Source: a bacterium
Lineage (GTDB): Bacteria; UBA8248
Length of the DNA: 64,000 bases
Assembly (NCBI GenBank): GCA_965202625.1
Contig: CBDBBI010000010.1
Span: forward strand, 2,368,001-2,432,000
Direction of reading: 5' to 3'
Of this stretch, positions 1 to 64,000 are shown piece after piece. The notes under the pieces were generated by a model. The model was not told where the DNA came from and searched no databases. It saw nothing but the letters and a program-made list of their open reading frames with translations. A program made the translations under genes and the position numbers. The first letter of the stretch is position 1, and every line of letters starts with the position of its first letter.

Positions 1-1
1 G

Positions 2-100
2 GCGACGCCCGAGCTGGGCGCGCACACGGAGGAGATTTTGAGGGAAATGGGATACGATGCGGATGCGATAAGCGAATTGCGGGCTGCTGGCATCGTCTGA
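2..100 (+). CDS. 3' end of CaiB/BaiF (family III) CoA-transferase, partial
   Basis: Frame from base 2 reads [32 protein letters not shown], the typical C-terminus of this family; compare the paralog at 34859 ([17 protein letters not shown]). Confidence 0.8.
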
Positions 101-142
101 AAATTACTTGTCCCCTGCGGGGCGCAACGGGTGGAGTGTGGA

Positions 143-937
143 ATGCGGTTATCGACTCAGAAGATGGCGTTTGAGGCGGACGCGGGAATCGGCTGGATGA
201 CGTTCAACAATCCGGAGCGGAGAAACGCGCTCTCGCTGGAGATGTGGGGAGGGATGACAGAGATACTCCGGGGCTTCGAGGCGGACGAGGCGGTCCGCGT
301 CGTGGTGATGCGGGGTGCGGGCGAGAAGGCGTTCGTCTCGGGCGCCGACATCTCCCAGTTTGCGAAGAACAGGAGCAACGCGGAGCAGGCCGCCGAATAC
401 ACGCGGGTCTCGGAGGAGGCCAAGGACATCATGGCGGCCATGAAAAAGCCCATCATCGCCATGATTCGGGGTTATTGCCTGGGCGGCGGTCTGGGCGTCG
501 CCCTTCAGGCCGACATTCGTGTCGCCTCGGGGGATGCGCAGTTCGGCATTCCAGCCGGGCGCCTCGGCATCGCCTATGATTTCGGCAGCCTCAAGCGGCT
601 CGTCGATCTGGTGGGGCCGGCGAAGGCGAAGGAGATACTCTTCACGGCCAGGCGCGTCCCTGCGGCGAAGGCGCTTGAAATCGGGTTGGTGAACGATGTC
701 GTTCCGGCTGATGAACTGGAGGACGCTGTGGTGGAGATGGCGTCCTCCATCTCGGAGAACGCCCCGCTCTCGGTCAAAGCGTCGAAGCTCACGATCGGCG
801 AAGTGGTGAAAGACGGCAGAGAGCGCGACTTCGAGATGATCGACCGGCTCTCGCAGGAATGTTTCGACAGCGCGGATTACAAAGAGGGCCGCACGGCGTT
901 CATGGAGAAGAGAAAGCCCGTGTTCACGGGAAAGTAG
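143..937 (+). CDS. Enoyl-CoA hydratase/isomerase (crotonase family)
   Basis: NNPERRNAL, AFVSGADISQF, GYCLGGG, DYKEGRTAFMEKRKPVFTGK motifs; start ATG 143 or GTG 131. Confidence 0.92.
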   Translation: MRLSTQKMAFEADAGIGWMTFNNPERRNALSLEMWGGMTEILRGFEADEAVRVVVMRGAGEKAFVSGADISQFAKNRSNAEQAAEYTRVSEEAKDIMAAMKKPIIAMIRGYCLGGGLGVALQADIRVASGDAQFGIPAGRLGIAYDFGSLKRLVDLVGPAKAKEILFTARRVPAAKALEIGLVNDVVPADELEDAVVEMASSISENAPLSVKASKLTIGEVVKDGRERDFEMIDRLSQECFDSADYKEGRTAFMEKRKPVFTGK

Positions 938-1141
938 AGTGCCAGAGGGAGTTGGAAAGGATGAGAGATGAAGCATATGCGGACGTTCTTTCTCCCATCG
1001 GCGCACCCAGAAGCAGCCGCGCCCACTGGCTCCCTGACCTGGGACGCTTGAGGCGCGCTTGCGCGGCGTTTGAACGCTTTTCTCGCCTCGGCGGATTGCG
1101 GGTGATCTTCCTTTCCACTCCCATCGAAGCGATCTGCTCTG

Positions 1142-2821
1142 CTACCCATAAGCCCCGGGCGCCAGGGCGTTGATGTCCGTGAGGACATCCAGAATCACGG
1201 GGCCGTCGCCGCTCATCTGAAACGCCTTGTCGAGCGCGCCTTCGAGCTCGCGCGCCCGTTCCACGCGAATGCTCTCAGCGCCCATGGATTTGGCGATGGC
1301 GCCGAAGTCCGTCGGGTTGAAATGCCACAGCTCATGCGCCCGCCCATGCTGTTTTCCGCCGTAGGCGTCGTCAAAAATCTTCGTCTCCTGGTTCTGGGAG
1401 CCGTTGTTGTTCACGATGACGACCACGCCCATCTTCCAGCGCACGGCCGTCTCCAGCTCCGCGACGTGATACCAAAAGCCCGCATCACCGGTGAACAGAA
1501 CCACGGGGCGCTCGGGCGCCGCGCATTTCGCTCCCAGTGCTGCGGGAAACCCCCAGCCGAGGTGCCCGGCGGCGCGCATGAAGCTGATTCCAGGGCTCTT
1601 GAGGTCGAGGTAGCCGCCCGTCCACATACCAGAATGTCCCGTGTCGGCGAGCACGATCGCATCCGAGGGGAGACGCTCGCCCAGCGTCTTGCAGATGCGC
1701 TCGGGGCGGAGGGGCGAGGCGTCCGAATCAAGCAGCTGTGCGAACTCCGCTCGCCAAGCCGTCCCGACTTCCGCCACGCGCGCGCGCCATTCCTCTCTCT
1801 CCGGCTCCGGCTTCGCCGCTTCGATCATCTTCTGGAGGGAGATTTTCGCGTCCCCCATGATCGACGCCTTAAGCGGGTAGTTACGCCCCAGCTCCTCCGG
1901 ATCGACGTCAAGTTGAACGGCGGGGACGCCGATCTTCGGCACCCGCCAGAAGTGGGTGGTCATGCCGCCGGTCTGGGTGCCGATGAAGAAGACGAGGTCA
2001 GCTTCCGATACGAGCTGGTTCGCGCTTCGCCGTGAATAGGTTCCCACCACGCCGACCGAGAGGGGGTGATCGCCCGGAATTGATTCCTTGCCGTTCATGG
2101 AGGTGGCGACGGGAATTTTGAGTTTCTCGGCGAAGGCGACCAGTTCCGCGTTCGCGCGGGAGGCGCGCACGCCGCCGCCCGCCACGATGATGGGCCGCTC
2201 GGCTGAACGAATCACCTCTAACGCCCGGGTGACGATCTCTGGCGCGGGTTCGGGCCGGTAGGCGGGCGCGCGCTTGAAATTCTCCTCCACGATGAGCTCC
2301 AAATCCGCCTCTTCCTGCTCCACCTGTCCAAGGTTGCCGCCGAAGCGCAGGTGCACCGGTCCTGGCGTTCCCGAGGTGGCGGCGCGGAAGGCTTGCCTCA
2401 GCATGTCTGGAAAGCGCGCGACGGTCTCCACCGTCGCGTTCCACTTCGTCACCGGGTCGAACGCGCTGACGTCCTCAACCTCCTGATAGGCGTTGCGGTA
2501 GCGAATTTGCGGCGTGGTGCCGCCCGTGAACGCAATGACGGGCGCGCAGGCGAGGTGGGCGTCCCTGAGCCCGGCCGCCAGGTTCACGCCGCCCACGATC
2601 TGCGCCATGCACACTCCGGGTCGCCCCGAGGCGCGGGCGTAGCCGTCCGCCATGTAGGCTGCGGCCTTCTCCCCGTGCGTGAGGATGCGGGCGATGTTCG
2701 TCCCGCGCGCCTCCATCTGGGCGAGGGAGTGGCTCAATATCGTTGGCACGAAGAAAACGTGGGTGACTCCGTAGGCGTGAAGGGCGTCAGCCATGAACTG
2801 CGCCCCGCTCATCTTGGGCAT
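1142..2821 (-). CDS. Thiamine diphosphate-binding enzyme (acetolactate synthase large subunit-like)
   Basis: HGEKAAAYMADGYARASG; ThDP motif GDAGF...NN; 559 aa. Confidence 0.9.
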   Translation of the reverse strand: MPKMSGAQFMADALHAYGVTHVFFVPTILSHSLAQMEARGTNIARILTHGEKAAAYMADGYARASGRPGVCMAQIVGGVNLAAGLRDAHLACAPVIAFTGGTTPQIRYRNAYQEVEDVSAFDPVTKWNATVETVARFPDMLRQAFRAATSGTPGPVHLRFGGNLGQVEQEEADLELIVEENFKRAPAYRPEPAPEIVTRALEVIRSAERPIIVAGGGVRASRANAELVAFAEKLKIPVATSMNGKESIPGDHPLSVGVVGTYSRRSANQLVSEADLVFFIGTQTGGMTTHFWRVPKIGVPAVQLDVDPEELGRNYPLKASIMGDAKISLQKMIEAAKPEPEREEWRARVAEVGTAWRAEFAQLLDSDASPLRPERICKTLGERLPSDAIVLADTGHSGMWTGGYLDLKSPGISFMRAAGHLGWGFPAALGAKCAAPERPVVLFTGDAGFWYHVAELETAVRWKMGVVVIVNNNGSQNQETKIFDDAYGGKQHGRAHELWHFNPTDFGAIAKSMGAESIRVERARELEGALDKAFQMSGDGPVILDVLTDINALAPGAYG

Positions 2822-2872
2822 GCTTGTCTGTCCTCTAAAGTGTGAATGGGCGAAGAAGGAGAAGCGATGGAA

Positions 2873-3670
2873 TCATGAAATCTGAATGATGCGCCGGGCC
2901 TCCTCGACGCTGGCGACCTTCCGGCCCAGTTCTTTTGCGATGCGCGCGATGCGCGCGACGTGATCCGCGTTTTCGCCCAGCGCGCCTGGGTGGAGGTAGG
3001 GCTCATCCTCGGTGCCCACCCGGACATGGCCGCCGGCCATTACCGCCATGGCCTGTATGTGAATGTGCGTCGGGCCGGTGGCGCTGGCGATGTATATCGA
3101 ATCCTCCGGCAGGTTCGCCACGCGGTGGAGAAACTCGCTCATCGAGGGGGGCGACCAGGCCCCGCCCGGACGCCCGAAGAAGCACGTCATTAGAATGGGA
3201 GTCTCCACCAGCCCTTTTTGCAGCAAGTCGTCGATCATCCAGGTCTCGCCCAAGGAGAACACCTCGAATTCGGGCTTGACGCCGTAGTCCCTGCACAGCC
3301 GCATCATCTCGGCGAGTTCCTCCCGAGGGTGAAGCATCATCACGTCGCGCGAGACGAAGGCCATGTTGTGCGCGCCCACGGCGACGGATATCATCTCGGG
3401 ATGGTTCTTCACCACTTCCTTGCGCTGGTCCACCGTCTGCGTGGATATGCCGTATTGGATCATGACGCCGCACCTGTCCCGAATGGCCTTTGAGTGAGAC
3501 GCCCAGGCTTCGTAGTTTGCGGGGGGCGCGTGAATGTGGGCGATGCAGGAACCTTCGCGGTGCGCCTTTTCCACCGAATCGGCGAGAGCGTCTGAATTTG
3601 AGAGGCGTGGCGCCACCCCCTCGTGCATCAAGGTGTCCGCCGCGCAGTTGGTTATCATGAGTTTCTCCAT
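2873..3670 (-). CDS. Beta-keto acid cleavage enzyme (BKACE / 3-keto-5-aminohexanoate cleavage family)
   Basis: AHIH metal motif, GVKPEFEVF, GGHVRVGTED, ELGRKVASVEEARRII. Confidence 0.88.
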   Translation of the reverse strand: MEKLMITNCAADTLMHEGVAPRLSNSDALADSVEKAHREGSCIAHIHAPPANYEAWASHSKAIRDRCGVMIQYGISTQTVDQRKEVVKNHPEMISVAVGAHNMAFVSRDVMMLHPREELAEMMRLCRDYGVKPEFEVFSLGETWMIDDLLQKGLVETPILMTCFFGRPGGAWSPPSMSEFLHRVANLPEDSIYIASATGPTHIHIQAMAVMAGGHVRVGTEDEPYLHPGALGENADHVARIARIAKELGRKVASVEEARRIIQIS

Positions 3671-3710
3671 CCCTGTGCTCCCTCCCCCTGACGCCCCTGC
3701 GCGGTTCTCC

Positions 3711-4484
3711 CTAGTCCATGGAGCCTTCCACGTAGAGGAGGTTTCGGATTCTCTGCGTGAGCTCGACGAAGGTTTCGTCCCCCATGGTGGAGAGCGAGCG
3801 TGGACGCGGAATGTCGACGTGGATGATCTCGGAGATGCGGCCCGGCCTCGGCGTCATGACGATTACGCGGTCGCCCAGGAATACGGCCTCCGGAATCGAA
3901 TGGGTGATGAAAAACACGGTCTTTTTGCTCTCCAGCCAGATTCGTTGAAGCTCAAGATTCATCTGCTCCCTAGTCATGGCGTCGAGTGCGCCGAATGGCT
4001 CGTCCATCAGCAAAACGCTCGGGTCGTGTATGAGCGCCCGGATGATGGCGTTTCGTTGGCGCATCCCGCCCGAGAGTTCATGGGGATATTTGTCCTCGAA
4101 ACCGTCGAGGCCCACCAGCCGGATGAGCGCATGGGCGCGGGGAAGCATTTTTTTGGCGTCCAGCCCCAGAATCTCCGCGGGCAGCATGGTGTTCTGGAGC
4201 ACGTTGCGCCACAGGAGGAGAACGGGGTCCTGAAAGACGATTCCCACGTCGTTGCGGGGGCCGTTGATGGGCGTGTTCTTGAGCGCGCAGCTTCCGGAAG
4301 TCTTGGCGAGCAGACCGCCCAGAATCTTGAGGAGGGTGCTCTTTCCGCAGCCGCTTGGGCCGACCACGGAGATGAACTCGCCCTCGTCGACGTCGAAGCT
4401 GACGTCGGCCAGTGCGCGCACGATCTCACGGCTCGCCGTGACGTATTCCTTCTCCAGATGCGCTACCGAAATGTATGCGTTCAT
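3711..4484 (-). CDS. NitT/TauT-family ABC transporter ATP-binding protein
   Basis: GPSGCGKST, LSGGMRQR, LLMDEPFGALD, ITH. Confidence 0.95.
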   Translation of the reverse strand: MNAYISVAHLEKEYVTASREIVRALADVSFDVDEGEFISVVGPSGCGKSTLLKILGGLLAKTSGSCALKNTPINGPRNDVGIVFQDPVLLLWRNVLQNTMLPAEILGLDAKKMLPRAHALIRLVGLDGFEDKYPHELSGGMRQRNAIIRALIHDPSVLLMDEPFGALDAMTREQMNLELQRIWLESKKTVFFITHSIPEAVFLGDRVIVMTPRPGRISEIIHVDIPRPRSLSTMGDETFVELTQRIRNLLYVEGSMD

Positions 4485-4553
4485 GTTCTCCTGAAACCCC
4501 CGCAGGAGAGGAATACTCTCCGACGAGGGCGGTTTCCTCGAAAACGCTCTCCG

Positions 4554-5462
4554 CTAGGCGCCCATCGTCTTATCCGTCTCCGGCGCCCAGAAGAGCACTT
4601 TTTTCTTCACGAAGCGCACCACTTGGTGCATTCCCAGCCCCATGACGGATAGGATCGCCAGAATGGCGAATGTGCCCGTGGTGTCGCTGCTGAAGCTCAT
4701 CTGCATTAGCAGTATCCCCAGGCCGCACTGGCCGCGCCCTCCCCACATGCATTGGCCGGCGCCCACGAACTCGCCGAGAATCGCGCCCAGAAGGCTGAAC
4801 ACCACCGCGATCTCGAAACCGGCGAAGATGAAGGGCAGCGCGTTGGGAAACTGCATCTTCCAGAACGTCTGCCAACGCGAGGCGGAGAGCGAGCGCATGA
4901 GGTCGAGCTGATCCGCAGCGGCTGATTTCAGCCCTACCATGGTGTTCACCAAGAGCGGGAAAAACGCCACGAGGCCGGCCAGAAAGATTTTCGACTTCAC
5001 CTCGTAGCCGAACCAGATGATGAACAAAGGCGCGATGGCGAGCTTCGGCAGGGTTTGAAACGCCACCACGTAGGGCATGACGATAGCCTCGACCCATTTT
5101 GACTGCATAAAGGCCAGTCCAAGCCCCAGACCAATCAGGCTTCCCATGAAAAAGCCCATGACGGCCTCGAACAAGGTGTGGCTGATGTGGTTGTAGAAGC
5201 TGGTCTTCATCAGCCCCATGAAGTCGGCCGCGCCGAGTTGGTCGCCCGCGTCGTAGAAGAACAGACCGCGCAAAAGCGCCATGGCGACTCCCGACGGGGC
5301 CGGAAAGATGAAATCGTCCACCTCGAAGTGGCGCACCGTCCACTCCCACGCTATCAGCAGCAGCACGAAAGAGACGCCGAACAGGAGATAGGGTCTTTGC
5401 AGCAGCGTCTCGGAGAGCGAGGGGCCGCGCGCGTTCTTGGCCGGTTCGTCGTTGGTTTTCAT
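4554..5462 (-). CDS. NitT/TauT-family ABC transporter permease
   Basis: FPAPSGV, PKLAIAPLFIIWFG, EAA-like loop LMRSLSASRWQTFWK, multiple hydrophobic segments. Confidence 0.92.
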   Translation of the reverse strand: MKTNDEPAKNARGPSLSETLLQRPYLLFGVSFVLLLIAWEWTVRHFEVDDFIFPAPSGVAMALLRGLFFYDAGDQLGAADFMGLMKTSFYNHISHTLFEAVMGFFMGSLIGLGLGLAFMQSKWVEAIVMPYVVAFQTLPKLAIAPLFIIWFGYEVKSKIFLAGLVAFFPLLVNTMVGLKSAAADQLDLMRSLSASRWQTFWKMQFPNALPFIFAGFEIAVVFSLLGAILGEFVGAGQCMWGGRGQCGLGILLMQMSFSSDTTGTFAILAILSVMGLGMHQVVRFVKKKVLFWAPETDKTMGA

Positions 5463-5475
5463 TCCGCCTTCCCCG

Positions 5476-6627
5476 TTATTTTTGCATCCGCATCATCGCC
5501 TGGAAGTGCTTCATCTCCTTGGCGAAGTCGAAATTCCTTGCGCGCTGGATGACCTCGTTGCGGTCGAAATCGTTGACTTCGTCGATCAGATCGTTCGTGT
5601 AGAGGGATTTCACCTGCGCGTCGCTCAGCTTCTTGTCGAGGCCCACGAATTTCACGTACTCCTCCCACTCGCCGTCGTGGTGCGCGCCGAACTTGTCGAT
5701 TTTCTCATCGTCCAGGCGCAGCTTCGGCGCGCGCGCCTTGAGCACTTTGATCATCAGGGCGGTGGCCTGCTCGTCGCTCATGCCCTTGGGTTTCGACTCA
5801 GGATAGAGCACCCAGTGAATTCGGAGCGCCGCCTCGGGGTTCGTGTAGAAGAACAGGCTGCCCTGGGCCAGACCGCGCAAGAAGCCCACGACGGTTTTTC
5901 GGTTGTTCGCCAGATACTCCTTGTTGATCCAGACCACGTTGCCGAACAGATTCTGGGTCCATTTCTCCTGGTAGGGGATGACGTCGAATTGGAAACCCCG
6001 CGCGCGCGCCAGAGTGTATTGAATGTCCACGTTCGCCCAGGCGTCCACGCGGCCGAGCTTCATGGCGGTGGCCGCCTGGGAGACCGGCCCGACGGGGAGG
6101 TAGGTCACCTCTTGTTTGGCGGCGGGGATTCCGCAGGTCTCCAGCGCTTTTCTCACGAAAATGGGGCCGGAGTCGCGTTGGCTCATGACGCCCACCTTTT
6201 TGCCCTGCAAGTCGCAGACGGATTTGATCTTGCTGCCCGGCGGCACCGCCACGCCGTCGGTGTAGATGGAGTCTCGGTTCAGGATATAGACCCCCTTCAC
6301 GGGGGGCATCTTCTGCCCGCGCGCGGCGCGGAAGAGGATGGGGATAGGTCTTGGCAGACCGACGTGGGTGCGGCCGGAAAGCACCCAGCCCATTGCCTGC
6401 GCCCCGCCCTGGGCGGCGACGAACTGGGCGTCCACGCCGTTTTCCTGATAATAGCCGAGGAAGTTTCCGATCCACAGAAAAGAGAGTCCCGGGTTGAAGA
6501 GCGGGTTGGCCATGGTCACCTTGATGTTCTGGAGTTCCTTCGCGGCGGCCGAGGGGGCCGGCCACCAAGCCAAGAACGCGCACAGGGCCGCAATGGCGAG
6601 AGTGAATCGACGCTTTTTCATGAACAT
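5476..6627 (-). CDS. ABC substrate-binding protein (NMT1/THI5-SsuA-like)
   Basis: Signal peptide (..APSAAA/KE), GYYQENGVD, DLQGKKVGV; operon context. Confidence 0.85.
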   Translation of the reverse strand: MFMKKRRFTLAIAALCAFLAWWPAPSAAAKELQNIKVTMANPLFNPGLSFLWIGNFLGYYQENGVDAQFVAAQGGAQAMGWVLSGRTHVGLPRPIPILFRAARGQKMPPVKGVYILNRDSIYTDGVAVPPGSKIKSVCDLQGKKVGVMSQRDSGPIFVRKALETCGIPAAKQEVTYLPVGPVSQAATAMKLGRVDAWANVDIQYTLARARGFQFDVIPYQEKWTQNLFGNVVWINKEYLANNRKTVVGFLRGLAQGSLFFYTNPEAALRIHWVLYPESKPKGMSDEQATALMIKVLKARAPKLRLDDEKIDKFGAHHDGEWEEYVKFVGLDKKLSDAQVKSLYTNDLIDEVNDFDRNEVIQRARNFDFAKEMKHFQAMMRMQK

Positions 6628-6667
6628 ATCCTCCCGTGAGGGTTCTGGTTTCGTGAAAATTCCTCGT

Positions 6668-7435
6668 TCAATCCTCCACTATCGCAACCGGACGCACCCA
6701 TGCGCCGCTCGCGTCCTTCACGTTGATGGGGAAGCAACAGACCTTGAAGCCGTGGGGCCGGGGTATCGCGCCGATGTTGGCGATCTGCTCGATCTGGAAA
6801 TACTCGCGTCGCCTGCCTAGAATATGGTGGCAGGGCATCAGCGATTCGCGCTTTCCCGCCTTGAACTCGGGAATCTGGAAGCTGAAGGGCCTATCGAAAC
6901 CGAAAGCGTCGATGGCGATGACGCGCACTCCTCTATCCAGGAGGTACTCCGTCGCCGGAATGCCCATGCCCGGATGCAGCTCGGGGTAATCGGGACTGTC
7001 CCGATGGGCGTCGGTGCCCGTCCACAGGAGGGCGATGTCGCCCGCCTTGACCTGATAGTCAATTCGGGCGAGACGTTCCTCGATATCCTCTTCCGTTATC
7101 CATTCGCCCGTCTTCTTCTGCCTCAGGTCGAGAACCACGCCGTCCCCGTAGCACCATTCGAGCGGGATCTGGTCGATTTTTCGCGCGGGCGCGCCCGCCA
7201 CGGTGGGGCCATAGTGCCAGGGGGCGTCCATGTGGGTGGCCGAGTGCGTGGAGACGGTGACGAACTCCGCCGCCCCGCCCACGCCGTCGTGCAGCGCCTC
7301 CATCGGAAGCCCCCAGCCCTGGGCGGAGCGCGCCCCGAACTCCTCGTGATCGAGATAGGTGACCTCAGGGGGGCGCGGCTCGTTCGATCCGTTCATGATG
7401 GGGGTGCTCAAGTCAATGAATCTCGTCGCGCACAT
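6668..7435 (-). CDS. Cyclase family metal-dependent hydrolase (kynurenine formamidase-like)
   Basis: IDLSTPI, HSATHMDAPWH (HxxTHxDAPxH); start taken at ATG 7435 (MCATRFIDLS). Confidence 0.9.
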   Translation of the reverse strand: MCATRFIDLSTPIMNGSNEPRPPEVTYLDHEEFGARSAQGWGLPMEALHDGVGGAAEFVTVSTHSATHMDAPWHYGPTVAGAPARKIDQIPLEWCYGDGVVLDLRQKKTGEWITEEDIEERLARIDYQVKAGDIALLWTGTDAHRDSPDYPELHPGMGIPATEYLLDRGVRVIAIDAFGFDRPFSFQIPEFKAGKRESLMPCHHILGRRREYFQIEQIANIGAIPRPHGFKVCCFPINVKDASGAWVRPVAIVED

Positions 7436-7478
7436 GGGTGAAATCCTTCGCTGAGGGGCAGTCCGCTCGCGCGGAACC

Positions 7479-8714
7479 CTATAGGGCCCAGAGTTTTCTC
7501 TCCTGCGGGTAGATGAACTCATAACCGGTCTCGGTGACCACGATGGTTTTCTCGATTTGCGTGCCCCCCATGCCGAATATCTGGCAGGGGTTTTCGATGC
7601 ACAGCGTGGTGCCCGCCTCAAGCGGGAAATCGCTTGATTCCGGCAGGAAGGGGCTGCCCTGCGGGGCGGGCGCAGACAGCACGTAGGGCACCTCGCGCTG
7701 CTCAAGGCCGATGGCGTGGCCCGCGAAGTTGCCGTTGTGCTCGGGCAGTCCCGCCGCGCGCGTGGTCTCAAGCATGGTCCGGTGGATGTGGGAGCCGCGC
7801 ACGCCTACTTTCACCTGCGCGAGCGCGGCTTCGAATCCCTCCTCCGTCGCTTTCCACAAATCGCGCTGCGCCCGGGTCGGCTCGCCCAGCACGCCCCCCC
7901 AGCCGGTGTCCCCCTGGTAGTTGTCGAGGACGAGACCCGCGTCGAACTTCCACATCTCTCCTTTGGCGATCTTCTTGTCCGTCGGCGGGAATATGCCCGT
8001 CGCACGGCGGCCCGAGCAGAAGTGAAACCATTGCCATTTGCCGCCCATGCGCCCGACTTCCGCGGCGAACACGGAGGCCGCCTCGCGCTCCGTCACGCCC
8101 TCGGCCACCGCGTTTGAGGCGGCGATTCCCGCCCGCTCGTTCACTTCGGCGGCCGCGGCGAGGGCGGCGATCTCGTCCGGCGTCTTCACCATGCGGACAA
8201 GGCGGAAGAAATCCGCAGCATCGACGATTTCCGCCTCTGGCAGTCCCGCTGCTATCTGTGCGCGGACGCCTGGCGTCACGCGTTCTTGGTCCAGCGCGAG
8301 CCGCGCCTTCGAAAGTCCGCGCTCCTTGAGAGCAAGAGCGAGCGCGGCGCCCGGGTGGGGCGCTCGCCTGGCGTCGTTGTTGTACATGCCGAGGTAGGTT
8401 TCCTCCTCAGGCGTCTGCGGTGCCTCTTCAGGCGGCTGGATGAGCGCGCTCTTGCCCCCGAAGGTGTAGAGGTCCTGTATCCAGGACTGCTGGGCGGAGA
8501 CGTAAGTGACCTCCTGTCCCGGAACGATGAGGGCGGGCGGCGTCCCCTCCTCGCACGCGAAGACGGCGAACATGTGCACGGAATAGGCGTAGACCTTGTT
8601 CGACCAGCCCACGGTCCCCGCCAGGTAGGTGACGTTCTCGGGCGTGGAGGCGATGAGGGCGTCGAAGCCGAAATCGGCCATCAGCCCCCGCGCCCGCTCT
8701 TCGTTCAGATACAT
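7479..8714 (-). CDS. M24 family (Xaa-Pro peptidase/creatinase-like) hydrolase
   Basis: N-terminal creatinase-like domain, RMVKTPDEI, metal ligands D..D, GHAIG, IENP, QIEKT. Confidence 0.88.
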   Translation of the reverse strand: MYLNEERARGLMADFGFDALIASTPENVTYLAGTVGWSNKVYAYSVHMFAVFACEEGTPPALIVPGQEVTYVSAQQSWIQDLYTFGGKSALIQPPEEAPQTPEEETYLGMYNNDARRAPHPGAALALALKERGLSKARLALDQERVTPGVRAQIAAGLPEAEIVDAADFFRLVRMVKTPDEIAALAAAAEVNERAGIAASNAVAEGVTEREAASVFAAEVGRMGGKWQWFHFCSGRRATGIFPPTDKKIAKGEMWKFDAGLVLDNYQGDTGWGGVLGEPTRAQRDLWKATEEGFEAALAQVKVGVRGSHIHRTMLETTRAAGLPEHNGNFAGHAIGLEQREVPYVLSAPAPQGSPFLPESSDFPLEAGTTLCIENPCQIFGMGGTQIEKTIVVTETGYEFIYPQERKLWAL

Positions 8715-8930
8715 GATGGGTTTCCTTGATCAGGGGGACTTATCCAGGGATGCCGGAGCGCGCCCACGGTGAACCGGGACGCTTCCATGCGGCCCATGTG
8801 ATTGTGATGATGCAAAAAGAATATCAAATCTCACGAAGCCTGAAAAGCTGAGAATAAAAGCGTAAAACGCGTTTCTTGAGAAAGCCGAAAAAATTTTCGC
8901 CGCAGACGCCGGCCGGAAGAACGTAGCCGG

Positions 8931-9020
8931 CAAAATCATTGCGAATGCCCTGGAAAAAGGGTCGCTGAAAAAGTCGCTCAAAGCAGGTCGTCGAGCGTGA
9001 TGGCGGCCGAGGGCGTCCGC
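8931..9020. repeat. Partial third copy of dispersed intergenic element B
   Basis: Shares CAAAATCATTGCGAA-like block and exact AGGTCGTCGAGCGTGATGGCGGC with the copy at 44508-44694; similar to 49928-50172. Confidence 0.7.
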
Positions 9021-9239
9021 GTCCATGCCGCGCGTGAGCATGAGGCTTTGGGAGGGTTGAGACACGCGCCAGAAGCGCAGCAGGTCGAAGGGGAGCGCCG
9101 GCCGACTCCGCCGTGCACGGTGCAAAGGTGCCGATGAGGAAATAGCCGCCGGAAAATTCGGAGATTTCTCCTCGCGTTCGGTAGAGGAAGCGGCAAATCT
9201 ACCTTCGCGCCGTTTTTTTGGCGATCTCCCGTTCGTGTG

Positions 9240-9268
9240 TTGACTTGCGGCGCATCGAAAATCATAAT
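9240..9268 (+). promoter_or_regulatory. Putative sigma70 promoter of aap operon
   Basis: TTGACT-17 nt-CATAAT about 130 nt upstream of aapJ. Confidence 0.55.
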
Positions 9269-9396
9269 TATCTCATGTTTCCAGAAGGATGCTTGGCGAG
9301 TGGAGGTTTTATTCCCGGGCGAGATGGGTATCGTTTATTCGGCATTATTTCAGGGTGATTTTTTAACTCGCATCAACCATAGGGAGGGGAGAGGAG

Positions 9397-10413
9397 ATGA
9401 AAAAAGTTGTTTTTGGGATCGTCGCGGCGGCGATGGCTTTCTCGGTCGGGGTCGCAAGCGCCGGAAAACTGGACGACGTAAGGAAGCGCGGGCATTTGAA
9501 GTGCGGCATCAACACGGGCTTGGTCGGCTTTGCCGCGCCCAACGACAAGGGCGAATGGGCGGGTTTCGACATTGAGGTTTGCCGCGCGGTCGCCGCCGCG
9601 GTATTCGGGGACGCGAACGCCGTGAAGTTCACGCCCCTCACCGGCAAGACCCGTTTTCCCGCATTGGCTTCCGGCGAAATCGACATGCTCTCTCGCAACA
9701 CGACGTGGACTTTCTCCCGCGACGTGAACCTCAAGTTCGAGTTTGTCGGCGTGAATTACTACGATGGTCAAGGCTTCCTGGTTCGCAAGTCTTTGGGCGT
9801 GAAGTCGGCGAAAGAGCTGAACGGCGCTTCGGTCTGCGTTCAGACGGGCACGACGACCGAACTGAACCTGGCGGACTTCTTCCGCGCGAACGGCATGAAA
9901 TATGAGCCGATAACGATTGAGACGAACGCCGAGGCGCGCGCCGGCTATGAGGCGGGGCGCTGCGACGCCTACACGTCGGACGCCTCCGGTCTGGCCGCAA
10001 CCCGCGCCGTCCTCAATGATCCGAAGGCGCACGTCATTCTGCCCGAGATCATCTCGAAAGAGCCGCTGGGGCCCTTGGTCCGTCATGGCGACCACCAATG
10101 GGGCGACGTCGTGCGCTGGTCTCTGAACGTTCTCGTTATCGCGGAGGAGAAGGGCATCACCTCGGCGAACGTCGACGCGATGATGGCCAACTCGAAGGAT
10201 CCGGAAGTCCGCCGTATGCTGGGCTCCGAGGGCGAATACGGGACGATGCTCGGGCTCTCGAAAGACTGGGCGCTGAAGGTCATCAAGGCCGTCGGCAACT
10301 ATGGCGAGATATTCGATCGCCATATCGGCCCCAAAACCAATATCGCGCTGGAGCGGGGCTTGAACCAGCTGTGGAGCAAGGGCGGCATCCTGTACGTTCC
10401 GCCGTTCCGATAA
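9397..10413 (+). CDS. aapJ: General L-amino acid ABC transporter substrate-binding protein
   Basis: Signal peptide; CRAVAAAVFGD, LSRNTTWT, ISKEPLGP, GNYGEIFDR, GGILYVPPFR. Confidence 0.93.
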   Translation: MKKVVFGIVAAAMAFSVGVASAGKLDDVRKRGHLKCGINTGLVGFAAPNDKGEWAGFDIEVCRAVAAAVFGDANAVKFTPLTGKTRFPALASGEIDMLSRNTTWTFSRDVNLKFEFVGVNYYDGQGFLVRKSLGVKSAKELNGASVCVQTGTTTELNLADFFRANGMKYEPITIETNAEARAGYEAGRCDAYTSDASGLAATRAVLNDPKAHVILPEIISKEPLGPLVRHGDHQWGDVVRWSLNVLVIAEEKGITSANVDAMMANSKDPEVRRMLGSEGEYGTMLGLSKDWALKVIKAVGNYGEIFDRHIGPKTNIALERGLNQLWSKGGILYVPPFR

Positions 10414-10470
10414 TCCTTTTGAAGGAGGGCCAGGGCGCCGGTCTTTCGGCCGCGGGTCCAGGGACTGAAA

Positions 10471-10505
10471 GGGCGGGACGCGAAGCGCGGCGTCCCGCCC
10501 TTTTT
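10471..10505 (+). terminator. Intrinsic terminator-like hairpin between aapJ and aapQ
   Basis: GGGCGGGACG...CGTCCCGCCC followed by TTTTT. Confidence 0.7.
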
Positions 10506-10564
10506 AGGAGGTTCTCAGCTTCGGCGGCGAGAGATGGTGTTTTCTTCGGCGGAAGGCGGGCGCG

Positions 10565-11746
10565 ATGGCGAATGAGCCGATAGCCGTAGAGGGCGGGGGT
10601 TCTATCTGGACCAACGTGCGGTTCCGCTCGCTCCTCATACAGACGCTCGTCCTCGTTTTCGTGATGCTCTCCCTTTTCGCGCTGACCTACAACGCGGCGC
10701 GGAACATGAGCAATCTCGGCAAGGATCTCAGTTTCGGGTTTCTGTCCCAGCCGGCGGGCTTCGACATTCCGCTGACCCTCATCCCCTACTCGCCGACTTC
10801 CCCGATCATTGACGTCTACGTCATCGGACTTCTGAACACGCTGCTGATATCGAGTCTGGGTTGCGTCCTGGCGACGATGCTCGGCCTCTTTCTCGGGCTC
10901 ATGCGGCTCTCGCGCAACTGGCTGCTGAGTCGAATCGTTTATTGCTACGTTGAGTTCACCCGCAACATTCCGCTTCTCCTCCAGATCATCTTCTGGTACG
11001 TAACGCTTCTGGGTCTGCCGCGCTGGAGCCGGACGGATACGCCCTGGTTCGGCCTCTACCTGAACAATCGCGGCGTCTTCGGCCCGCGCCCGGATTTTCA
11101 GCCCGCCTTCTGGTGGGTGGCGACGGCGTTTTTGGCGGCCGTCGCGGCGACGATCGTCCTTCGCAAATGGGCGCGCTCTCGGCAAGACGCGACCGGGCGG
11201 ACTTTTCCGGTCTTCTGGTCGTCCCTCGGGCTCTTGCTGAGCCTGCCGACGGCGGCCTATTTCCTCGCCGGCCAGCCGATTGAATGGATCCACCCCCGCG
11301 CCACGCGCTTCAATCTGCGGGACGGCATGGTGATACGCCCTGAATTCGTCGCGCTCCTCTTGTCCCTGACGCTCTATACCAGCGCCTTCATCTCCGAGAT
11401 CGTTCGCGCCGGCGTCCTGGCGGTGCACAAGGGGCAGACGGAGGCGGCCTCCGCGCTGGGCCTCAAGCGCAACTGGAACATGCGGCTCATCATCATTCCG
11501 CAGGCGATGCGGGTGATCATCCCTCCGCTGACGAGCCAGTATCTGAACCTCACCAAGAACTCCTCGCTGGCCTACGCCATCGGCTTCTCCGAGCTGGTCG
11601 CCGTTTACGCCGGCATCACGCTGAACCAGACCGGCAAGGAAATCGAGATCATGGCGATGACTATGGCGACCTACCTCACCATCAGCCTGCTCATCTCGAC
11701 CTTCATGAACTGGTATAACAAGCGCGTCAAACTGGTGGAGCGTTGA
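10565..11746 (+). CDS. aapQ: General L-amino acid ABC transporter permease
   Basis: FGFLSQPAGFDI, GLLNTL, LSRNWL, RNIPLLLQ, SQYLNLTKNSSLA. Confidence 0.9.
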   Translation: MANEPIAVEGGGSIWTNVRFRSLLIQTLVLVFVMLSLFALTYNAARNMSNLGKDLSFGFLSQPAGFDIPLTLIPYSPTSPIIDVYVIGLLNTLLISSLGCVLATMLGLFLGLMRLSRNWLLSRIVYCYVEFTRNIPLLLQIIFWYVTLLGLPRWSRTDTPWFGLYLNNRGVFGPRPDFQPAFWWVATAFLAAVAATIVLRKWARSRQDATGRTFPVFWSSLGLLLSLPTAAYFLAGQPIEWIHPRATRFNLRDGMVIRPEFVALLLSLTLYTSAFISEIVRAGVLAVHKGQTEAASALGLKRNWNMRLIIIPQAMRVIIPPLTSQYLNLTKNSSLAYAIGFSELVAVYAGITLNQTGKEIEIMAMTMATYLTISLLISTFMNWYNKRVKLVER

Positions 11747-11750
11747 TTCG

Positions 11751-12878
11751 ATGAGCGAGAGCCCCCCGAGAGCGCTGCAGGACGCGCTCGTCTGGAATCC
11801 GTTGCCGAACCGACCGCCGCCGCCTTCGATGGTCGGCGTGCTGGGCTGGATGCGGGAGAACCTGTTTTCGAGCTTCTTCAACGGTTTTTTGACTTTCGCC
11901 TCGCTCACGTTCTTGTTCCTCACCGTTCCGCCGCTTCTGAACTGGATGGTTTTTGACGCCGCTTTCGGCCCCGCGCGAGAGGCGTGCGCGGACGCCGCCG
12001 GCGCCTGCTGGGCGGTCGTCAACGTGCGCTGGAATCAGTTGATCTACGGCTTTTATCCCGAATCGGAGCATTGGCGTCCCAACCTGGCCTTCGGCCTTTT
12101 GCTGCTCGCCCTTTTCTACGGCCTTTACGACAAGGCGCCGGGCCGGAAATACGGACTGGCGTTTTGCGCCGCTTTTCCATTCATTGCCTATTGGCTTCTC
12201 TACGGGGGGTTCGCCGGCTTGTCCTTCGTCTCGTCTTCGAAATGGGGCGGCCTGCTGCTCACCATCGCGATGGGCGTCACCGGCATCGTGGTTTCGATTC
12301 CCGTCGGAGTCCTTCTGGCGCTCGGGCGGCGTTCCCGGATGCCGGCGATCAGCAAACTGAGCGTCGTCTTCATCGAATACATTCGGGGGGTGCCGCTGAT
12401 CACCATTCTGTTTTTCTCCAACATCGCGCTGCCCCTGTTTCTGCCCGAGGGCGTGAGCATCGACGCCTATCTGCGCGCGGTGGTGGGCATTTGTCTCTTC
12501 GCCTCGGGCTATATGGCGGAGGTCATTCGCGGCGGGCTGCAGGCGATACCCAAGGGGCAGTTCGAGGCGGCCGACGCGCTGGGCATGGGATACGCGAGGA
12601 CGACGGCGCTCATCGTCTTGCCGCAGGCCCTCAAAATATCCATCCCCGGCATCGTGAACACCTCCATCGCCCTTTACAAGGAGACCACGCTGGTCGCGCT
12701 CGTCGGGCTGTTCGACCTGCTGGGCATTTCGAGGGCGATCGTCGCGGACCAGGAATGGATGGGCCTCGACGTTGACCTCTACGTGTTCATTGCCATCGTG
12801 TTCTTCATATTTTGCTTCTCTATGTCGCGCTACAGCCTGTGGCTGGAGAAGAAACTCTCGCGCGGAGACGAGCGGTGA
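11751..12878 (+). CDS. aapM: General L-amino acid ABC transporter permease
   Basis: [43 protein letters not shown]. Confidence 0.9.
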
Positions 12879-12904
12879 CCCAGGGAACGCAGGGAGACGA
12901 CGCG

Positions 12905-13660
12905 ATGGAGACGGAAAATCTGGCGGTCGAGATGCGCGGCGTCAACAAATGGTTCGGCGCCTTCCACGTTCTGAAGGACATCAACCTGCGGGTGACGCGC
13001 GGCGAGCGCATCGTCATATGCGGTCCTTCCGGTTCCGGCAAGTCCACTCTGGTTCGATGCGTCAACAGGCTGGAGGAGCATCAGGAGGGCGACATCATCG
13101 TCAACGGGGTCAGGCTCTCGAACAACCTCGGGAACATCGACGCCATCCGCTCCGAGGTCGGCATGGTGTTTCAGAGCTTCAATTTGTTTCCGCACCTCAC
13201 GGTTCTCGAGAACTGCACGCTGGCGCCGATCTGGGTGCGCAAGACGCCGAAGAGAGACGCCCAAGAGGCGGCGATGGCGTATCTGGATCGCGTGAAAATT
13301 CCGGAGCAGGCGGGCAAATACCCGGGACAGCTCTCAGGCGGGCAGCAGCAGCGCGTCGCCATCGCGCGCGCCCTGTGCATGGGCCCGCGCATCATGCTGT
13401 TCGACGAGCCGACTTCCGCGCTGGACCCCGAGATGATCAAGGAAGTGCTGGAGGTGATGGTCGGCCTGGCCGAGTCGGGCATGACCATGCTTTGCGTCAC
13501 CCACGAGATGGGCTTCGCGCGCGAGGTCGCCAACCGGGTGCTCTTCATGGACGAGGGCGAGATCGTGGAGGAAAACGAGCCGGAGGAGTTCTTCTTCCGT
13601 CCGCGGCACGACCGCACCAGGGCGTTCCTGAACCAGATCCTCACGTGGACAAAGGTCTGA
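12905..13660 (+). CDS. aapP: General L-amino acid ABC transporter ATP-binding protein
   Basis: [41 protein letters not shown]; start ATG 12905 or GTG 12875. Confidence 0.93.
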
Positions 13661-13879
13661 GCCGCCGAAATAGGAGCCTCCCCGCCCGCGCGGAGGAAGC
13701 CCGGCGCCTCGGAAAACGCCTTGCCTTCGCCGGCGCATGAATAATAATTTGATGAAGCCGGAAATCGTTCGCGTCATCGACGGGGATTTGCGGAATGCGC
13801 GCCAGACGCCCCGCGTTCCGCCGAAGCGTCCGAGACCTTTCTGAATAATACCGACTTGGGGCGGGACGCTGGGGAAAGA

Positions 13880-14010
13880 CGGGCTGAATAACATAACCCC
13901 CCGGCGACGATGCGCGCGAGGGGTGGTCGTTTCCCCGATCGGGGAATTGCCTGCGAAGCTTGTTCACTTCTTGTGGTGAAAAGCAACCAGGCATCGATCA
14001 GCTAAAACTG
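13880..14010 (-). ncRNA. Putative tracrRNA, divergent from cas9; anti-repeat at 13973-14008
   Basis: 13973-14008 (GTGGTGAAAAGCAACCAGGCATCGATCAGCTAAAAC) matches the reverse-complemented repeat at 29/36 with a 17-nt perfect core; perfect hairpin TTCCCCGATCGGGGAA at 13931-13946 lies downstream on the minus strand; ends approximate, strand inferred. Confidence 0.75.
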
Positions 14011-14061
14011 CTATATTTCTACGCCATCTTGTTCATCTTGTCAAGGAAGGAGACATTTAAC

Positions 14062-17000
14062 ATGCGTCGTCTCACGCTCGGGCTCGACCTTGGGCCCAAC
14101 TCTATCGGCTGGGCGCTCGTCGGGGAAGACGAGGCGGGGAACCCCCAAAGTCTTGAGGCCATCGGCGTCCGGGTGTTTCAGGAAATGGTGGACAGAAAGA
14201 ACAGCACGCCCAAGAATCACAAGAGGCGCGCCGCTCGGGGGGCGCGCCGCCTGCGCTCCAGGCGAAAGATGCGGCGCGACACCCTCCAGGGGGAGCTCAT
14301 CCGGTGCGGCCTTCTGCCCAAGGAGGAGGCGGAGCGTCGCAATCTGTTTGGATTCAGGCAGAAGCATTGCGACCAGAACGACCCCTACGAGATCAGCCAG
14401 AACGACCCCTACGAGATCAGAAAACGGGGGCTTGACCATACGTTGACCCCGCATGAGTTGGGCCGGGCCATCTTCCACCTGAACCAGAGGCGGGGATTTC
14501 TCAGCAACCGAAAGGTGCGCGATACCAAGGAGAAGAAAAAAGAGGATGGCGTCGTCATCAAGGCCATTGGAGAGCTGAGGGGGGAAATCGAGAAATCCGG
14601 CAGCCGCACGCTGGGCGATTTTCTGGCTTCCAGACCCAAGAAAAGAAGCCTTCGGACAGAGCGCAAAATGTATGAGGAGGAGTTTGACGCTCTGTGGACG
14701 AAGCAGGCGGAATTTCAACCCGATTTGCTGAGCGACGCGCGATGCGCCCGCGTTCGAAAAATTCTGTTCTTCCAGCGCCCCTTAAGACTCCAGAAGAATC
14801 TCGTCGGAAAGTGTACCTTCGAGCTGCACAGAAAGAGATGCCCCTGGGCCCGGCCGGAAGCGCAGTGGTTCAGGGCGCTTCAGGACGTCAACCATCTAGA
14901 GGTCCGGGACCCGAAGACGGGCGTGCACCGTCCGCTTCGTCCGGATGAAAGAGAGGAAGTCAAAAAACAGCTTAGGGAGAAGAAGACGCTCACGTGGAAC
15001 GGCGTCCGCAAGGCGCTGGGCTTTCACTCCAAAGAGTTCTTCAACCTGGAGGAGGGAGGGAAGAAGCACCTGATAGGCGCGCGCACCTGCATCGACGTCC
15101 AGAAAATCCTCACGAAAAAGAAGTGGGACGCCATGTCCAAGAGAGAACAAGACGCTTTTTGGGAGGATATGTTCTCCATCCACAAGGAGGAGACCCTTCT
15201 GAACCGCCTGGAGAACCACTGGAATCTCTCTCGCGAGCAGGCGAACGCGCTGCTCAACACGGAGTTTCAGCCGGGCTACTCCTCCCTCTCGCTTCGGGCG
15301 ATCCGGCGCATCACGCCGTTTCTGGAGAGAGGGCGCAACTACCACGACGCCTGTCAGGATGCCGGCTATCTGCGCGATGATCAAAAACAAATCGACGCGA
15401 AAGACGCGCTCAAGCCCGCTCCCGATCTCCGCAACCCCATCGTTCAGAAAGCCGTCAACGAGGTGCGCAAGGTGGTGAACGCCATCATCCGCCGACACGG
15501 GAAGCCGGACAGCATCCGCGTGGAACTCGCGCGGAACCTCAAACTCAGCAAGAAGCAAAAGGACGTCCTGAATCGCCAGAACAAGAGAAACCGAGATCTG
15601 AACGAAGAGGCGCGCAAGTTGATGAAGTACCTGGGGCAATCCGACAACGGGGGAAACAGGCTCAGGTATCGGCTGTGGAAAGAGCAGAATAAGGTATGCC
15701 CCTATACCGGAAAGAGCATCGGCGCGCATGATATTTTTTCCCCCGACTTCGAGGTGGATCACGTCCTGCCCTACAGCAGGACGCTGGATGATTCCTACAT
15801 GAACAAGACGCTCTCTCTGGCCTCCGCCAACAGGCGGAAGGGAGACAGGACGCCTCATGAATGGAGGAGCGGCGACCCGGAGGAGTTCGACAAGATGCGC
15901 CAGCGCGTATTCTCTATGAAAGAGATGCCCTATTCGAAGAAAAAACGCTTCGAGCAGAAGGAGATCGAGCTGGATAAGTTCATCGAACGCCAGCTCAACG
16001 ACACCCGCTACATCAGCCGGGAGGCGAGTGCATATCTGAAGCAACTGGGGAGTGGGGTTCAGGTGACGACGGGACAGGCCACCGCCGCCCTGCGCCGCTC
16101 CTGGAGGCTGAACGCGATTCTCGCCGTCGATTCCGACATGGAGAAAAACCGCGCCGACCATCGCCACCACGCCATAGACGCGCTGGTGGTCGCCCTCACG
16201 AACCGAGCGCTCTTTAACGGCATCGCGCGCCTCTCCGACGAGCATCGCGCGGTTCTCGGCAAGCGGCGTTTTTCGCTGCGGAAGCCCTGGCCTGGGTTCG
16301 ACGATGAGGTGCGCGAAAAGGTGCGCGATATCGTCGTCTCCCACCAGCCGCTTCGCAAGATCAGCGGCGCCTTGCATGAAGAGACCGCGTATGGGCGCAT
16401 CTCGCGCGAGGGAGAAGATCTCTTCGTCCGCAGGGTAGGACTTGAGTCGCTCACGGCGAAGCAGGTGGATAAAATCGTGGACCACCGCATCCAGTCGCTT
16501 GTTCGCGAACGCATGGACGCCCACGGCGAAAAGGCCAAGGCCGCCTTCGCCCAGCCTCTCTACCTTCCGCATTCCCGCAAGGGAACGGGGAGAACGCGGA
16601 TACGAACGGTCCGCGTCGCCGAGAATTTCAGCCTGGACGGCCTTTTCGGCGTCCGCCGGAAGGGGGAGGAGGAACCCTTCAAGTATCATCCGTTTGGGAA
16701 CAACCACCATGTCGAAATCATCGAGAACGTCAAGACGGGCAGGCGAAAGGACATCATCGTCACGGCGATGGAAGCCGCCCGCCGCGCCCGCCGCGCGGAG
16801 ACGCCCATCGTCCGGCGCGATCATGGGGATGGGTGGCGGTTCGTCATGTCGCTTTCGATCAACGATATCGTCAAGATCGATGAACCTGTGAACGGCTGCG
16901 ACCTGTATCGCGTTCAGAGCATCTCCCCCAGAGATATTCATCTGCGGGCGCATACGGCCGCCACGATAGACGACAAGACAACACTCGTAAGAATAAGATC

Positions 17001-17073
17001 ACTCAACAAGTCCAAGGGGCTAAAAAAGATGTCCATCGATCCCCTGGGAAACCTGGAGACCGCCCATGATTAA
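14062..17073 (+). CDS. cas9: Type II-C CRISPR endonuclease Cas9 (~1003 aa)
   Basis: RuvC-I LGLDLGPNSIGWA, Arg-rich bridge helix, RuvC-II IRVELAR, HNH EVDHVLPYSRTLDDSYMNKTL, RuvC-III HHAIDA; AAGGAGGAG ribosome site before ATG 14062. Confidence 0.97.
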   Translation: MRRLTLGLDLGPNSIGWALVGEDEAGNPQSLEAIGVRVFQEMVDRKNSTPKNHKRRAARGARRLRSRRKMRRDTLQGELIRCGLLPKEEAERRNLFGFRQKHCDQNDPYEISQNDPYEIRKRGLDHTLTPHELGRAIFHLNQRRGFLSNRKVRDTKEKKKEDGVVIKAIGELRGEIEKSGSRTLGDFLASRPKKRSLRTERKMYEEEFDALWTKQAEFQPDLLSDARCARVRKILFFQRPLRLQKNLVGKCTFELHRKRCPWARPEAQWFRALQDVNHLEVRDPKTGVHRPLRPDEREEVKKQLREKKTLTWNGVRKALGFHSKEFFNLEEGGKKHLIGARTCIDVQKILTKKKWDAMSKREQDAFWEDMFSIHKEETLLNRLENHWNLSREQANALLNTEFQPGYSSLSLRAIRRITPFLERGRNYHDACQDAGYLRDDQKQIDAKDALKPAPDLRNPIVQKAVNEVRKVVNAIIRRHGKPDSIRVELARNLKLSKKQKDVLNRQNKRNRDLNEEARKLMKYLGQSDNGGNRLRYRLWKEQNKVCPYTGKSIGAHDIFSPDFEVDHVLPYSRTLDDSYMNKTLSLASANRRKGDRTPHEWRSGDPEEFDKMRQRVFSMKEMPYSKKKRFEQKEIELDKFIERQLNDTRYISREASAYLKQLGSGVQVTTGQATAALRRSWRLNAILAVDSDMEKNRADHRHHAIDALVVALTNRALFNGIARLSDEHRAVLGKRRFSLRKPWPGFDDEVREKVRDIVVSHQPLRKISGALHEETAYGRISREGEDLFVRRVGLESLTAKQVDKIVDHRIQSLVRERMDAHGEKAKAAFAQPLYLPHSRKGTGRTRIRTVRVAENFSLDGLFGVRRKGEEEPFKYHPFGNNHHVEIIENVKTGRRKDIIVTAMEAARRARRAETPIVRRDHGDGWRFVMSLSINDIVKIDEPVNGCDLYRVQSISPRDIHLRAHTAATIDDKTTLVRIRSLNKSKGLKKMSIDPLGNLETAHD
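14373..14420 (+). repeat. Perfect 24-nt tandem duplication inside cas9
   Basis: CCAGAACGACCCCTACGAGATCAG x2 (QNDPYEIS/QNDPYEIR). Confidence 0.9.
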
Positions 17074-17959
17074 GCGTATCGTCGAAATCGGAAGCCCCGC
17101 CCGGCTTTCGCTCAGCCGAAAGCAGCTGAAAGTGGAGCGGGAGGAATGCGCGGCTGAATCTCTCCCTGTGGAAGATTTGGGCGTTTTGATTCTGGACCAT
17201 CCGGCCATCCGCCCCTCGCAGGGCCTGCTGTCGGAGTGTCTGAAGAACAACGTCGTCGTCGTGATGTGCGACGAGAAGCACCTGCCCGCCTCCGTCCTGC
17301 TCCCTTTGGACGGACACACCCTCCACAGCCGAATCGTGAAGGAGCAGGCCGCCGCCACTCCCGGGCGGCTGAGCCGCTTGTGGTGTGCTATCGTGTGCGC
17401 GAAAATTCTGGCCCAGGCCGACGCTCTAGACGCCTTTAAGGAATACGGCGGCCCCCTGCGGGCCATCGCCGGACGCGCCGGGCGGGAGAACCCGGCACAC
17501 GCGGAGGCCCGCGCCGCGCGCATGTATTGGCCGAGAATGTTCGGCGCGGATTTCAGGCGAAACCACGCCCTCCCCGGCGTCAACAGCCTTCTGAATTACG
17601 GCTATTCCCTCATTCGCGCCGCGACGGCGCGGGCTATCGTCTCCGCTGGCCTTCACCCCGCCTTCGGCCTCCACCATCACAATCAATACGACGGCTTTTG
17701 CTTGGCGGATGACCTGATGGAGCCGCTTCGCCCGATGGTGGACCGCAAGGTGCGCCTCATGCGGGACGCACCCGAGGTCTGGGGGGAGGATCTGGACCTG
17801 GAGAAAGAGGAGAAGCGCGAGATTCTCGGTGTTCTGGCCGGGGAGGCGCGGCTCGGCGGAAAGACCTATCCCCTGATCACCGCTCTGCAATACTACGCCG
17901 CCGGCGTGCGCCGCGTCCTTTGTGGAGAGGAGAAGGGAGCGGAAATTCCCCGCCCGTGA
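17066..17959 (+). CDS. cas1: Type II CRISPR-associated Cas1
   Basis: EARAARMYW, NSLLNYGYSLIR, GLHH, LADDLMEPLRP; overlaps cas9 stop. Confidence 0.97.
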   Translation: MIKRIVEIGSPARLSLSRKQLKVEREECAAESLPVEDLGVLILDHPAIRPSQGLLSECLKNNVVVVMCDEKHLPASVLLPLDGHTLHSRIVKEQAAATPGRLSRLWCAIVCAKILAQADALDAFKEYGGPLRAIAGRAGRENPAHAEARAARMYWPRMFGADFRRNHALPGVNSLLNYGYSLIRAATARAIVSAGLHPAFGLHHHNQYDGFCLADDLMEPLRPMVDRKVRLMRDAPEVWGEDLDLEKEEKREILGVLAGEARLGGKTYPLITALQYYAAGVRRVLCGEEKGAEIPRP

Positions 17960-18285
17960 CTTTTGGTGGATGGCGGAGCATGTGGCTGATGGTGATGTTC
18001 GACCTGCCGACCGACACGAAAGTCGCCCGCAAGGCGTATCAGGAGTTTCGCGGCGCGCTGCTCGATAACGGCTTCGCCATGCTCCAGTATTCCGTCTATG
18101 CCCGCCACTGCCCCAGCGTGGAGAACGCCGAGGTGCACGAGAAGCGGGTGAACGCCGCCTTGCCCCCCGACGGGGAGGTGCGGCTTCTTCTTTTCACCGA
18201 CAAGCAGTTCTCTCGAATGAAGATTTTTCACGGGAAGATTCGAGGGGCGACAGAAAAGGCTCCCGAGCAGATCACCCTTTTCTGA
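17956..18285 (+). CDS. cas2: CRISPR-associated Cas2
   Basis: MWLMVMFDLP, GFAMLQYSVYAR, TDKQF, QITLF; GTG overlaps cas1 stop. Confidence 0.96.
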   Translation: MTFGGWRSMWLMVMFDLPTDTKVARKAYQEFRGALLDNGFAMLQYSVYARHCPSVENAEVHEKRVNAALPPDGEVRLLLFTDKQFSRMKIFHGKIRGATEKAPEQITLF

Positions 18286-18336
18286 TCTGCCGCCGGGAGC
18301 TTTTTCCGAATCGATTCAATCACTTGGAAAGAATCA

Positions 18337-21300
18337 ATTGTAGCTGATCGATGCCTGCCTGCAATTCACAACCACACCATCGGAGGGGCGTAAATCGTGA
18401 AATTGTAGCTGATCGATGCCTGCCTGCAATTCACAACACCCCCCTTTATAGGCGGCCTAGGGGGGCTATTGTAGCTGATCGATGCCTGCCTGCAATTCAC
18501 AACCGCGTGCCATAGAACAGCGAGAAGGTCAAATTGTAGCTGATCGATGCCTGCCTGCAATTCACAACCAAAACAGACTCCATATCTGCCTTCTTGTTAT
18601 TGTAGCTGATCGATGCCTGCCTGCAATTCACAACTTGACGGCACTCGGGTGGTGAGCGGGATCATTGTAGCTGATCGATGCCTGCCTGCAATTCACAACA
18701 AGCATTCATTGACGAATTCGCCGTCTTTAATTGTAGCTGATCGATGCCTGCCTGCAATTCACAACCCGCAAATTTGCAGGCGTTCAGGGGGACGCATTGT
18801 AGCTGATCGATGCCTGCCTGCAATTCACAACGACAAAGAAGGCGCATTGGGCGCATTCCTCATTGTAGCTGATCGATGCCTGCCTGCAATTCACAACTCC
18901 ATTGCCGTCCTTGCCCGTTTGCTTGGGATTGTAGCTGATCGATGCCTGCCTGCAATTCACAACTGCGACGCTGGCATTAACGAATATCGGGATATTGTAG
19001 CTGATCGATGCCTGCCTGCAATTCACAACCGTTCTGACCGCGAAGCCGTCCTCATATTTATTGTAGCTGATCGATGCCTGCCTGCAATTCACAACGCGTT
19101 TCGACGGGTGGTGTATCAAGCGTTCATTGTAGCTGATCGATGCCTGCCTGCAATTCACAACCCTTCCGTTTCGGACCCTCGCGTCGCCGAGATTGTAGCT
19201 GATCGATGCCTGCCTGCAATTCACAACTAGCGAATATCTCTCTCAAAATCGACTTTAATTGTAGCTGATCGATGCCTGCCTGCAATTCACAACCGGACGC
19301 ACCGGAGCGACCTCTACATAGGGATTGTAGCTGATCGATGCCTGCCTGCAATTCACAACAAGAAGTATGAGGACGGCTTCGCGGTCAGAATTGTAGCTGA
19401 TCGATGCCTGCCTGCAATTCACAACAATTCACGAGGTAGATGGCCAGAGGGGCGTATTGTAGCTGATCGATGCCTGCCTGCAATTCACAACCAACCAATG
19501 ACTGGCCCAACCGGTTTGATTATTGTAGCTGATCGATGCCTGCCTGCAATTCACAACGGAGGACTATAAATTCATCCCGCCAGGTGCATTGTAGCTGATC
19601 GATGCCTGCCTGCAATTCACAACTAGCGTCCGCAACAGAGTCAGTAGTTATTGATTGTAGCTGATCGATGCCTGCCTGCAATTCACAACCAGACCGCCAA
19701 TGGTGTCAAAAACTTTCTTATTGTAGCTGATCGATGCCTGCCTGCAATTCACAACCAGTCGAAACCAACGCCTTCGTCGACAATTATTGTAGCTGATCGA
19801 TGCCTGCCTGCAATTCACAACCATGCGCTCTGTTCATGCTGGCCATCACGAATTGTAGCTGATCGATGCCTGCCTGCAATTCACAACTCTGAGACCCACA
19901 CTCTTTTTTTCATGCGCATTGTAGCTGATCGATGCCTGCCTGCAATTCACAACTCACACTGACGCCCAGGAATTTTGTGGTGTATTGTAGCTGATCGATG
20001 CCTGCCTGCAATTCACAACCAAGAAGGAATGAGGGATGTAAATTCTTTGATTGTAGCTGATCGATGCCTGCCTGCAATTCACAACCGACAAAGAATACAT
20101 CCCGCCGCGCAAGGAATTGTAGCTGATCGATGCCTGCCTGCAATTCACAACTGCGAATACACGGGAAACCTCGTGACCTGGATTGTAGCTGATCGATGCC
20201 TGCCTGCAATTCACAACTCCAGCCCGAATATCACGCGAAGCCCCGCAATTGTAGCTGATCGATGCCTGCCTGCAATTCACAACTCGCGCGTTCGCAATCG
20301 GCTGGCGCACGGGATTGTAGCTGATCGATGCCTGCCTGCAATTCACAACGACAGCTTCTCCGCGGCTCTCAACTTTTACATTGTAGCTGATCGATGCCTG
20401 CCTGCAATTCACAACTCGCGGCGCATGCGAAGCGTGGGGCGTCGAATTGTAGCTGATCGATGCCTGCCTGCAATTCACAACCGCGGTCTCACTGGGCGCG
20501 TTTTACATTCATTGTAGCTGATCGATGCCTGCCTGCAATTCACAACTGAGACAAAGGCTGGAAAACACCTTTCGAGATTGTAGCTGATCGATGCCTGCCT
20601 GCAATTCACAACAAAAGTGGTAAGTGGTAAATTTCTGAACAAATTGTAGCTGATCGATGCCTGCCTGCAATTCACAACCTATAGGCGCAATCAACCGCTC
20701 GTCTTTCTATTGTAGCTGATCGATGCCTGCCTGCAATTCACAACAAGCCTTTCCGCCTCAACCTTAAAGCAGATATTGTAGCTGATCGATGCCTGCCTGC
20801 AATTCACAACGTCTGCTCGGAGGGCGTCGTATATTTCCCAATTGTAGCTGATCGATGCCTGCCTGCAATTCACAACACTCTTTACATAGACTTTGCATCA
20901 AGCGGGATTGTAGCTGATCGATGCCTGCCTGCAATTCACAACGATTTGTCCGTTGTCAATTTTGGCGATTAGATTGTAGCTGATCGATGCCTGCCTGCAA
21001 TTCACAACCGATGCGAAATCAAGCCGCTCGTAGGCGGAATTGTAGCTGATCGATGCCTGCCTGCAATTCACAACTGCACATGAAAAAAGAATCGCCAGGA
21101 GCAATTGTAGCTGATCGATGCCTGCCTGCAATTCACAACAACTACTCGTTTTGCGTGAATCCGGGCTTATTGTAGCTGATCGATGCCTGCCTGCAATTCA
21201 CAACAGCCTGGGGGAGCCAAGCGTGGGCAGGACTATTGTAGCTGATCGATGCCTGCCTGCAATTCACAACTGCGGTCTCACTGGGCGCGTTTTATATTCA

Positions 21301-23444
21301 TTGTAGCTGATCGATGCCTGCCTGCAATTCACAACTGCAGGCGGTCGATTTGTTTTGCGGCATAGATTGTAGCTGATCGATGCCTGCCTGCAATTCACAA
21401 CTTAGGCGTCTCCGCGGGCAAGGTCGTGGATATTGTAGCTGATCGATGCCTGCCTGCAATTCACAACTTGCGGAGGCGCAAAAGATATGGACGCAGAATT
21501 GTAGCTGATCGATGCCTGCCTGCAATTCACAACCTTGTCAGAATTGAAGGCGACAATCGAGACATTGTAGCTGATCGATGCCTGCCTGCAATTCACAACT
21601 GCTATGCGCGCGTGGGCGCTGGTGGTGATATTGTAGCTGATCGATGCCTGCCTGCAATTCACAACTAATAAGAACCATGTACGCAAGACGAGAACATTGT
21701 AGCTGATCGATGCCTGCCTGCAATTCACAACAGTCCTTGTCTGATTACCAGCGCGTTCTTGATTGTAGCTGATCGATGCCTGCCTGCAATTCACAACCAA
21801 AAAGTCGAGCAAACTCATAGCCCTTACATTGTAGCTGATCGATGCCTGCCTGCAATTCACAACAGGCGGAACTGGGAACCCTTCCGCCTCCGCATTGTAG
21901 CTGATCGATGCCTGCCTGCAATTCACAACCAACCCTCGGCTTCATCTCATGGCGCTTCTATTGTAGCTGATCGATGCCTGCCTGCAATTCACAACGGCGG
22001 TAGTCTGCTATAAAGACGTGTTTGGATTGTAGCTGATCGATGCCTGCCTGCAATTCACAACGACAGAAGAGATTTGCCACGCCTGCTGGAAATTGTAGCT
22101 GATCGATGCCTGCCTGCAATTCACAACTTTCGGACATCCCGATCAGGACAGGGCGATATTGTAGCTGATCGATGCCTGCCTGCAATTCACAACTTTCGGA
22201 CATCCCGATCAGGACAGGGCGATATTGTAGCTGATCGATGCCTGCCTGCAATTCACAACTTTCGGACATCCCGATCAGGACAGGGCGATATTGTAGCTGA
22301 TCGATGCCTGCCTGCAATTCACAACATCACCGATCTAGACAGCGCGGTCGAGTTATTGTAGCTGATCGATGCCTGCCTGCAATTCACAACAGGTCTTTAT
22401 CCCCTCGCTTCTTGGCGAGAATTGTAGCTGATCGATGCCTGCCTGCAATTCACAACCAAAAACTAAACATTGAAGGCAGCGGAAGATTGTAGCTGATCGA
22501 TGCCTGCCTGCAATTCACAACTGATCGCCCTGCAAATCATAATATGGTTCGATTGTAGCTGATCGATGCCTGCCTGCAATTCACAACGAGCGAAGCGGTG
22601 GCGAGCGATGCGGCGCGATTGTAGCTGATCGATGCCTGCCTGCAATTCACAACAGATATCCGCGGTACCCGGTGATGGTGTGCATTGTAGCTGATCGATG
22701 CCTGCCTGCAATTCACAACAGATATCCGCGGTACCCGGTGATGGTGTGCATTGTAGCTGATCGATGCCTGCCTGCAATTCACAACAGTATGGGCTGGGGA
22801 GATTCAGATATTGAAATTGTAGCTGATCGATGCCTGCCTGCAATTCACAACTGACGCTCCGCCGCCTGCACAGCAGGGGACATTGTAGCTGATCGATGCC
22901 TGCCTGCAATTCACAACCAAAGAACACAAGGGCACACACGCCATCAAATTGTAGCTGATCGATGCCTGCCTGCAATTCACAACAAATGCTTCGATGATAT
23001 CTTTCGCCGAGCATTGTAGCTGATCGATGCCTGCCTGCAATTCACAACACAGGTAATAGGACACCGAAACCTGAAAGAATTGTAGCTGATCGATGCCTGC
23101 CTGCAATTCACAACCAATAGCAAAATCAAAAAGAAACGTCCTCAATTGTAGCTGATCGATGCCTGCCTGCAATTCACAACATAACGCAGATATTCCCCAC
23201 TTCAAATTCTATTGTAGCTGATCGATGCCTGCCTGCAATTCACAACGTTTGCTGCTGAGGGTCTTGGCCAGTGCCGATTGTAGCTGATCGATGCCTGCCT
23301 GCAATTCACAACCAATAGCAAAATCAAAAAGAAACGTCCTCAATTGTAGCTGATCGATGCCTGCCTGCAATTCACAACCATGCCGCTTACGCTCGAAACG
23401 TCTATCTGATTGTAGCTGATCGATGCCTGCCTGCAATTCACAAC
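18337..23444 (-). CRISPR. CRISPR array: 78 copies of a 36-nt repeat, 77 spacers of 29-30 nt
   Basis: Plus-strand repeat ATTGTAGCTGATCGATGCCTGCCTGCAATTCACAAC; minus-strand form GTTGTGAATTGC...AGCTACAAT resembles type II-C repeats ending in a TACAAT -10 box; count by hand, orientation inferred. Confidence 0.98.
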
Positions 23445-23897
23445 TAGTTTCAACCCCGCGAGGCGCGGGGGGGGGGGGGGGCGACTCCAGAGTGAAGTCG
23501 TTTCAGGGAACGGCGTTTGTGCGCAATTCCGCCCGGCTGAGAATCCATAGGCGCCGCCGTTCAAATGCCGATGTCGCCGATAACCCAGAAAGTTTCGGCA
23601 AGATGCGGAACAGGCGAAGACGCGACGCCGCCGGGTGTGGAGAAAACCTCCATGGGGGTGGAGCAGGTGGAAAGCGGCCCAGCGGGAAACGGGTTTTCAG
23701 AACGGCGAGGAGCGCGCCGACAGCGAACCGAATCCAGAAAATTTTTTGTCCATTCCGGCGGATTCCCCCCCGCGCGCAATTCTCATCCGCAAGAAAACCG
23801 AAATTCATTCCGGCGGGTTTTGCATGAGCGCGCCCCTTTTGTCAAAATTGCTACAGTGCGAAAGAGGTATTCTCCTGCGTTCTGAAAGGAAGGGGCG

Positions 23898-24593
23898 ATG
23901 ACGCGCCGGGTGATTTTATGGGCGACTCTGGGGCTCATAGTGATGCTGGCCGCCGCGCCCGGCTATCGCTGGTTGCAGGGCTATTTTTTCCGGAATCTTC
24001 CGATTTACTTTCAGCTGACGGATTTTGCGCTGGTGGACGCATCGGACCGCGCGTTCACGAGGGAGCGCCTGCGAGGGAAGGTCTGGGTGGCGGACTTCAT
24101 CTACACGAGGTGCGTGGATACCTGTCCCCTGCAAACGGCGGAGATGCGGCGATTGCAGCGAGCGTTCTCGCACGAAGCGGATTTTCGGCAACTTTCCATC
24201 ACTGCGGACCCGAAGCACGACACGGGGACGCTTCTGGAAGAATACGCCCGAAAGTTCGGCGCGGACAGATCGCGCTGGTTCTTTCTCACGGGAAGCGAGA
24301 GAGAAATCCGAAATCTGGCGTTCAAGGGGTTCCGCCTGAGCTATGCCACCAGAGAAGCCGCGCGCGCCCCTGCGTCCATGGGCGATCGGGCTTTTCGGTT
24401 TTTTCTCGACGTCGCCCACGCCCACCACCCCGGGCACCAGGAGAAGGAAGGCGCGCCGGAATCCTTGATCTCGCACAGCTCCCGGTTCGTCCTCATCGAC
24501 AGGAACTTCCACATTCGGGGGTATTATCACAGCGACGACGCAGCCTCGCTCCAGAAATTGAGAGAAGACCTGATAATCGCCCTAAAGTCCTGA
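23898..24593 (+). CDS. SCO1/SenC family copper chaperone
   Basis: N-terminal TM; FIYTRCVDTCP (CxxxC), DPKHDT, WFFLTG, HSSRFVLID. Confidence 0.92.
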   Translation: MTRRVILWATLGLIVMLAAAPGYRWLQGYFFRNLPIYFQLTDFALVDASDRAFTRERLRGKVWVADFIYTRCVDTCPLQTAEMRRLQRAFSHEADFRQLSITADPKHDTGTLLEEYARKFGADRSRWFFLTGSEREIRNLAFKGFRLSYATREAARAPASMGDRAFRFFLDVAHAHHPGHQEKEGAPESLISHSSRFVLIDRNFHIRGYYHSDDAASLQKLREDLIIALKS

Positions 24594-25463
24594 CGTTTCG
24601 GGCGGCGGCGCGGTTTTTGCGCTCTCGAGCATCTCCGCGTAGCCGTCTCGATACGATGGATAGAGAAACCGGTATCCGGAAGTTTTGAGTCGGGCGTTTG
24701 AACATCTCTTGTTCGTCGCCGGGCGCGAGGGTGCAGGTTCGTCCCCCCCCCCGCGAGGACGCGGAACGCCCAGCCGATCCGCCAGCCAGTCCAGCACCGC
24801 GCCGTGCTCGGCCGGCTCATCGTCGACGCCGACGTATACCCTTTCCGGCGCGTTCATCTTCATAAGGTGGACGAGGGCGCCTGCGCAGTCGTCCCGGTGG
24901 ATGCGGTTCGTGAAGCGAGGGGCGCCCGCGCCGCGCTTCGCCTGACCGCCCCGGACGGCGTCGATCAAGCGCGTACGATTCGGACCGTAAATGCCGCCCA
25001 GCCGTAGGATGACGGCGGGGTAGGGACTGTGCAAGAAAATGCGCTCGCCCTCCAGCAGAATGCGGCCCGCGTAATGCGTGGGTCGCGCGGGTGATTTCTC
25101 ATCCACCCAGCCCCCGTCCGTCTGCGGATAGACGGCCGTGCTCGATGTGAAGAAAATTCTCTTGACCTTTTTCCCTTTCTCGCCAAGCGCCTGGATGAGG
25201 TTTGCGGGCCCGTCCGCATACGCCGCCTGGTAGCCGGCCTCCCCGCCGCCGCCCGAGGCGACGGTGTAGAATATGAAATCCAGGTCGTCGGGAAGAAGGG
25301 CGCCCAGGTCTCTCTGGTGGACGTCCGCCGCAATCGGCTCGATAGAGGGGGGCAGATTTTTCGGGTTTCTGCGCAGACCCCGGACGAGGTGTCCCTCAGC
25401 GCTGAGAACTGCGCCCAGCGCCGCGCCGACGTAGCCGCATCCAACGATGAGAACGTTTGCCAT
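24582..25463 (-). CDS. Atypical SDR / NAD-dependent epimerase (YeeZ-like)
   Basis: GCGYVG, SSTAVY, RLGGIYGP, NRIHRDD, NKRCSNARL. Confidence 0.88.
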   Translation of the reverse strand: MANVLIVGCGYVGAALGAVLSAEGHLVRGLRRNPKNLPPSIEPIAADVHQRDLGALLPDDLDFIFYTVASGGGGEAGYQAAYADGPANLIQALGEKGKKVKRIFFTSSTAVYPQTDGGWVDEKSPARPTHYAGRILLEGERIFLHSPYPAVILRLGGIYGPNRTRLIDAVRGGQAKRGAGAPRFTNRIHRDDCAGALVHLMKMNAPERVYVGVDDEPAEHGAVLDWLADRLGVPRPRGGGDEPAPSRPATNKRCSNARLKTSGYRFLYPSYRDGYAEMLESAKTAPPPETSGL

Positions 25464-25488
25464 GGAGGGTCTGTTTTCCTGCGAGCGC

Positions 25489-26349
25489 CTACTCCTGCGA
25501 CGCCTCGAGCGGGGGGACTCTCCCCCGAAAGATATCTCTTAAATGATGCGGCATAACGCGCAGCCCGGCATAGAACGGGCCAAACTCTCCATACCAGACG
25601 CTGGCCTCATCAAAGCGCATCTCATAGACCAGACGCTTGAACACGAGCGGGTCTTCCGAGAACAGATACACCCCCCACTCCCAGTCGTCAAAACCGATGC
25701 TGCCCGTGATGATTTGCTGGACGAGGCCAGCGTATCTTCTGCCGACGAAGCCGTGTTCGCGCATCATTTTCTGGCGCGCCTCTATCGGGAGGGCATACCA
25801 GTTTTTCTCCTCGCCCCTGTGCTTGTTCATCGGGTAGAAGCACAAATATCTCGTTTTGGGGATGTCCATGTAGAGGCGTTCTTTCATGCGTTCTCGCTGG
25901 GCGTTCATCTGCTCAGACCATTTCGACTTCCAGGCGTCACTGCCGGGCGCCAGACCCTCGTCCATGAGCCGGGAGTGGAGTTTCACGGTCATCTCATAGA
26001 GGCCGAGCTCGAGAAACGAGAGGTAGGAAGTCGTCTCGTTCAGGTATTCCATCAACGACAGCCGGCGAAGACCCAGTTCGACTTCGTTGAGGGCGTCAAG
26101 GGTGGGCCTGAAATGGAGAAAGAGGAGATCGCCCTTGTGCCCCAATACGCTGAAAAGGGCGCTCTCTCCGGATGCGGGCCGGAAGACGGCGCCGAAGTAT
26201 TCGGTCGCTTCGTTCAGAATGCGGTGTCGCTTGACGCTTTCCAGCCGGTTCCAGGCGGGCCAGTCTATCTTGAAGATATGATGCAGAATCGCCCAGCCAT
26301 CGAGCGTCTCGGGCATTTTGGTTTTGGCGTCCTGGAGGTTCGGCTTCAC
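25489..26349 (-). CDS. hemQ: Coproheme decarboxylase (ChdC/HemQ, chlorite dismutase superfamily)
   Basis: TLDGW, GHKGDL, CFYPMNK, MMREHG, QQIITGSIGFDDWEWGV, VYEMRFDE. Confidence 0.85.
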   Translation of the reverse strand: MKPNLQDAKTKMPETLDGWAILHHIFKIDWPAWNRLESVKRHRILNEATEYFGAVFRPASGESALFSVLGHKGDLLFLHFRPTLDALNEVELGLRRLSLMEYLNETTSYLSFLELGLYEMTVKLHSRLMDEGLAPGSDAWKSKWSEQMNAQRERMKERLYMDIPKTRYLCFYPMNKHRGEEKNWYALPIEARQKMMREHGFVGRRYAGLVQQIITGSIGFDDWEWGVYLFSEDPLVFKRLVYEMRFDEASVWYGEFGPFYAGLRVMPHHLRDIFRGRVPPLEASQE

Positions 26350-26460
26350 GCGCTTGCTCCTGAATAACCGGGCGCATCAGAGAGAGACCATCCGGACACA
26401 AGAGATACCTGAGAGTACCTCGCCTTGCAAACAAACCTCTTGATTTGGACGCTCTTCCCG

Positions 26461-27342
26461 CTAACGTGCAGACGATGGACGGGGCGACTGAATGGGGCGT
26501 CCCTCCGCATCCGCCTCCTGAAAGATGCGGTGGCATTGTGCGCAGAGCGTTCTTGCGGCGGCGAGGTTCTCGGCGAGTCGATCGTAATCCGGTTTTTCAA
26601 TGTTTTTCGTCATCACACTGGACAGGGCGCGCAGTTTCTCGGTGAATTCGTCATACAACTCCTGGGCGTCGCCCTCCCGGAGGTTCGATGCCCAGGGAAC
26701 GAGATATGCGAACTTTGCGGCCAGCCCTCTGATGCGCCGCTCTTTTTGCGGCGGGACGGATTTCCCGTCCAGCCCCAGAGTCAGCGTCTCTTGCCCCAGA
26801 CGCCCTAAAGTCTTTTCCATACCGCGCATGGCGTCCTTGACGGATTCGGGATCGAAGTCGAAGGAAAAGCGCGCGCGGGCGGGAGGAGGCGACAGGCCGG
26901 ATATCGTCGCCGTGATGACGTATGCCCCTTTTTCGTCCAGTTTCACGTTGGCCCCGTAAACGCCTCGTTGAGGCAATCTTTTGAGAGTAAACGTTTTTCT
27001 CCATTCGCCCTGGGCGAACGCGAGTTTTACGCCAAACTCCGGCGGGAGGGAGGCATCGTCCTCTTTTTTGACCACGCGCATTTCAAAATGATGCGTGAAC
27101 TGAGAGAGCAGCGCGTGCGTATTTTCAGGAGATTCCCGGGCGCTCTCGCCTCCGATGCGTTTTGGCGGCATGGTGTTGAGTTCTATTTTCACGTTCCCGA
27201 TTTCCTGCTGGCCGACTTTTTGCAGGACGTAGGCGATGGAGCTGGTATGGTGCGCGGGGCTGTCATATGGCGCGGCAAAGAGGATGCCCGGTATGAGCAA
27301 ACACAGCAAACGGACGGATATGTGGGGGAATTTGCGCATCAT
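26461..27342 (-). CDS. Exported protein with C-terminal CxxCH (cytochrome c'-like) and N-terminal beta domain
   Basis: Signal peptide; YGANVKL..KGAY segment; helical C-terminal half ending LCAQCHRIFQ. Confidence 0.6.
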   Translation of the reverse strand: MMRKFPHISVRLLCLLIPGILFAAPYDSPAHHTSSIAYVLQKVGQQEIGNVKIELNTMPPKRIGGESARESPENTHALLSQFTHHFEMRVVKKEDDASLPPEFGVKLAFAQGEWRKTFTLKRLPQRGVYGANVKLDEKGAYVITATISGLSPPPARARFSFDFDPESVKDAMRGMEKTLGRLGQETLTLGLDGKSVPPQKERRIRGLAAKFAYLVPWASNLREGDAQELYDEFTEKLRALSSVMTKNIEKPDYDRLAENLAAARTLCAQCHRIFQEADAEGRPIQSPRPSSAR

Positions 27343-27625
27343 CCCTTTTTCTGTGACGTCTCTGTTCGGTTTGGAGCGTTTTGCGCAGCGGTCGCCGCCT
27401 TTTTCACCATTTCACGTCCCGACGACACAATGCGTCTTGTCAGGCTTTTGCGTCAACCATGGAGGAGACTTGACTTGAAGTGCGGGATACATTATTTGAG
27501 TGCGTTGGAGACTCGTATCTGACAGGACGGATTCCGTCAGAGACATATTGCCGCTCCCGCTTTTTGAAAACGACGGAAAATTGACAACCCGATAGACAAA
27601 TGCGCTGCATTGAGGAGAAGCAGAT

Positions 27626-28363
27626 ATGATTTCCAGAATGTTTTGTTTGTGCCTGACGTTGACGGTAGGGCTGGGCGTTGCGTTTGCCGGCACTGCGGAT
27701 GCCTACAAGGAAGGCGCGGCAGGCGGCGGTTCGATTTCCGGAGTGATCGGGTTCGAGGGCGACGCTCCCAGGCGCAAAACCCTGTCTGTGAACAAGGATA
27801 AGAAAGTTTGCGCAAAAGAGCCTATCACCGACGATAGTCTGGTGGTCGAGGACGGCGGCGTGGTATGGGCCGTCGTATCCTTGAAGGACGTGAAATCCGG
27901 CAAGAAATGGGCAAAAGACCAGAAAAAAGCGGTCGTTGACCAGAAGGGGTGCGTTTATCTGCCTCGGATTACTGTAATGAAGGCGGGCACGAAACTTTTG
28001 GTAAAAAATAGCGACCGCGTACTCCACAACGTCCACACCCACCCCGGTGAAACGGGAAACCCGGTGGCCAATATCGCACAGCCAAGGTTCAAGAAAAAAC
28101 TGAGAATGTCGACCCGCTATTTCAGGAAGCCCGGCATTATCAAGGTGACGTGCGACGTGCATGACTGGATGCGGGGGTTTGTCGTCGTGGCGGAGAATCC
28201 CTACGTCAGCGTCACGGGCACAGGCGGCAAGTTCGAGATCAGGGACGTTCCGGCGGGCGACTATACGCTGGAGATCTGGCATGAGGTTTTGGGCAGAAAA
28301 TCCATGAACGTGTCGGTGAAAGACGGCTCTGCCACAGAGGTGGCGGTGACGCTGAAAAAATAG
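27626..28363 (+). CDS. Exported cupredoxin-like protein with carboxypeptidase-regulatory-like C-terminal domain
   Basis: Signal peptide; DQKGC, NSDRVLHNVH, CDVHDWM (H/C/H/M copper ligands), VPAGDYTLEIWHE. Confidence 0.8.
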   Translation: MISRMFCLCLTLTVGLGVAFAGTADAYKEGAAGGGSISGVIGFEGDAPRRKTLSVNKDKKVCAKEPITDDSLVVEDGGVVWAVVSLKDVKSGKKWAKDQKKAVVDQKGCVYLPRITVMKAGTKLLVKNSDRVLHNVHTHPGETGNPVANIAQPRFKKKLRMSTRYFRKPGIIKVTCDVHDWMRGFVVVAENPYVSVTGTGGKFEIRDVPAGDYTLEIWHEVLGRKSMNVSVKDGSATEVAVTLKK

Positions 28364-28378
28364 CCGCGAACCAAAACG

Positions 28379-28419
28379 AAAACAGGCGGCGGTTGCAACA
28401 AGCAGCCGTCGCCTGTTTT
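28379..28419. terminator. Bidirectional terminator between convergent genes
   Basis: AAACAGGCGGCGGTTGC-loop-GCAGCCGTCGCCTGTTT inverted repeat with A and T tracts. Confidence 0.75.
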
Positions 28420-29620
28420 ACGTGGTTTTCTGTTGTCTGTTTTTCGCACCGGACGCTATTGCGGATACCGCACTCGCTATCGCATCCATCTCTTTTTCTG
28501 TGTTCAGGTAGTGAATGGAAACCCGAATGGCGGGAGGCTCCGTCGCTACCGCCCTGAGAATGATCCTGTTTTGCTCGCCGAGCGCATCCACCGCGCCTTG
28601 CGATTCCACCCCCTGGATCCGAAAAGAGACCAGCCCCGACTGCGCCTCTCCCGGCGGCGTGATGACGACGACGTTCCGCATCGCGCGTATCTGGCTCAGC
28701 AGGCGATTCGCCAGCCCCAGTATCCTCTTTTCGATGGATGCTGGCCCCGTTTTTCTGAAGTGGTCAATCGCGACCCGCAATCCCAGAAAAGCAGGCGTAT
28801 GGAGAGTGCCGATCTCATAACGCACAGCGTCCGGTTGCGGAGTAAAAGACAAGGTTTCCAATCTCTTTTTTTGGGCGGAGCGATAACCTGCGGATGCGAG
28901 ATGAATATCCTTTCCTGCGCCGCACCGGACATATACGGCGCCCGTCCCCGACGGTCCCATCAGCCATTTCTGGCCGGATATGGTATAGACGTCCGCCCCT
29001 GTTTCTTCGATTTTGACGGGTATGTGCCCAACGGACTGCGCCCCGTCCACGACGAGGAGCGCATCGGAGCGCGCGCATATCTCGCTGATCGCTTTCAGGG
29101 GGAGCTTCCTGCCCGTCAGCCATGAGACGTGGCTCACGCAAACCGCTCTGGTCTTTTGCGAGACGGCGTTTTCCAGGTTTTGCAGAAGCGCGCGATCATC
29201 CTCGCCGGTTCTCGATATTTTTACCTTGACCCCGCTCCTGCCGCGCCATACCAGCCAGGGCAGATAGCCCCCTGGATGCTCCAGGTCGGTGAGAACGACC
29301 TCATCTTCCGGGCGCCATTCGATGCCCGCCGCCGCGATGTTGACGCCCGCCGTCGTGTTGTTCACGAGAGCGATTTCCGCAGGGCGCGCTCCGAGGAGTT
29401 TCGCGCAGCTCTCCCGAGCGCTCTCCAGAGCCGCTCTGGCTTCATCTCTGGCTTTCGGATGAAACGGGCCGAGCACCAGCTCGCGCCTCAAAAACTTTTC
29501 CATCTCTCCGAAAGTCGATTCTGAGGACGCGCCGCCGCCGCCCCAGTTGACGTAGATCTGGTTTTGGAGTGCCGGAACGTCCGCGCGCAGCCGTCTGATT
29601 TCATGGGGGTCGAGAGCCAT
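28418..29620 (-). CDS. Class V PLP-dependent enzyme (cystine/selenocysteine lyase-like)
   Basis: NNTTAG, DLEHPG, VDGAQSVG, SGQKWLMGP (PLP Lys), IRVSIHYLN. Confidence 0.85.
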   Translation of the reverse strand: MALDPHEIRRLRADVPALQNQIYVNWGGGGASSESTFGEMEKFLRRELVLGPFHPKARDEARAALESARESCAKLLGARPAEIALVNNTTAGVNIAAAGIEWRPEDEVVLTDLEHPGGYLPWLVWRGRSGVKVKISRTGEDDRALLQNLENAVSQKTRAVCVSHVSWLTGRKLPLKAISEICARSDALLVVDGAQSVGHIPVKIEETGADVYTISGQKWLMGPSGTGAVYVRCGAGKDIHLASAGYRSAQKKRLETLSFTPQPDAVRYEIGTLHTPAFLGLRVAIDHFRKTGPASIEKRILGLANRLLSQIRAMRNVVVITPPGEAQSGLVSFRIQGVESQGAVDALGEQNRIILRAVATEPPAIRVSIHYLNTEKEMDAIASAVSAIASGAKNRQQKTT

Positions 29621-29643
29621 TTTCAGTTCCTTCCTGAAAAGCG

Positions 29644-31554
<1,911 letters not shown>

Positions 31555-31602
31555 GGGAGTACCTGGTCTGGGCGATGAAGGGGTGCGGCTTTGCGGCGGG
31601 TG

Positions 31603-32406
31603 TTAGTCATGGCGAGCGATGAACTCCAGAATGGCCTGGTTGAACTCGGCAGATTTTTCGAGATAGACGAAATGGCCGCCCGCCTCAAAAACTTTCAGTT
31701 CCGCCCCGGGTATGGCGTCGCGCAACTGTTGGGAGTAATAGAGCGGGGTGACGACGTCGTCTCTCGCAACGGCCACCAGCACCGGGTGCGTGATTTGCCC
31801 CAGGCGCGCCAGTTGATCGTGGGCGATGATGCAGTCGATTCTCTCCGCCATGATCTCGGCCGGAGGCGCGTTGCGGATCGCCTCGTTCTCCTGCTCTTCT
31901 ATCGCTTGGGCGTTGTCGGCGAAAAATTCGGGGCTATGCAGGGTGAACGTGGAGAATCTCGTGTAGGTTTCCCATCCCATCTCCAGCAGGACTTTTTTGC
32001 GCACGCTGAACTGGCGGGTGAAATACGCGTCGCTTCTGGGCCAGGAGCTCACGATGGAGGCGCTTTTGACGCGGGCGGGATGGTCAATGCACATCACCTG
32101 TATGATGGCCCCGCCGGTGGAACTTCCGACGAGGTGCGCATTTTCTATGTCCAGACTATCCATGATGGCGGTGACGTCTTTCGCCATGCGGGGCACGCTG
32201 TAGACGCCGGGGGGCTTGTCGCTTTTTCCCGTCCCTCTGTGGTCATGCAGAACGAGGGGCCTGTTTCGGGAGAAGGCGTCGATTTGCTGCGTCCAGGACG
32301 CGCGCACCCCTCCTAATCCGCTGATCAAAAATACGGGCGTCCCCGCATGGTGCGGGTTGATGACTTCATAGTCGATCAAGACGCCTTCGGAGTTTACGGC
32401 CGGCAT
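31603..32406 (-). CDS. Alpha/beta hydrolase (RutD/PcaD-like)
   Basis: [13 protein letters not shown], nucleophile elbow GSSTGG, GGH. Confidence 0.88.
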
Positions 32407-32472
32407 GGAAAGTTTCCCCCTGTTTCCCTGTTTCCGTGATGGCGAATGGTGAAGTGGAAAAATACTTGCAAA

Positions 32473-33915
32473 TTACTTTGCGAGTTCGCCCAGAATAACG
32501 GCAAGTTGATGGATTTCATCTTCTCTCACGCATCGCAGGTCGAGCACCACCCTGTCCCCGTGCACCCGCCCCACGACGGGGGGGGTGCTGCTGCGCAGTC
32601 TGGCTTCCAGCGATTCCACAGAAAAATTCCGGGGAGATAGCGTCACGGCACAGCTGGCCAGCTCCGCCAGAGGCATGGCACCGCCGCCCACCATGCCGGA
32701 AGTCTCTTCTATGCGGGCACCCAGAGCGGAGCAGGCTCCCTCCCCCATGAGGCGCATCAAAGATTCCGCGCGTCCTTTCAGTTCTTGCGTGTCGGCGGAC
32801 AACATGCGGAGAGCGGGGAGTGCCGCGCGTGCGGCGTCGGGGTCCAGATACGCCCTGAGCGTTGCCTCCAGGGCGGCGAGGGCGAGTTTGTCTGATCGGA
32901 GAATGCGCATGAGAGGGTGTTGTTTCATCTTCTGTATCCACGTCGCCTTGCCCACGACGATGCCGGCTTGCGGGCCGCCCAGCAGCTTGTCTCCGGAGAA
33001 GGTGACGACGTCGATTCCCGCCCGTATGGATTCTGCCACGGCAGGTTCATGCGGAAGCCCGTCCACCTGAAGAAGCGCGCCGCTCCCCAGGTCTTCGAGC
33101 GTGGGTATGTTTTTCTCCTCCCCCAGCCCGGCGAGTGCATCGCGCGACGCCTCCTCGGTAAAGCCCACGATTCTGTAATTGCTCGTGTGGGCTTTCAGCA
33201 GCAAGCCCGTATTCTCGGTGATGGCTTCTCTGTAGTCCGAGATTCTCGTTTTATTCGTCGTTCCCACTTCCACCAGTTTCGCCCCGCTTTGGCGGATGAT
33301 ATCCGGAATGCGAAACGAACCGCCGATTTCGATCAGCTCTCCCCGCGAGACGATCACCTCGGCGGAGTCGGCCATCGCCTGCGTCGCGAACATCACGGCG
33401 GCGGCGTTGTTGTTGACGACCAATGCCGCCTCCGCACCGGTGAGTTGACGAAGAAGAGACTCCACGTCGCCCCCCCTTTGCCCTCTTCGTCCGAGGCGGA
33501 GGTCGAATTCCAGGTTGGAATATCCCCGCGCGACCTCGCCTACGGCTGCTCTGGCGGCGTCGCTTAACGGGGCGCGGCCCAGGTTCGTGTGCAGGACGAT
33601 TCCTGTGGCGTTGATGACTTTTTTCAAGCCGGGTCGTTTGCGGGAAGCGAGAATCTGCTTTGCGTCGCGGAGGAGGACGTTTCGGAGGGCTTGCGCGGAG
33701 GTGGGCGCGTTTTCCGCAACCCGGGGGGTTTCTTGATCGGTTTGCGCGATCAGAAGCCGTCTTTTCGCGTCGATGGCTTTTCTGGCCGCATCGGATAATG
33801 CGGCGTCTGATGCGCCGTTCGTCTCTTCGCTTTTGAGGCGATGAACGATCTCATCCACAGAGGGCAATAATCGCAGCGTATCAGAGCGGGCGTTTGGCGT
33901 GCGAGGAGAAGTCAT
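32473..33915 (-). CDS. selA: L-seryl-tRNA(Sec) selenium transferase SelA
   Basis: VINATGIVLHTNLGRAPL, VNNNAAA, SRGELIEIGGSFRIP, EVGTTN, FSGDKLLGGPQAG; start ATG 33915. Confidence 0.97.
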   Translation of the reverse strand: MTSPRTPNARSDTLRLLPSVDEIVHRLKSEETNGASDAALSDAARKAIDAKRRLLIAQTDQETPRVAENAPTSAQALRNVLLRDAKQILASRKRPGLKKVINATGIVLHTNLGRAPLSDAARAAVGEVARGYSNLEFDLRLGRRGQRGGDVESLLRQLTGAEAALVVNNNAAAVMFATQAMADSAEVIVSRGELIEIGGSFRIPDIIRQSGAKLVEVGTTNKTRISDYREAITENTGLLLKAHTSNYRIVGFTEEASRDALAGLGEEKNIPTLEDLGSGALLQVDGLPHEPAVAESIRAGIDVVTFSGDKLLGGPQAGIVVGKATWIQKMKQHPLMRILRSDKLALAALEATLRAYLDPDAARAALPALRMLSADTQELKGRAESLMRLMGEGACSALGARIEETSGMVGGGAMPLAELASCAVTLSPRNFSVESLEARLRSSTPPVVGRVHGDRVVLDLRCVREDEIHQLAVILGELAK

Positions 33916-34027
33916 GCCGCATCCTTTATGACGGTACCATGGATGAATATAAGATTGCGGGTTTTGAATGGTCAAGTCGTGCAATCGAAAGCGGGGAGGT
34001 TCGGAGTTTCTCCGCACCGGATCCATC

Positions 34028-34056
34028 TTGACACGCGCGCGCGCCCTTGATAGCGT
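34028..34056 (+). promoter_or_regulatory. Putative sigma70 promoter
   Basis: TTGACA-17 nt-TAGCGT preceded by TGn, upstream of the OB-fold gene. Confidence 0.5.
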
Positions 34057-34159
34057 TCGCGCCCATAAAACCGCTTGTCTGTGTCTGTATGTGGGAGGCG
34101 GCTGTGTATATGCGGCTTGTTCCGGTTGCAGGTTTTCCATCTCAAACGCAGAGCAGCGC

Positions 34160-34846
34160 ATGAATTCGCCCCAGAATGAACCTCCCATTTTTGTTCCCGG
34201 CAAAGGCAAAAAGGCCGTCCCCTTTATGCGGGACGTTTTTACGATTCCCCGGCACCCGCGCCACAAACCCAAACTGATTGGCTCTGTATGCAAGGAATGC
34301 GAGGAGCATTTTTTCCCGAAGATGGGGTCAAAAACCACTTGCGACGTCCCCGCCTGCCCGCGCAGTACGAGCGAAGTGCTTTTGAGCGGGGAGGGAAAGC
34401 TTCTTTCCGCCGCGATTACGCGGTCCTCCGTAGGGGGGGGGGGAGAGCGCGTCTCGGCGGTCATACTCCTGAACGAGGGCATCAAGATAAATTCCCATTT
34501 GATCGGCTGGGAAGGGTATCGGGACATGCTGGTTCCGGGCTCTCCGGTTGCGCTCGTACTGGAAGACCTCGGAGAGAACGAATCGCGCGAAACCCAGGTG
34601 GGGTATGCCTTTCGCCTGGTGACCGGTAGTAGAAAGCCTGTTTTTCCGCCTACGGAGGAGGAAATCCGGGCGGAGGCGGCTCGCGTGCGAAAGGAAAAAC
34701 AAAAAGAAAAACAAAAAGAGCGAGCGGCGGCGAAGAGGAAAGCCGCTTTGTTGAAGAAAAAGAACGAGACGGCGGCGAAAGAACCCGCCTCACAAGAAAC
34801 CACGCGAAAGAAAACGGCCTCCAGAAGCCCCGGAAAGCCCCGCTAG
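34160..34846 (+). CDS. Zn-ribbon/OB-fold (DUF35/ChsH2-like) protein with basic C-terminal tail
   Basis: LIGSVCKECEEHFFP...CDVPAC, LSGEGKL, GYAFR; K/E/A-rich tail. Confidence 0.65.
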   Translation: MNSPQNEPPIFVPGKGKKAVPFMRDVFTIPRHPRHKPKLIGSVCKECEEHFFPKMGSKTTCDVPACPRSTSEVLLSGEGKLLSAAITRSSVGGGGERVSAVILLNEGIKINSHLIGWEGYRDMLVPGSPVALVLEDLGENESRETQVGYAFRLVTGSRKPVFPPTEEEIRAEAARVRKEKQKEKQKERAAAKRKAALLKKKNETAAKEPASQETTRKKTASRSPGKPR

Positions 34847-34858
34847 AGCATCCACTCC

Positions 34859-36025
34859 ATGCCGCTCCTGGAAGGCTTGCGCGTCGTTGACGCCAGCCAG
34901 TTCAACGCCGGTCCCATCGTGTCCCTCTATCTGGCGGGCTATGGCGCGGAAGTCGTCAAGGTAGAGCGCCCGGGCGGAGAGGACAGCCGCGCCATCGGGC
35001 CTTTCTCCGGCGGCGAGAGCAGCTACTTCATGAGCCTGAACCGGGGCAAGCGCTCCATCACGCTGAACCTGAAGCACCCCGAGGGGGTGGAGGCGTTCAG
35101 GAAACTTTGCCGAAGGGCGGACGTTCTGGTGGAGAACTTTCTCCCCGGCGTGATGGATCGGCTCGGCGTTGGCTGGGACGTCCTGCGCACCGAGAATCCA
35201 GGGCTCATATATGGCGCGGTTTCCGGCTTTGGACGAACGGGGAAAAACGCCGCGCGCCCCGCTTTTGACAGCCTTTTGCAGGCGGCGGGCGGTCTCATCA
35301 GCGTCACGGGGCCCCGGGGCGGAGAGCCCGTGCGCGTGGGCGTGTCGATTGTGGACGTGGCCAGCGGGCTCTACCTCCTCTCCGGCATCCTCACCGCCCT
35401 GCTGCACAGAGAGCGCACGGGAGAGGGAACCCGCGTCGACGCCTCGATGATGGGGGCGACCGTCAACGTCATGGAAAATCCGGTGGCACGCCACACCTTC
35501 ACCGGCGAGGCACCCGCCCCGGAGGGTCTCTCCCACCCCGTGGTCTCCCCCTTCTCGGGCTATCGCACCAGGGACGGCCTCATCTTCGTGGCCATTTCCA
35601 ACACGAGCCGCTTTCGCGTGTTCGCCCAAGCCCTCGGTCGGCCCGCACTCGCCGCCGATTCCCGTTTTGCAGAAAACAGGGACCGCGTGGCGAACGACGC
35701 CGCCCTGCGCGAGATTCTGGAGAGCGTTCTCGCCCAGAAGACGACGGCCGAATGGGAGGAGGCACTCATTCCGCAAGGGGTTCCGGTGAGTGCCATCAAC
35801 GACGTCGCCCAGGTGAAGGAGCGCTTTCCGGAAGCGTTCGTCGAGGTGGATCACCCCGATGCGGGCCTGGGCCTGCTGCCCGCCTCTCCGTTGACCTTCG
35901 AGGGGCAGACGACCGATTTCTCCCGCCCCGCCCCGCGAGTGGGAGAGCATACCGAAGAAATTTTGCGGGAACTCGGCTACGGCGTTGAGGCGATAAGGGG
36001 GATGCGCGAGCGAGAAGCGATTTAG
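34859..36025 (+). CDS. CaiB/BaiF family CoA-transferase
   Basis: LEGLRVVD, GAEVVKVE, NRGKRSITLNLK, DVLVENFLPG, AFD. Confidence 0.93.
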   Translation: MPLLEGLRVVDASQFNAGPIVSLYLAGYGAEVVKVERPGGEDSRAIGPFSGGESSYFMSLNRGKRSITLNLKHPEGVEAFRKLCRRADVLVENFLPGVMDRLGVGWDVLRTENPGLIYGAVSGFGRTGKNAARPAFDSLLQAAGGLISVTGPRGGEPVRVGVSIVDVASGLYLLSGILTALLHRERTGEGTRVDASMMGATVNVMENPVARHTFTGEAPAPEGLSHPVVSPFSGYRTRDGLIFVAISNTSRFRVFAQALGRPALAADSRFAENRDRVANDAALREILESVLAQKTTAEWEEALIPQGVPVSAINDVAQVKERFPEAFVEVDHPDAGLGLLPASPLTFEGQTTDFSRPAPRVGEHTEEILRELGYGVEAIRGMREREAI

Positions 36026-36437
36026 TGGATATCGAGCGGAAATTTTTTCTACGCCCTCCCGCGCCCCCTCCCGCTTCCCTCTTTTTCGTTCCATGAACGC
36101 ATCGGCGTTTTCGCATACTTGCCGCATACCGAAATTTTCATGAACAAACCGCCCGCGCGTTTTTGATGCGCGCTGAGCTGATCAGGCGCGGGCCCACCGC
36201 CGGGGGGATTCCAGATGCTCTCCGGCAGGAGTGTTTCCGCCAGACCGCCCGCGCTTGCCCTCCGCCGCCTCTGTTGTAATCTGAGAAAAGGCGCCTCGCC
36301 TCGTGCGCGGGATGGGGGGGAGGCCGTCGTATGGAAGGACGGGGGGAGGCTTCTCCGGCGTCCTGGGTTTTGCTGACCCTCGCGCGTGGGCGGCGATGCG
36401 CATCGCCCCGTTCTGGTGCGGTTTTGGAAAGGCGTCC

Positions 36438-36857
36438 ATGCTCATCGTGAACGAGAGGCTGAAAATTCCGCTTCGGGAAATCCGCTTTCAGTTCGCACGA
36501 AGCGGGGGCCCCGGCGGCCAGAACGTCAACAAGGTATCGAGCAAGGCGGTACTCCGCTGGAACGCGCTCGCCTCGCCGAGCGTTCCGGAGGAGGTGAAGC
36601 GGCGGTTTTGCCAGAGGCGCGCGCACCGCATCTCGCGCACGGGCGAGGTGGTCATCGCCAGCGAACGCTTTCGGAATCAGGGCCGAAACGCCGCCGATTG
36701 TCTGGAGAGGCTCAAAGCCTGGCTCGCCGAAGCCGCCGCCCCGCCTGTGCCCCGTCGCCCCACGCGCCCCACCCGCGCCTCCAGGGAGAGGCGCCTGCAG
36801 GAGAAGCGCGCGCGCGGCGAGAAGAAACGCCGCCGCCAGAGGGCGGAGGAGGAGTGA
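36438..36857 (+). CDS. arfB: Alternative ribosome rescue peptidyl-tRNA hydrolase ArfB
   Basis: RSGGPGGQNVNKV, basic tail RRPTRPTRASRERRLQEKR. Confidence 0.93.
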   Translation: MLIVNERLKIPLREIRFQFARSGGPGGQNVNKVSSKAVLRWNALASPSVPEEVKRRFCQRRAHRISRTGEVVIASERFRNQGRNAADCLERLKAWLAEAAAPPVPRRPTRPTRASRERRLQEKRARGEKKRRRQRAEEE

Positions 36858-36947
36858 GGCCGGCTCCCGCGAATCTTTAATAGCGGTCTTGCTTATTAAA
36901 CTTTTGGCAGCGAATCTTTTATAGCGATACGAGGAGGATTCCTCGTT

Positions 36948-38126
36948 GTGAAACGCGGTGAGACTGGCGAATACGAGATCACGACGGGCGGCGGCGAGAA
37001 CGTCCGGGCTTTCGTTCCCCACCCTCTTCCGCCCAGGCCCCCGCTGGAAGTGGCTGTCCTGCATTCGCCCCTGGAGGAGGCTTCGCTGGAGTTGGGCCGT
37101 CTGGACGGCGTATCCCATCTACTGCCCGCTCCGCACACCTTCCTCTACTCCTACGTCCGGAAAGAGGCTGTTCTCTCCTCCCAAATTGAGGGCACCCAGT
37201 CCTCTTTATCCGATCTTCTGTTGTTCGAGGCGGAGGAGGCGCCCGGCGCGCCCCTGGACGACGTCGTGGAAGTTTCGAACTGCGTGGCGGCGATGGAGCA
37301 CGGATTGGAGCGGATGCGCGGTGGTTTTCCGCTCTCAAGGCGCCTCATTTGTGAGGTGCACGCCAAACTGCTTGAGGGGGGCAGGGGCGACAGCCAGGAT
37401 CCGGGAGAATTCAGACGCTCGCAGAACTGGATCGGCGGCAGCCGACCCGGAACGGCACACTTTGTCCCTCCGCCGGCGCATCGGGTCGCCGATTGCATGT
37501 CGGCACTGGAAAAATTCATCCATGCTCCAGGTTCGGAATTGTCCGCGCTTCTGCGCGCGGGCCTCGCCCACGCGCAGTTCGAGACCATTCATCCCTTCCT
37601 GGACGGCAACGGCCGCATCGGCCGGCTGCTGATCAGCCTCATGCTGTGGCAAGACGCCGTGTTGCGTGCGCCGCTTCTGTATTTGAGCCTCTATTTCAAG
37701 GAAAACCGGAGGGATTACTACGCACTCCTGGGCGAGGTGCGGCGCACCGGCGACTGGGAGGCATGGCTCACGTTCTTTCTTAAGGGCGTGGCGCAGACGG
37801 CGCAGAGTGCCGTCTCGGCTGCGCAGGGGCTGTTGTCCTTGTTTGGGGAGGATAAGACGCGAATAGAACAAGGAGCGGGCCGCGCGGCGCGTTCAGCACT
37901 GCGCGTCCACCAGGTGTTGCAGGAGCGCCCGGTTGCGTCGCTTGGAGGCGTCGTGAACCAAACGCGCCTCTCGTTCCCTACTGCGGCGAACGCCATGAAG
38001 ACCCTCGAGCGGCTGAAAATCGTCGGCGAACTGACGGGCGGGAAGCGCAGCCGCCTGTTTTGCTATGCGCGATACCTCTCCATTCTCAACGAGGGGACGG
38101 AGACCCCGCCGGGCGGTGCGGACTGA
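36948..38126 (+). CDS. Fic family protein with C-terminal winged HTH
   Basis: EAVLSSQIEGT, PGEFRRSQNWIGG, HAQFETIHPFLDGNGRIGR. Confidence 0.94.
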   Translation: MKRGETGEYEITTGGGENVRAFVPHPLPPRPPLEVAVLHSPLEEASLELGRLDGVSHLLPAPHTFLYSYVRKEAVLSSQIEGTQSSLSDLLLFEAEEAPGAPLDDVVEVSNCVAAMEHGLERMRGGFPLSRRLICEVHAKLLEGGRGDSQDPGEFRRSQNWIGGSRPGTAHFVPPPAHRVADCMSALEKFIHAPGSELSALLRAGLAHAQFETIHPFLDGNGRIGRLLISLMLWQDAVLRAPLLYLSLYFKENRRDYYALLGEVRRTGDWEAWLTFFLKGVAQTAQSAVSAAQGLLSLFGEDKTRIEQGAGRAARSALRVHQVLQERPVASLGGVVNQTRLSFPTAANAMKTLERLKIVGELTGGKRSRLFCYARYLSILNEGTETPPGGAD

Positions 38127-38352
38127 AGCCGTCCTCTTGGGGTGCCTCCTCCGCGTCTTATCCGCCCTCCGGATAAGAAACCCCGCCGGGCAGCGCGCAC
38201 ACCCTCCGCCTTGAGTTTCGGCGTCCCCTCGGCTACATTCGCCCCCTATACGCATTGCCATGCGCGCTATGGGCTGCGCGAATTTTTCATTGAGAGAGCG
38301 TTTCGCGCGGTGCGATTGCCGCGCCCCTGCGCGGTTTCGGAAGGAGTGGGGA

Positions 38353-41300
38353 ATGGGGTGCAATTTTCAGACGATGCTCGCGCAGATACGCGCGATATCG
38401 GATTCGGAGGCACAGAAGGGGCGCATCTTCGAGCGGGTGATGAAGAAGTTTTTTGGCGAGGATCCGCTGTATGGGGCGCGCTTCTCGCGCGTCTGGCTCT
38501 GGCCGGAATGGGCGGCGGCACACGAGGGCTTTGATGGGCAGGACATGGGTATCGATCTCGTGGCGGAGGAGCGTGCGGGCGGCTATTGTGCCATTCAGTG
38601 CAAGTGCTACGCGCCGGAGACGCGGATTTCCAGGGCACATATTGATTCGTTCATCTCCGCCTCCAGCCGCCCCATCTTCACCGCCCGCATTCTGGTCGAT
38701 ACCGGCCATCCCTGGGGACCGAGCGCCAAAAAGACCATCGCCGGGCTGCACCCCAAGTGCGACGTGCGCTATCTGGACGATCTGCTGAACCAGTGTTTCG
38801 ACTGGCCCGATCTCGTGCGCGGCACACCGGAAGACCTGCGCTATCGGCGCGAGACGTTTCGCTTGCGTCCGCATCAGCGCGCGGCTTTCCAGGACGTGAT
38901 CGCCGGTTTTCGCACCCATGATCGCGGCAAACTCGTCATGGCGTGCGGTACGGGCAAGACCTTCACCGCGCTTCGCATCGCGGAGGAGTGCGCGGGCGTC
39001 GGCGGACGCGCGCTTTATCTCGTGCCCTCCATCTCCCTTTTCGCCCAGTCCATGCGCGAATGGGCGACGCACAAGGAGATTCCGCACCGCTACGTCGGCG
39101 TCTGCTCGGATACGCGCGCGGGACGGACGGACGAGGACGCCTCGATGGAGGAGCTGGAAATTCCCGTCACCACCGCGCCGCGCAAAATCTCGAACGCACT
39201 GGGCGCGACTTCTGGGGACGCGATGACGATCGTCTTCTGCACCTACCATTCGCTCCGCCTCGTGGAGGACGCCCAGAAGGCGGGCGCACCGCCGTTTGAC
39301 CTCATCGTGTGCGATGAGGCCCACAGGACGACGGGCGTGGAGCGGCCCGAGGGGAAGGAGACGTCCCCCTTCGTGCTCGTGCACGACGCGGAGCGAATCA
39401 AGGCGAAAAAGCGGCTTTATATGACGGCCACTCCGCGCCTCTACACCGAGAGTGCGAAAAAAAAGGCGGCACGCCACGACGTGGAGGTGTTCTCCATGGA
39501 CGATGCCGCCATATACGGCCCGGAGTTTCACCGCCTTCCCTTCTCACGTGCCGTGGAGCAGGATTTGCTCTCCGACTACAGGGTCGTCGTGTTCGGCGTG
39601 TATGAACAGCAGGTGGACGCCGCCCTTCAGGCACACATCGCCGAGGGCGAGAACGCGCTCGACATCACCGACGCGGCGAAGGTCGTCGGCTGCTGGCGCG
39701 CCCTGCAAAACCCGGAGAACATAAAAAAGAAGGAGGCGACCCCGCCCCGTCCCCTGCGGTGTGCCATCGCGTTCACCAACACGATTCGCGGGTCGAAGCG
39801 CCTGGAGGCGCGTTGGGGGGACGTCGTCGCGCGGGCACGCGACCTTCTGCCCGAGGAGGAGCGCGAGAACGCGCTGCGTTGCGAAACGAAGCACGTGGAC
39901 GGCCAGCACAACGCCCTGGAGCGCAAGTTGCGCCTCGACTGGCTCAAGGGCGATTCCACCGATTGCAACGGCGCCTGCCGCATTCTCTCCAACGCGCGGT
40001 GTCTCTCGGAGGGCATCGACGTCCCCGCCCTCGACGCGGTGCTCTTCATGAATCCGCGCAACAGCCACGTGGACGTCGTGCAGGCCGTCGGGCGCGCCAT
40101 GCGCAAGGCGGAGGGCAAGGAATACGGCTACATCATTCTGCCGGTCGCCGTGCCGGCGGGAATGGACCCGGCCCGCGCCCTGGACGACAACGAGCGCTTC
40201 GCCGCCGTCTGGAGCGTTCTGCGCGCCCTGCGCTCCCACGACGACAGGTTCGACGCCAGAATCAACCAGATCGACCTCAACCAGAAGCTACCGGAGAACC
40301 TCATCATCTTCACGGGGGATGACGACGTGGAAGCGGAGACGGCCGAGCTGCCCTTTCCGCCGCTTGAGCTGCCGCCCGGTGCGATGTTCGCCAAAATCGT
40401 GGAGAAATGCGGAGACAGAAAATACTGGCAAACCTGGGCGAAGGACGTCGCGGACATATTCGCCCGCCTGGTCGCCGGCATCCAAAACCTTCTGAAAAGT
40501 CCCGAAAACGAAACCCTGCGCGAGTGGTTCGGAGATTTTCACGCGGAGCTCCAGGTCTCCATCAACGGGTCGATCACGGGGGAAAACGCCGCCCACATGA
40601 TGGCCCAGCACGTCCTCACGCGGCCTGTTTTCGACGCCCTTTTCGAGGGCTACGATTTCGCGGGGAAAAACCCCGTCTCGCAGGCCCTTGATGCCCTGCG
40701 GCGGGATTTCGGCGAGTTCGGCTTTGAGGACGAGATTCAGGATATGGCGCCTTTCTACGAGAGCGTGCGTACCCGCGCGCGGGGCCTCGACAGCCCCGAG
40801 GCGCGCCAGCGCGTGCTCATGGAGCTCTACGAAAACTTCTTCGCCACCGCCATGAAGAAGGACGCCGACAGGCTGGGCGTCGTCTATACCCCGCCCGAGG
40901 TGGTGGATTTTATCCTGCACAGCGCGGATCACGTTCTGCGCGAGGAGTTTGGCCGCAGCCTGAGCGATGCGGGCGCACACGTCCTCGACCCCTTCACGGG
41001 TACGGGCGTCTTTCTCGTGCGCCTGCTCCAGTCCGCACTGGTTCGGGACGCCGACCTGTCGAGGAAATACCACAGGGAGCTGCACGCCAACGAGATCGTC
41101 CTGCTCGCCTACTACATCGCGGCTGTTCACGTGGAGGAGGCATACCACGGCCGCGCACGCGCGGATGCCTACGCGCCTTTTGAGGGAATCGCGCTGACGG
41201 ACACCTTCAACCTGGCGTCCGACCGCGCGTTGCCGGGGACGTGGCTTCCCGACAACAGCAAGCGGGTGGAACGCCAGCGGAAAGCGCCCATTCGGGTGAT

Positions 41301-43083
41301 CGTCGGCAATCCGCCCTGGTCGGCGGGACAAAGGAGCGCGGCGGACGAGAACCAGAACGTGAATTATCCCGAACTGGAGCGGCGCGTGACCGAGACCTAC
41401 GCCGCCCGCTCCAGGGCGACGAACAAGAACAGCCTCTACGATTCCTACAAGATGGCGATGCGCTGGGCGTCCGACAGAATAGGGGAGGAGGGCGTGGTCG
41501 CCTTCGTCACCAACGGCTCGTGGATCGACGGCAACGCGGATTCCGGCGTGCGCGCCTGCCTGGCGGAGGAATTTGACAAAATATACGTTCTGAATCTGCG
41601 AGGCAACGCGAGAACTTCCGGCGAGCGAAGGCGCGCGGAAGGGGACAACGTGTTCGGCCAGGGCTCCCGTGCGCCCGTGGCGATCGCCATCCTCGTCCGC
41701 TCCGCAAGGGAGCGGAAAGGCATCTTCTATAAAGATATTGGGGATTACCTCAAGCGGGAGGAGAAGCTGGCGTTTCTGCGCGATGCGAAGTCAATCGCCG
41801 GAATCGACGACTGGCGGAAGATCACCCCCGACGCCCACCACGACTGGATAGGGCAGCGCAGCGCGGCGTTCCAGCGGCTCTATCCGGTGGGGTCGAAGGA
41901 GGCGAAGGCGGGCCGGGCGAACGATACGATTTTTAGTTTATATTCACAAGGTTTGGCGACCAACCGGGACGCCTATATCTACAACTTCTCCCGCACGGCT
42001 TGCGCGGAGAACGCCCGCAAGATGGTTGCGGATTACGCCGCCGCCTTGTGCGAACTGGAAGAAGCCGGAAGCCGGACTCTCGACCTGGACGCCATCACAC
42101 GCCGCCATTCCGCAAACCTTCGGTGGGACAGGGAACTCAGGAACAATCTGAGACGCGGGAAACACGCTGCGTTTGATGACGCCTATGTTTGGAAGGCCGC
42201 ATATCGCCCCTTTGTGAAGACGAACTGTTACGCTGATTACACTTTCGCACACTGCAAGTTCCAAGTAGACCGCATCTTTCCGTCCGCCGATAGTGAGAAC
42301 CGCGCCATTTGCATCTCCGGTATCGGCTCCGCCAAACCTTTTTCCGCCCTCTTGGTCGATACGATGCCGGATTTGAATTTTAACGCGGCGGGTGCCCAGT
42401 GCTTTCCGCGTTATCGGTATGAGAAGCCCGCAGGCCAGGACGTTCTGCCGAATATCGCCGGCGGCATGGAGCGGGTGGACAACGTGACGGACGCCGCCCT
42501 GCGCACCTTCCGCGTCCGCTATGGCGAGGATGGAATAACCAAGGACGACGTTTTTGATTACGTCTATGGCGTCCTCCACGCCCCCGACTACCGAGAGCGT
42601 TTCGCGAACGACCTGGCGAAGGAGCTGCCGCGCATCCCTCTGGCGTCTGGTTTTCACGCCTTCTCCGCCGCCGGGCGCGCCCTCGCCGCCCTGCATCTGG
42701 GCTATGAGACCTGTGCGGAGCATCCGCTGGAAGTCGCCTTTTCAGGCGTGGGGCAGCCGCGCGACGCGGATTTCCGCCTCGGGGCGCGCGCCATGCGCTT
42801 CGCCGACAAGGAGGAGAAGACGACCCTCATCGTGAACGAGCACGTCCGGCTGGAAGGCATCCCGAAGGCGGCACACGGCTACGTCGTGAACGGAAGGACG
42901 CCCCTGGAGTGGCTCATCGACCGCTACCGATTCGTGAAGGACAAGCACAGCGGCATCGTGAACGACCCCAACGGCTGGTTTGATAACCCGCGCGACTTGA
43001 TAGCCGCCGTCCGGCGCGCCGTCTTCCTGAGCGTCGAGACGGCCCGCATCGTGGATTCCCTCCCCCCCGCGCTTGATTCCTGA
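38353..43083 (+). CDS. Type ISP restriction-modification enzyme (nuclease-SF2 helicase-N6 methyltransferase-TRD)
   Basis: GIDLVAEE..AIQCK nuclease; MACGTGKT, DEAH, MTATP, QAVGRAMRK helicase; DPFTGTG and GNPPW methyltransferase; YRPF, ELPRIP; start uncertain (38260-38374). Confidence 0.93.
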   Translation: MGCNFQTMLAQIRAISDSEAQKGRIFERVMKKFFGEDPLYGARFSRVWLWPEWAAAHEGFDGQDMGIDLVAEERAGGYCAIQCKCYAPETRISRAHIDSFISASSRPIFTARILVDTGHPWGPSAKKTIAGLHPKCDVRYLDDLLNQCFDWPDLVRGTPEDLRYRRETFRLRPHQRAAFQDVIAGFRTHDRGKLVMACGTGKTFTALRIAEECAGVGGRALYLVPSISLFAQSMREWATHKEIPHRYVGVCSDTRAGRTDEDASMEELEIPVTTAPRKISNALGATSGDAMTIVFCTYHSLRLVEDAQKAGAPPFDLIVCDEAHRTTGVERPEGKETSPFVLVHDAERIKAKKRLYMTATPRLYTESAKKKAARHDVEVFSMDDAAIYGPEFHRLPFSRAVEQDLLSDYRVVVFGVYEQQVDAALQAHIAEGENALDITDAAKVVGCWRALQNPENIKKKEATPPRPLRCAIAFTNTIRGSKRLEARWGDVVARARDLLPEEERENALRCETKHVDGQHNALERKLRLDWLKGDSTDCNGACRILSNARCLSEGIDVPALDAVLFMNPRNSHVDVVQAVGRAMRKAEGKEYGYIILPVAVPAGMDPARALDDNERFAAVWSVLRALRSHDDRFDARINQIDLNQKLPENLIIFTGDDDVEAETAELPFPPLELPPGAMFAKIVEKCGDRKYWQTWAKDVADIFARLVAGIQNLLKSPENETLREWFGDFHAELQVSINGSITGENAAHMMAQHVLTRPVFDALFEGYDFAGKNPVSQALDALRRDFGEFGFEDEIQDMAPFYESVRTRARGLDSPEARQRVLMELYENFFATAMKKDADRLGVVYTPPEVVDFILHSADHVLREEFGRSLSDAGAHVLDPFTGTGVFLVRLLQSALVRDADLSRKYHRELHANEIVLLAYYIAAVHVEEAYHGRARADAYAPFEGIALTDTFNLASDRALPGTWLPDNSKRVERQRKAPIRVIVGNPPWSAGQRSAADENQNVNYPELERRVTETYAARSRATNKNSLYDSYKMAMRWASDRIGEEGVVAFVTNGSWIDGNADSGVRACLAEEFDKIYVLNLRGNARTSGERRRAEGDNVFGQGSRAPVAIAILVRSARERKGIFYKDIGDYLKREEKLAFLRDAKSIAGIDDWRKITPDAHHDWIGQRSAAFQRLYPVGSKEAKAGRANDTIFSLYSQGLATNRDAYIYNFSRTACAENARKMVADYAAALCELEEAGSRTLDLDAITRRHSANLRWDRELRNNLRRGKHAAFDDAYVWKAAYRPFVKTNCYADYTFAHCKFQVDRIFPSADSENRAICISGIGSAKPFSALLVDTMPDLNFNAAGAQCFPRYRYEKPAGQDVLPNIAGGMERVDNVTDAALRTFRVRYGEDGITKDDVFDYVYGVLHAPDYRERFANDLAKELPRIPLASGFHAFSAAGRALAALHLGYETCAEHPLEVAFSGVGQPRDADFRLGARAMRFADKEEKTTLIVNEHVRLEGIPKAAHGYVVNGRTPLEWLIDRYRFVKDKHSGIVNDPNGWFDNPRDLIAAVRRAVFLSVETARIVDSLPPALDS

Positions 43084-43180
43084 CGCCCCTTGCTTCGTTC
43101 ATCCAGTTCTCGCCCCCTTGACGCCGATGCCGCCCGTTTTGCGACCCATCGGGATTCGACGTCCCGCCCCGCGCTTCTCG
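43018..43180 (+). repeat. Direct repeat A, copy 1 (last ~21 codons of type ISP gene plus ~100 nt downstream)
   Basis: Aligns end to end with 44350-44512. Confidence 0.9.
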
Positions 43181-43238
43181 CCTGGCGGCCGTGGCCAGTG
43201 CGGGCCACCATTTCGGATACCGGATGACGGAGGGGGAG

Positions 43239-43463
43239 ATGGAGAATTTCGGCGCCAGCCAGAACAAGCGCGCCGCGCACGTATTCGGAGCGCCGGGGGA
43301 TGGTCCCTCTTTTCCGGCGACCACGGTCGAGAGAGAGGAGGCGCTCTTCCGCCGCTGGGTGCTCAAATACTTCGACCATTGGGCGCCAGAATCCTTCCGT
43401 TGGCTGGCGGAGAAGCTGGGAGGGCGGGCGGAAATCCACCCGGGCGGCCAAGAAAGTCCCTGA
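43239..43463 (+). CDS. Small hypothetical ORF (74 aa) coupled to ATP-grasp gene
   Basis: G/A-rich ribosome site, ATG 43239; stop overlaps next start (TGATG). Confidence 0.4.
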   Translation: MENFGASQNKRAAHVFGAPGDGPSFPATTVEREEALFRRWVLKYFDHWAPESFRWLAEKLGGRAEIHPGGQESP

Positions 43464-44362
43464 TGCGCTTGCCCAGGTTATCGCGAACAACTCTTCTTCG
43501 AGCGATTCTTCCGAAGAACGACTGGGGCGACGCCCTGTACGCTACGCTCTACTACCTGATCCGGCTCGGACGCTGGCCCCGCGGACGCAACCCGAGGCGC
43601 TTCAACGACTACCTCTACAGGCTGAAGGTGGACGGTTCGCTGCAGGATCCACTCTGCGTTTTCACGACGGACAAGGAATACGCGAAATACTTTATCGCCT
43701 CGGTGGTCGGGTGGGAACACACCATCGAGACCTACCGTGTCCTGCGGACGAAAGCGGAAGTCGACGGGCTGGCGCTGGATCGCTTTCCTTGCGTGGTGAA
43801 GCCCACGCACATGAGCGGACCAGCCCAGGTGCACCCTGATGCGGACAGCCCCCTGCACCGAGACCTGCTGAGGGAATGGTTCGCCGCCGACTTCTACCAC
43901 GAGACCAGAGAGCAGAACTATCGTCCGCTCGCTTCGAAGGTCATCATTGAGGAATTCGTCTCCGAAGACGGGCGAACGATACCGGAAGACTATAAGGTCT
44001 TCTGCTTCGGAGGGGCTCCGAAAATCGTCCAGGTGGACCAGGACCGCTTCTCCGGCCACACCCTATCCCTCTTCTACGACACTTCGTGGAACAGGCTGCC
44101 CATCAAGCTCCGCTACCCCGAAATCTCGTCCACCTGCCCCCGACCGGCGATGCTGGAAAAGATGCTTCATATCGCGGAGCGGCTCGCCCGACAGTTCGCG
44201 TTCGTTCGCGTGGACATGTATGCCGTGAACGGCCGGGTGAAGGTGGGCGAGTTGACGCACTGCCCCGTATCCGCCGCCGGATCCGCCGGAGAAAAGATAC
44301 GCCTCTCTTCCGGAGAAATCACGCTGGGCGGGTTTTTTGAACTCGACGTGCCGTCTTCCTGA
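43463..44362 (+). CDS. TupA-like ATP-grasp amidoligase
   Basis: TDKEYAK, VVKPTHMSG, EQNYRP..KVIIEE, DYKVFCFGG, QVDQDRF, FVRVDMY, GELT. Confidence 0.85.
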   Translation: MRLPRLSRTTLLRAILPKNDWGDALYATLYYLIRLGRWPRGRNPRRFNDYLYRLKVDGSLQDPLCVFTTDKEYAKYFIASVVGWEHTIETYRVLRTKAEVDGLALDRFPCVVKPTHMSGPAQVHPDADSPLHRDLLREWFAADFYHETREQNYRPLASKVIIEEFVSEDGRTIPEDYKVFCFGGAPKIVQVDQDRFSGHTLSLFYDTSWNRLPIKLRYPEISSTCPRPAMLEKMLHIAERLARQFAFVRVDMYAVNGRVKVGELTHCPVSAAGSAGEKIRLSSGEITLGGFFELDVPSS

Positions 44363-44512
44363 GCGCCGATGCCGCCCGCATCGTGGATTCCCTCCCCCCG
44401 CGCTTGATTCCTAGCGGGCGTCCGCTTCGTTCATCCATCTCTCGCCCCCTTGACGCCGATGCCGCCCGTTTTGCGCCCCATCGGGACTCGACGTCCCGCC
44501 CCGCGCTTCTCG
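44350..44512 (+). repeat. Direct repeat A, copy 2
   Basis: Near-identical to 43018-43180, including the ARIVDSLPPALDS* coding tail. Confidence 0.9.
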
Positions 44513-44694
44513 TCTCACCAAACCCACTCGCCTGCGCCTCGGATGGGCGCGGAGCGTCCCCGCTTGCGATTCGACAAAAATCATGGCGAACGTCCCGAAA
44601 AATGCCGTTTGAGGGTGCCTGAACGGCTCGTAAAACGGCGTTGCAAAAGTCGTTCAAAAGGTCGTCGAGCGTGATGGCGGCGCGGGCGTCCTCA
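44508..44694. repeat. Element B, copy left of pentapeptide array
   Basis: CTCGTCTCACCAAACCC...GCGTTGCAAAAGTCGTTCAAAAG...GGCGGCGCGGGCGTC shared with 49928-50172. Confidence 0.85.
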
Positions 44695-44731
44695 GTTCGC
44701 GGCTCTCGCTCAGCCGCTTCCACGTCGGCAT
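44654..44731 (-). pseudogene. Stub of a fifth pentapeptide-array unit
   Basis: Same TAAACCATG junction; ATGCCGACGTGGAAGCGGCTGA matches the start at 47445 at 20/22 nt, then homology stops. Confidence 0.7.
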
Positions 44732-44734
44732 GGT

Positions 44735-45991
44735 TTAGCGTCCGCCTTTGTCGTCCGTCTCCGGCGTTGGGCTTTCCGAGATGGCTTCTTCATACTCTTT
44801 AATCCACGCTTCGGCTTGTTCGGGGGTGTAGGCTCCGGTTTCGGCGCCGCTATCCTTCGGCAACCCATAGATTGGCGGCTTGTCGATATGCGGCTCCAGC
44901 CGCTCTCTCAATTCCTGTGCTTTTTCAGCGGACAAGCCTTCGAGGATGGAAACCATATCTTTCATCATCAGTCCGCCCTCGAAAATGACGCCGGAGAGAT
45001 CGCTCTCCCGGCCGACTAACGACCTCATGCGTCTCGCAAACCCATCGGGAATACATATTGTTTCACTGGCCGCCCCCTGCAACTGCGCCCACATGAGACT
45101 CGCCCCTTGCAACTGCGCACCCCCGAGAACCGCTCCTTGCAACTGCGCCTGATTGAGAGCCGCCCCTTGCAACTGCGCGCGCACGAGATCCGCCCTTTGC
45201 AACTGCGCACGCCAGAGACTCGCCCCTTGCAACTGCGCCTGATTGAGACTCGCCCCTTGCAAGTGCGCAACCCCGAGAACCGCCCCTTGCAACCGCGCCT
45301 CCTTGAGATACGCCCCCTGCAAACGCGCGCCCAAGAGATTCGCCCCTCCCAGGCGCGCTTTTAGAAGGTAGGCTCCGTTCAGCCAGCTGCCTGCAAGGTT
45401 GATGTGGAGACCCTGAAAGACGTCATGCTCCTGCACGAAAAGCAGGGTCAGCAGGGTTTGGATTTCCTCGGAAGGCTCCGCCAAGTAAGCCTTTGGATAC
45501 TTGGACTCTCTCGTCGTCCGGCGGACGTGCGCGCAGAGAACGTCGAGCACCGTCCCCCGCAATTCCTGGTTGTCTTCCGCCAGATGGAAGAGCTCGTAGG
45601 CCCCGCCCAGACGAACGGAATCCGATTTGTGGCCCATGTGTTCAATGGCGTTTTTCAGACGCTCCTGCCGCAGCCCCTTCTCGGCGTTCTCGTTGGTCTT
45701 GGCCTGTTCTTCCGTAGCATTGACCTGCGCACGCGCCGTCTCCTCCATCGCCTTGGCGCGCCGGTGGGCTGTCACAGCCTGTATGGCGAGCAGGACGCCG
45801 CCCATGGCGATGCCCAGAGATTTTAGAATCTGATATTTGTTTTCTATTCCGAAGAGGTAAAAAGCCCATTTCGGATCTTCGGAGAAGGCGATGACCGAAA
45901 AAAACACCAACAAACCCACAAGCAGGGATACCAACAAAAAAACGGGCGGGGAGTCTTTCCACCGGGCTTTCAGCCAGTGCAGTGTCGGCAT
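44735..45991 (-). CDS. Membrane-anchored pentapeptide repeat protein (unit 4, intact)
   Basis: 2 N-terminal TM, ERLKNAIEH..VRLGGAYEL helical domain, 10 decapeptide repeats (GAxLxxAQLQ). Confidence 0.9.
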   Translation of the reverse strand: MPTLHWLKARWKDSPPVFLLVSLLVGLLVFFSVIAFSEDPKWAFYLFGIENKYQILKSLGIAMGGVLLAIQAVTAHRRAKAMEETARAQVNATEEQAKTNENAEKGLRQERLKNAIEHMGHKSDSVRLGGAYELFHLAEDNQELRGTVLDVLCAHVRRTTRESKYPKAYLAEPSEEIQTLLTLLFVQEHDVFQGLHINLAGSWLNGAYLLKARLGGANLLGARLQGAYLKEARLQGAVLGVAHLQGASLNQAQLQGASLWRAQLQRADLVRAQLQGAALNQAQLQGAVLGGAQLQGASLMWAQLQGAASETICIPDGFARRMRSLVGRESDLSGVIFEGGLMMKDMVSILEGLSAEKAQELRERLEPHIDKPPIYGLPKDSGAETGAYTPEQAEAWIKEYEEAISESPTPETDDKGGR

Positions 45992-45994
45992 GGT

Positions 45995-47445
45995 TTAGCC
46001 TCCGCCTTTATCGCCTGTCTCCGGCGTTGGGCTTTCCGAGATGGCTTTTTCGTATTCGGCAATCCACGTTTCGGCTTCTTGGCGGGTGTAGGCTCCGGTT
46101 TGTGCGCCGCTCCTCTCCGGCAATCCATAGACTAGCGGCTGGCCGATATGCGGCTCCAGTTCCTTTTTCAACACTTGTGCTTTTTCATTGGACAAGCGTT
46201 CAAGGATGGAATCCACGTCTTCCCTCGTCAATCCGCCACTGAAAATGACGCCGGAGAGTGCGCTCTCACTGCCGACTAACGACCTCATGCGTCTCGCAAA
46301 CCCATCGGGAATATATATTGTTTCACTGGCCGCCCCCTGCAACTGCGCCCACATGAGACTCGCCCCTTGCAACTGCGCACCCCCGAGAACCGCCCCTTGC
46401 AACTGCGTCCTTCTGAGAGACGCCCCATGCAACTGCGCATCCCAAAGATTCGCCCCATGCAACTGCGCATCCCAAAGATTCGCCTCTTGCAACTATCCAT
46501 GAGTATCGCCCCTTGCAACTGCGCGTCCACGAGAACCGCCCCTTGCAACTGCGTATTCCAAAGACTCGCTCCTTGCAGCCGCGCATTTGAAAGGTGGGCG
46601 CCGTTCAGCCAGCTGCCCGCCAGGTGGATGCGGAGACCCGCAAAGACGTCATGCTCCTGCGTGAAAAGCAGGGTCAGCAGGCTTTGGATTTCCTCGGAAG
46701 GCTTCTTCGAGCATTCCTTTTGATACTCGGAACCGCTCGTCGTCCGGCGGACGTGCGCGCAGAGAACGTCGAAAACCGTCCGCCGCAATTCCTGGTTGTC
46801 TTCCGCCAGATGGAAGAGCTCGTAGGCCCCGCCCAGGCGAACGGAACCCGAGTCATCGCCCATGTGTTCAATGGCGTTTTTCAGACGCTCCTGCCGCAGC
46901 CCCTTCTCGGCGTTCTCGTTGGTCTTGGCCTGTTCTTCCGCCGTCCTCTCCATCGCCTTGGCGCGCCTGTGGGCTGTCACAGCCTGTATGGCGAGCAGGA
47001 CGCCGCCCATGGCGATGCCCAGAGATTTTAGAATCTGATATTTGTTTTCTATTCCGAAGAGGTAAAAAGCCCCTTTCAGGTCTTTCTGGAGATTCGGGGC
47101 TTCAAAGAACGAGATGAACAAAAAAGACGCCGCTAAAACCACAAGTAGAGACACCAACAAAAAAACGGGCGGGGAGTCTTTCCACCAAGAAAATATACGG
47201 GTTTTCACAAACGGGATGGCGAGTAAGCCTATGATGATGGTGCCCAAGGCGATGCCCAGAAATTGCAGAATCTGAAATTTGTCACCTATACTGAAGATGT
47301 AATAAGCCCATTTCGGGGTTTCGAAGAACAAGATGACCAAAAAAGACGCCGCTAAAACCACAAGCAGGCACACCAACAGAAAAACGAGCGGGGAGTCTTT
47401 CCGCCAAGACCAGATACGGGTTTTCAACCACTTCCACGTCGGCAT
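45995..47445 (-). pseudogene. Pentapeptide repeat protein (unit 3), frameshifted near 46495, duplicated TM module
   Basis: ORFs 46285-47445 and 45995-46492 join across an apparent 4-nt deletion in one repeat (ATG GAT ^ AG TTG CAA). Confidence 0.85.
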
Positions 47446-47487
47446 GGTTTAGCCTCCGCCTTTATCGTCCGCCTCCGGCGTTGGATC

Positions 47488-48642
47488 TCACGAGATGGCT
47501 TCTTCATACTCCTTAATCCACGCTTCGGCTTCTTCGGAAGTGTAGGCTCCGGTTTGGGCGCCGCTCCCCTCCGGCAACTCATGGCTTGTCTGCTGGCACC
47601 TATGCGGCTCCAGCCGCTCTCGCAATTCCTCTGCTTTTTCATCGGACAAGCCTTCAAGGATGGAATCCATATCTTTCATCATCAGTCCGCCACTGAAAAT
47701 AACGCGGCAGATATCGCTCTTCCGGCCGATTAAAATTTCCATGCGTTCCGCAAACCCATCGGGCCAGCTTCCTGCACTGACCGCCCCATGCAACCGAGCG
47801 TCCCCAAGATCCGCCCCTTGCAACTGCGCATTCTCGAGATTCGCCCCATGCAACCACGCACCCCAGAGCACCGCCCCTTGCAACCGCGCGCCCTGAAGAT
47901 CCGCCCCTTGCAAATGCGCATACCAGAGATTCACCCCTTGCAACTGCGCCTTCCAGAGATTCACCCCTTGCAACCGTGTCCCTATGAGATGCGCCCCTTG
48001 CAGTTGCGTGCCCTGAAGATTCGCCTTTTGCAGGCGCGCATTTTGAAGGTTCGCGCCGTTCAGCCAGCTGCCCGCCAGGTGGATGCGGAGACCCGCAAAG
48101 ACGTCATGCTCTTGCACGAAAAGCAGGGTCAGCAGGCTTTGGATTTCCTCGGAAGGCTTCGTAGGGCACTCGTTTTGATACGCAGCCCCTCTCGTCGTCC
48201 TGCGGACGTGCGCGCAGAGAACGTCGAGCACCGTCCCCCGCAATTCCTCGTTGTCTTCCGCCAGATGGAAGAGTTCGTAGACCCCGCCCAGACGAACGGA
48301 ATCCGAGGCGTTGCCCATGTATTCCATGGCGTTTTTCAGACGTTCCTGCCGCAGCCCCTTCTCGGTGTTCTTCGCCGTCTCCTCCATCGCCTTGACGCGC
48401 TTCTGGGCTGCCACAGCCTGTATGGCGAGCAGGACGCCGCCCATGGCGACGCCCAGAAATTTCAGAATCTGAAATTTGTCACCTATCCCGAAGAGACAAA
48501 AAACCCATTCCGGATCTTCGGAGAAGGCGATGACCAAAAAAACCAGCAACAAACCCACAAGCAGGGATAGCAACAAAAAAACGAGCGGAGAGTCTTTCCA
48601 CCAAGAACAGATACGGGTTTTCAGCCAGTGCAGTGTCCGCAT
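47488..48642 (-). CDS. Membrane-anchored pentapeptide repeat protein (unit 2), stop 13 codons early
   Basis: Same architecture, 9 decapeptides; in-frame tail DPTPEADDKGGG* continues after TGA to 47449. Confidence 0.88.
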   Translation of the reverse strand: MRTLHWLKTRICSWWKDSPLVFLLLSLLVGLLLVFLVIAFSEDPEWVFCLFGIGDKFQILKFLGVAMGGVLLAIQAVAAQKRVKAMEETAKNTEKGLRQERLKNAMEYMGNASDSVRLGGVYELFHLAEDNEELRGTVLDVLCAHVRRTTRGAAYQNECPTKPSEEIQSLLTLLFVQEHDVFAGLRIHLAGSWLNGANLQNARLQKANLQGTQLQGAHLIGTRLQGVNLWKAQLQGVNLWYAHLQGADLQGARLQGAVLWGAWLHGANLENAQLQGADLGDARLHGAVSAGSWPDGFAERMEILIGRKSDICRVIFSGGLMMKDMDSILEGLSDEKAEELRERLEPHRCQQTSHELPEGSGAQTGAYTSEEAEAWIKEYEEAIS

Positions 48643-48645
48643 GGT

Positions 48646-49834
48646 TTAGCCTCCGCCTTTATCGCCCGTCTCCGGCTTTGGGATTTTCGGGGTGGCTTTT
48701 TCGTATTCGGCAATCCACGCTTCTGCTTGTTCGGGGGTGTAGGCTCCGGTTTCGGCGCCGCTATCCTTCGGCAAGTCATGGCTTGGCGGCTTGTCGATAT
48801 GCGGCTCCAGTTTTTTTCTTAATACCTGTGCTCTTTCATTGGATAAGCCTTCAAGGATGGAATCCACGTCTCCCCTCGTCAGTCCGCCCCCGAAAATGAC
48901 GCCGGAGAGCGCGCTCACACCCCCGACTAACGACTTTATCCGTTCTACGAAAAGAAAGGGGTCCCAGATCCCTTCACTGACCACCGCTTGCAATTTCGCG
49001 CCTTGAAGATTCGCCCCTTGCAACTGCGTCTCCCAGAGATTCGCCCCTTGCAACCGTGCAGCACTGAGATTCGCTTCTTGCAACTGTGCGCCCTGAAGAT
49101 CCGCCTCTTGCAACTGCGCACCGAAGAGAATCGCCCCTTGCAACTGCGTATTCCAAAGATTCGCCCCTCCCAGGCGCGCATTTTGAAGGTTCGCGCCGTT
49201 CAGCCAGCTGCCCGCCAGGTGGATGTGGAAACCCGCAAAGCCGTCATGCTCTTGCGTGAAAAGCAGGGTCAGCAGGCTTTGGATTTCCTCGGAAGGTTTC
49301 TCCGGGTAATCCTTGCGATACGCATCCCCGCTCGTCATCCGGCGGACGTGCGCGCAGAGAACGTCGAGCACCGTCCGCCGCAATTCCTGGTTGTCTTCCG
49401 CCAGATGGAAGAGCTCGTAGGCCCCGCCCAGGCGAACGGAATCCGATTTGTGGCCGATGTGTTCGATGGCGTTTTTCAGACGCTCCTGCCGCAGCCCCCT
49501 CTCGGCGTTCTCGTTGGTCTTGGCCTGTTGTTCCGTAGCATCGACCTGAGCACGCGCCGTCTTCTCCATCGCCTTGGCGCGCCTGTGGGCTGTCACAGCC
49601 TGTATGGCGAGAACGACGCCGCCCATGGCGACGCCCAGAAATTTCAGAATCTGAAATTTGCGATCTATCTTGTCATCTATCCCGAAGAGGTAAAAAGCCC
49701 CTTTCAGGATCTTTCTGGAGATTCGGTTCTTCGGAGAACAAGATGAACAAAAAAAGCGCCAAAAGCACCGCTAAAACCGCAACGAGGAACAGCAACAACA
49801 AAAAAACGGGCAGGGAGTATTTTCGGCTCGGCAT
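48646..49834 (-). pseudogene. Pentapeptide repeat protein (unit 1), +1 frameshift near 49709
   Basis: ATG 49834 (MPSRKYSLPVFLLLL) is out of frame with ORF 48646-49626; GATCCTG versus GACCTG in unit 3; 7 decapeptides. Confidence 0.8.
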
Positions 49835-49927
49835 GGACGTTCCACACTCTCCTCAATCGAGCGAAAAGCCATAGCCTAGAACGCCTCCCTATCACCGGTT
49901 CAAGCGGGCTTGCATGGGCGCGCCGCA

Positions 49928-50172
49928 TCTCGTCTCACCAAACCCTGCTCGCCTGCGCCTCGAATGGGTGCGGAGCGTTCCCCGCTTGGGGCTCGGACAA
50001 AAATCATCATTGCGAACGGCTTGGAGAAACAGCGGATTTTCCGAGGCGAAACGTCCTGGGAATGACCGTTTCAGGGGGATTGAACGGCTCCTCAAACGGC
50101 CGTGCAAGGGCGTTGCAAAAGTCGTTCAAAAGGGCGTCAAGCGTGAGGGCGGCGCGGGCGTCGGCGTCCTCA
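49928..50172. repeat. Element B, copy right of pentapeptide array
   Basis: Direct repeat of 44508-44694 with extra internal sequence. Confidence 0.85.
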
Positions 50173-50808
50173 CCGTTGCTCTCGACGTCGGAATGCGTGG
50201 AGGCGTCGGCACTGCCGGGCGGAGTCGCGCCGCGTATTGGATGCAATTTCTTGAATGCGTGCTTATGGGCGCCTTCGGCGTCGGGGGGAGGGGGCGAAGC
50301 GGCGGCGCCAGCTCGCCGTCTGCGCGCGGGTGATGCGGTAGAGCATGAAGCCGCCGGCGCTCACCGAGACGAGAATGAGCGCGAAGCCTATCGTCATCGC
50401 CCGCTGAAACGGAGTGGCACGGCGACGCTTTTTGGACTTTGGAGGCGTCCTCGCGCGCGCTGAGGGCGGGCGTTTCCACCTCGGGCAGCCAGAGAAAGGG
50501 TGCCGCCACCATCCCCGCCACGAAGAGGAAGGGAAGCAAAAGGCGCGTGAGATACAGACGCAGCAATGGCGAGAACCTCCCGCCGCCGAATATAAGGGGT
50601 TTCCCCCCGCGCGACAATGCCGTCACCGCCGCTCGCGCCTCCTCCGGGGCGTCCGCGCGATCTGCGCGTGGGAAAGCCGCCGTCCCCCGCTTCTGCGGGT
50701 TCCGGTTTGCACCGTCCGGCGAAATGTGATCGCGTCCGTTTTTTGCCGTATGATGCGCTTCGGTTTCGTCTATCTTTCATTTTTCGTTCCAGTGGGAAGG
50801 GGGAGCGG

Positions 50809-51582
50809 ATGCGGCGGCCGAGAATCGGAATCACCTGCGACGTGGGCAAGCGGAACTTTCCCGAAGCCCCCAGGGTACGCCCCCGCCACGTGCTGATGGA
50901 CGCCTACGTGGAGGCGGTGATCAAGGCGGGCGGAGTGCCGCTCCTGCTTCCTGCGGCCGAGGACGCGCGCGCTTGTGCCGCCGCGGTGGGGGGCGTGGAC
51001 GGGCTGATCATCTCCGGCGGCGGACACGATATCGACCCGACGCTCTACGGGGAGGCGCGCCTGCCCGAATGCGGCCCGACGAACCCCCGGCGCGAGACGG
51101 CGGAGATGGCGGCGTGCAGGGACGCCATCTCCCGCGACATGCCCGTGCTCGGCATCTGCGGAGGGATGCAGGTCGTCAACATCGCAGCGGGCGGTGCCCT
51201 CTATCAGGACATTCCCTCCCAGGTGGCGGGTGCGCTGACGCATCGGCCCGAGAACGCGCAGGAGAGCACCTACGCCTTCCACGAGATAGAGCTCGGCGAT
51301 TCCATCCTTGCGGAAATTTTAGGGAGCACATCAAGGGTGAACAGCCACCACCACCAGAGTGCGCGCGAGGTGGGCACAGGCGTGCGGGTATCCGCCCGAG
51401 CTGCGGATGGCGTCATCGAGGCGATAGAGTGCCCCGCCCACCGGTTCGTTCTGGGCGTGCAGTGGCATCCGGAATCCATGTCGGCTTATGGCTACGCCGA
51501 CAGGGAGGGGGCGGGGCGTCTTTTCGCGCGCCTCATCGACGAGGCGCGCACCTTCGCCAAGGAGGCGGCAGAGGCGGACTAA
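50809..51582 (+). CDS. Peptidase C26 / gamma-glutamyl-gamma-aminobutyrate hydrolase (PuuD-like)
   Basis: PRIGIT, DGLIISGG, LGICGGMQ, VNSHHHQ, GVQWHPE. Confidence 0.92.
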   Translation: MRRPRIGITCDVGKRNFPEAPRVRPRHVLMDAYVEAVIKAGGVPLLLPAAEDARACAAAVGGVDGLIISGGGHDIDPTLYGEARLPECGPTNPRRETAEMAACRDAISRDMPVLGICGGMQVVNIAAGGALYQDIPSQVAGALTHRPENAQESTYAFHEIELGDSILAEILGSTSRVNSHHHQSAREVGTGVRVSARAADGVIEAIECPAHRFVLGVQWHPESMSAYGYADREGAGRLFARLIDEARTFAKEAAEAD

Positions 51583-51696
51583 GCGGCGCGGGTTCCTCTT
51601 TTCCCGCGCTTTGGGATATACGGCCTTTCTTTTTGACCGCGCGCCCGGTGCCTCCGCAGGGGCGCGCATCAGTTGCATCGCTTTGGGGAGACGGAC

Positions 51697-52764
51697 GTGA
51701 AGATCGGCATCATCGGCCCCGCCGCCAGCGGGAAGACGACCCTGTTCAACGCACTGACGGGCGGAGACGCCGAGACGGGGGGATACGGGGCGTCGAAGGC
51801 GCGCGTCGGTGCGGCACAGGTGGCGGATGAGCGGGTGGACGCACTGAGCGCGATCTTCCGGCCAAAAAAAACCACCCGCGCGCGCGTGAGTTTCGTGGAT
51901 GCACCGGGCGTGGGCGAGGCGGGGGCGGCTTCCCGAAGCGCGGAGGCGATTCCCCAGGCACTGGAGGGGGCGGACGCACTCCTCGTCCTCGTGCGCGCTT
52001 TCGCCGACGCGGGCGTTCCGCACCCCAGAGAGCGCATAGACCCCGCGCGCGATCTGGAGGACGTCCGGCTGGATTTGATTCTGCGCGACCTCTCGGTGAT
52101 CGAACGCCGCCTGGAGCGTCTCGAGCGGACGTTGCGGGTGCGGAAAGACCCGGCAGAGGCGCGCGAGTGCGCACTGCTGCGGGAGATGGGGGCTGTTCTG
52201 GAGGAGGGCCGGCCCCTCCTCTCCATGGGGATGGACGAGGCGCAGGCCCGCGCGGTGAAAGGGTTTGGCTTCCTCTCCGCCAAGCCGCTTCTCGCCGTGG
52301 TGAACGTGGACGAGGCACAGCTGGCTGGCGGTGCGGACGTATGCGCCGGCCTTGCGGGAGACTCCGCCCCGGTTCCGCTCGCCGCACGACTGGAGGAGGA
52401 ACTCGCACAGATTCCGGATGCGGAGCGGGCGGCGTTTCTCGCGGATTACGCCCTGGAATCCTCCGCGCGGGACAGGGTGATTCGGGCGTCTTTCGCGTTG
52501 CTGCATCTGCGGTGTTTTTTCACCGTGGGGGAGGATGAGGTGCGCGCCTGGCCGGTGCGCGCGGGCGTCCGCGCCCTGCAGGCGGCGGGGACGATTCATT
52601 CGGACCTCGAGCGCGGCTTCATTCGCGCGGAGGTGGTCTCCTATCGGGATTTCATGGCGGCCGGCTCGCTCGCCGCCGCGCGCGAGAGGGGAACGCTCCG
52701 CCTTGAGGGCAGGGATTACGTCGTGGAGGACGGAGACATCATGCACGTGCGCTTCAACGTGTGA
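51697..52764 (+). CDS. YchF/OLA1-like ATPase (divergent)
   Basis: GPAASGKTTLFNALT, DERVDAL, FFTVGEDEVRAW, AGTIHSDLERGFIRAEV, RLEGRDYVVEDGDI..RFNV. Confidence 0.88.
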   Translation: MKIGIIGPAASGKTTLFNALTGGDAETGGYGASKARVGAAQVADERVDALSAIFRPKKTTRARVSFVDAPGVGEAGAASRSAEAIPQALEGADALLVLVRAFADAGVPHPRERIDPARDLEDVRLDLILRDLSVIERRLERLERTLRVRKDPAEARECALLREMGAVLEEGRPLLSMGMDEAQARAVKGFGFLSAKPLLAVVNVDEAQLAGGADVCAGLAGDSAPVPLAARLEEELAQIPDAERAAFLADYALESSARDRVIRASFALLHLRCFFTVGEDEVRAWPVRAGVRALQAAGTIHSDLERGFIRAEVVSYRDFMAAGSLAAARERGTLRLEGRDYVVEDGDIMHVRFNV

Positions 52765-52794
52765 GGGGAAGGCGGGAGGAGAAGCGACGCGGCT

Positions 52795-53910
52795 TTATGA
52801 ATGCGCGCAGCCGCGCGCGGCGGATATGCGGGAGAGGATGCGCGCGTGTGCCCTCTGGTGGGCGGCACAGCGGATGGTTTTCAGGTTTTCTTTCGCCCCG
52901 CCTGCGAGCGGGCGACAGAAGGCTTCCTTGAGCCTGCGTATCCTTTCGGCGGACGCCGCCTCCGCCTCCTCGGAGATGGCACCCTCCCTTATGGCGCGGG
53001 CGATGGTCTCGAAGGCGCGCGTCTGGGCGTCCTCTGCATGGCATATCAAGGCGACGTCCCCGCCCGCGCGGATGGCTTCCAGAGCGGCGGCCGGCGGATC
53101 CTCTATCGCGCCCATGTCGAGGTCGTCGGTGATGCAGACGCCCGCAAACCCCAGCAGGCCGCGCAGGAGTTCCCCGATGAAGCGCGGCGAGAGACTCGCA
53201 GGCGTCGTCTCGTCTATTTTCGCATAGACGGCGTGGGCCGCCATGACGCAGGCGGGCGGACACCGACCGAGGAGACGCTGAAACGGCGGCAGCTCGCGCG
53301 TCTTGAGGTCCGCAAGCGAGAGAGAGCAGACCGGCAGCGCGTCGTGGGGGTCGGGTGCCATGTCGCCGATGCCCGGAAAATGCTTGGCACAGGCGGCCAC
53401 GCCCGCCTCCTGCAGGCCTTCGGTGAGCGCCTCGCCCATGTGTGCGACGAGGTTCGCAGACGCGCCAAAGGAGCGATCGCCGATGACGGCACACCGCGGG
53501 TTGGAGAGGACGTCCAGGACGGGTGCGAAGTTGATGTTGACGCCCACCGCGCGGAGCTCCGCTCCGGTGATGCGGGCGGCTTCCTTCACAAGTGCGGAAT
53601 CGTCCGCCTCGCCAAAATCCCGCGCCGCCGGAAAGGTGGTGAAATCCGCGGAGAGGCGATTCACGCGCCCGCCCTCCTGGTCGATGCCGACCAGAAGCGG
53701 AAGCCCGGTGGGCGAGGTGCGGGCGGCCTTCTGCAGGGAGGCGAGGAGTGCGGCGGTTTGCGCGGCGGACTCTACGTTGCGCCTGAACAGGATGACGCCG
53801 CCGACCTCGCCCGCCCGTGCCCGTGCGAGGAGTGCGGCGGGGGGGTGGGTACCCTCGAAGCCGACCATGACGTGCTGGCCGGCGCGGACCTCAGGCGTCC
53901 AGGGCTTCAC
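52795..53910 (-). CDS. nagZ: Beta-N-acetylhexosaminidase (GH3)
   Basis: GGVILFRRN, IDQEGGRV, NFAPVLD, KHFPGIG...DPH, TDDLDMGA. Confidence 0.9.
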   Translation of the reverse strand: MKPWTPEVRAGQHVMVGFEGTHPPAALLARARAGEVGGVILFRRNVESAAQTAALLASLQKAARTSPTGLPLLVGIDQEGGRVNRLSADFTTFPAARDFGEADDSALVKEAARITGAELRAVGVNINFAPVLDVLSNPRCAVIGDRSFGASANLVAHMGEALTEGLQEAGVAACAKHFPGIGDMAPDPHDALPVCSLSLADLKTRELPPFQRLLGRCPPACVMAAHAVYAKIDETTPASLSPRFIGELLRGLLGFAGVCITDDLDMGAIEDPPAAALEAIRAGGDVALICHAEDAQTRAFETIARAIREGAISEEAEAASAERIRRLKEAFCRPLAGGAKENLKTIRCAAHQRAHARILSRISAARGCAHS

Positions 53911-53919
53911 GCGCGCCCC

Positions 53920-54612
53920 TCAGCCCTGGCGCATCCGCGTGATGGTGAAGGATTCGGCCATCGCCACGCCCGCCAGACGCCCGGCGTTCTCCAGCCGTTC
54001 GCGTATGCGTTTTTCTATTTGCTCGGGATTCTTGATCTGGGACTCGTGTGCGCATATCGCGCGAATTTTTTGATCGAAAGTATGCGAGACGTCCACAAAA
54101 AAATTCGGGTGGAGCGTGTTGACGTATAAAAGGTTGTTCGTGTGGTGTGCGTCGATGCCCGCGTAGCCGAGTTCGGGCAGAAAATGGTGATCCCGCGCGT
54201 AGATCACCGCCTTGAACGTGGCGTGCCCGATGGCCTGGTGGTCCGGATGCTGGTAGTGGGGGCGCCAGGGATCGTGGGTGAGGATGGTGTCGGGCCGAAA
54301 GTGGCGGATGAGAAAGGCGATCTGGTTTCTGAACGCGCGGGTATCCTCCAGCTCCCCGTCCCGGTGGCGGAGAAACAGGGTTTCCTTGACGCCCAGAATG
54401 CGGGAGGCGGCGTGTTGTTCCGCCTCGCGCGTCTTGGCGAGATCAAAAGGGCTGACGTCCTCTTTCGTGCCCTTGTCGCCGTTCGTGCAGACGACGGTGC
54501 GCACTGCGGCACCCTCCCCCGTCCAGCGGGCGATGCTGCCGCCGGCGGAGAGTTCCGCATCGTCCGGATGGGCGACGATGACGAGTACCTGCTGAAATTC
54601 CGAGTGATTCAA
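53920..54612 (-). CDS. PIG-L/LmbE family deacetylase
   Basis: AHPDDAE, TNGDKG, REAEQ, HPDH, HESQ. Confidence 0.92.
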   Translation of the reverse strand: MNHSEFQQVLVIVAHPDDAELSAGGSIARWTGEGAAVRTVVCTNGDKGTKEDVSPFDLAKTREAEQHAASRILGVKETLFLRHRDGELEDTRAFRNQIAFLIRHFRPDTILTHDPWRPHYQHPDHQAIGHATFKAVIYARDHHFLPELGYAGIDAHHTNNLLYVNTLHPNFFVDVSHTFDQKIRAICAHESQIKNPEQIEKRIRERLENAGRLAGVAMAESFTITRMRQG

Positions 54613-54630
54613 TGCCGTTTTCCCTCCTTG

Positions 54631-55953
54631 TTATGAAGCGTGATGAGATGCGAGCGTCGCCTCGGCCGGCTGACGCAGCCTCTGCCAGATTTTCCGTTCC
54701 GCCTCGGCGATTCGCGTCCAGGTGAAGGATCGCGCCCACGCCGCCGCCCTGGGGAAGGTGCGCGCACCCTGCAGAATTCTCGCCATCTCGCGCGCGTAAG
54801 CCGCCGTGTCCCCCTCCGGAACGAGATATCCGCTTTCGCCCGCACCCACCGCCCGGGAGACGCCGCCCACGTCGAAGGCGAGCGTGGGCAGCCCGCACGC
54901 GGCCGCCTCAAGGGCGACGATGCCGAAGCTCTCATAGTGCGAGGGGAGGGCGAGGAGGTCGGCGGCGGAATAGAAGAGGGGGAGCGTCTCTTGCGGCCGT
55001 GCTCCGAGAAAGCGGACGCGGGCGTCCACGCGGCGGCGGTGTGCGAGGCGGGTGAGGCGCGCGACCTCCGCTCTCTGGGCGGGCGAGGCGTAGTCCTCGG
55101 CGCGGCGGGGGGTCGTTCCGAGCCTTCCGGTGTTCTCTCTGAGCACACCGCCCACGTGAAGCAGGTGTGCGTTGAGGTCGGGGTGTTCGCGCGTCAGCAT
55201 GGCGAGGGCTTCGATCAGGCGGTCGAGGCCCTTGACGCGCTCGATGCGGCCCACGGCGAGAACGTAGGCCCCGTCCGGTGCGATCCCTAAGCGCGCGCGC
55301 GCCGCACCCCTGGAATGGGGCCGGAATTTCTCTGCGTCCACCCCGCAGGGGACGACGTGGGCGTCGGCGACGCCCGAGGCCTCCTCCACCGCGCGCGCCT
55401 CGGCGGGGGAGGAGACGAGGAGTGCGTCGGCCGATCGCGCGAGTGCGGCCTCGGCCGTCAGGCGGGCGCCCGACTCGCGCCTGCCTCCGGAGGCGAGCGC
55501 GTCGTTCTTGAGCCCGGCGAGGGTGTGAAAGCGCAAGGCGAGGGGAACGCCCCACGTCTGGGCGAGAATCTCTCCGGCGCGGCCCGATAGCCAGTAATGG
55601 GCGGAAACTCCGTCGTAGTGCGTCTGGCTCTCCTCGGAGAACGCCAGAATCCCGCGCGCGAACGCCTCGACCCAGGCGTGCTGTGCGTCCTTGTCGAGTT
55701 TTCTTGCGGGGCCCGCCGGAATGCGGACGAGGCGGCAGCCGGGTGCGAGGGGAGTGTGCGTATCGGACGCGCCGGATTCCAGGCGCGTGAAGACGTCCGC
55801 CTGAACCCCAAGGGCGGAGAGTGCTTTGGCGATTTCGCGCACGTAGACGTTCATTCCGCCCGTCAGGTCGCCGCCCAGGGGGGAGAGGGGGTCCGTGTGC
55901 ATCGAGAGTATCGCCAGGCGCATTTCCCCCCCTGCCGTCGGTCCAGCCGTCAT
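54631..55953 (-). CDS. GT4 glycosyltransferase, MshA-like
   Basis: SMHTDPL..GGMNVYV, HYWLSG, FHTL, GRIERVKG, ESFGIVALEAAACG. Confidence 0.88.
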   Translation of the reverse strand: MTAGPTAGGEMRLAILSMHTDPLSPLGGDLTGGMNVYVREIAKALSALGVQADVFTRLESGASDTHTPLAPGCRLVRIPAGPARKLDKDAQHAWVEAFARGILAFSEESQTHYDGVSAHYWLSGRAGEILAQTWGVPLALRFHTLAGLKNDALASGGRRESGARLTAEAALARSADALLVSSPAEARAVEEASGVADAHVVPCGVDAEKFRPHSRGAARARLGIAPDGAYVLAVGRIERVKGLDRLIEALAMLTREHPDLNAHLLHVGGVLRENTGRLGTTPRRAEDYASPAQRAEVARLTRLAHRRRVDARVRFLGARPQETLPLFYSAADLLALPSHYESFGIVALEAAACGLPTLAFDVGGVSRAVGAGESGYLVPEGDTAAYAREMARILQGARTFPRAAAWARSFTWTRIAEAERKIWQRLRQPAEATLASHHAS

Positions 55954-56969
55954 CCATCCTCCCTTTTCAGATGCGCGCGGAGAATGTGCTCGTCGCGCGC
56001 CCCAAAGCGGTATTTGTAGGCTTCATCGCCTCTGAGCATGTCGAAGGCGGAGCGGCCCGCCTGAATCGCCTCGTCCAACTTGTGGGCCAGGAGCACGACC
56101 CCCGCGCTCAATTCGCGCTCCAGCGGATCGAAGCCCGAGTTGTAGAGATATATCCTGTTTCCGTAGTCGAAGGAGAGGTTCGAGGCGACGGGATGGCCGT
56201 CCACCCGCATGATCGTCAAATCCAGATACCCCAGCGCGAGCATCTTTCGGCTCACGTCGGCGAAGAAGGATTTTCTCTCGGGGTTCCAGAAATCCGCCTT
56301 CTCCGGCTGGCTCAGCGCGTGCAGGGAGATGAAATCGTCCAGATCGCCGGCCAGGGCGTCCGCCGCCCCCGTTCGATGATACGCCAGCCCCTCCTCCATG
56401 CCGGCTTTTCGTATCTTGCGCCGCAAATCCCGCTCCTCTTTTGCCCCTAGTGCTCCGGCGTATGCGCTCCACGAATCGGGCAGGGCGATGACGGGACAGA
56501 CCTCCTCGCGCGATATCGAGACGGCCCCGCCCGTCGCCTCCTCCAGGGCGGGAAGGGTGGGAGACGCCTCGGGAATCCCCCGCAGGGAGATTTCGCGCCA
56601 GTCCGGCGCGCCCGGTTCGCCCAGGGCGCGAAGAATCGCCCGCCAGGAGGCGAGGTGTGCCCCGTCGGCGGCGATGAGGTCGAGATAGTCGGAAAGATCA
56701 TCCCCCCCTGTGAATCGCAACCGCCCCTCCGCGCCCAGGACGAAGGGGGCGAGTGCGGCGAGTGTGCCCTCCTCATCGCGCACGGCGCACAGGCACAGCC
56801 GCCCCGCCCCGAAATTCCTCCACCAGGAAGAGTGCCACGCGGGGTCGTAAAAAGGGTGCGCGTGGCTGGAGCGTGCCATCAGCGCGCGCCATTCGTCCTC
56901 CAGCGCGGCGAACGCCCGGGGCGATGAGAGAATCTCTGTTTGCAGCGAGGCACATGAGATTTGCGGCAT
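55950..56969 (-). CDS. GNAT family acetyltransferase (CelD/BcsL-like)
   Basis: LSDYLDLI, EEVCP, YLYNSGFDP, LSAGVVL, FDMLRGDEAYKYRFG. Confidence 0.85.
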   Translation of the reverse strand: MPQISCASLQTEILSSPRAFAALEDEWRALMARSSHAHPFYDPAWHSSWWRNFGAGRLCLCAVRDEEGTLAALAPFVLGAEGRLRFTGGDDLSDYLDLIAADGAHLASWRAILRALGEPGAPDWREISLRGIPEASPTLPALEEATGGAVSISREEVCPVIALPDSWSAYAGALGAKEERDLRRKIRKAGMEEGLAYHRTGAADALAGDLDDFISLHALSQPEKADFWNPERKSFFADVSRKMLALGYLDLTIMRVDGHPVASNLSFDYGNRIYLYNSGFDPLERELSAGVVLLAHKLDEAIQAGRSAFDMLRGDEAYKYRFGARDEHILRAHLKREDG

Positions 56970-57047
56970 CGGAGTTCCTTCCCTTTCATCTTATCCATTT
57001 TATCATCGCGCGCGGGCGTTTTTCGCAGAGGCGCTCTGCTTCGCCCC

Positions 57048-57644
57048 TCAGTCCAGTTGACGCAGCCCCACGAACCTGGCCGGAGGGTGGTTCTTCAGGG
57101 GTTCGGAGAGGCGCGAGCGGGCGAAGACGAAGAGGCGGTCGTAGTATAGCGTTTGAAAATGGGTGAAGCCCGCCTTGCCCACGCCGCGCCGTGAGGCCGT
57201 ATTTTTCGATTCCACGAAGATGAGGGCGCGCTTGAGCCCTAGGTGCGCGCCGTGTTCCAGAGCGTGCCTGAGCACGGAGGGATAGAGGTTCTTCCCCCGG
57301 CGGTGGGCGAGGGTGAACGCGTCGTATAGATATATTTCCGTGGCCGCCGGCTGAATCGCTTTGTCGATTTCCTCCACGCCCACCATGCCGCGCGCCCCCC
57401 AGATGTAGCTCACCCCCTTGCCCTTCTCAAGGGCGAGGAAGCACTTCTCGCCCCGCTCGAAGCGCTTCGCCGTCAGACTCTCGCCCTGCACGTCGGAGAT
57501 GAGGTGGCGATGGGCGGATGCGCGCTCCAGAATGACGTGCTCCACCTCGACCCGCGGCTCGCTCTGGGGGATTTCGGCGGGATACGAAAAATCGTAAAGA
57601 CAGAGCTCCACCGATGTCAGAAGCGTTGATCGCAGAAAATCCAA
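57048..57644 (-). CDS. GNAT family protein
   Basis: IYLYDAFT..HRRGKNLY, KNTASRR..KAGF. Confidence 0.75.
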   Translation of the reverse strand: MDFLRSTLLTSVELCLYDFSYPAEIPQSEPRVEVEHVILERASAHRHLISDVQGESLTAKRFERGEKCFLALEKGKGVSYIWGARGMVGVEEIDKAIQPAATEIYLYDAFTLAHRRGKNLYPSVLRHALEHGAHLGLKRALIFVESKNTASRRGVGKAGFTHFQTLYYDRLFVFARSRLSEPLKNHPPARFVGLRQLD

Positions 57645-57659
57645 AAGAGGATGGCTCCC

Positions 57660-58676
57660 TTATTTTATCTTCATGAGCGCTTCGAGATAAGGCGCAAGCG
57701 GGACGTGGATGTGGGCGAGGTCCTTCCTTTTTTCAAAATGCTCCTGAACCATCCGCGCTGTCCGGGGGATGTTTTCCAGGTAGCGCGCCGCTCCGCGCAC
57801 CGTCTTCTGGAAGGCGAAGGTGCCGATGGCCTTGAGGTTGCGCTGTATGGCCGCCGCGCACAGGGCACGCTCATACCCTTCTTTATCCGAGAAGTGCCGG
57901 CGACCGCAAGTCTCCCAGTAGCGGTGGATGATGCGCCCCCGCACCGCATCGTCGAGCCCGACGTAGCTGTCGAACGCCAGGGACGCCAGATCATACAGGC
58001 AGGGGCCCATGCGCGCGTCCTGAAAATCGATGATGAACACCTCCCCGGAGACCATCAGGTTTCTGCTGTGGTAGTCGCGGTGGGTGAGGCGAAAGGGGGT
58101 TTGGCATATCTCCCGGCACAGCTCCCGAAACGATGCGTCAAGCCCGCTCGCGTCGGTTTTCATGCCCAAAAGGCTTTCAAAGGCATGTTTGCGTGCGTGG
58201 TGCAGCTCGCCCACGAAAAAAGAGGGGTCGAACCGCCGCGCGAGCGCGACCCCCCCGTCCTCGCGCGGTGCCTCCTGCATGGCCGCCATCGCGTCAACGG
58301 CGGCGGCGTAGAACCGCCCCGCCTTCTCCCATCCCCCGAGGCACCAGACGTCCTCCAGCGTCTGATCTCCGCAGTCCTGCAGCAGAATGACGCCGGCCTC
58401 CGCATCCACCGCGAAAATTTGCGGGACGCTGAGGCCGATGGCCTCGAAATGCCTTTGCACGTCGATGAAGGGGAGCGTCTCCCGCTGGAAGGGTGCGGAT
58501 GCGATCATGCCGACGGAGCGCGTGCGCTCCCCGCCAGGGTGGAGGAGGCGGACGTAGGTGCGATCGGAGGCGTCCCCCCGCAGCGGGGTGAGCGATTGAA
58601 CGGCGACGCCGAAGCGGGCCCGCACCAGGGCTTTCAGACGCGCATGCCCACCCGCTGCGGGGTTTGTTGTGCTCAT
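57660..58676 (-). CDS. APH-family phosphotransferase, AmgK (MurNAc/GlcNAc anomeric kinase)-like
   Basis: GDASDRTYVR, HRDYHSRNLM, IDFQDA.MGP..YDLASL, QRNLKAIGTF. Confidence 0.85.
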   Translation of the reverse strand: MSTTNPAAGGHARLKALVRARFGVAVQSLTPLRGDASDRTYVRLLHPGGERTRSVGMIASAPFQRETLPFIDVQRHFEAIGLSVPQIFAVDAEAGVILLQDCGDQTLEDVWCLGGWEKAGRFYAAAVDAMAAMQEAPREDGGVALARRFDPSFFVGELHHARKHAFESLLGMKTDASGLDASFRELCREICQTPFRLTHRDYHSRNLMVSGEVFIIDFQDARMGPCLYDLASLAFDSYVGLDDAVRGRIIHRYWETCGRRHFSDKEGYERALCAAAIQRNLKAIGTFAFQKTVRGAARYLENIPRTARMVQEHFEKRKDLAHIHVPLAPYLEALMKIK

Positions 58677-59605
58677 GCGGTGTCTGGTGCGTCCTGCAAG
58701 GGGAGTGCGGAGATGGCGCGCCCCAGATCGGCCAGCGTCTTGCGGTAGGGCTCTTCTTTTCTCCTCAGCTCGAAGGTGAGCGGCCCCCGGTAGCCTTTCG
58801 CGTGGAGCGGGGCGAGAAAAGAGGGCCACGCCATCGCCCCCTCGCCCGGAAGGAGATGCGCGTCGCTGTGCCCGTCGTTGTCGTGGAGGTGGACCGCCGC
58901 GCAGAAGGGTGCCAGACGCGCGATGGCGTCGGGCAGGTTTTCCCGCTCGGTGATGAGGGCGTGGCCGGCGTCCGCGCAGATTCTCAGCCTCGGGTGGTCG
59001 ATGCGCTCCACAAATTCGGCGAGCGGTACCACGCGGCCCATGGCCGCCGGAATGTTCTCCAGTGCGAACACCAGGTCCATCTCCTCCGCCGCCGGCAAGA
59101 GCCGCGCCATGCTCTCCTCAAGCCTCTCGTAGGTGTCGCCCGCACCCGCTTTCGCAGGCGCGCCCGGATGGATGACGGCGATTCGCGCGCCCAGGGGGCG
59201 AAACGCGCGCGCCGCGCGGATGGTTCTATCGAGTGCCTCCGCCCGTTCCTGTGCATCGGGCGAGGCGAGGGAGAGCCAGCGGCCTTTTCTCGCCTCCTCC
59301 AGTTTCGCATAAAAAGGGGCGTGGAAGGTGGGTGCGGACAAGGAGAGATCCGCCAGCCAGCGTTTGAGTACCTGGAGCCGGAAGGCGTCGCTCACGTCGA
59401 AATGCGGCGTCATCGCCCACAGCTCCACGTTGCGGAAGCCCGCCTCGGCGGTCTCCGTCAGGTGGGCGTGCCGGAGCGGTTCCTGGGCGAAAAGATGGGC
59501 GGACAAGGCACGGCGGGTTCTGAGCAAACCTGAAACCCTTTGACGAGTGCGGGGCGGAGGCGGGGATGCGGGAAGATTATACGCTCCGGAGGAGGGGGGT
59601 GCCAA
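58673..59605 (-). CDS. Sugar phosphate isomerase/epimerase (xylose isomerase-like TIM barrel)
   Basis: FHAPF, ALEN, DAGHA, HLHDNDGHSDAHLLPGEG, TFE; true start probably near 59530. Confidence 0.85.
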   Translation of the reverse strand: MAPPSSGAYNLPASPPPPRTRQRVSGLLRTRRALSAHLFAQEPLRHAHLTETAEAGFRNVELWAMTPHFDVSDAFRLQVLKRWLADLSLSAPTFHAPFYAKLEEARKGRWLSLASPDAQERAEALDRTIRAARAFRPLGARIAVIHPGAPAKAGAGDTYERLEESMARLLPAAEEMDLVFALENIPAAMGRVVPLAEFVERIDHPRLRICADAGHALITERENLPDAIARLAPFCAAVHLHDNDGHSDAHLLPGEGAMAWPSFLAPLHAKGYRGPLTFELRRKEEPYRKTLADLGRAISALPLQDAPDTA

Positions 59606-59702
59606 CGGGAGGTCGGGCCGGGGCGGTGGGAGCGGGAATGCGCATCAAACCCATCGCTTCTCGGGAGCTTGGCGTGCGGGGGAATATATGCGCGGCCGTC
59701 GG

Positions 59703-59750
59703 TTGACGAAAGCGCTGCGCGCGCCTAGAATTGGTCATACCATCTGACCA
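59703..59750 (+). promoter_or_regulatory. Sigma70 promoter with overlapping FadR/GntR-type operator
   Basis: TTGACG-17 nt-TAGAAT immediately followed by TGGTCATACCATCTGACCA (TGGT-N3-ACCA and TGGTCA-N7-TGACCA). Confidence 0.75.
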
Positions 59751-59843
59751 GAGAGTTTTTCGGTTCTCAGGACATGGCGGGGACGGGCGCGGACGGTTCT
59801 CGCGCATCGCCTGGGTGTGCTCGCGTGCTGCGGAGGCGGTTTT

Positions 59844-60578
59844 TTGCTGCGACCGGTGCGAAAAACAAGGCTGTATGAGAGCGTGGTGGAGCAGATACAG
59901 CGGCTCATACGCACGCGGAAGCTCGCCCCCGGCGACAGGCTGCCCTCTGAGCGCGAACTCGCGGCGACCCTCGGCATCGGCCGGCCTTCCGTGCGGGAGG
60001 CCCTGCGCGCCCTCGACGCTACGGGCCTGGTGGAGGTGCGAAGCGGCCAGGGGGCGTTCTTGCGCAACCTCTCGGTCGATCCCTATCTCGCCACGGTGCG
60101 CGAGAGCCTCGCCTTCCTGCTCGACGTGAAAGAGGACACCCTGCTCGAGCTTTGGGAGGTGCGGCAGGGGCTGGAGGAGCAGATCGCGCGCCTCACGGCA
60201 CGGCGGCGGACGCGGGCACAGCTCGACGCCTTGCGGCGTCATACGGAGGAGATGCGAAAGCGCATCGACAGGCCGGAGGCTTTCGTGCGCGCGGGCGTCG
60301 CCTTCCACCGCGCGCTGTGCGAGGCGGCGGGAAACGCCGTGCTGAGAACGGTGTGGGAGGCCATCGCCGATCTGATCGAGAAGAGCCAGCGCAAGATCAT
60401 CGGCATTCCAGGACAGCCGGACGAGGCACTCCGCCAGCACGAGAAACTCCTGGAGGCCGTGGAGGCGGGCGATGCGGAGATGGCCGCACTCGCCATGCGC
60501 GAACACATGGCGGCGGAGGGCGCGCGCCTGCAGGGGGCGTTGGCGGCCTCCCAAAACGCGGCGCCCCTTCGCGCATGA
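59844..60578 (+). CDS. FadR/GntR family transcriptional regulator
   Basis: PGDRLPSERELA, RPSVREAL, FCD domain FH...GN...H...H; TTG start after GGAGG. Confidence 0.93.
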   Translation: MLRPVRKTRLYESVVEQIQRLIRTRKLAPGDRLPSERELAATLGIGRPSVREALRALDATGLVEVRSGQGAFLRNLSVDPYLATVRESLAFLLDVKEDTLLELWEVRQGLEEQIARLTARRRTRAQLDALRRHTEEMRKRIDRPEAFVRAGVAFHRALCEAAGNAVLRTVWEAIADLIEKSQRKIIGIPGQPDEALRQHEKLLEAVEAGDAEMAALAMREHMAAEGARLQGALAASQNAAPLRA

Positions 60579-60716
60579 CGCCGCGCCGGCTGGAGAGGAG
60601 GAGACGACGATGCGCGCCTGTGCGCGAGGGCCTTTCGCCCCTTCGCGTCCTCGCGCGATTTTTCACGTGTGGCACAACGAACGCCTCACCCCCATTTCCG
60701 CATAGGAGGAACCTTC

Positions 60717-62066
60717 ATGGTGGAAAAGAGCAAGCAGGGAATGCCGATGGATTTTTTGCAGAAAGAGCACTACCAGTCCCCTCGGCGCGTCTATAGCCAG
60801 ACGGGCAGCGACTGGCAGCGCCGCGTCGATTTCGACAGGATGCGCACGGATCGGCTCGACCGCGCCAGGGCGATGATGGAGAAGCACGACATGGACGCCA
60901 TCATCATGTACAAGGGCGAGAACATCCGCTACACCGCGTCGGTTTTCCAGGGCAACTGGAAGAACAACATCTTCATCCGCTACGCCGTGCTCTGCCGGGG
61001 TGCGAAGACGCCCGTGCTCTTCGAGACGGCGGGCTCCGACTATGAATGCGCGCGCATCGACGCCCCCTGGCTGGAGGGCAACATCCGCCCCGCCATCACC
61101 TGGAAGTGGTCCGAGACCGCCGAGCAGATGATGGTGAACCGCATGGCGGATTCGGTGATCGACGTCCTCAAGGAGAACGACGTTCCCCTCAACGGCAGAA
61201 TCGGCATCGACATCATGGACATGCAGGCCTACAGCGCCTTCACCGAGAAGGGCGTGAACCTGGTGAACGCGTGGCCGGTGATGAGCGAGGCCCGCGTCAT
61301 CAAGACGCCCGAGGAGATCGAATGCCTCAAGATCAGCTCCACCATCGGCGACACCTGCATGTGGAAGATCAAGAACGAGTGGCTCAAGCCCGGCATCCGT
61401 GAGTGCGACCTCACGGCCTGGGTCAACAACCTGCTCTACGAGGAGGGCTTTGACTTCGTCTACGACATCATCGTCGCCTCGGGCGGAAACACGAGCCCCT
61501 ATCGCCGCTGGCACACCGACAAGATGATTCGGGACGGAGACCTCGTGGTCGTGGACATCAACGCCATCGGCCCGGGCGGCTATTTCGTGGACTACGTGCG
61601 CTGCTTCAAGTGCGGCGGCGGCTGGACGAAGAAGGAAAAGGCGCTTTACCGAGAGGTGTACGACACGATGTATGCCGGTATGTCCCAGCTGGTTCCAGGT
61701 AGAACCTCTAAGGACGTGGCCTCCCAGTTCCCCGTGTACGCCGACGACAAATACGGGACGGTGACGCTTCAGCAGTTCGCCCACTCCATCGGTCTCGACC
61801 TGTATGAGGGCATGTGGATCAGCCGGGCCTACAGTCTCGACTATCCGGTGGAGATCAAGGAGAACATGTATTTCGCCATCGAGACGTTCGCCGGACATCC
61901 GGGGCTTCCGCAGACGGTGCGTCTGGAGGAGAACGTGCTCGTCGGCCCGGAGGGCCCCATCGTGTTTACCGGCTCCTCGCACTACGACGAGTGCATTGAG
62001 GATTCGCCCTATTTTGATTTCTCGGCGAAGTCGCGCGGCGAGCCGCGCTTCGAGTCGCCCGCCTAG
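60717..62066 (+). CDS. M24 family (Xaa-Pro peptidase-like) hydrolase
   Basis: VDFDRMR, ARVIKTPEEI, D..D, HSIG, AIET, VRLEE. Confidence 0.88.
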   Translation: MVEKSKQGMPMDFLQKEHYQSPRRVYSQTGSDWQRRVDFDRMRTDRLDRARAMMEKHDMDAIIMYKGENIRYTASVFQGNWKNNIFIRYAVLCRGAKTPVLFETAGSDYECARIDAPWLEGNIRPAITWKWSETAEQMMVNRMADSVIDVLKENDVPLNGRIGIDIMDMQAYSAFTEKGVNLVNAWPVMSEARVIKTPEEIECLKISSTIGDTCMWKIKNEWLKPGIRECDLTAWVNNLLYEEGFDFVYDIIVASGGNTSPYRRWHTDKMIRDGDLVVVDINAIGPGGYFVDYVRCFKCGGGWTKKEKALYREVYDTMYAGMSQLVPGRTSKDVASQFPVYADDKYGTVTLQQFAHSIGLDLYEGMWISRAYSLDYPVEIKENMYFAIETFAGHPGLPQTVRLEENVLVGPEGPIVFTGSSHYDECIEDSPYFDFSAKSRGEPRFESPA

Positions 62067-62178
62067 CGGATGCGCCCGTCCGCGCCTGCGCCGTTTTTGG
62101 CGCGGGCGGGCCCGCATTTTATCTTGCGCCTCGAAGGGGAGAATCGCTTCCCCAGAGGGCAAACAGGAGAACCTTGAG

Positions 62179-63399
62179 ATGAGCGAACCCTGGAATACCG
62201 ACATGTGGTTCACCAGTCCTTGGAATTTTGAGGGCGAGGTGACCGCCAACATCAAGTTCGACCCGAACCCGCGAATTCACGACGTGACGCTCAGGGACGG
62301 CGAGCAGCAGGCGGGCGTCATGTTCAACAAGGATGAGAAGATCAGAATCGCCGAAGCCCTCGCCGAGGCCGGCGTGCACCGCATCGAGGCCGGAATGCCG
62401 GTGGTCTCGCCCTCTGACGAGGCGGCGATTCGGGAGATCGTCAAGCGCCTGGAGGGCACGGACACCGAGGTGTTCAGCTTCGCGCGCTGCATGGCCGACG
62501 ACGTGAAGCGTTCGGCCGACACCGGAGTGAAGGGCGTCGTCATGGAGGTGCCGAGCTCCACCCACATGATCGAGCGCGCCTACAAGTGGGAGCTCGACAA
62601 GGCGATCGACACCTCCGTGAAAGCCACCCAGGTGGCGAAGGAGTGCGGCCTCTACACCGTATTTTTTCCGATAGACTTCTCCCGCGCCCCGCTCGACTGG
62701 GTGCTGGGCCTGCTGAAGAAGGTGGCGACCGAGGGGCACATGGACGCGCTCGCGATTGTGGATACTTTCGGCGTGTTGAGTCCCCATACCGTGCCCTACG
62801 TCATCAAGAAGATGCGCGAGGTATTCCCTGATGAGCCTTTTGAGCCGCACTTCCACGACGACTACGGAATGGGCGTGGCCAACACGCTGATGGCGATGGC
62901 CGAGGGTTGTCAGGTGGCGCAGACATCGGTGAGCGGAATCGGCGAGCGCGCGGGCAACGCCGCCTATGAAGAATTGGCCCTGGCCATGCTCACCATGTAT
63001 GGCGTTGACATGGGTCTCAAGACCGAAAAATTCACCGAGGTATCGAGGCTCGTGCAGGAGTGCGGACGCGTCCGCCTGGCGCCCAACCGCTGCGTCGTGG
63101 GCGACAACCTCTACGACATCGAGAGCGGCATCATCGTGAGCTGGCTGAAGAACTGTGAGAAGGACTTTCCGACCGAGCTCGTGCCCTTCCGCGCCGGTCT
63201 CGTCGGACAAAAAGAACCCACGCCGGTCATCGGCAAGGGCAGCGGCATCGACTCCATCAACCTGTTTTTGGAGCAGCTGGGCATCAGGGCGTCGGAGGAG
63301 GAGAAGATGGCCCTCCTCATGGACGTCAAGGAGAAGTCTCTCAGCCTACATCGTCTGCTCACGATGGAGGAGTTCAAGGAGCTGGCGGGGGCGAACTAG
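62179..63399 (+). CDS. DRE-TIM metallolyase (homocitrate/isopropylmalate synthase-like, no regulatory domain)
   Basis: HDVTLRDGEQ, IEAG, DTFG, HFHDDYGMG, GIGERAGNA. Confidence 0.85.
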   Translation: MSEPWNTDMWFTSPWNFEGEVTANIKFDPNPRIHDVTLRDGEQQAGVMFNKDEKIRIAEALAEAGVHRIEAGMPVVSPSDEAAIREIVKRLEGTDTEVFSFARCMADDVKRSADTGVKGVVMEVPSSTHMIERAYKWELDKAIDTSVKATQVAKECGLYTVFFPIDFSRAPLDWVLGLLKKVATEGHMDALAIVDTFGVLSPHTVPYVIKKMREVFPDEPFEPHFHDDYGMGVANTLMAMAEGCQVAQTSVSGIGERAGNAAYEELALAMLTMYGVDMGLKTEKFTEVSRLVQECGRVRLAPNRCVVGDNLYDIESGIIVSWLKNCEKDFPTELVPFRAGLVGQKEPTPVIGKGSGIDSINLFLEQLGIRASEEEKMALLMDVKEKSLSLHRLLTMEEFKELAGAN

Positions 63400-63549
63400 G
63401 CGTCCCGCCTCATCGTGGGAGGGAGGCGGCGTCCACGTCGTCTCCTTCTGTTTTGCGCGGAAAGTGTCTTGATGAGCTTCTGCTTAATTTGATCGATGAG
63501 CGCTTTGTCGCGTTCGATCGAATATATTTGGAAAACAGAGGAAATGCAG

Positions 63550-64000
63550 ATGAAAACGTGGATAGTTATAGCGGGGGCGTTCTTGTTGGTTGGGTGCGCG
63601 ACCCTCACCACAGGGACGACGCAGGCGGTATCCGTGGATGTCCTCAACGCGAAAGGGGCGTCGTGCGAAGGAACGGACAAGGCGGGGCGAAAATACCACT
63701 GGCCTAAAACACCGGCAGTCACTACGGTGCAGAAGGGGGACGGGCCGATTCAGCTCGTGTGCACCTTGGAGGGCTTTAAGCAGACACTGTTTTCTTTCGA
63801 TGAAACATTCGTTGCCGCCACCCTAGGCAACGTTATCCTAGGTGGCGGCGTGGGGTTGTTCGTAGATATCGCGAGCGGTGCCGCGCAGGAGTATTCTTCG
63901 ACAATTAAATTGGTGATGGAGCCGGTGGATTCTGCGTCGGTCTCGGAGCAGGAGAAATACAAGCGACTCAAAATGATGCTGGAAGAAGAACGGAAAAAGC
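63550..64000 (+). CDS. Putative lipoprotein, partial (runs off window)
   Basis: MKTWIVIAGAFLLVGC lipobox then ATLTTGTTQAVSV; GNVILGGGVGLFVD segment; no stop seen before 64000. Confidence 0.7.
   Translation, partial: MKTWIVIAGAFLLVGCATLTTGTTQAVSVDVLNAKGASCEGTDKAGRKYHWPKTPAVTTVQKGDGPIQLVCTLEGFKQTLFSFDETFVAATLGNVILGGGVGLFVDIASGAAQEYSSTIKLVMEPVDSASVSEQEKYKRLKMMLEEERKK

Follow-up and report, generated by a model that had tools for sequence, protein, structure and literature searches.

A tandem array of pentapeptide-repeat genes

The window analyzed here, a 64-kb stretch of DNA, carries an array of pentapeptide-repeat protein (PRP) genes on its minus strand between positions 44717 and 49834. Four head-to-tail units, U1 (48643–49834, the head of the array), U2 (47446–48642), U3 (45992–47445) and U4 (44732–45991), are followed by a 15-nt stub, ATGCCGACGTGGAAG (44717–44731), which lies after the fourth TAA-ACC junction, is identical to the opening 15 nt of U3 and gives way to the β flank described below. 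An earlier note, which gave no strand, had described four paralogs and the stub of a fifth joined by a common junction, and both features are borne out: the junction GGCGGA(G/C)GC-TAA-ACC-ATG occurs four times in the array, with GGAGG 7 nt 5′ of the ATG, and only the junction between U4 and the stub has GGACG in its place. The six peptide strings reported there as shared between units are likewise all present in the unit translations. Each unit is equipped with a separate start and ribosome-binding site. U1 has a short start of its own (MPSRKY...) and lies behind a minus-strand leader (49835–49925) that is conserved upstream of the single-copy relatives L018, L036, L004 and L005.

The array gives rise to four-copy repeat families of 300 nt with 81–91% identity, far above chance expectation, and pairwise identity between units is 81–87% over 1104 ungapped columns, a difference of 13–19%. 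Within each unit, 7–10 decapeptide repeats, each made of two pentapeptides, are encoded by a 30-nt-periodic tract on the minus strand, found at 45070–45347 in U4 and at equivalent positions in U3 (46331–46587), U2 (47781–48002) and U1 (48987–49168).

The GC content of the array (0.56–0.60) is lower than that of its flanks (0.62–0.69). Two copies of a direct repeat, β, bracket the array (49941–50162, upstream by gene strand, and 44520–44690, downstream; 85–86% identity in two blocks found), and a third, partial copy is present at 8955–9018. A second pair of direct repeats, α (43012–43183 and 44344–44515), brackets a plus-strand TupA-like ATP-grasp ORF (43073–44362; domain residues 198–401) that lies between the array and a gene for a type ISP restriction-modification enzyme of 1607 residues (38260–43083, plus strand). 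The first α copy includes the 3′ end of this type ISP gene, which is convergent with the array and shares no operon with it, and a Fic protein is encoded further away on the same strand (36948–38126; PADLOC SoFic model, 2.7e-117). The neighbors SoFic and the type ISP/IIG enzyme match PADLOC models, and the array would occupy a rearranged, lower-GC patch between direct repeats, adjoining other defense genes. Scans of the window with Rfam, at gathering scores, and for tRNAs gave no matches, and a promoter and terminator scan of 43000–50700 performed no better than on shuffled sequence.

Intact and broken units

U4 (CDS 44735–45991, 418 aa) is the sole fully intact unit, a point absent from the earlier note; U1 and U3 are broken and U2 is shortened. 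In U1, an extra T at 49709 causes a +1 frameshift that places the membrane hairpin out of frame, and the remaining long ORF (49626–48646, 326 aa) begins at an internal ATG at 49626, within TM2. The reading frame of U2 is unbroken up to a premature in-frame TGA (47490–47488), so that its product has 384 residues and lacks the last 13 codons; five family-conserved residues are also altered (A79V, I116M, H118Y, L119M and A131V). In U3, the membrane hairpin has been duplicated in frame over 219 nt (47445–47227), and a 4-nt deletion at 46497/46496, within the 30-nt-periodic repeat block, splits the unit into ORFs 47445–46285 and 46492–45995. Nevertheless, the units keep 73–77 of the 78 positions that are at least 95% conserved in 115 distant homologs, and the broken units are no exception (74 in U1 and 77 in U3). 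The earlier statement that all units share a TM anchor, a helical domain, a pentapeptide block and a C-domain therefore holds for the DNA but, given the lesions in U1, U3 and U2, not for the proteins.

Architecture and family of the PRP

The predicted layout of U4 comprises TM1 (residues 15–36), TM2 together with a stalk helix (52–119), a helical domain (124–186), a β-helix (about 198–310) and an α/β C-domain (318–405). The stalk helix is about 45 residues long. In the AF2 model (pLDDT 92.1), single-residue strands recur at a five-residue spacing over residues 198–310, as in a four-sided right-handed β-helix, and the units match PF00805 (2.6e-22) with bit scores of 78.5 for U4, 96.9 for U2, 71.6 for U1 and 51.8 for the N-terminal part of U3, against a cut-off of 20.2. 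The top PDB matches found with Foldseek for the whole model are all pentapeptide proteins and are confined to the repeat block, as are the matches of a PDB sequence search. Searched alone, the C-domain (model pLDDT 78.9) gave no PDB match with Foldseek at E ≤ 0.001, and its best score in the ESM Atlas was 0.88, under the lead level of 0.9. Read with the positive-inside rule, the AF2 model suggests an N-in/C-in two-helix membrane hairpin with a cytoplasmic β-helix.

Pentapeptide-repeat proteins are very common and the function of most is unknown; the few understood members mimic DNA. Qnr, MfpA, AlbG and McbG share with the array PRP the right-handed four-sided β-helix of A-x-L-x-x repeats, but they are soluble proteins of about 200 residues that consist of the repeat alone, whereas the array PRP adds the hairpin, the stalk, the helical domain and the C-domain. 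This full-length architecture is conserved in the family, with 249 representatives found by a profile search at E ≤ 1e-30. The window units fall inside the family tree together with operon-linked PRPs of the same domain order and, in a quick tree built without the broken U3 and without eight rows missed by the domain-cutting pattern (L038, L043, L014, L015_7213, L032_9273, L039, L022 and L012_6194), they form one clade with proteins P0002–P0004 (SH-aLRT 100). In three family members, P0121, P0122 and P0262, TIR/TPR regions replace the membrane hairpin; the first of these shares 55% identity with U4 over 338 residues. The presence of TIR-TPR in place of the membrane part suggests that the N-terminal part serves for output and is not a mere anchor. 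A phage collection contained no match to the PRP.

Patchwork similarity among the units

No one tree fits the four units. Of their 87 informative sites, 37 favor one of the three possible trees, 33 another and 17 the third, and sites of the same topology are clustered, forming 24 runs against 56.4 ± 4.3 expected from 20,000 shuffles (p ≤ 5e-5), a result that agrees with the patchwork similarity claimed earlier. Shared tracts are significant in five of the six unit pairs, most strongly between U3 and U4 (79 nt, 31 variable sites, p = 0.0002), and the exchanged patches measure 35–79 nt. The units have also gained or lost 21-nt stalk segments (stalk indels of 7 and 14 codons), 30-nt repeat units and, in one case, a whole hairpin. 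Patch exchange combined with such gains and losses is typical of tandem copies that have undergone unequal crossover and gene conversion, and the proposal of an accordion locus is upheld by the topology conflict, the clustered sites, the shared tracts, the stalk indels and the differences in repeat number. A mosaic of the same kind reaches P0002 and P0003, independent proteins encoded on other contigs. We are confident that the array is a paralog expansion, specific to its lineage and partly decayed, and that unequal crossover and gene conversion of short patches have shaped it. It offers a clear natural case of a PRP gene multiplying, exchanging patches and decaying.

Variability within the decapeptide is concentrated at positions 3, 5, 6 and 8 (1.8–3.4 bits, against at most 1.1 bits elsewhere). 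The dN/dS ratio is ~0.6–1.5 in every domain and is not specifically raised in the repeat block; with two units broken, relaxed constraint fits these values as well as diversification does. The shortness of the shared tracts and the 13–19% difference between units indicate that the exchanges are not recent.

Linkage to type III mod-res genes

Among 79 related loci, 73 of them single-copy, a type III mod gene lies directly downstream of the PRP gene on the same strand in 34, starting 21–46 nt past the end of the C-domain match, and Res is also present in 32 of these 34. The mod ATG overlaps the PRP stop by 1 nt (distance −1 nt) in 22 of 32 loci and follows it at 3 nt in another 6, and the PRP gene is typically the leading, translationally coupled member of such an operon. 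Type III mod-res genes lie further downstream in 6 of the 79 loci and fragments of them in 4, and at 33 loci an intact PRP gene is found and type III genes are missing from the surrounding 10 kb. The operon-linked neighbors match the PADLOC families MTase_III (PDLC03644, 8.7e-187) and REase_III (PDLC03650, 4.3e-168) and represent one type III lineage. The PRP-mod-res arrangement is found in metagenome-assembled genomes of Latescibacterota, Nitrospirota, Binatota, Acidobacteriota, Gemmatimonadota and Pseudomonadota. Within the 64 kb of the window, tblastn with the Mod and Res of locus L006 found no mod or res (E ≤ 1e-8), and the operon link of the array thus rests on homology only.

The 79 loci also bear on the defense role that had been suggested from the place of the array behind the Fic and type ISP genes. 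The link to defense gains from the recurrence of type III mod-res (34/79) and from the three TIR-TPR fusions; the reason originally given for it falls, as neither gene recurs beside relatives at any of the 79 loci. Type ISP, Fic and ATP-grasp genes are all ruled out as recurrent PRP neighbors by this count (0/79).

Type III restriction-modification systems are described as two-gene systems. The EcoP15I-type arrangement of Mod and Res resembles the present case in that the PRP gene precedes mod-res at 34 of 79 loci and that the unit boundary copies the boundary between PRP and mod; it differs in that the PADLOC type III models matched cover Mod and Res only, neither of which is in the window. 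In the parts of the literature that our search covered, we found no paper describing the coupling of a PRP gene ahead of type III mod-res or the TIR versions.

The unit boundary resembles a PRP-mod boundary

In relatives, the PRP-mod boundary consists of the PRP stop, 0–3 nt and the mod start, ATGCCGAC..CTG.ACTGGCTG, a form that is present four times in the window. The inter-unit junction is correspondingly a stop, 3 nt and ATGCCGACACTGCACTGGCTG. Compared with mod starts, the first 21 nt of the units agree at best at 20/21 (U4), 19/21 (U2) and 18/21 (U3) positions; agreement over nt 22–60 is at a random level. As U2–U4 share these 21 nt with mod, the unit boundary copies the junction between PRP and mod plus the first seven mod codons. 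The encoded head, MP[TI][LW].WL, occurs in none of the 82 PRP ORFs at other loci. Single-copy relatives L018 and L036 start with MSTLNWLK and MQIPNWLK behind the leader that they share with U1, so that a mod-like head may predate the array and transfer may have run in either direction. The array would descend from a PRP-mod-res operon, or from a relative in which the mod head had already been captured, and mod-res would later have been lost from the locus; the unit boundary would then record an origin from an operon junction. The β flank and the sequence after the stub were also considered as relics of mod and rejected: searched by tblastn with 12 Mod proteins, they gave no match better than E = 0.076, and the ungapped identity of the post-stub sequence was 13.3/39 against 11.8 ± 2.2 (p = 0.23).

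Proposed function of the PRP

Taken as a whole, the observations are best explained by a lineage-specific expansion of a defense-linked PRP family, an account to which we give about an even chance of being right. The defense-linked sensor function that it includes, the weakest step of the scheme, is a more tentative assignment and less likely than not. The soluble PRP module would serve as a DNA-like bait or sensor tethered beneath the membrane; it would cooperate with or guard the translocating restriction enzyme; its N-terminal part, a membrane hairpin or, in the fused relatives, TIR, would be the output; and exchange between paralogs would vary the outward-facing repeat residues. The PRP may also act as a decoy. 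For one large PRP subgroup, the coupling to type III mod-res across several phyla and the TIR versions together yield a concrete, testable hypothesis, in which the protein would partner or guard translocating restriction enzymes.

A more specific and rather speculative version, which we think unlikely to hold in full, would make the PRP a third component of the type III lineage: a membrane-tethered, DNA-like bait made together with Mod that would sense phage proteins attacking or evading restriction, or loss of its partner, and would respond through a swappable N-terminal effector. In the window it would have been freed from mod-res, and the array copies, intact and broken, would renew the bait surface by trading patches. 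PrrC, a guard gene within the EcoprrI type I operon, offers a comparison. It is likewise an additional gene inside a restriction operon, the guard idea being that interference with restriction is sensed and a second line of defense set off; the PRP has no sequence or fold relation to it and no nuclease domain. Effectors of Pycsar, CBASS and Thoeris are interchangeably TIR or transmembrane, as is the N-terminus of the PRP module with its two-helix hairpin or TIR, but the PRP has no cyclic-nucleotide-binding or signal-producing partner and its sensor would be the pentapeptide β-helix.

Alternatively, the PRP could be a regulator or tether of restriction with no output of its own, its DNA-like β-helix binding the Mod/Res cleft and holding or silencing the enzyme at the membrane, the window copies being useless relics. 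The translational coupling to mod through the 1-nt overlap (22/32 loci), the membrane anchor and long stalk of the AF2 model, the DNA-like binding of gyrase by the solved MfpA and Qnr (PDB entry descriptions) and the breakage of half of the window units all accord with such a role. We nevertheless regard it as rather improbable, since 33 of 79 loci have an intact PRP with no type III genes nearby, the TIR-TPR fusions suggest an output module, and the window preserves U4 and most of the conserved residues in the absence of mod-res.

It is more doubtful still that the PRP is unrelated to defense, a housekeeping or topoisomerase-protecting membrane-associated pentapeptide protein that hitch-hikes in variable genome islands. 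In a Pfam scan of 104 neighbor ORFs, the 38 loci that lack an adjacent mod do show mixed surroundings, including metabolic genes and ankyrin, WD40 and Sel1 repeat proteins, and in L013 a gyrB-like gene lies directly 3′ of the PRP gene. PADLOC-DB v2 has no family for U4, U2, U1 or the L002 homolog, and of the two distant matches in a plasmid collection (38–39%), one is a pentapeptide gene that stands as an orphan on a Streptomyces plasmid. Against this stand the position-specific, same-strand, overlapping coupling to mod at 34 of 79 loci in several phyla, the fusions with TIR, and NCBIfam scores below all cut-offs and, for Qnr (21.9 versus 240) and MfpA (29.7 versus 360), far under them; HetL scored 63.8 versus 260.

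We are similarly doubtful of a program of diversification in which broken or silent units would act as cassettes, passing segments to an expressed copy and producing a variable receptor or decoy. Silent-cassette systems such as pilE/pilS and vlsE are found among gene-conversion paralog families, and the array shares with them short-patch exchange among paralogs of which some are defective; U1 and U3 keep conserved residues as donor cassettes would, and it is the outward-facing repeat positions that vary most. However, no recombinase or reverse transcriptase domain is found among the 111 ORFs of at least 170 aa in the window and no inverted-repeat pair in 42800–50600, which leaves such a program unsupported and separates the array from shufflons and other invertible segments and from diversity-generating retroelements, the array repeats being whole-gene paralogs. 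A start and ribosome-binding site in each unit mean that no single, dedicated expression site is evident; known conversion machinery is lacking, the exchanges look old, dN/dS is not specifically raised in the repeat block, and a single copy is the rule at related loci (73 of 79). The variable receptor envisaged earlier is further weakened by the predicted cytoplasmic location of the β-helix and by the breakage of two of the four units.

That the mosaic and frameshifts reflect mis-joined or collapsed repeat copies or consensus errors is very improbable: the source is an assembled contig, and short-read assembly is prone to errors in tandem repeats of 1.2 kb, but units that differ by 13–19% and carry unit-specific indels are not easily collapsed, neither the U1 nor the U3 frameshift falls in a homopolymer run, and the same kind of mosaic is seen in P0002 and P0003.

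Array organization and exchange between units

The array consists of four head-to-tail copies of one pentapeptide-repeat protein (PRP) gene on the minus strand of the window, U1 (49834-48643), U2 (48642-47446), U3 (47445-45992) and U4 (45991-44732), followed on the same strand by a 15-nt stub, ATGCCGACGTGGAAG (44731-44717). Every unit boundary reads GGCGGA(G/C)GC-TAA-ACC-ATG, and the GGAGG ribosome site therefore lies inside the last codons of the preceding unit. A repeat search returned 300-nt families with four copies each at 81-91% identity, and pairwise comparison over 1104 ungapped columns gave unit-to-unit identities of 81-87%. A point missed by an earlier note on this DNA is that only U4 (44735..45991, 418 aa) is intact. 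In U1 an extra T at 49709 puts the membrane hairpin out of frame with the remainder, the long ORF running from 49626; in U2 an in-frame stop at 47490-47488 costs 13 codons; and U3 carries a 219-nt in-frame hairpin duplication as well as a 4-nt deletion at 46497/46496, within the repeat block. Neither the U1 nor the U3 frameshift site falls in a homopolymer run in the assembled contig sequence. The codon that ends U2 early is TGA, and genes for SelA and SelB lie in the window (29647-34803). A T7 run (CCCGTTTTTTTGTTG) is found at the start of the membrane helix TM1 in every unit (45940-45960, 47160-47180, 48575-48595 and 49800-49820); all four runs are presently in frame, and we found no evidence of slippage at them.

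Four sequences allow three possible unrooted trees, and the 87 informative sites among U1-U4, sorted by the tree supported, split 37, 33 and 17. Sites supporting the same tree are clustered, forming 24 runs versus 56.4±4.3 in 20,000 shuffles (p<=5e-5). The split and the clustering bear out the patchwork similarity described in the earlier note, and the six shared peptide strings that it cited are all found in the unit translations. A GENECONV-like test, which for each unit pair compared the longest stretch of concordant variable sites with 5000 shuffles, gave p = 0.0002 for U3-U4 (a shared tract of 79 nt with 31 variable sites), 0.0036 for U1-U2, 0.0052 for U1-U4, 0.0080 for U2-U4, 0.0106 for U2-U3 and 0.38 for U1-U3. 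The stalk also differs between units by indels of 21 and 42 nt and the hairpin by indels of 12 and 19 nt, and whole 30-nt repeat units have been gained or lost, which leaves 7 to 10 decapeptides per unit. Indels, shared tracts and clustered sites bear the signature of unequal crossover and of gene conversion in short patches, and most of the exchanges are not recent, since the tracts are short and the units 13-19% different. The array is a set of partly decayed tandem paralogs shaped by these two processes. Programmed diversification is not supported: no recombinase or reverse transcriptase is present among the 111 ORFs scanned in the window, and no inverted repeats surround the array.

Of 78 positions at least 95% conserved in 115 distant homologs, the units retain 73-77, and U2 has lost five, H118 among them. 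Pairwise dN/dS is 0.58-1.55 across all four domains, an estimate made rough by gene conversion, and these values fit relaxed constraint as well as, or better than, diversifying selection.

Relatives and the type III operon

Of 8000 candidates scored in a word-based protein search, 2517 proteins reached E<=0.001, the top matches having the full architecture. With a profile of the TM2-stalk-helical region, run against 1.84 billion, the tally was 249 representatives at E<=1e-30, rising to 1062 at <=1e-10 and to 8944 at <=0.001. One homolog, P0004 (437 aa, 65% identical), adds a fifth paralog, encoded on the window's own 2,917,376-nt contig, beyond the window. U1, U2 and U4 form a single clade with P0002-P0004 (SH-aLRT 100) in a quick maximum-likelihood tree that omits U3 and eight rows.

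Scanning one genome per species turned up 135 relatives, from which we retained 79 loci. These are at most 61% identical to U4, and every one comes from a MAG (Latescibacterota, Nitrospirota, Binatota, Acidobacteriota, Gemmatimonadota, Pseudomonadota and others). The gene is single at 73 of these, and the other six have two or three same-strand copies, the extra copies being 44-55% identical and 93-2226 nt apart, with the exception of one locus (L066) whose split first copy is 70% identical over 173 aa. Because the other multi-copy loci are sparser and more widely spaced, the window array, with its four units and 3-nt junctions, is the largest and tightest among the loci examined.

Clustering of flanking ORFs yielded two recurrent neighbours at the relatives; Pfam and PADLOC assign one to type III Mod (MTase_III, 8.7e-187) and the other to type III Res (REase_III, 4.3e-168). 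Mod starts 21-46 nt past the end of the C-domain match, on the same strand, at 34/79 loci, 32 of the 34 with Res; it lies 278-4674 nt further downstream at 6/79, and Mod/Res are present as fragments only at 4/79. The downstream sequence is too short at two loci, and type III genes are absent within 10 kb at 33. Where both genes are full length, the distance from PRP stop to mod ATG is -1 nt at 22 of 32 loci and 3 nt at six, spacings that indicate translational coupling of PRP and mod. These arrangements show that members of the family usually head a type III restriction operon.

Around the 38 loci lacking an adjacent Mod (104 ORFs scanned), the neighbours are mixed and include AAA_21/AAA_15 ATPases with DUF4276, transposases, HNH nucleases, DNA methylases, ankyrin, WD40, Sel1 and TPR repeat proteins, metabolic genes and one gyrB-like gene. 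This last, a single case immediately downstream of the PRP gene in one Nitrospirales MAG (L013:11413-13374), is notable given that pentapeptide proteins of solved structure bind gyrase. None of the 79 loci has a homolog of the type ISP, Fic or ATP-grasp gene of the window. The Mod of the PRP-mod-res module is 62-84% identical between MAGs of different phyla, and many flanks encode ankyrin, WD40, Sel1, TPR and LDL-receptor-repeat proteins. Comparison of the loci suggests that the module spread horizontally within one habitat type, which may resemble sponge-associated communities. The only cultured carrier of the family met in this analysis is Streptomyces sp. NBC_00841, whose linear plasmid carries a distant homolog (NZ_CP108855.1 121807-123117, 38.5% over the helical domain) as an orphan amid SMI1/KNR4, CDI-immunity and IS21 genes.

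Origin of the unit boundary

Mod genes start MPTLHWLTRD (consensus ATGCCGACCCTGCACTGGCTG). The first 21 nt of the units match mod starts at best at 20/21 positions in U4, 19/21 in U2 and 18/21 in U3, and nt 22-60 of the same units match them at random level only. The stop-3 nt-ATG spacing of the units is that of six PRP→mod junctions, and the head shared with mod occurs in 0/82 full-length PRP ORFs at other loci. The shared start, the equal spacing and this absence elsewhere show, at the level of sequence, that the unit boundary is most probably a copy derived from the PRP→mod junction of a type III operon. No mod or res gene was found in the window, and the sequence after the stub has no significant match to mod.

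The head of U1 is shorter than that of the other units. Two single-copy relatives adjacent to the window clade in the quick tree, L018 and L036, start MSTLNWLK and MQIPNWLK, both preceded by a leader that shows conservation with the 90-nt stretch ahead of U1. These ~90 nt (49835-49925) are also conserved upstream of the PRP start in the single-copy loci L004 and L005, likewise from other MAGs, and may be a shared promoter or leader.

Protein architecture and proposed function

Pfam matches in the protein are confined to pentapeptide repeats. An AlphaFold2 model of U4, with 119 homologs as input (mean pLDDT 92.1), has TM1 at residues 15-36 followed by a short loop helix, TM2 and stalk as one continuous helix (52-119), a helical domain (124-186), a β-helix (about 198-310) and a small α/β C-domain (318-405). 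PDB searches by sequence and fold gave matches only to the repeat block, and the C-domain folded separately had none at E<=0.001. Lys/Arg residues lie before TM1 and after TM2 in U4, and by the positive-inside rule both termini, and hence the β-helix, are predicted to be cytoplasmic, a placement that does not support an extracellular receptor role. Across the 68 repeats taken from P0002-P0004 and the units of the window, positions 3, 5, 6 and 8 of the decapeptide G-A-x-L-x-x-A-x-L-Q have entropies of 1.8-3.4 bits, the rest at most 1.1 bits. We take these four positions to be outward-facing in pentapeptide folds, and the variation would therefore be on the protein surface.

The helical domain is also found in longer proteins, P0121 (935 aa), P0122 (966 aa) and, added by profile search, P0262 (880 aa), in which TIR and TPR domains stand in for both the membrane hairpin and the stalk. 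Over 338 aa, P0121 and U4 share 55% identity. Swaps between a TIR domain and a transmembrane N-terminus are common among defence-system effectors. We propose that the family may partner or guard a restriction enzyme, that the DNA-like β-helix held beneath the membrane would be its working part, and that the hairpin, or TIR in the fusions, would be the output. Given the intact orphan copies (33/79 loci) and the TIR fusions, an autonomous sensor-effector seems likelier than a pure regulator. In the available portions of the pentapeptide-repeat literature on restriction, defence, TIR and symbionts, we found no published description of this family. Published work mentions pentapeptide repeats among the variable modules of conflict systems (PMC7159879, PMC10853773), and the pentapeptide proteins McbG and QnrB are reported not to have inhibited BREX (PMC7261183).

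Local setting

GC content is lower in the array (0.56-0.60) than in its flanks (0.62-0.69). A direct repeat, β, brackets the whole array (44520-44690 and 49941-50162). An incomplete third copy (64 nt at 86%) sits 36 kb off in an unrelated intergenic region (8955-9018), and β has no Rfam match. A second direct repeat, α, 89-95% identical between copies, brackets the TupA-like ATP-grasp gene (43012-43183 and 44344-44515), its first copy taking in the final ~70 nt (3' end) of the type ISP gene, which is convergent with the array. The α pair looks like the scar of an insertion or a Campbell-type integration. Elsewhere in the window, Cas9 (13960-17070) and Cas1 (17066-17956) adjoin a CRISPR array (18533-23444) of about 74 units with a 36-nt repeat and a 66-nt period, and this CRISPR-Cas system, SoFic and the type ISP enzyme together make the window rich in defence genes.
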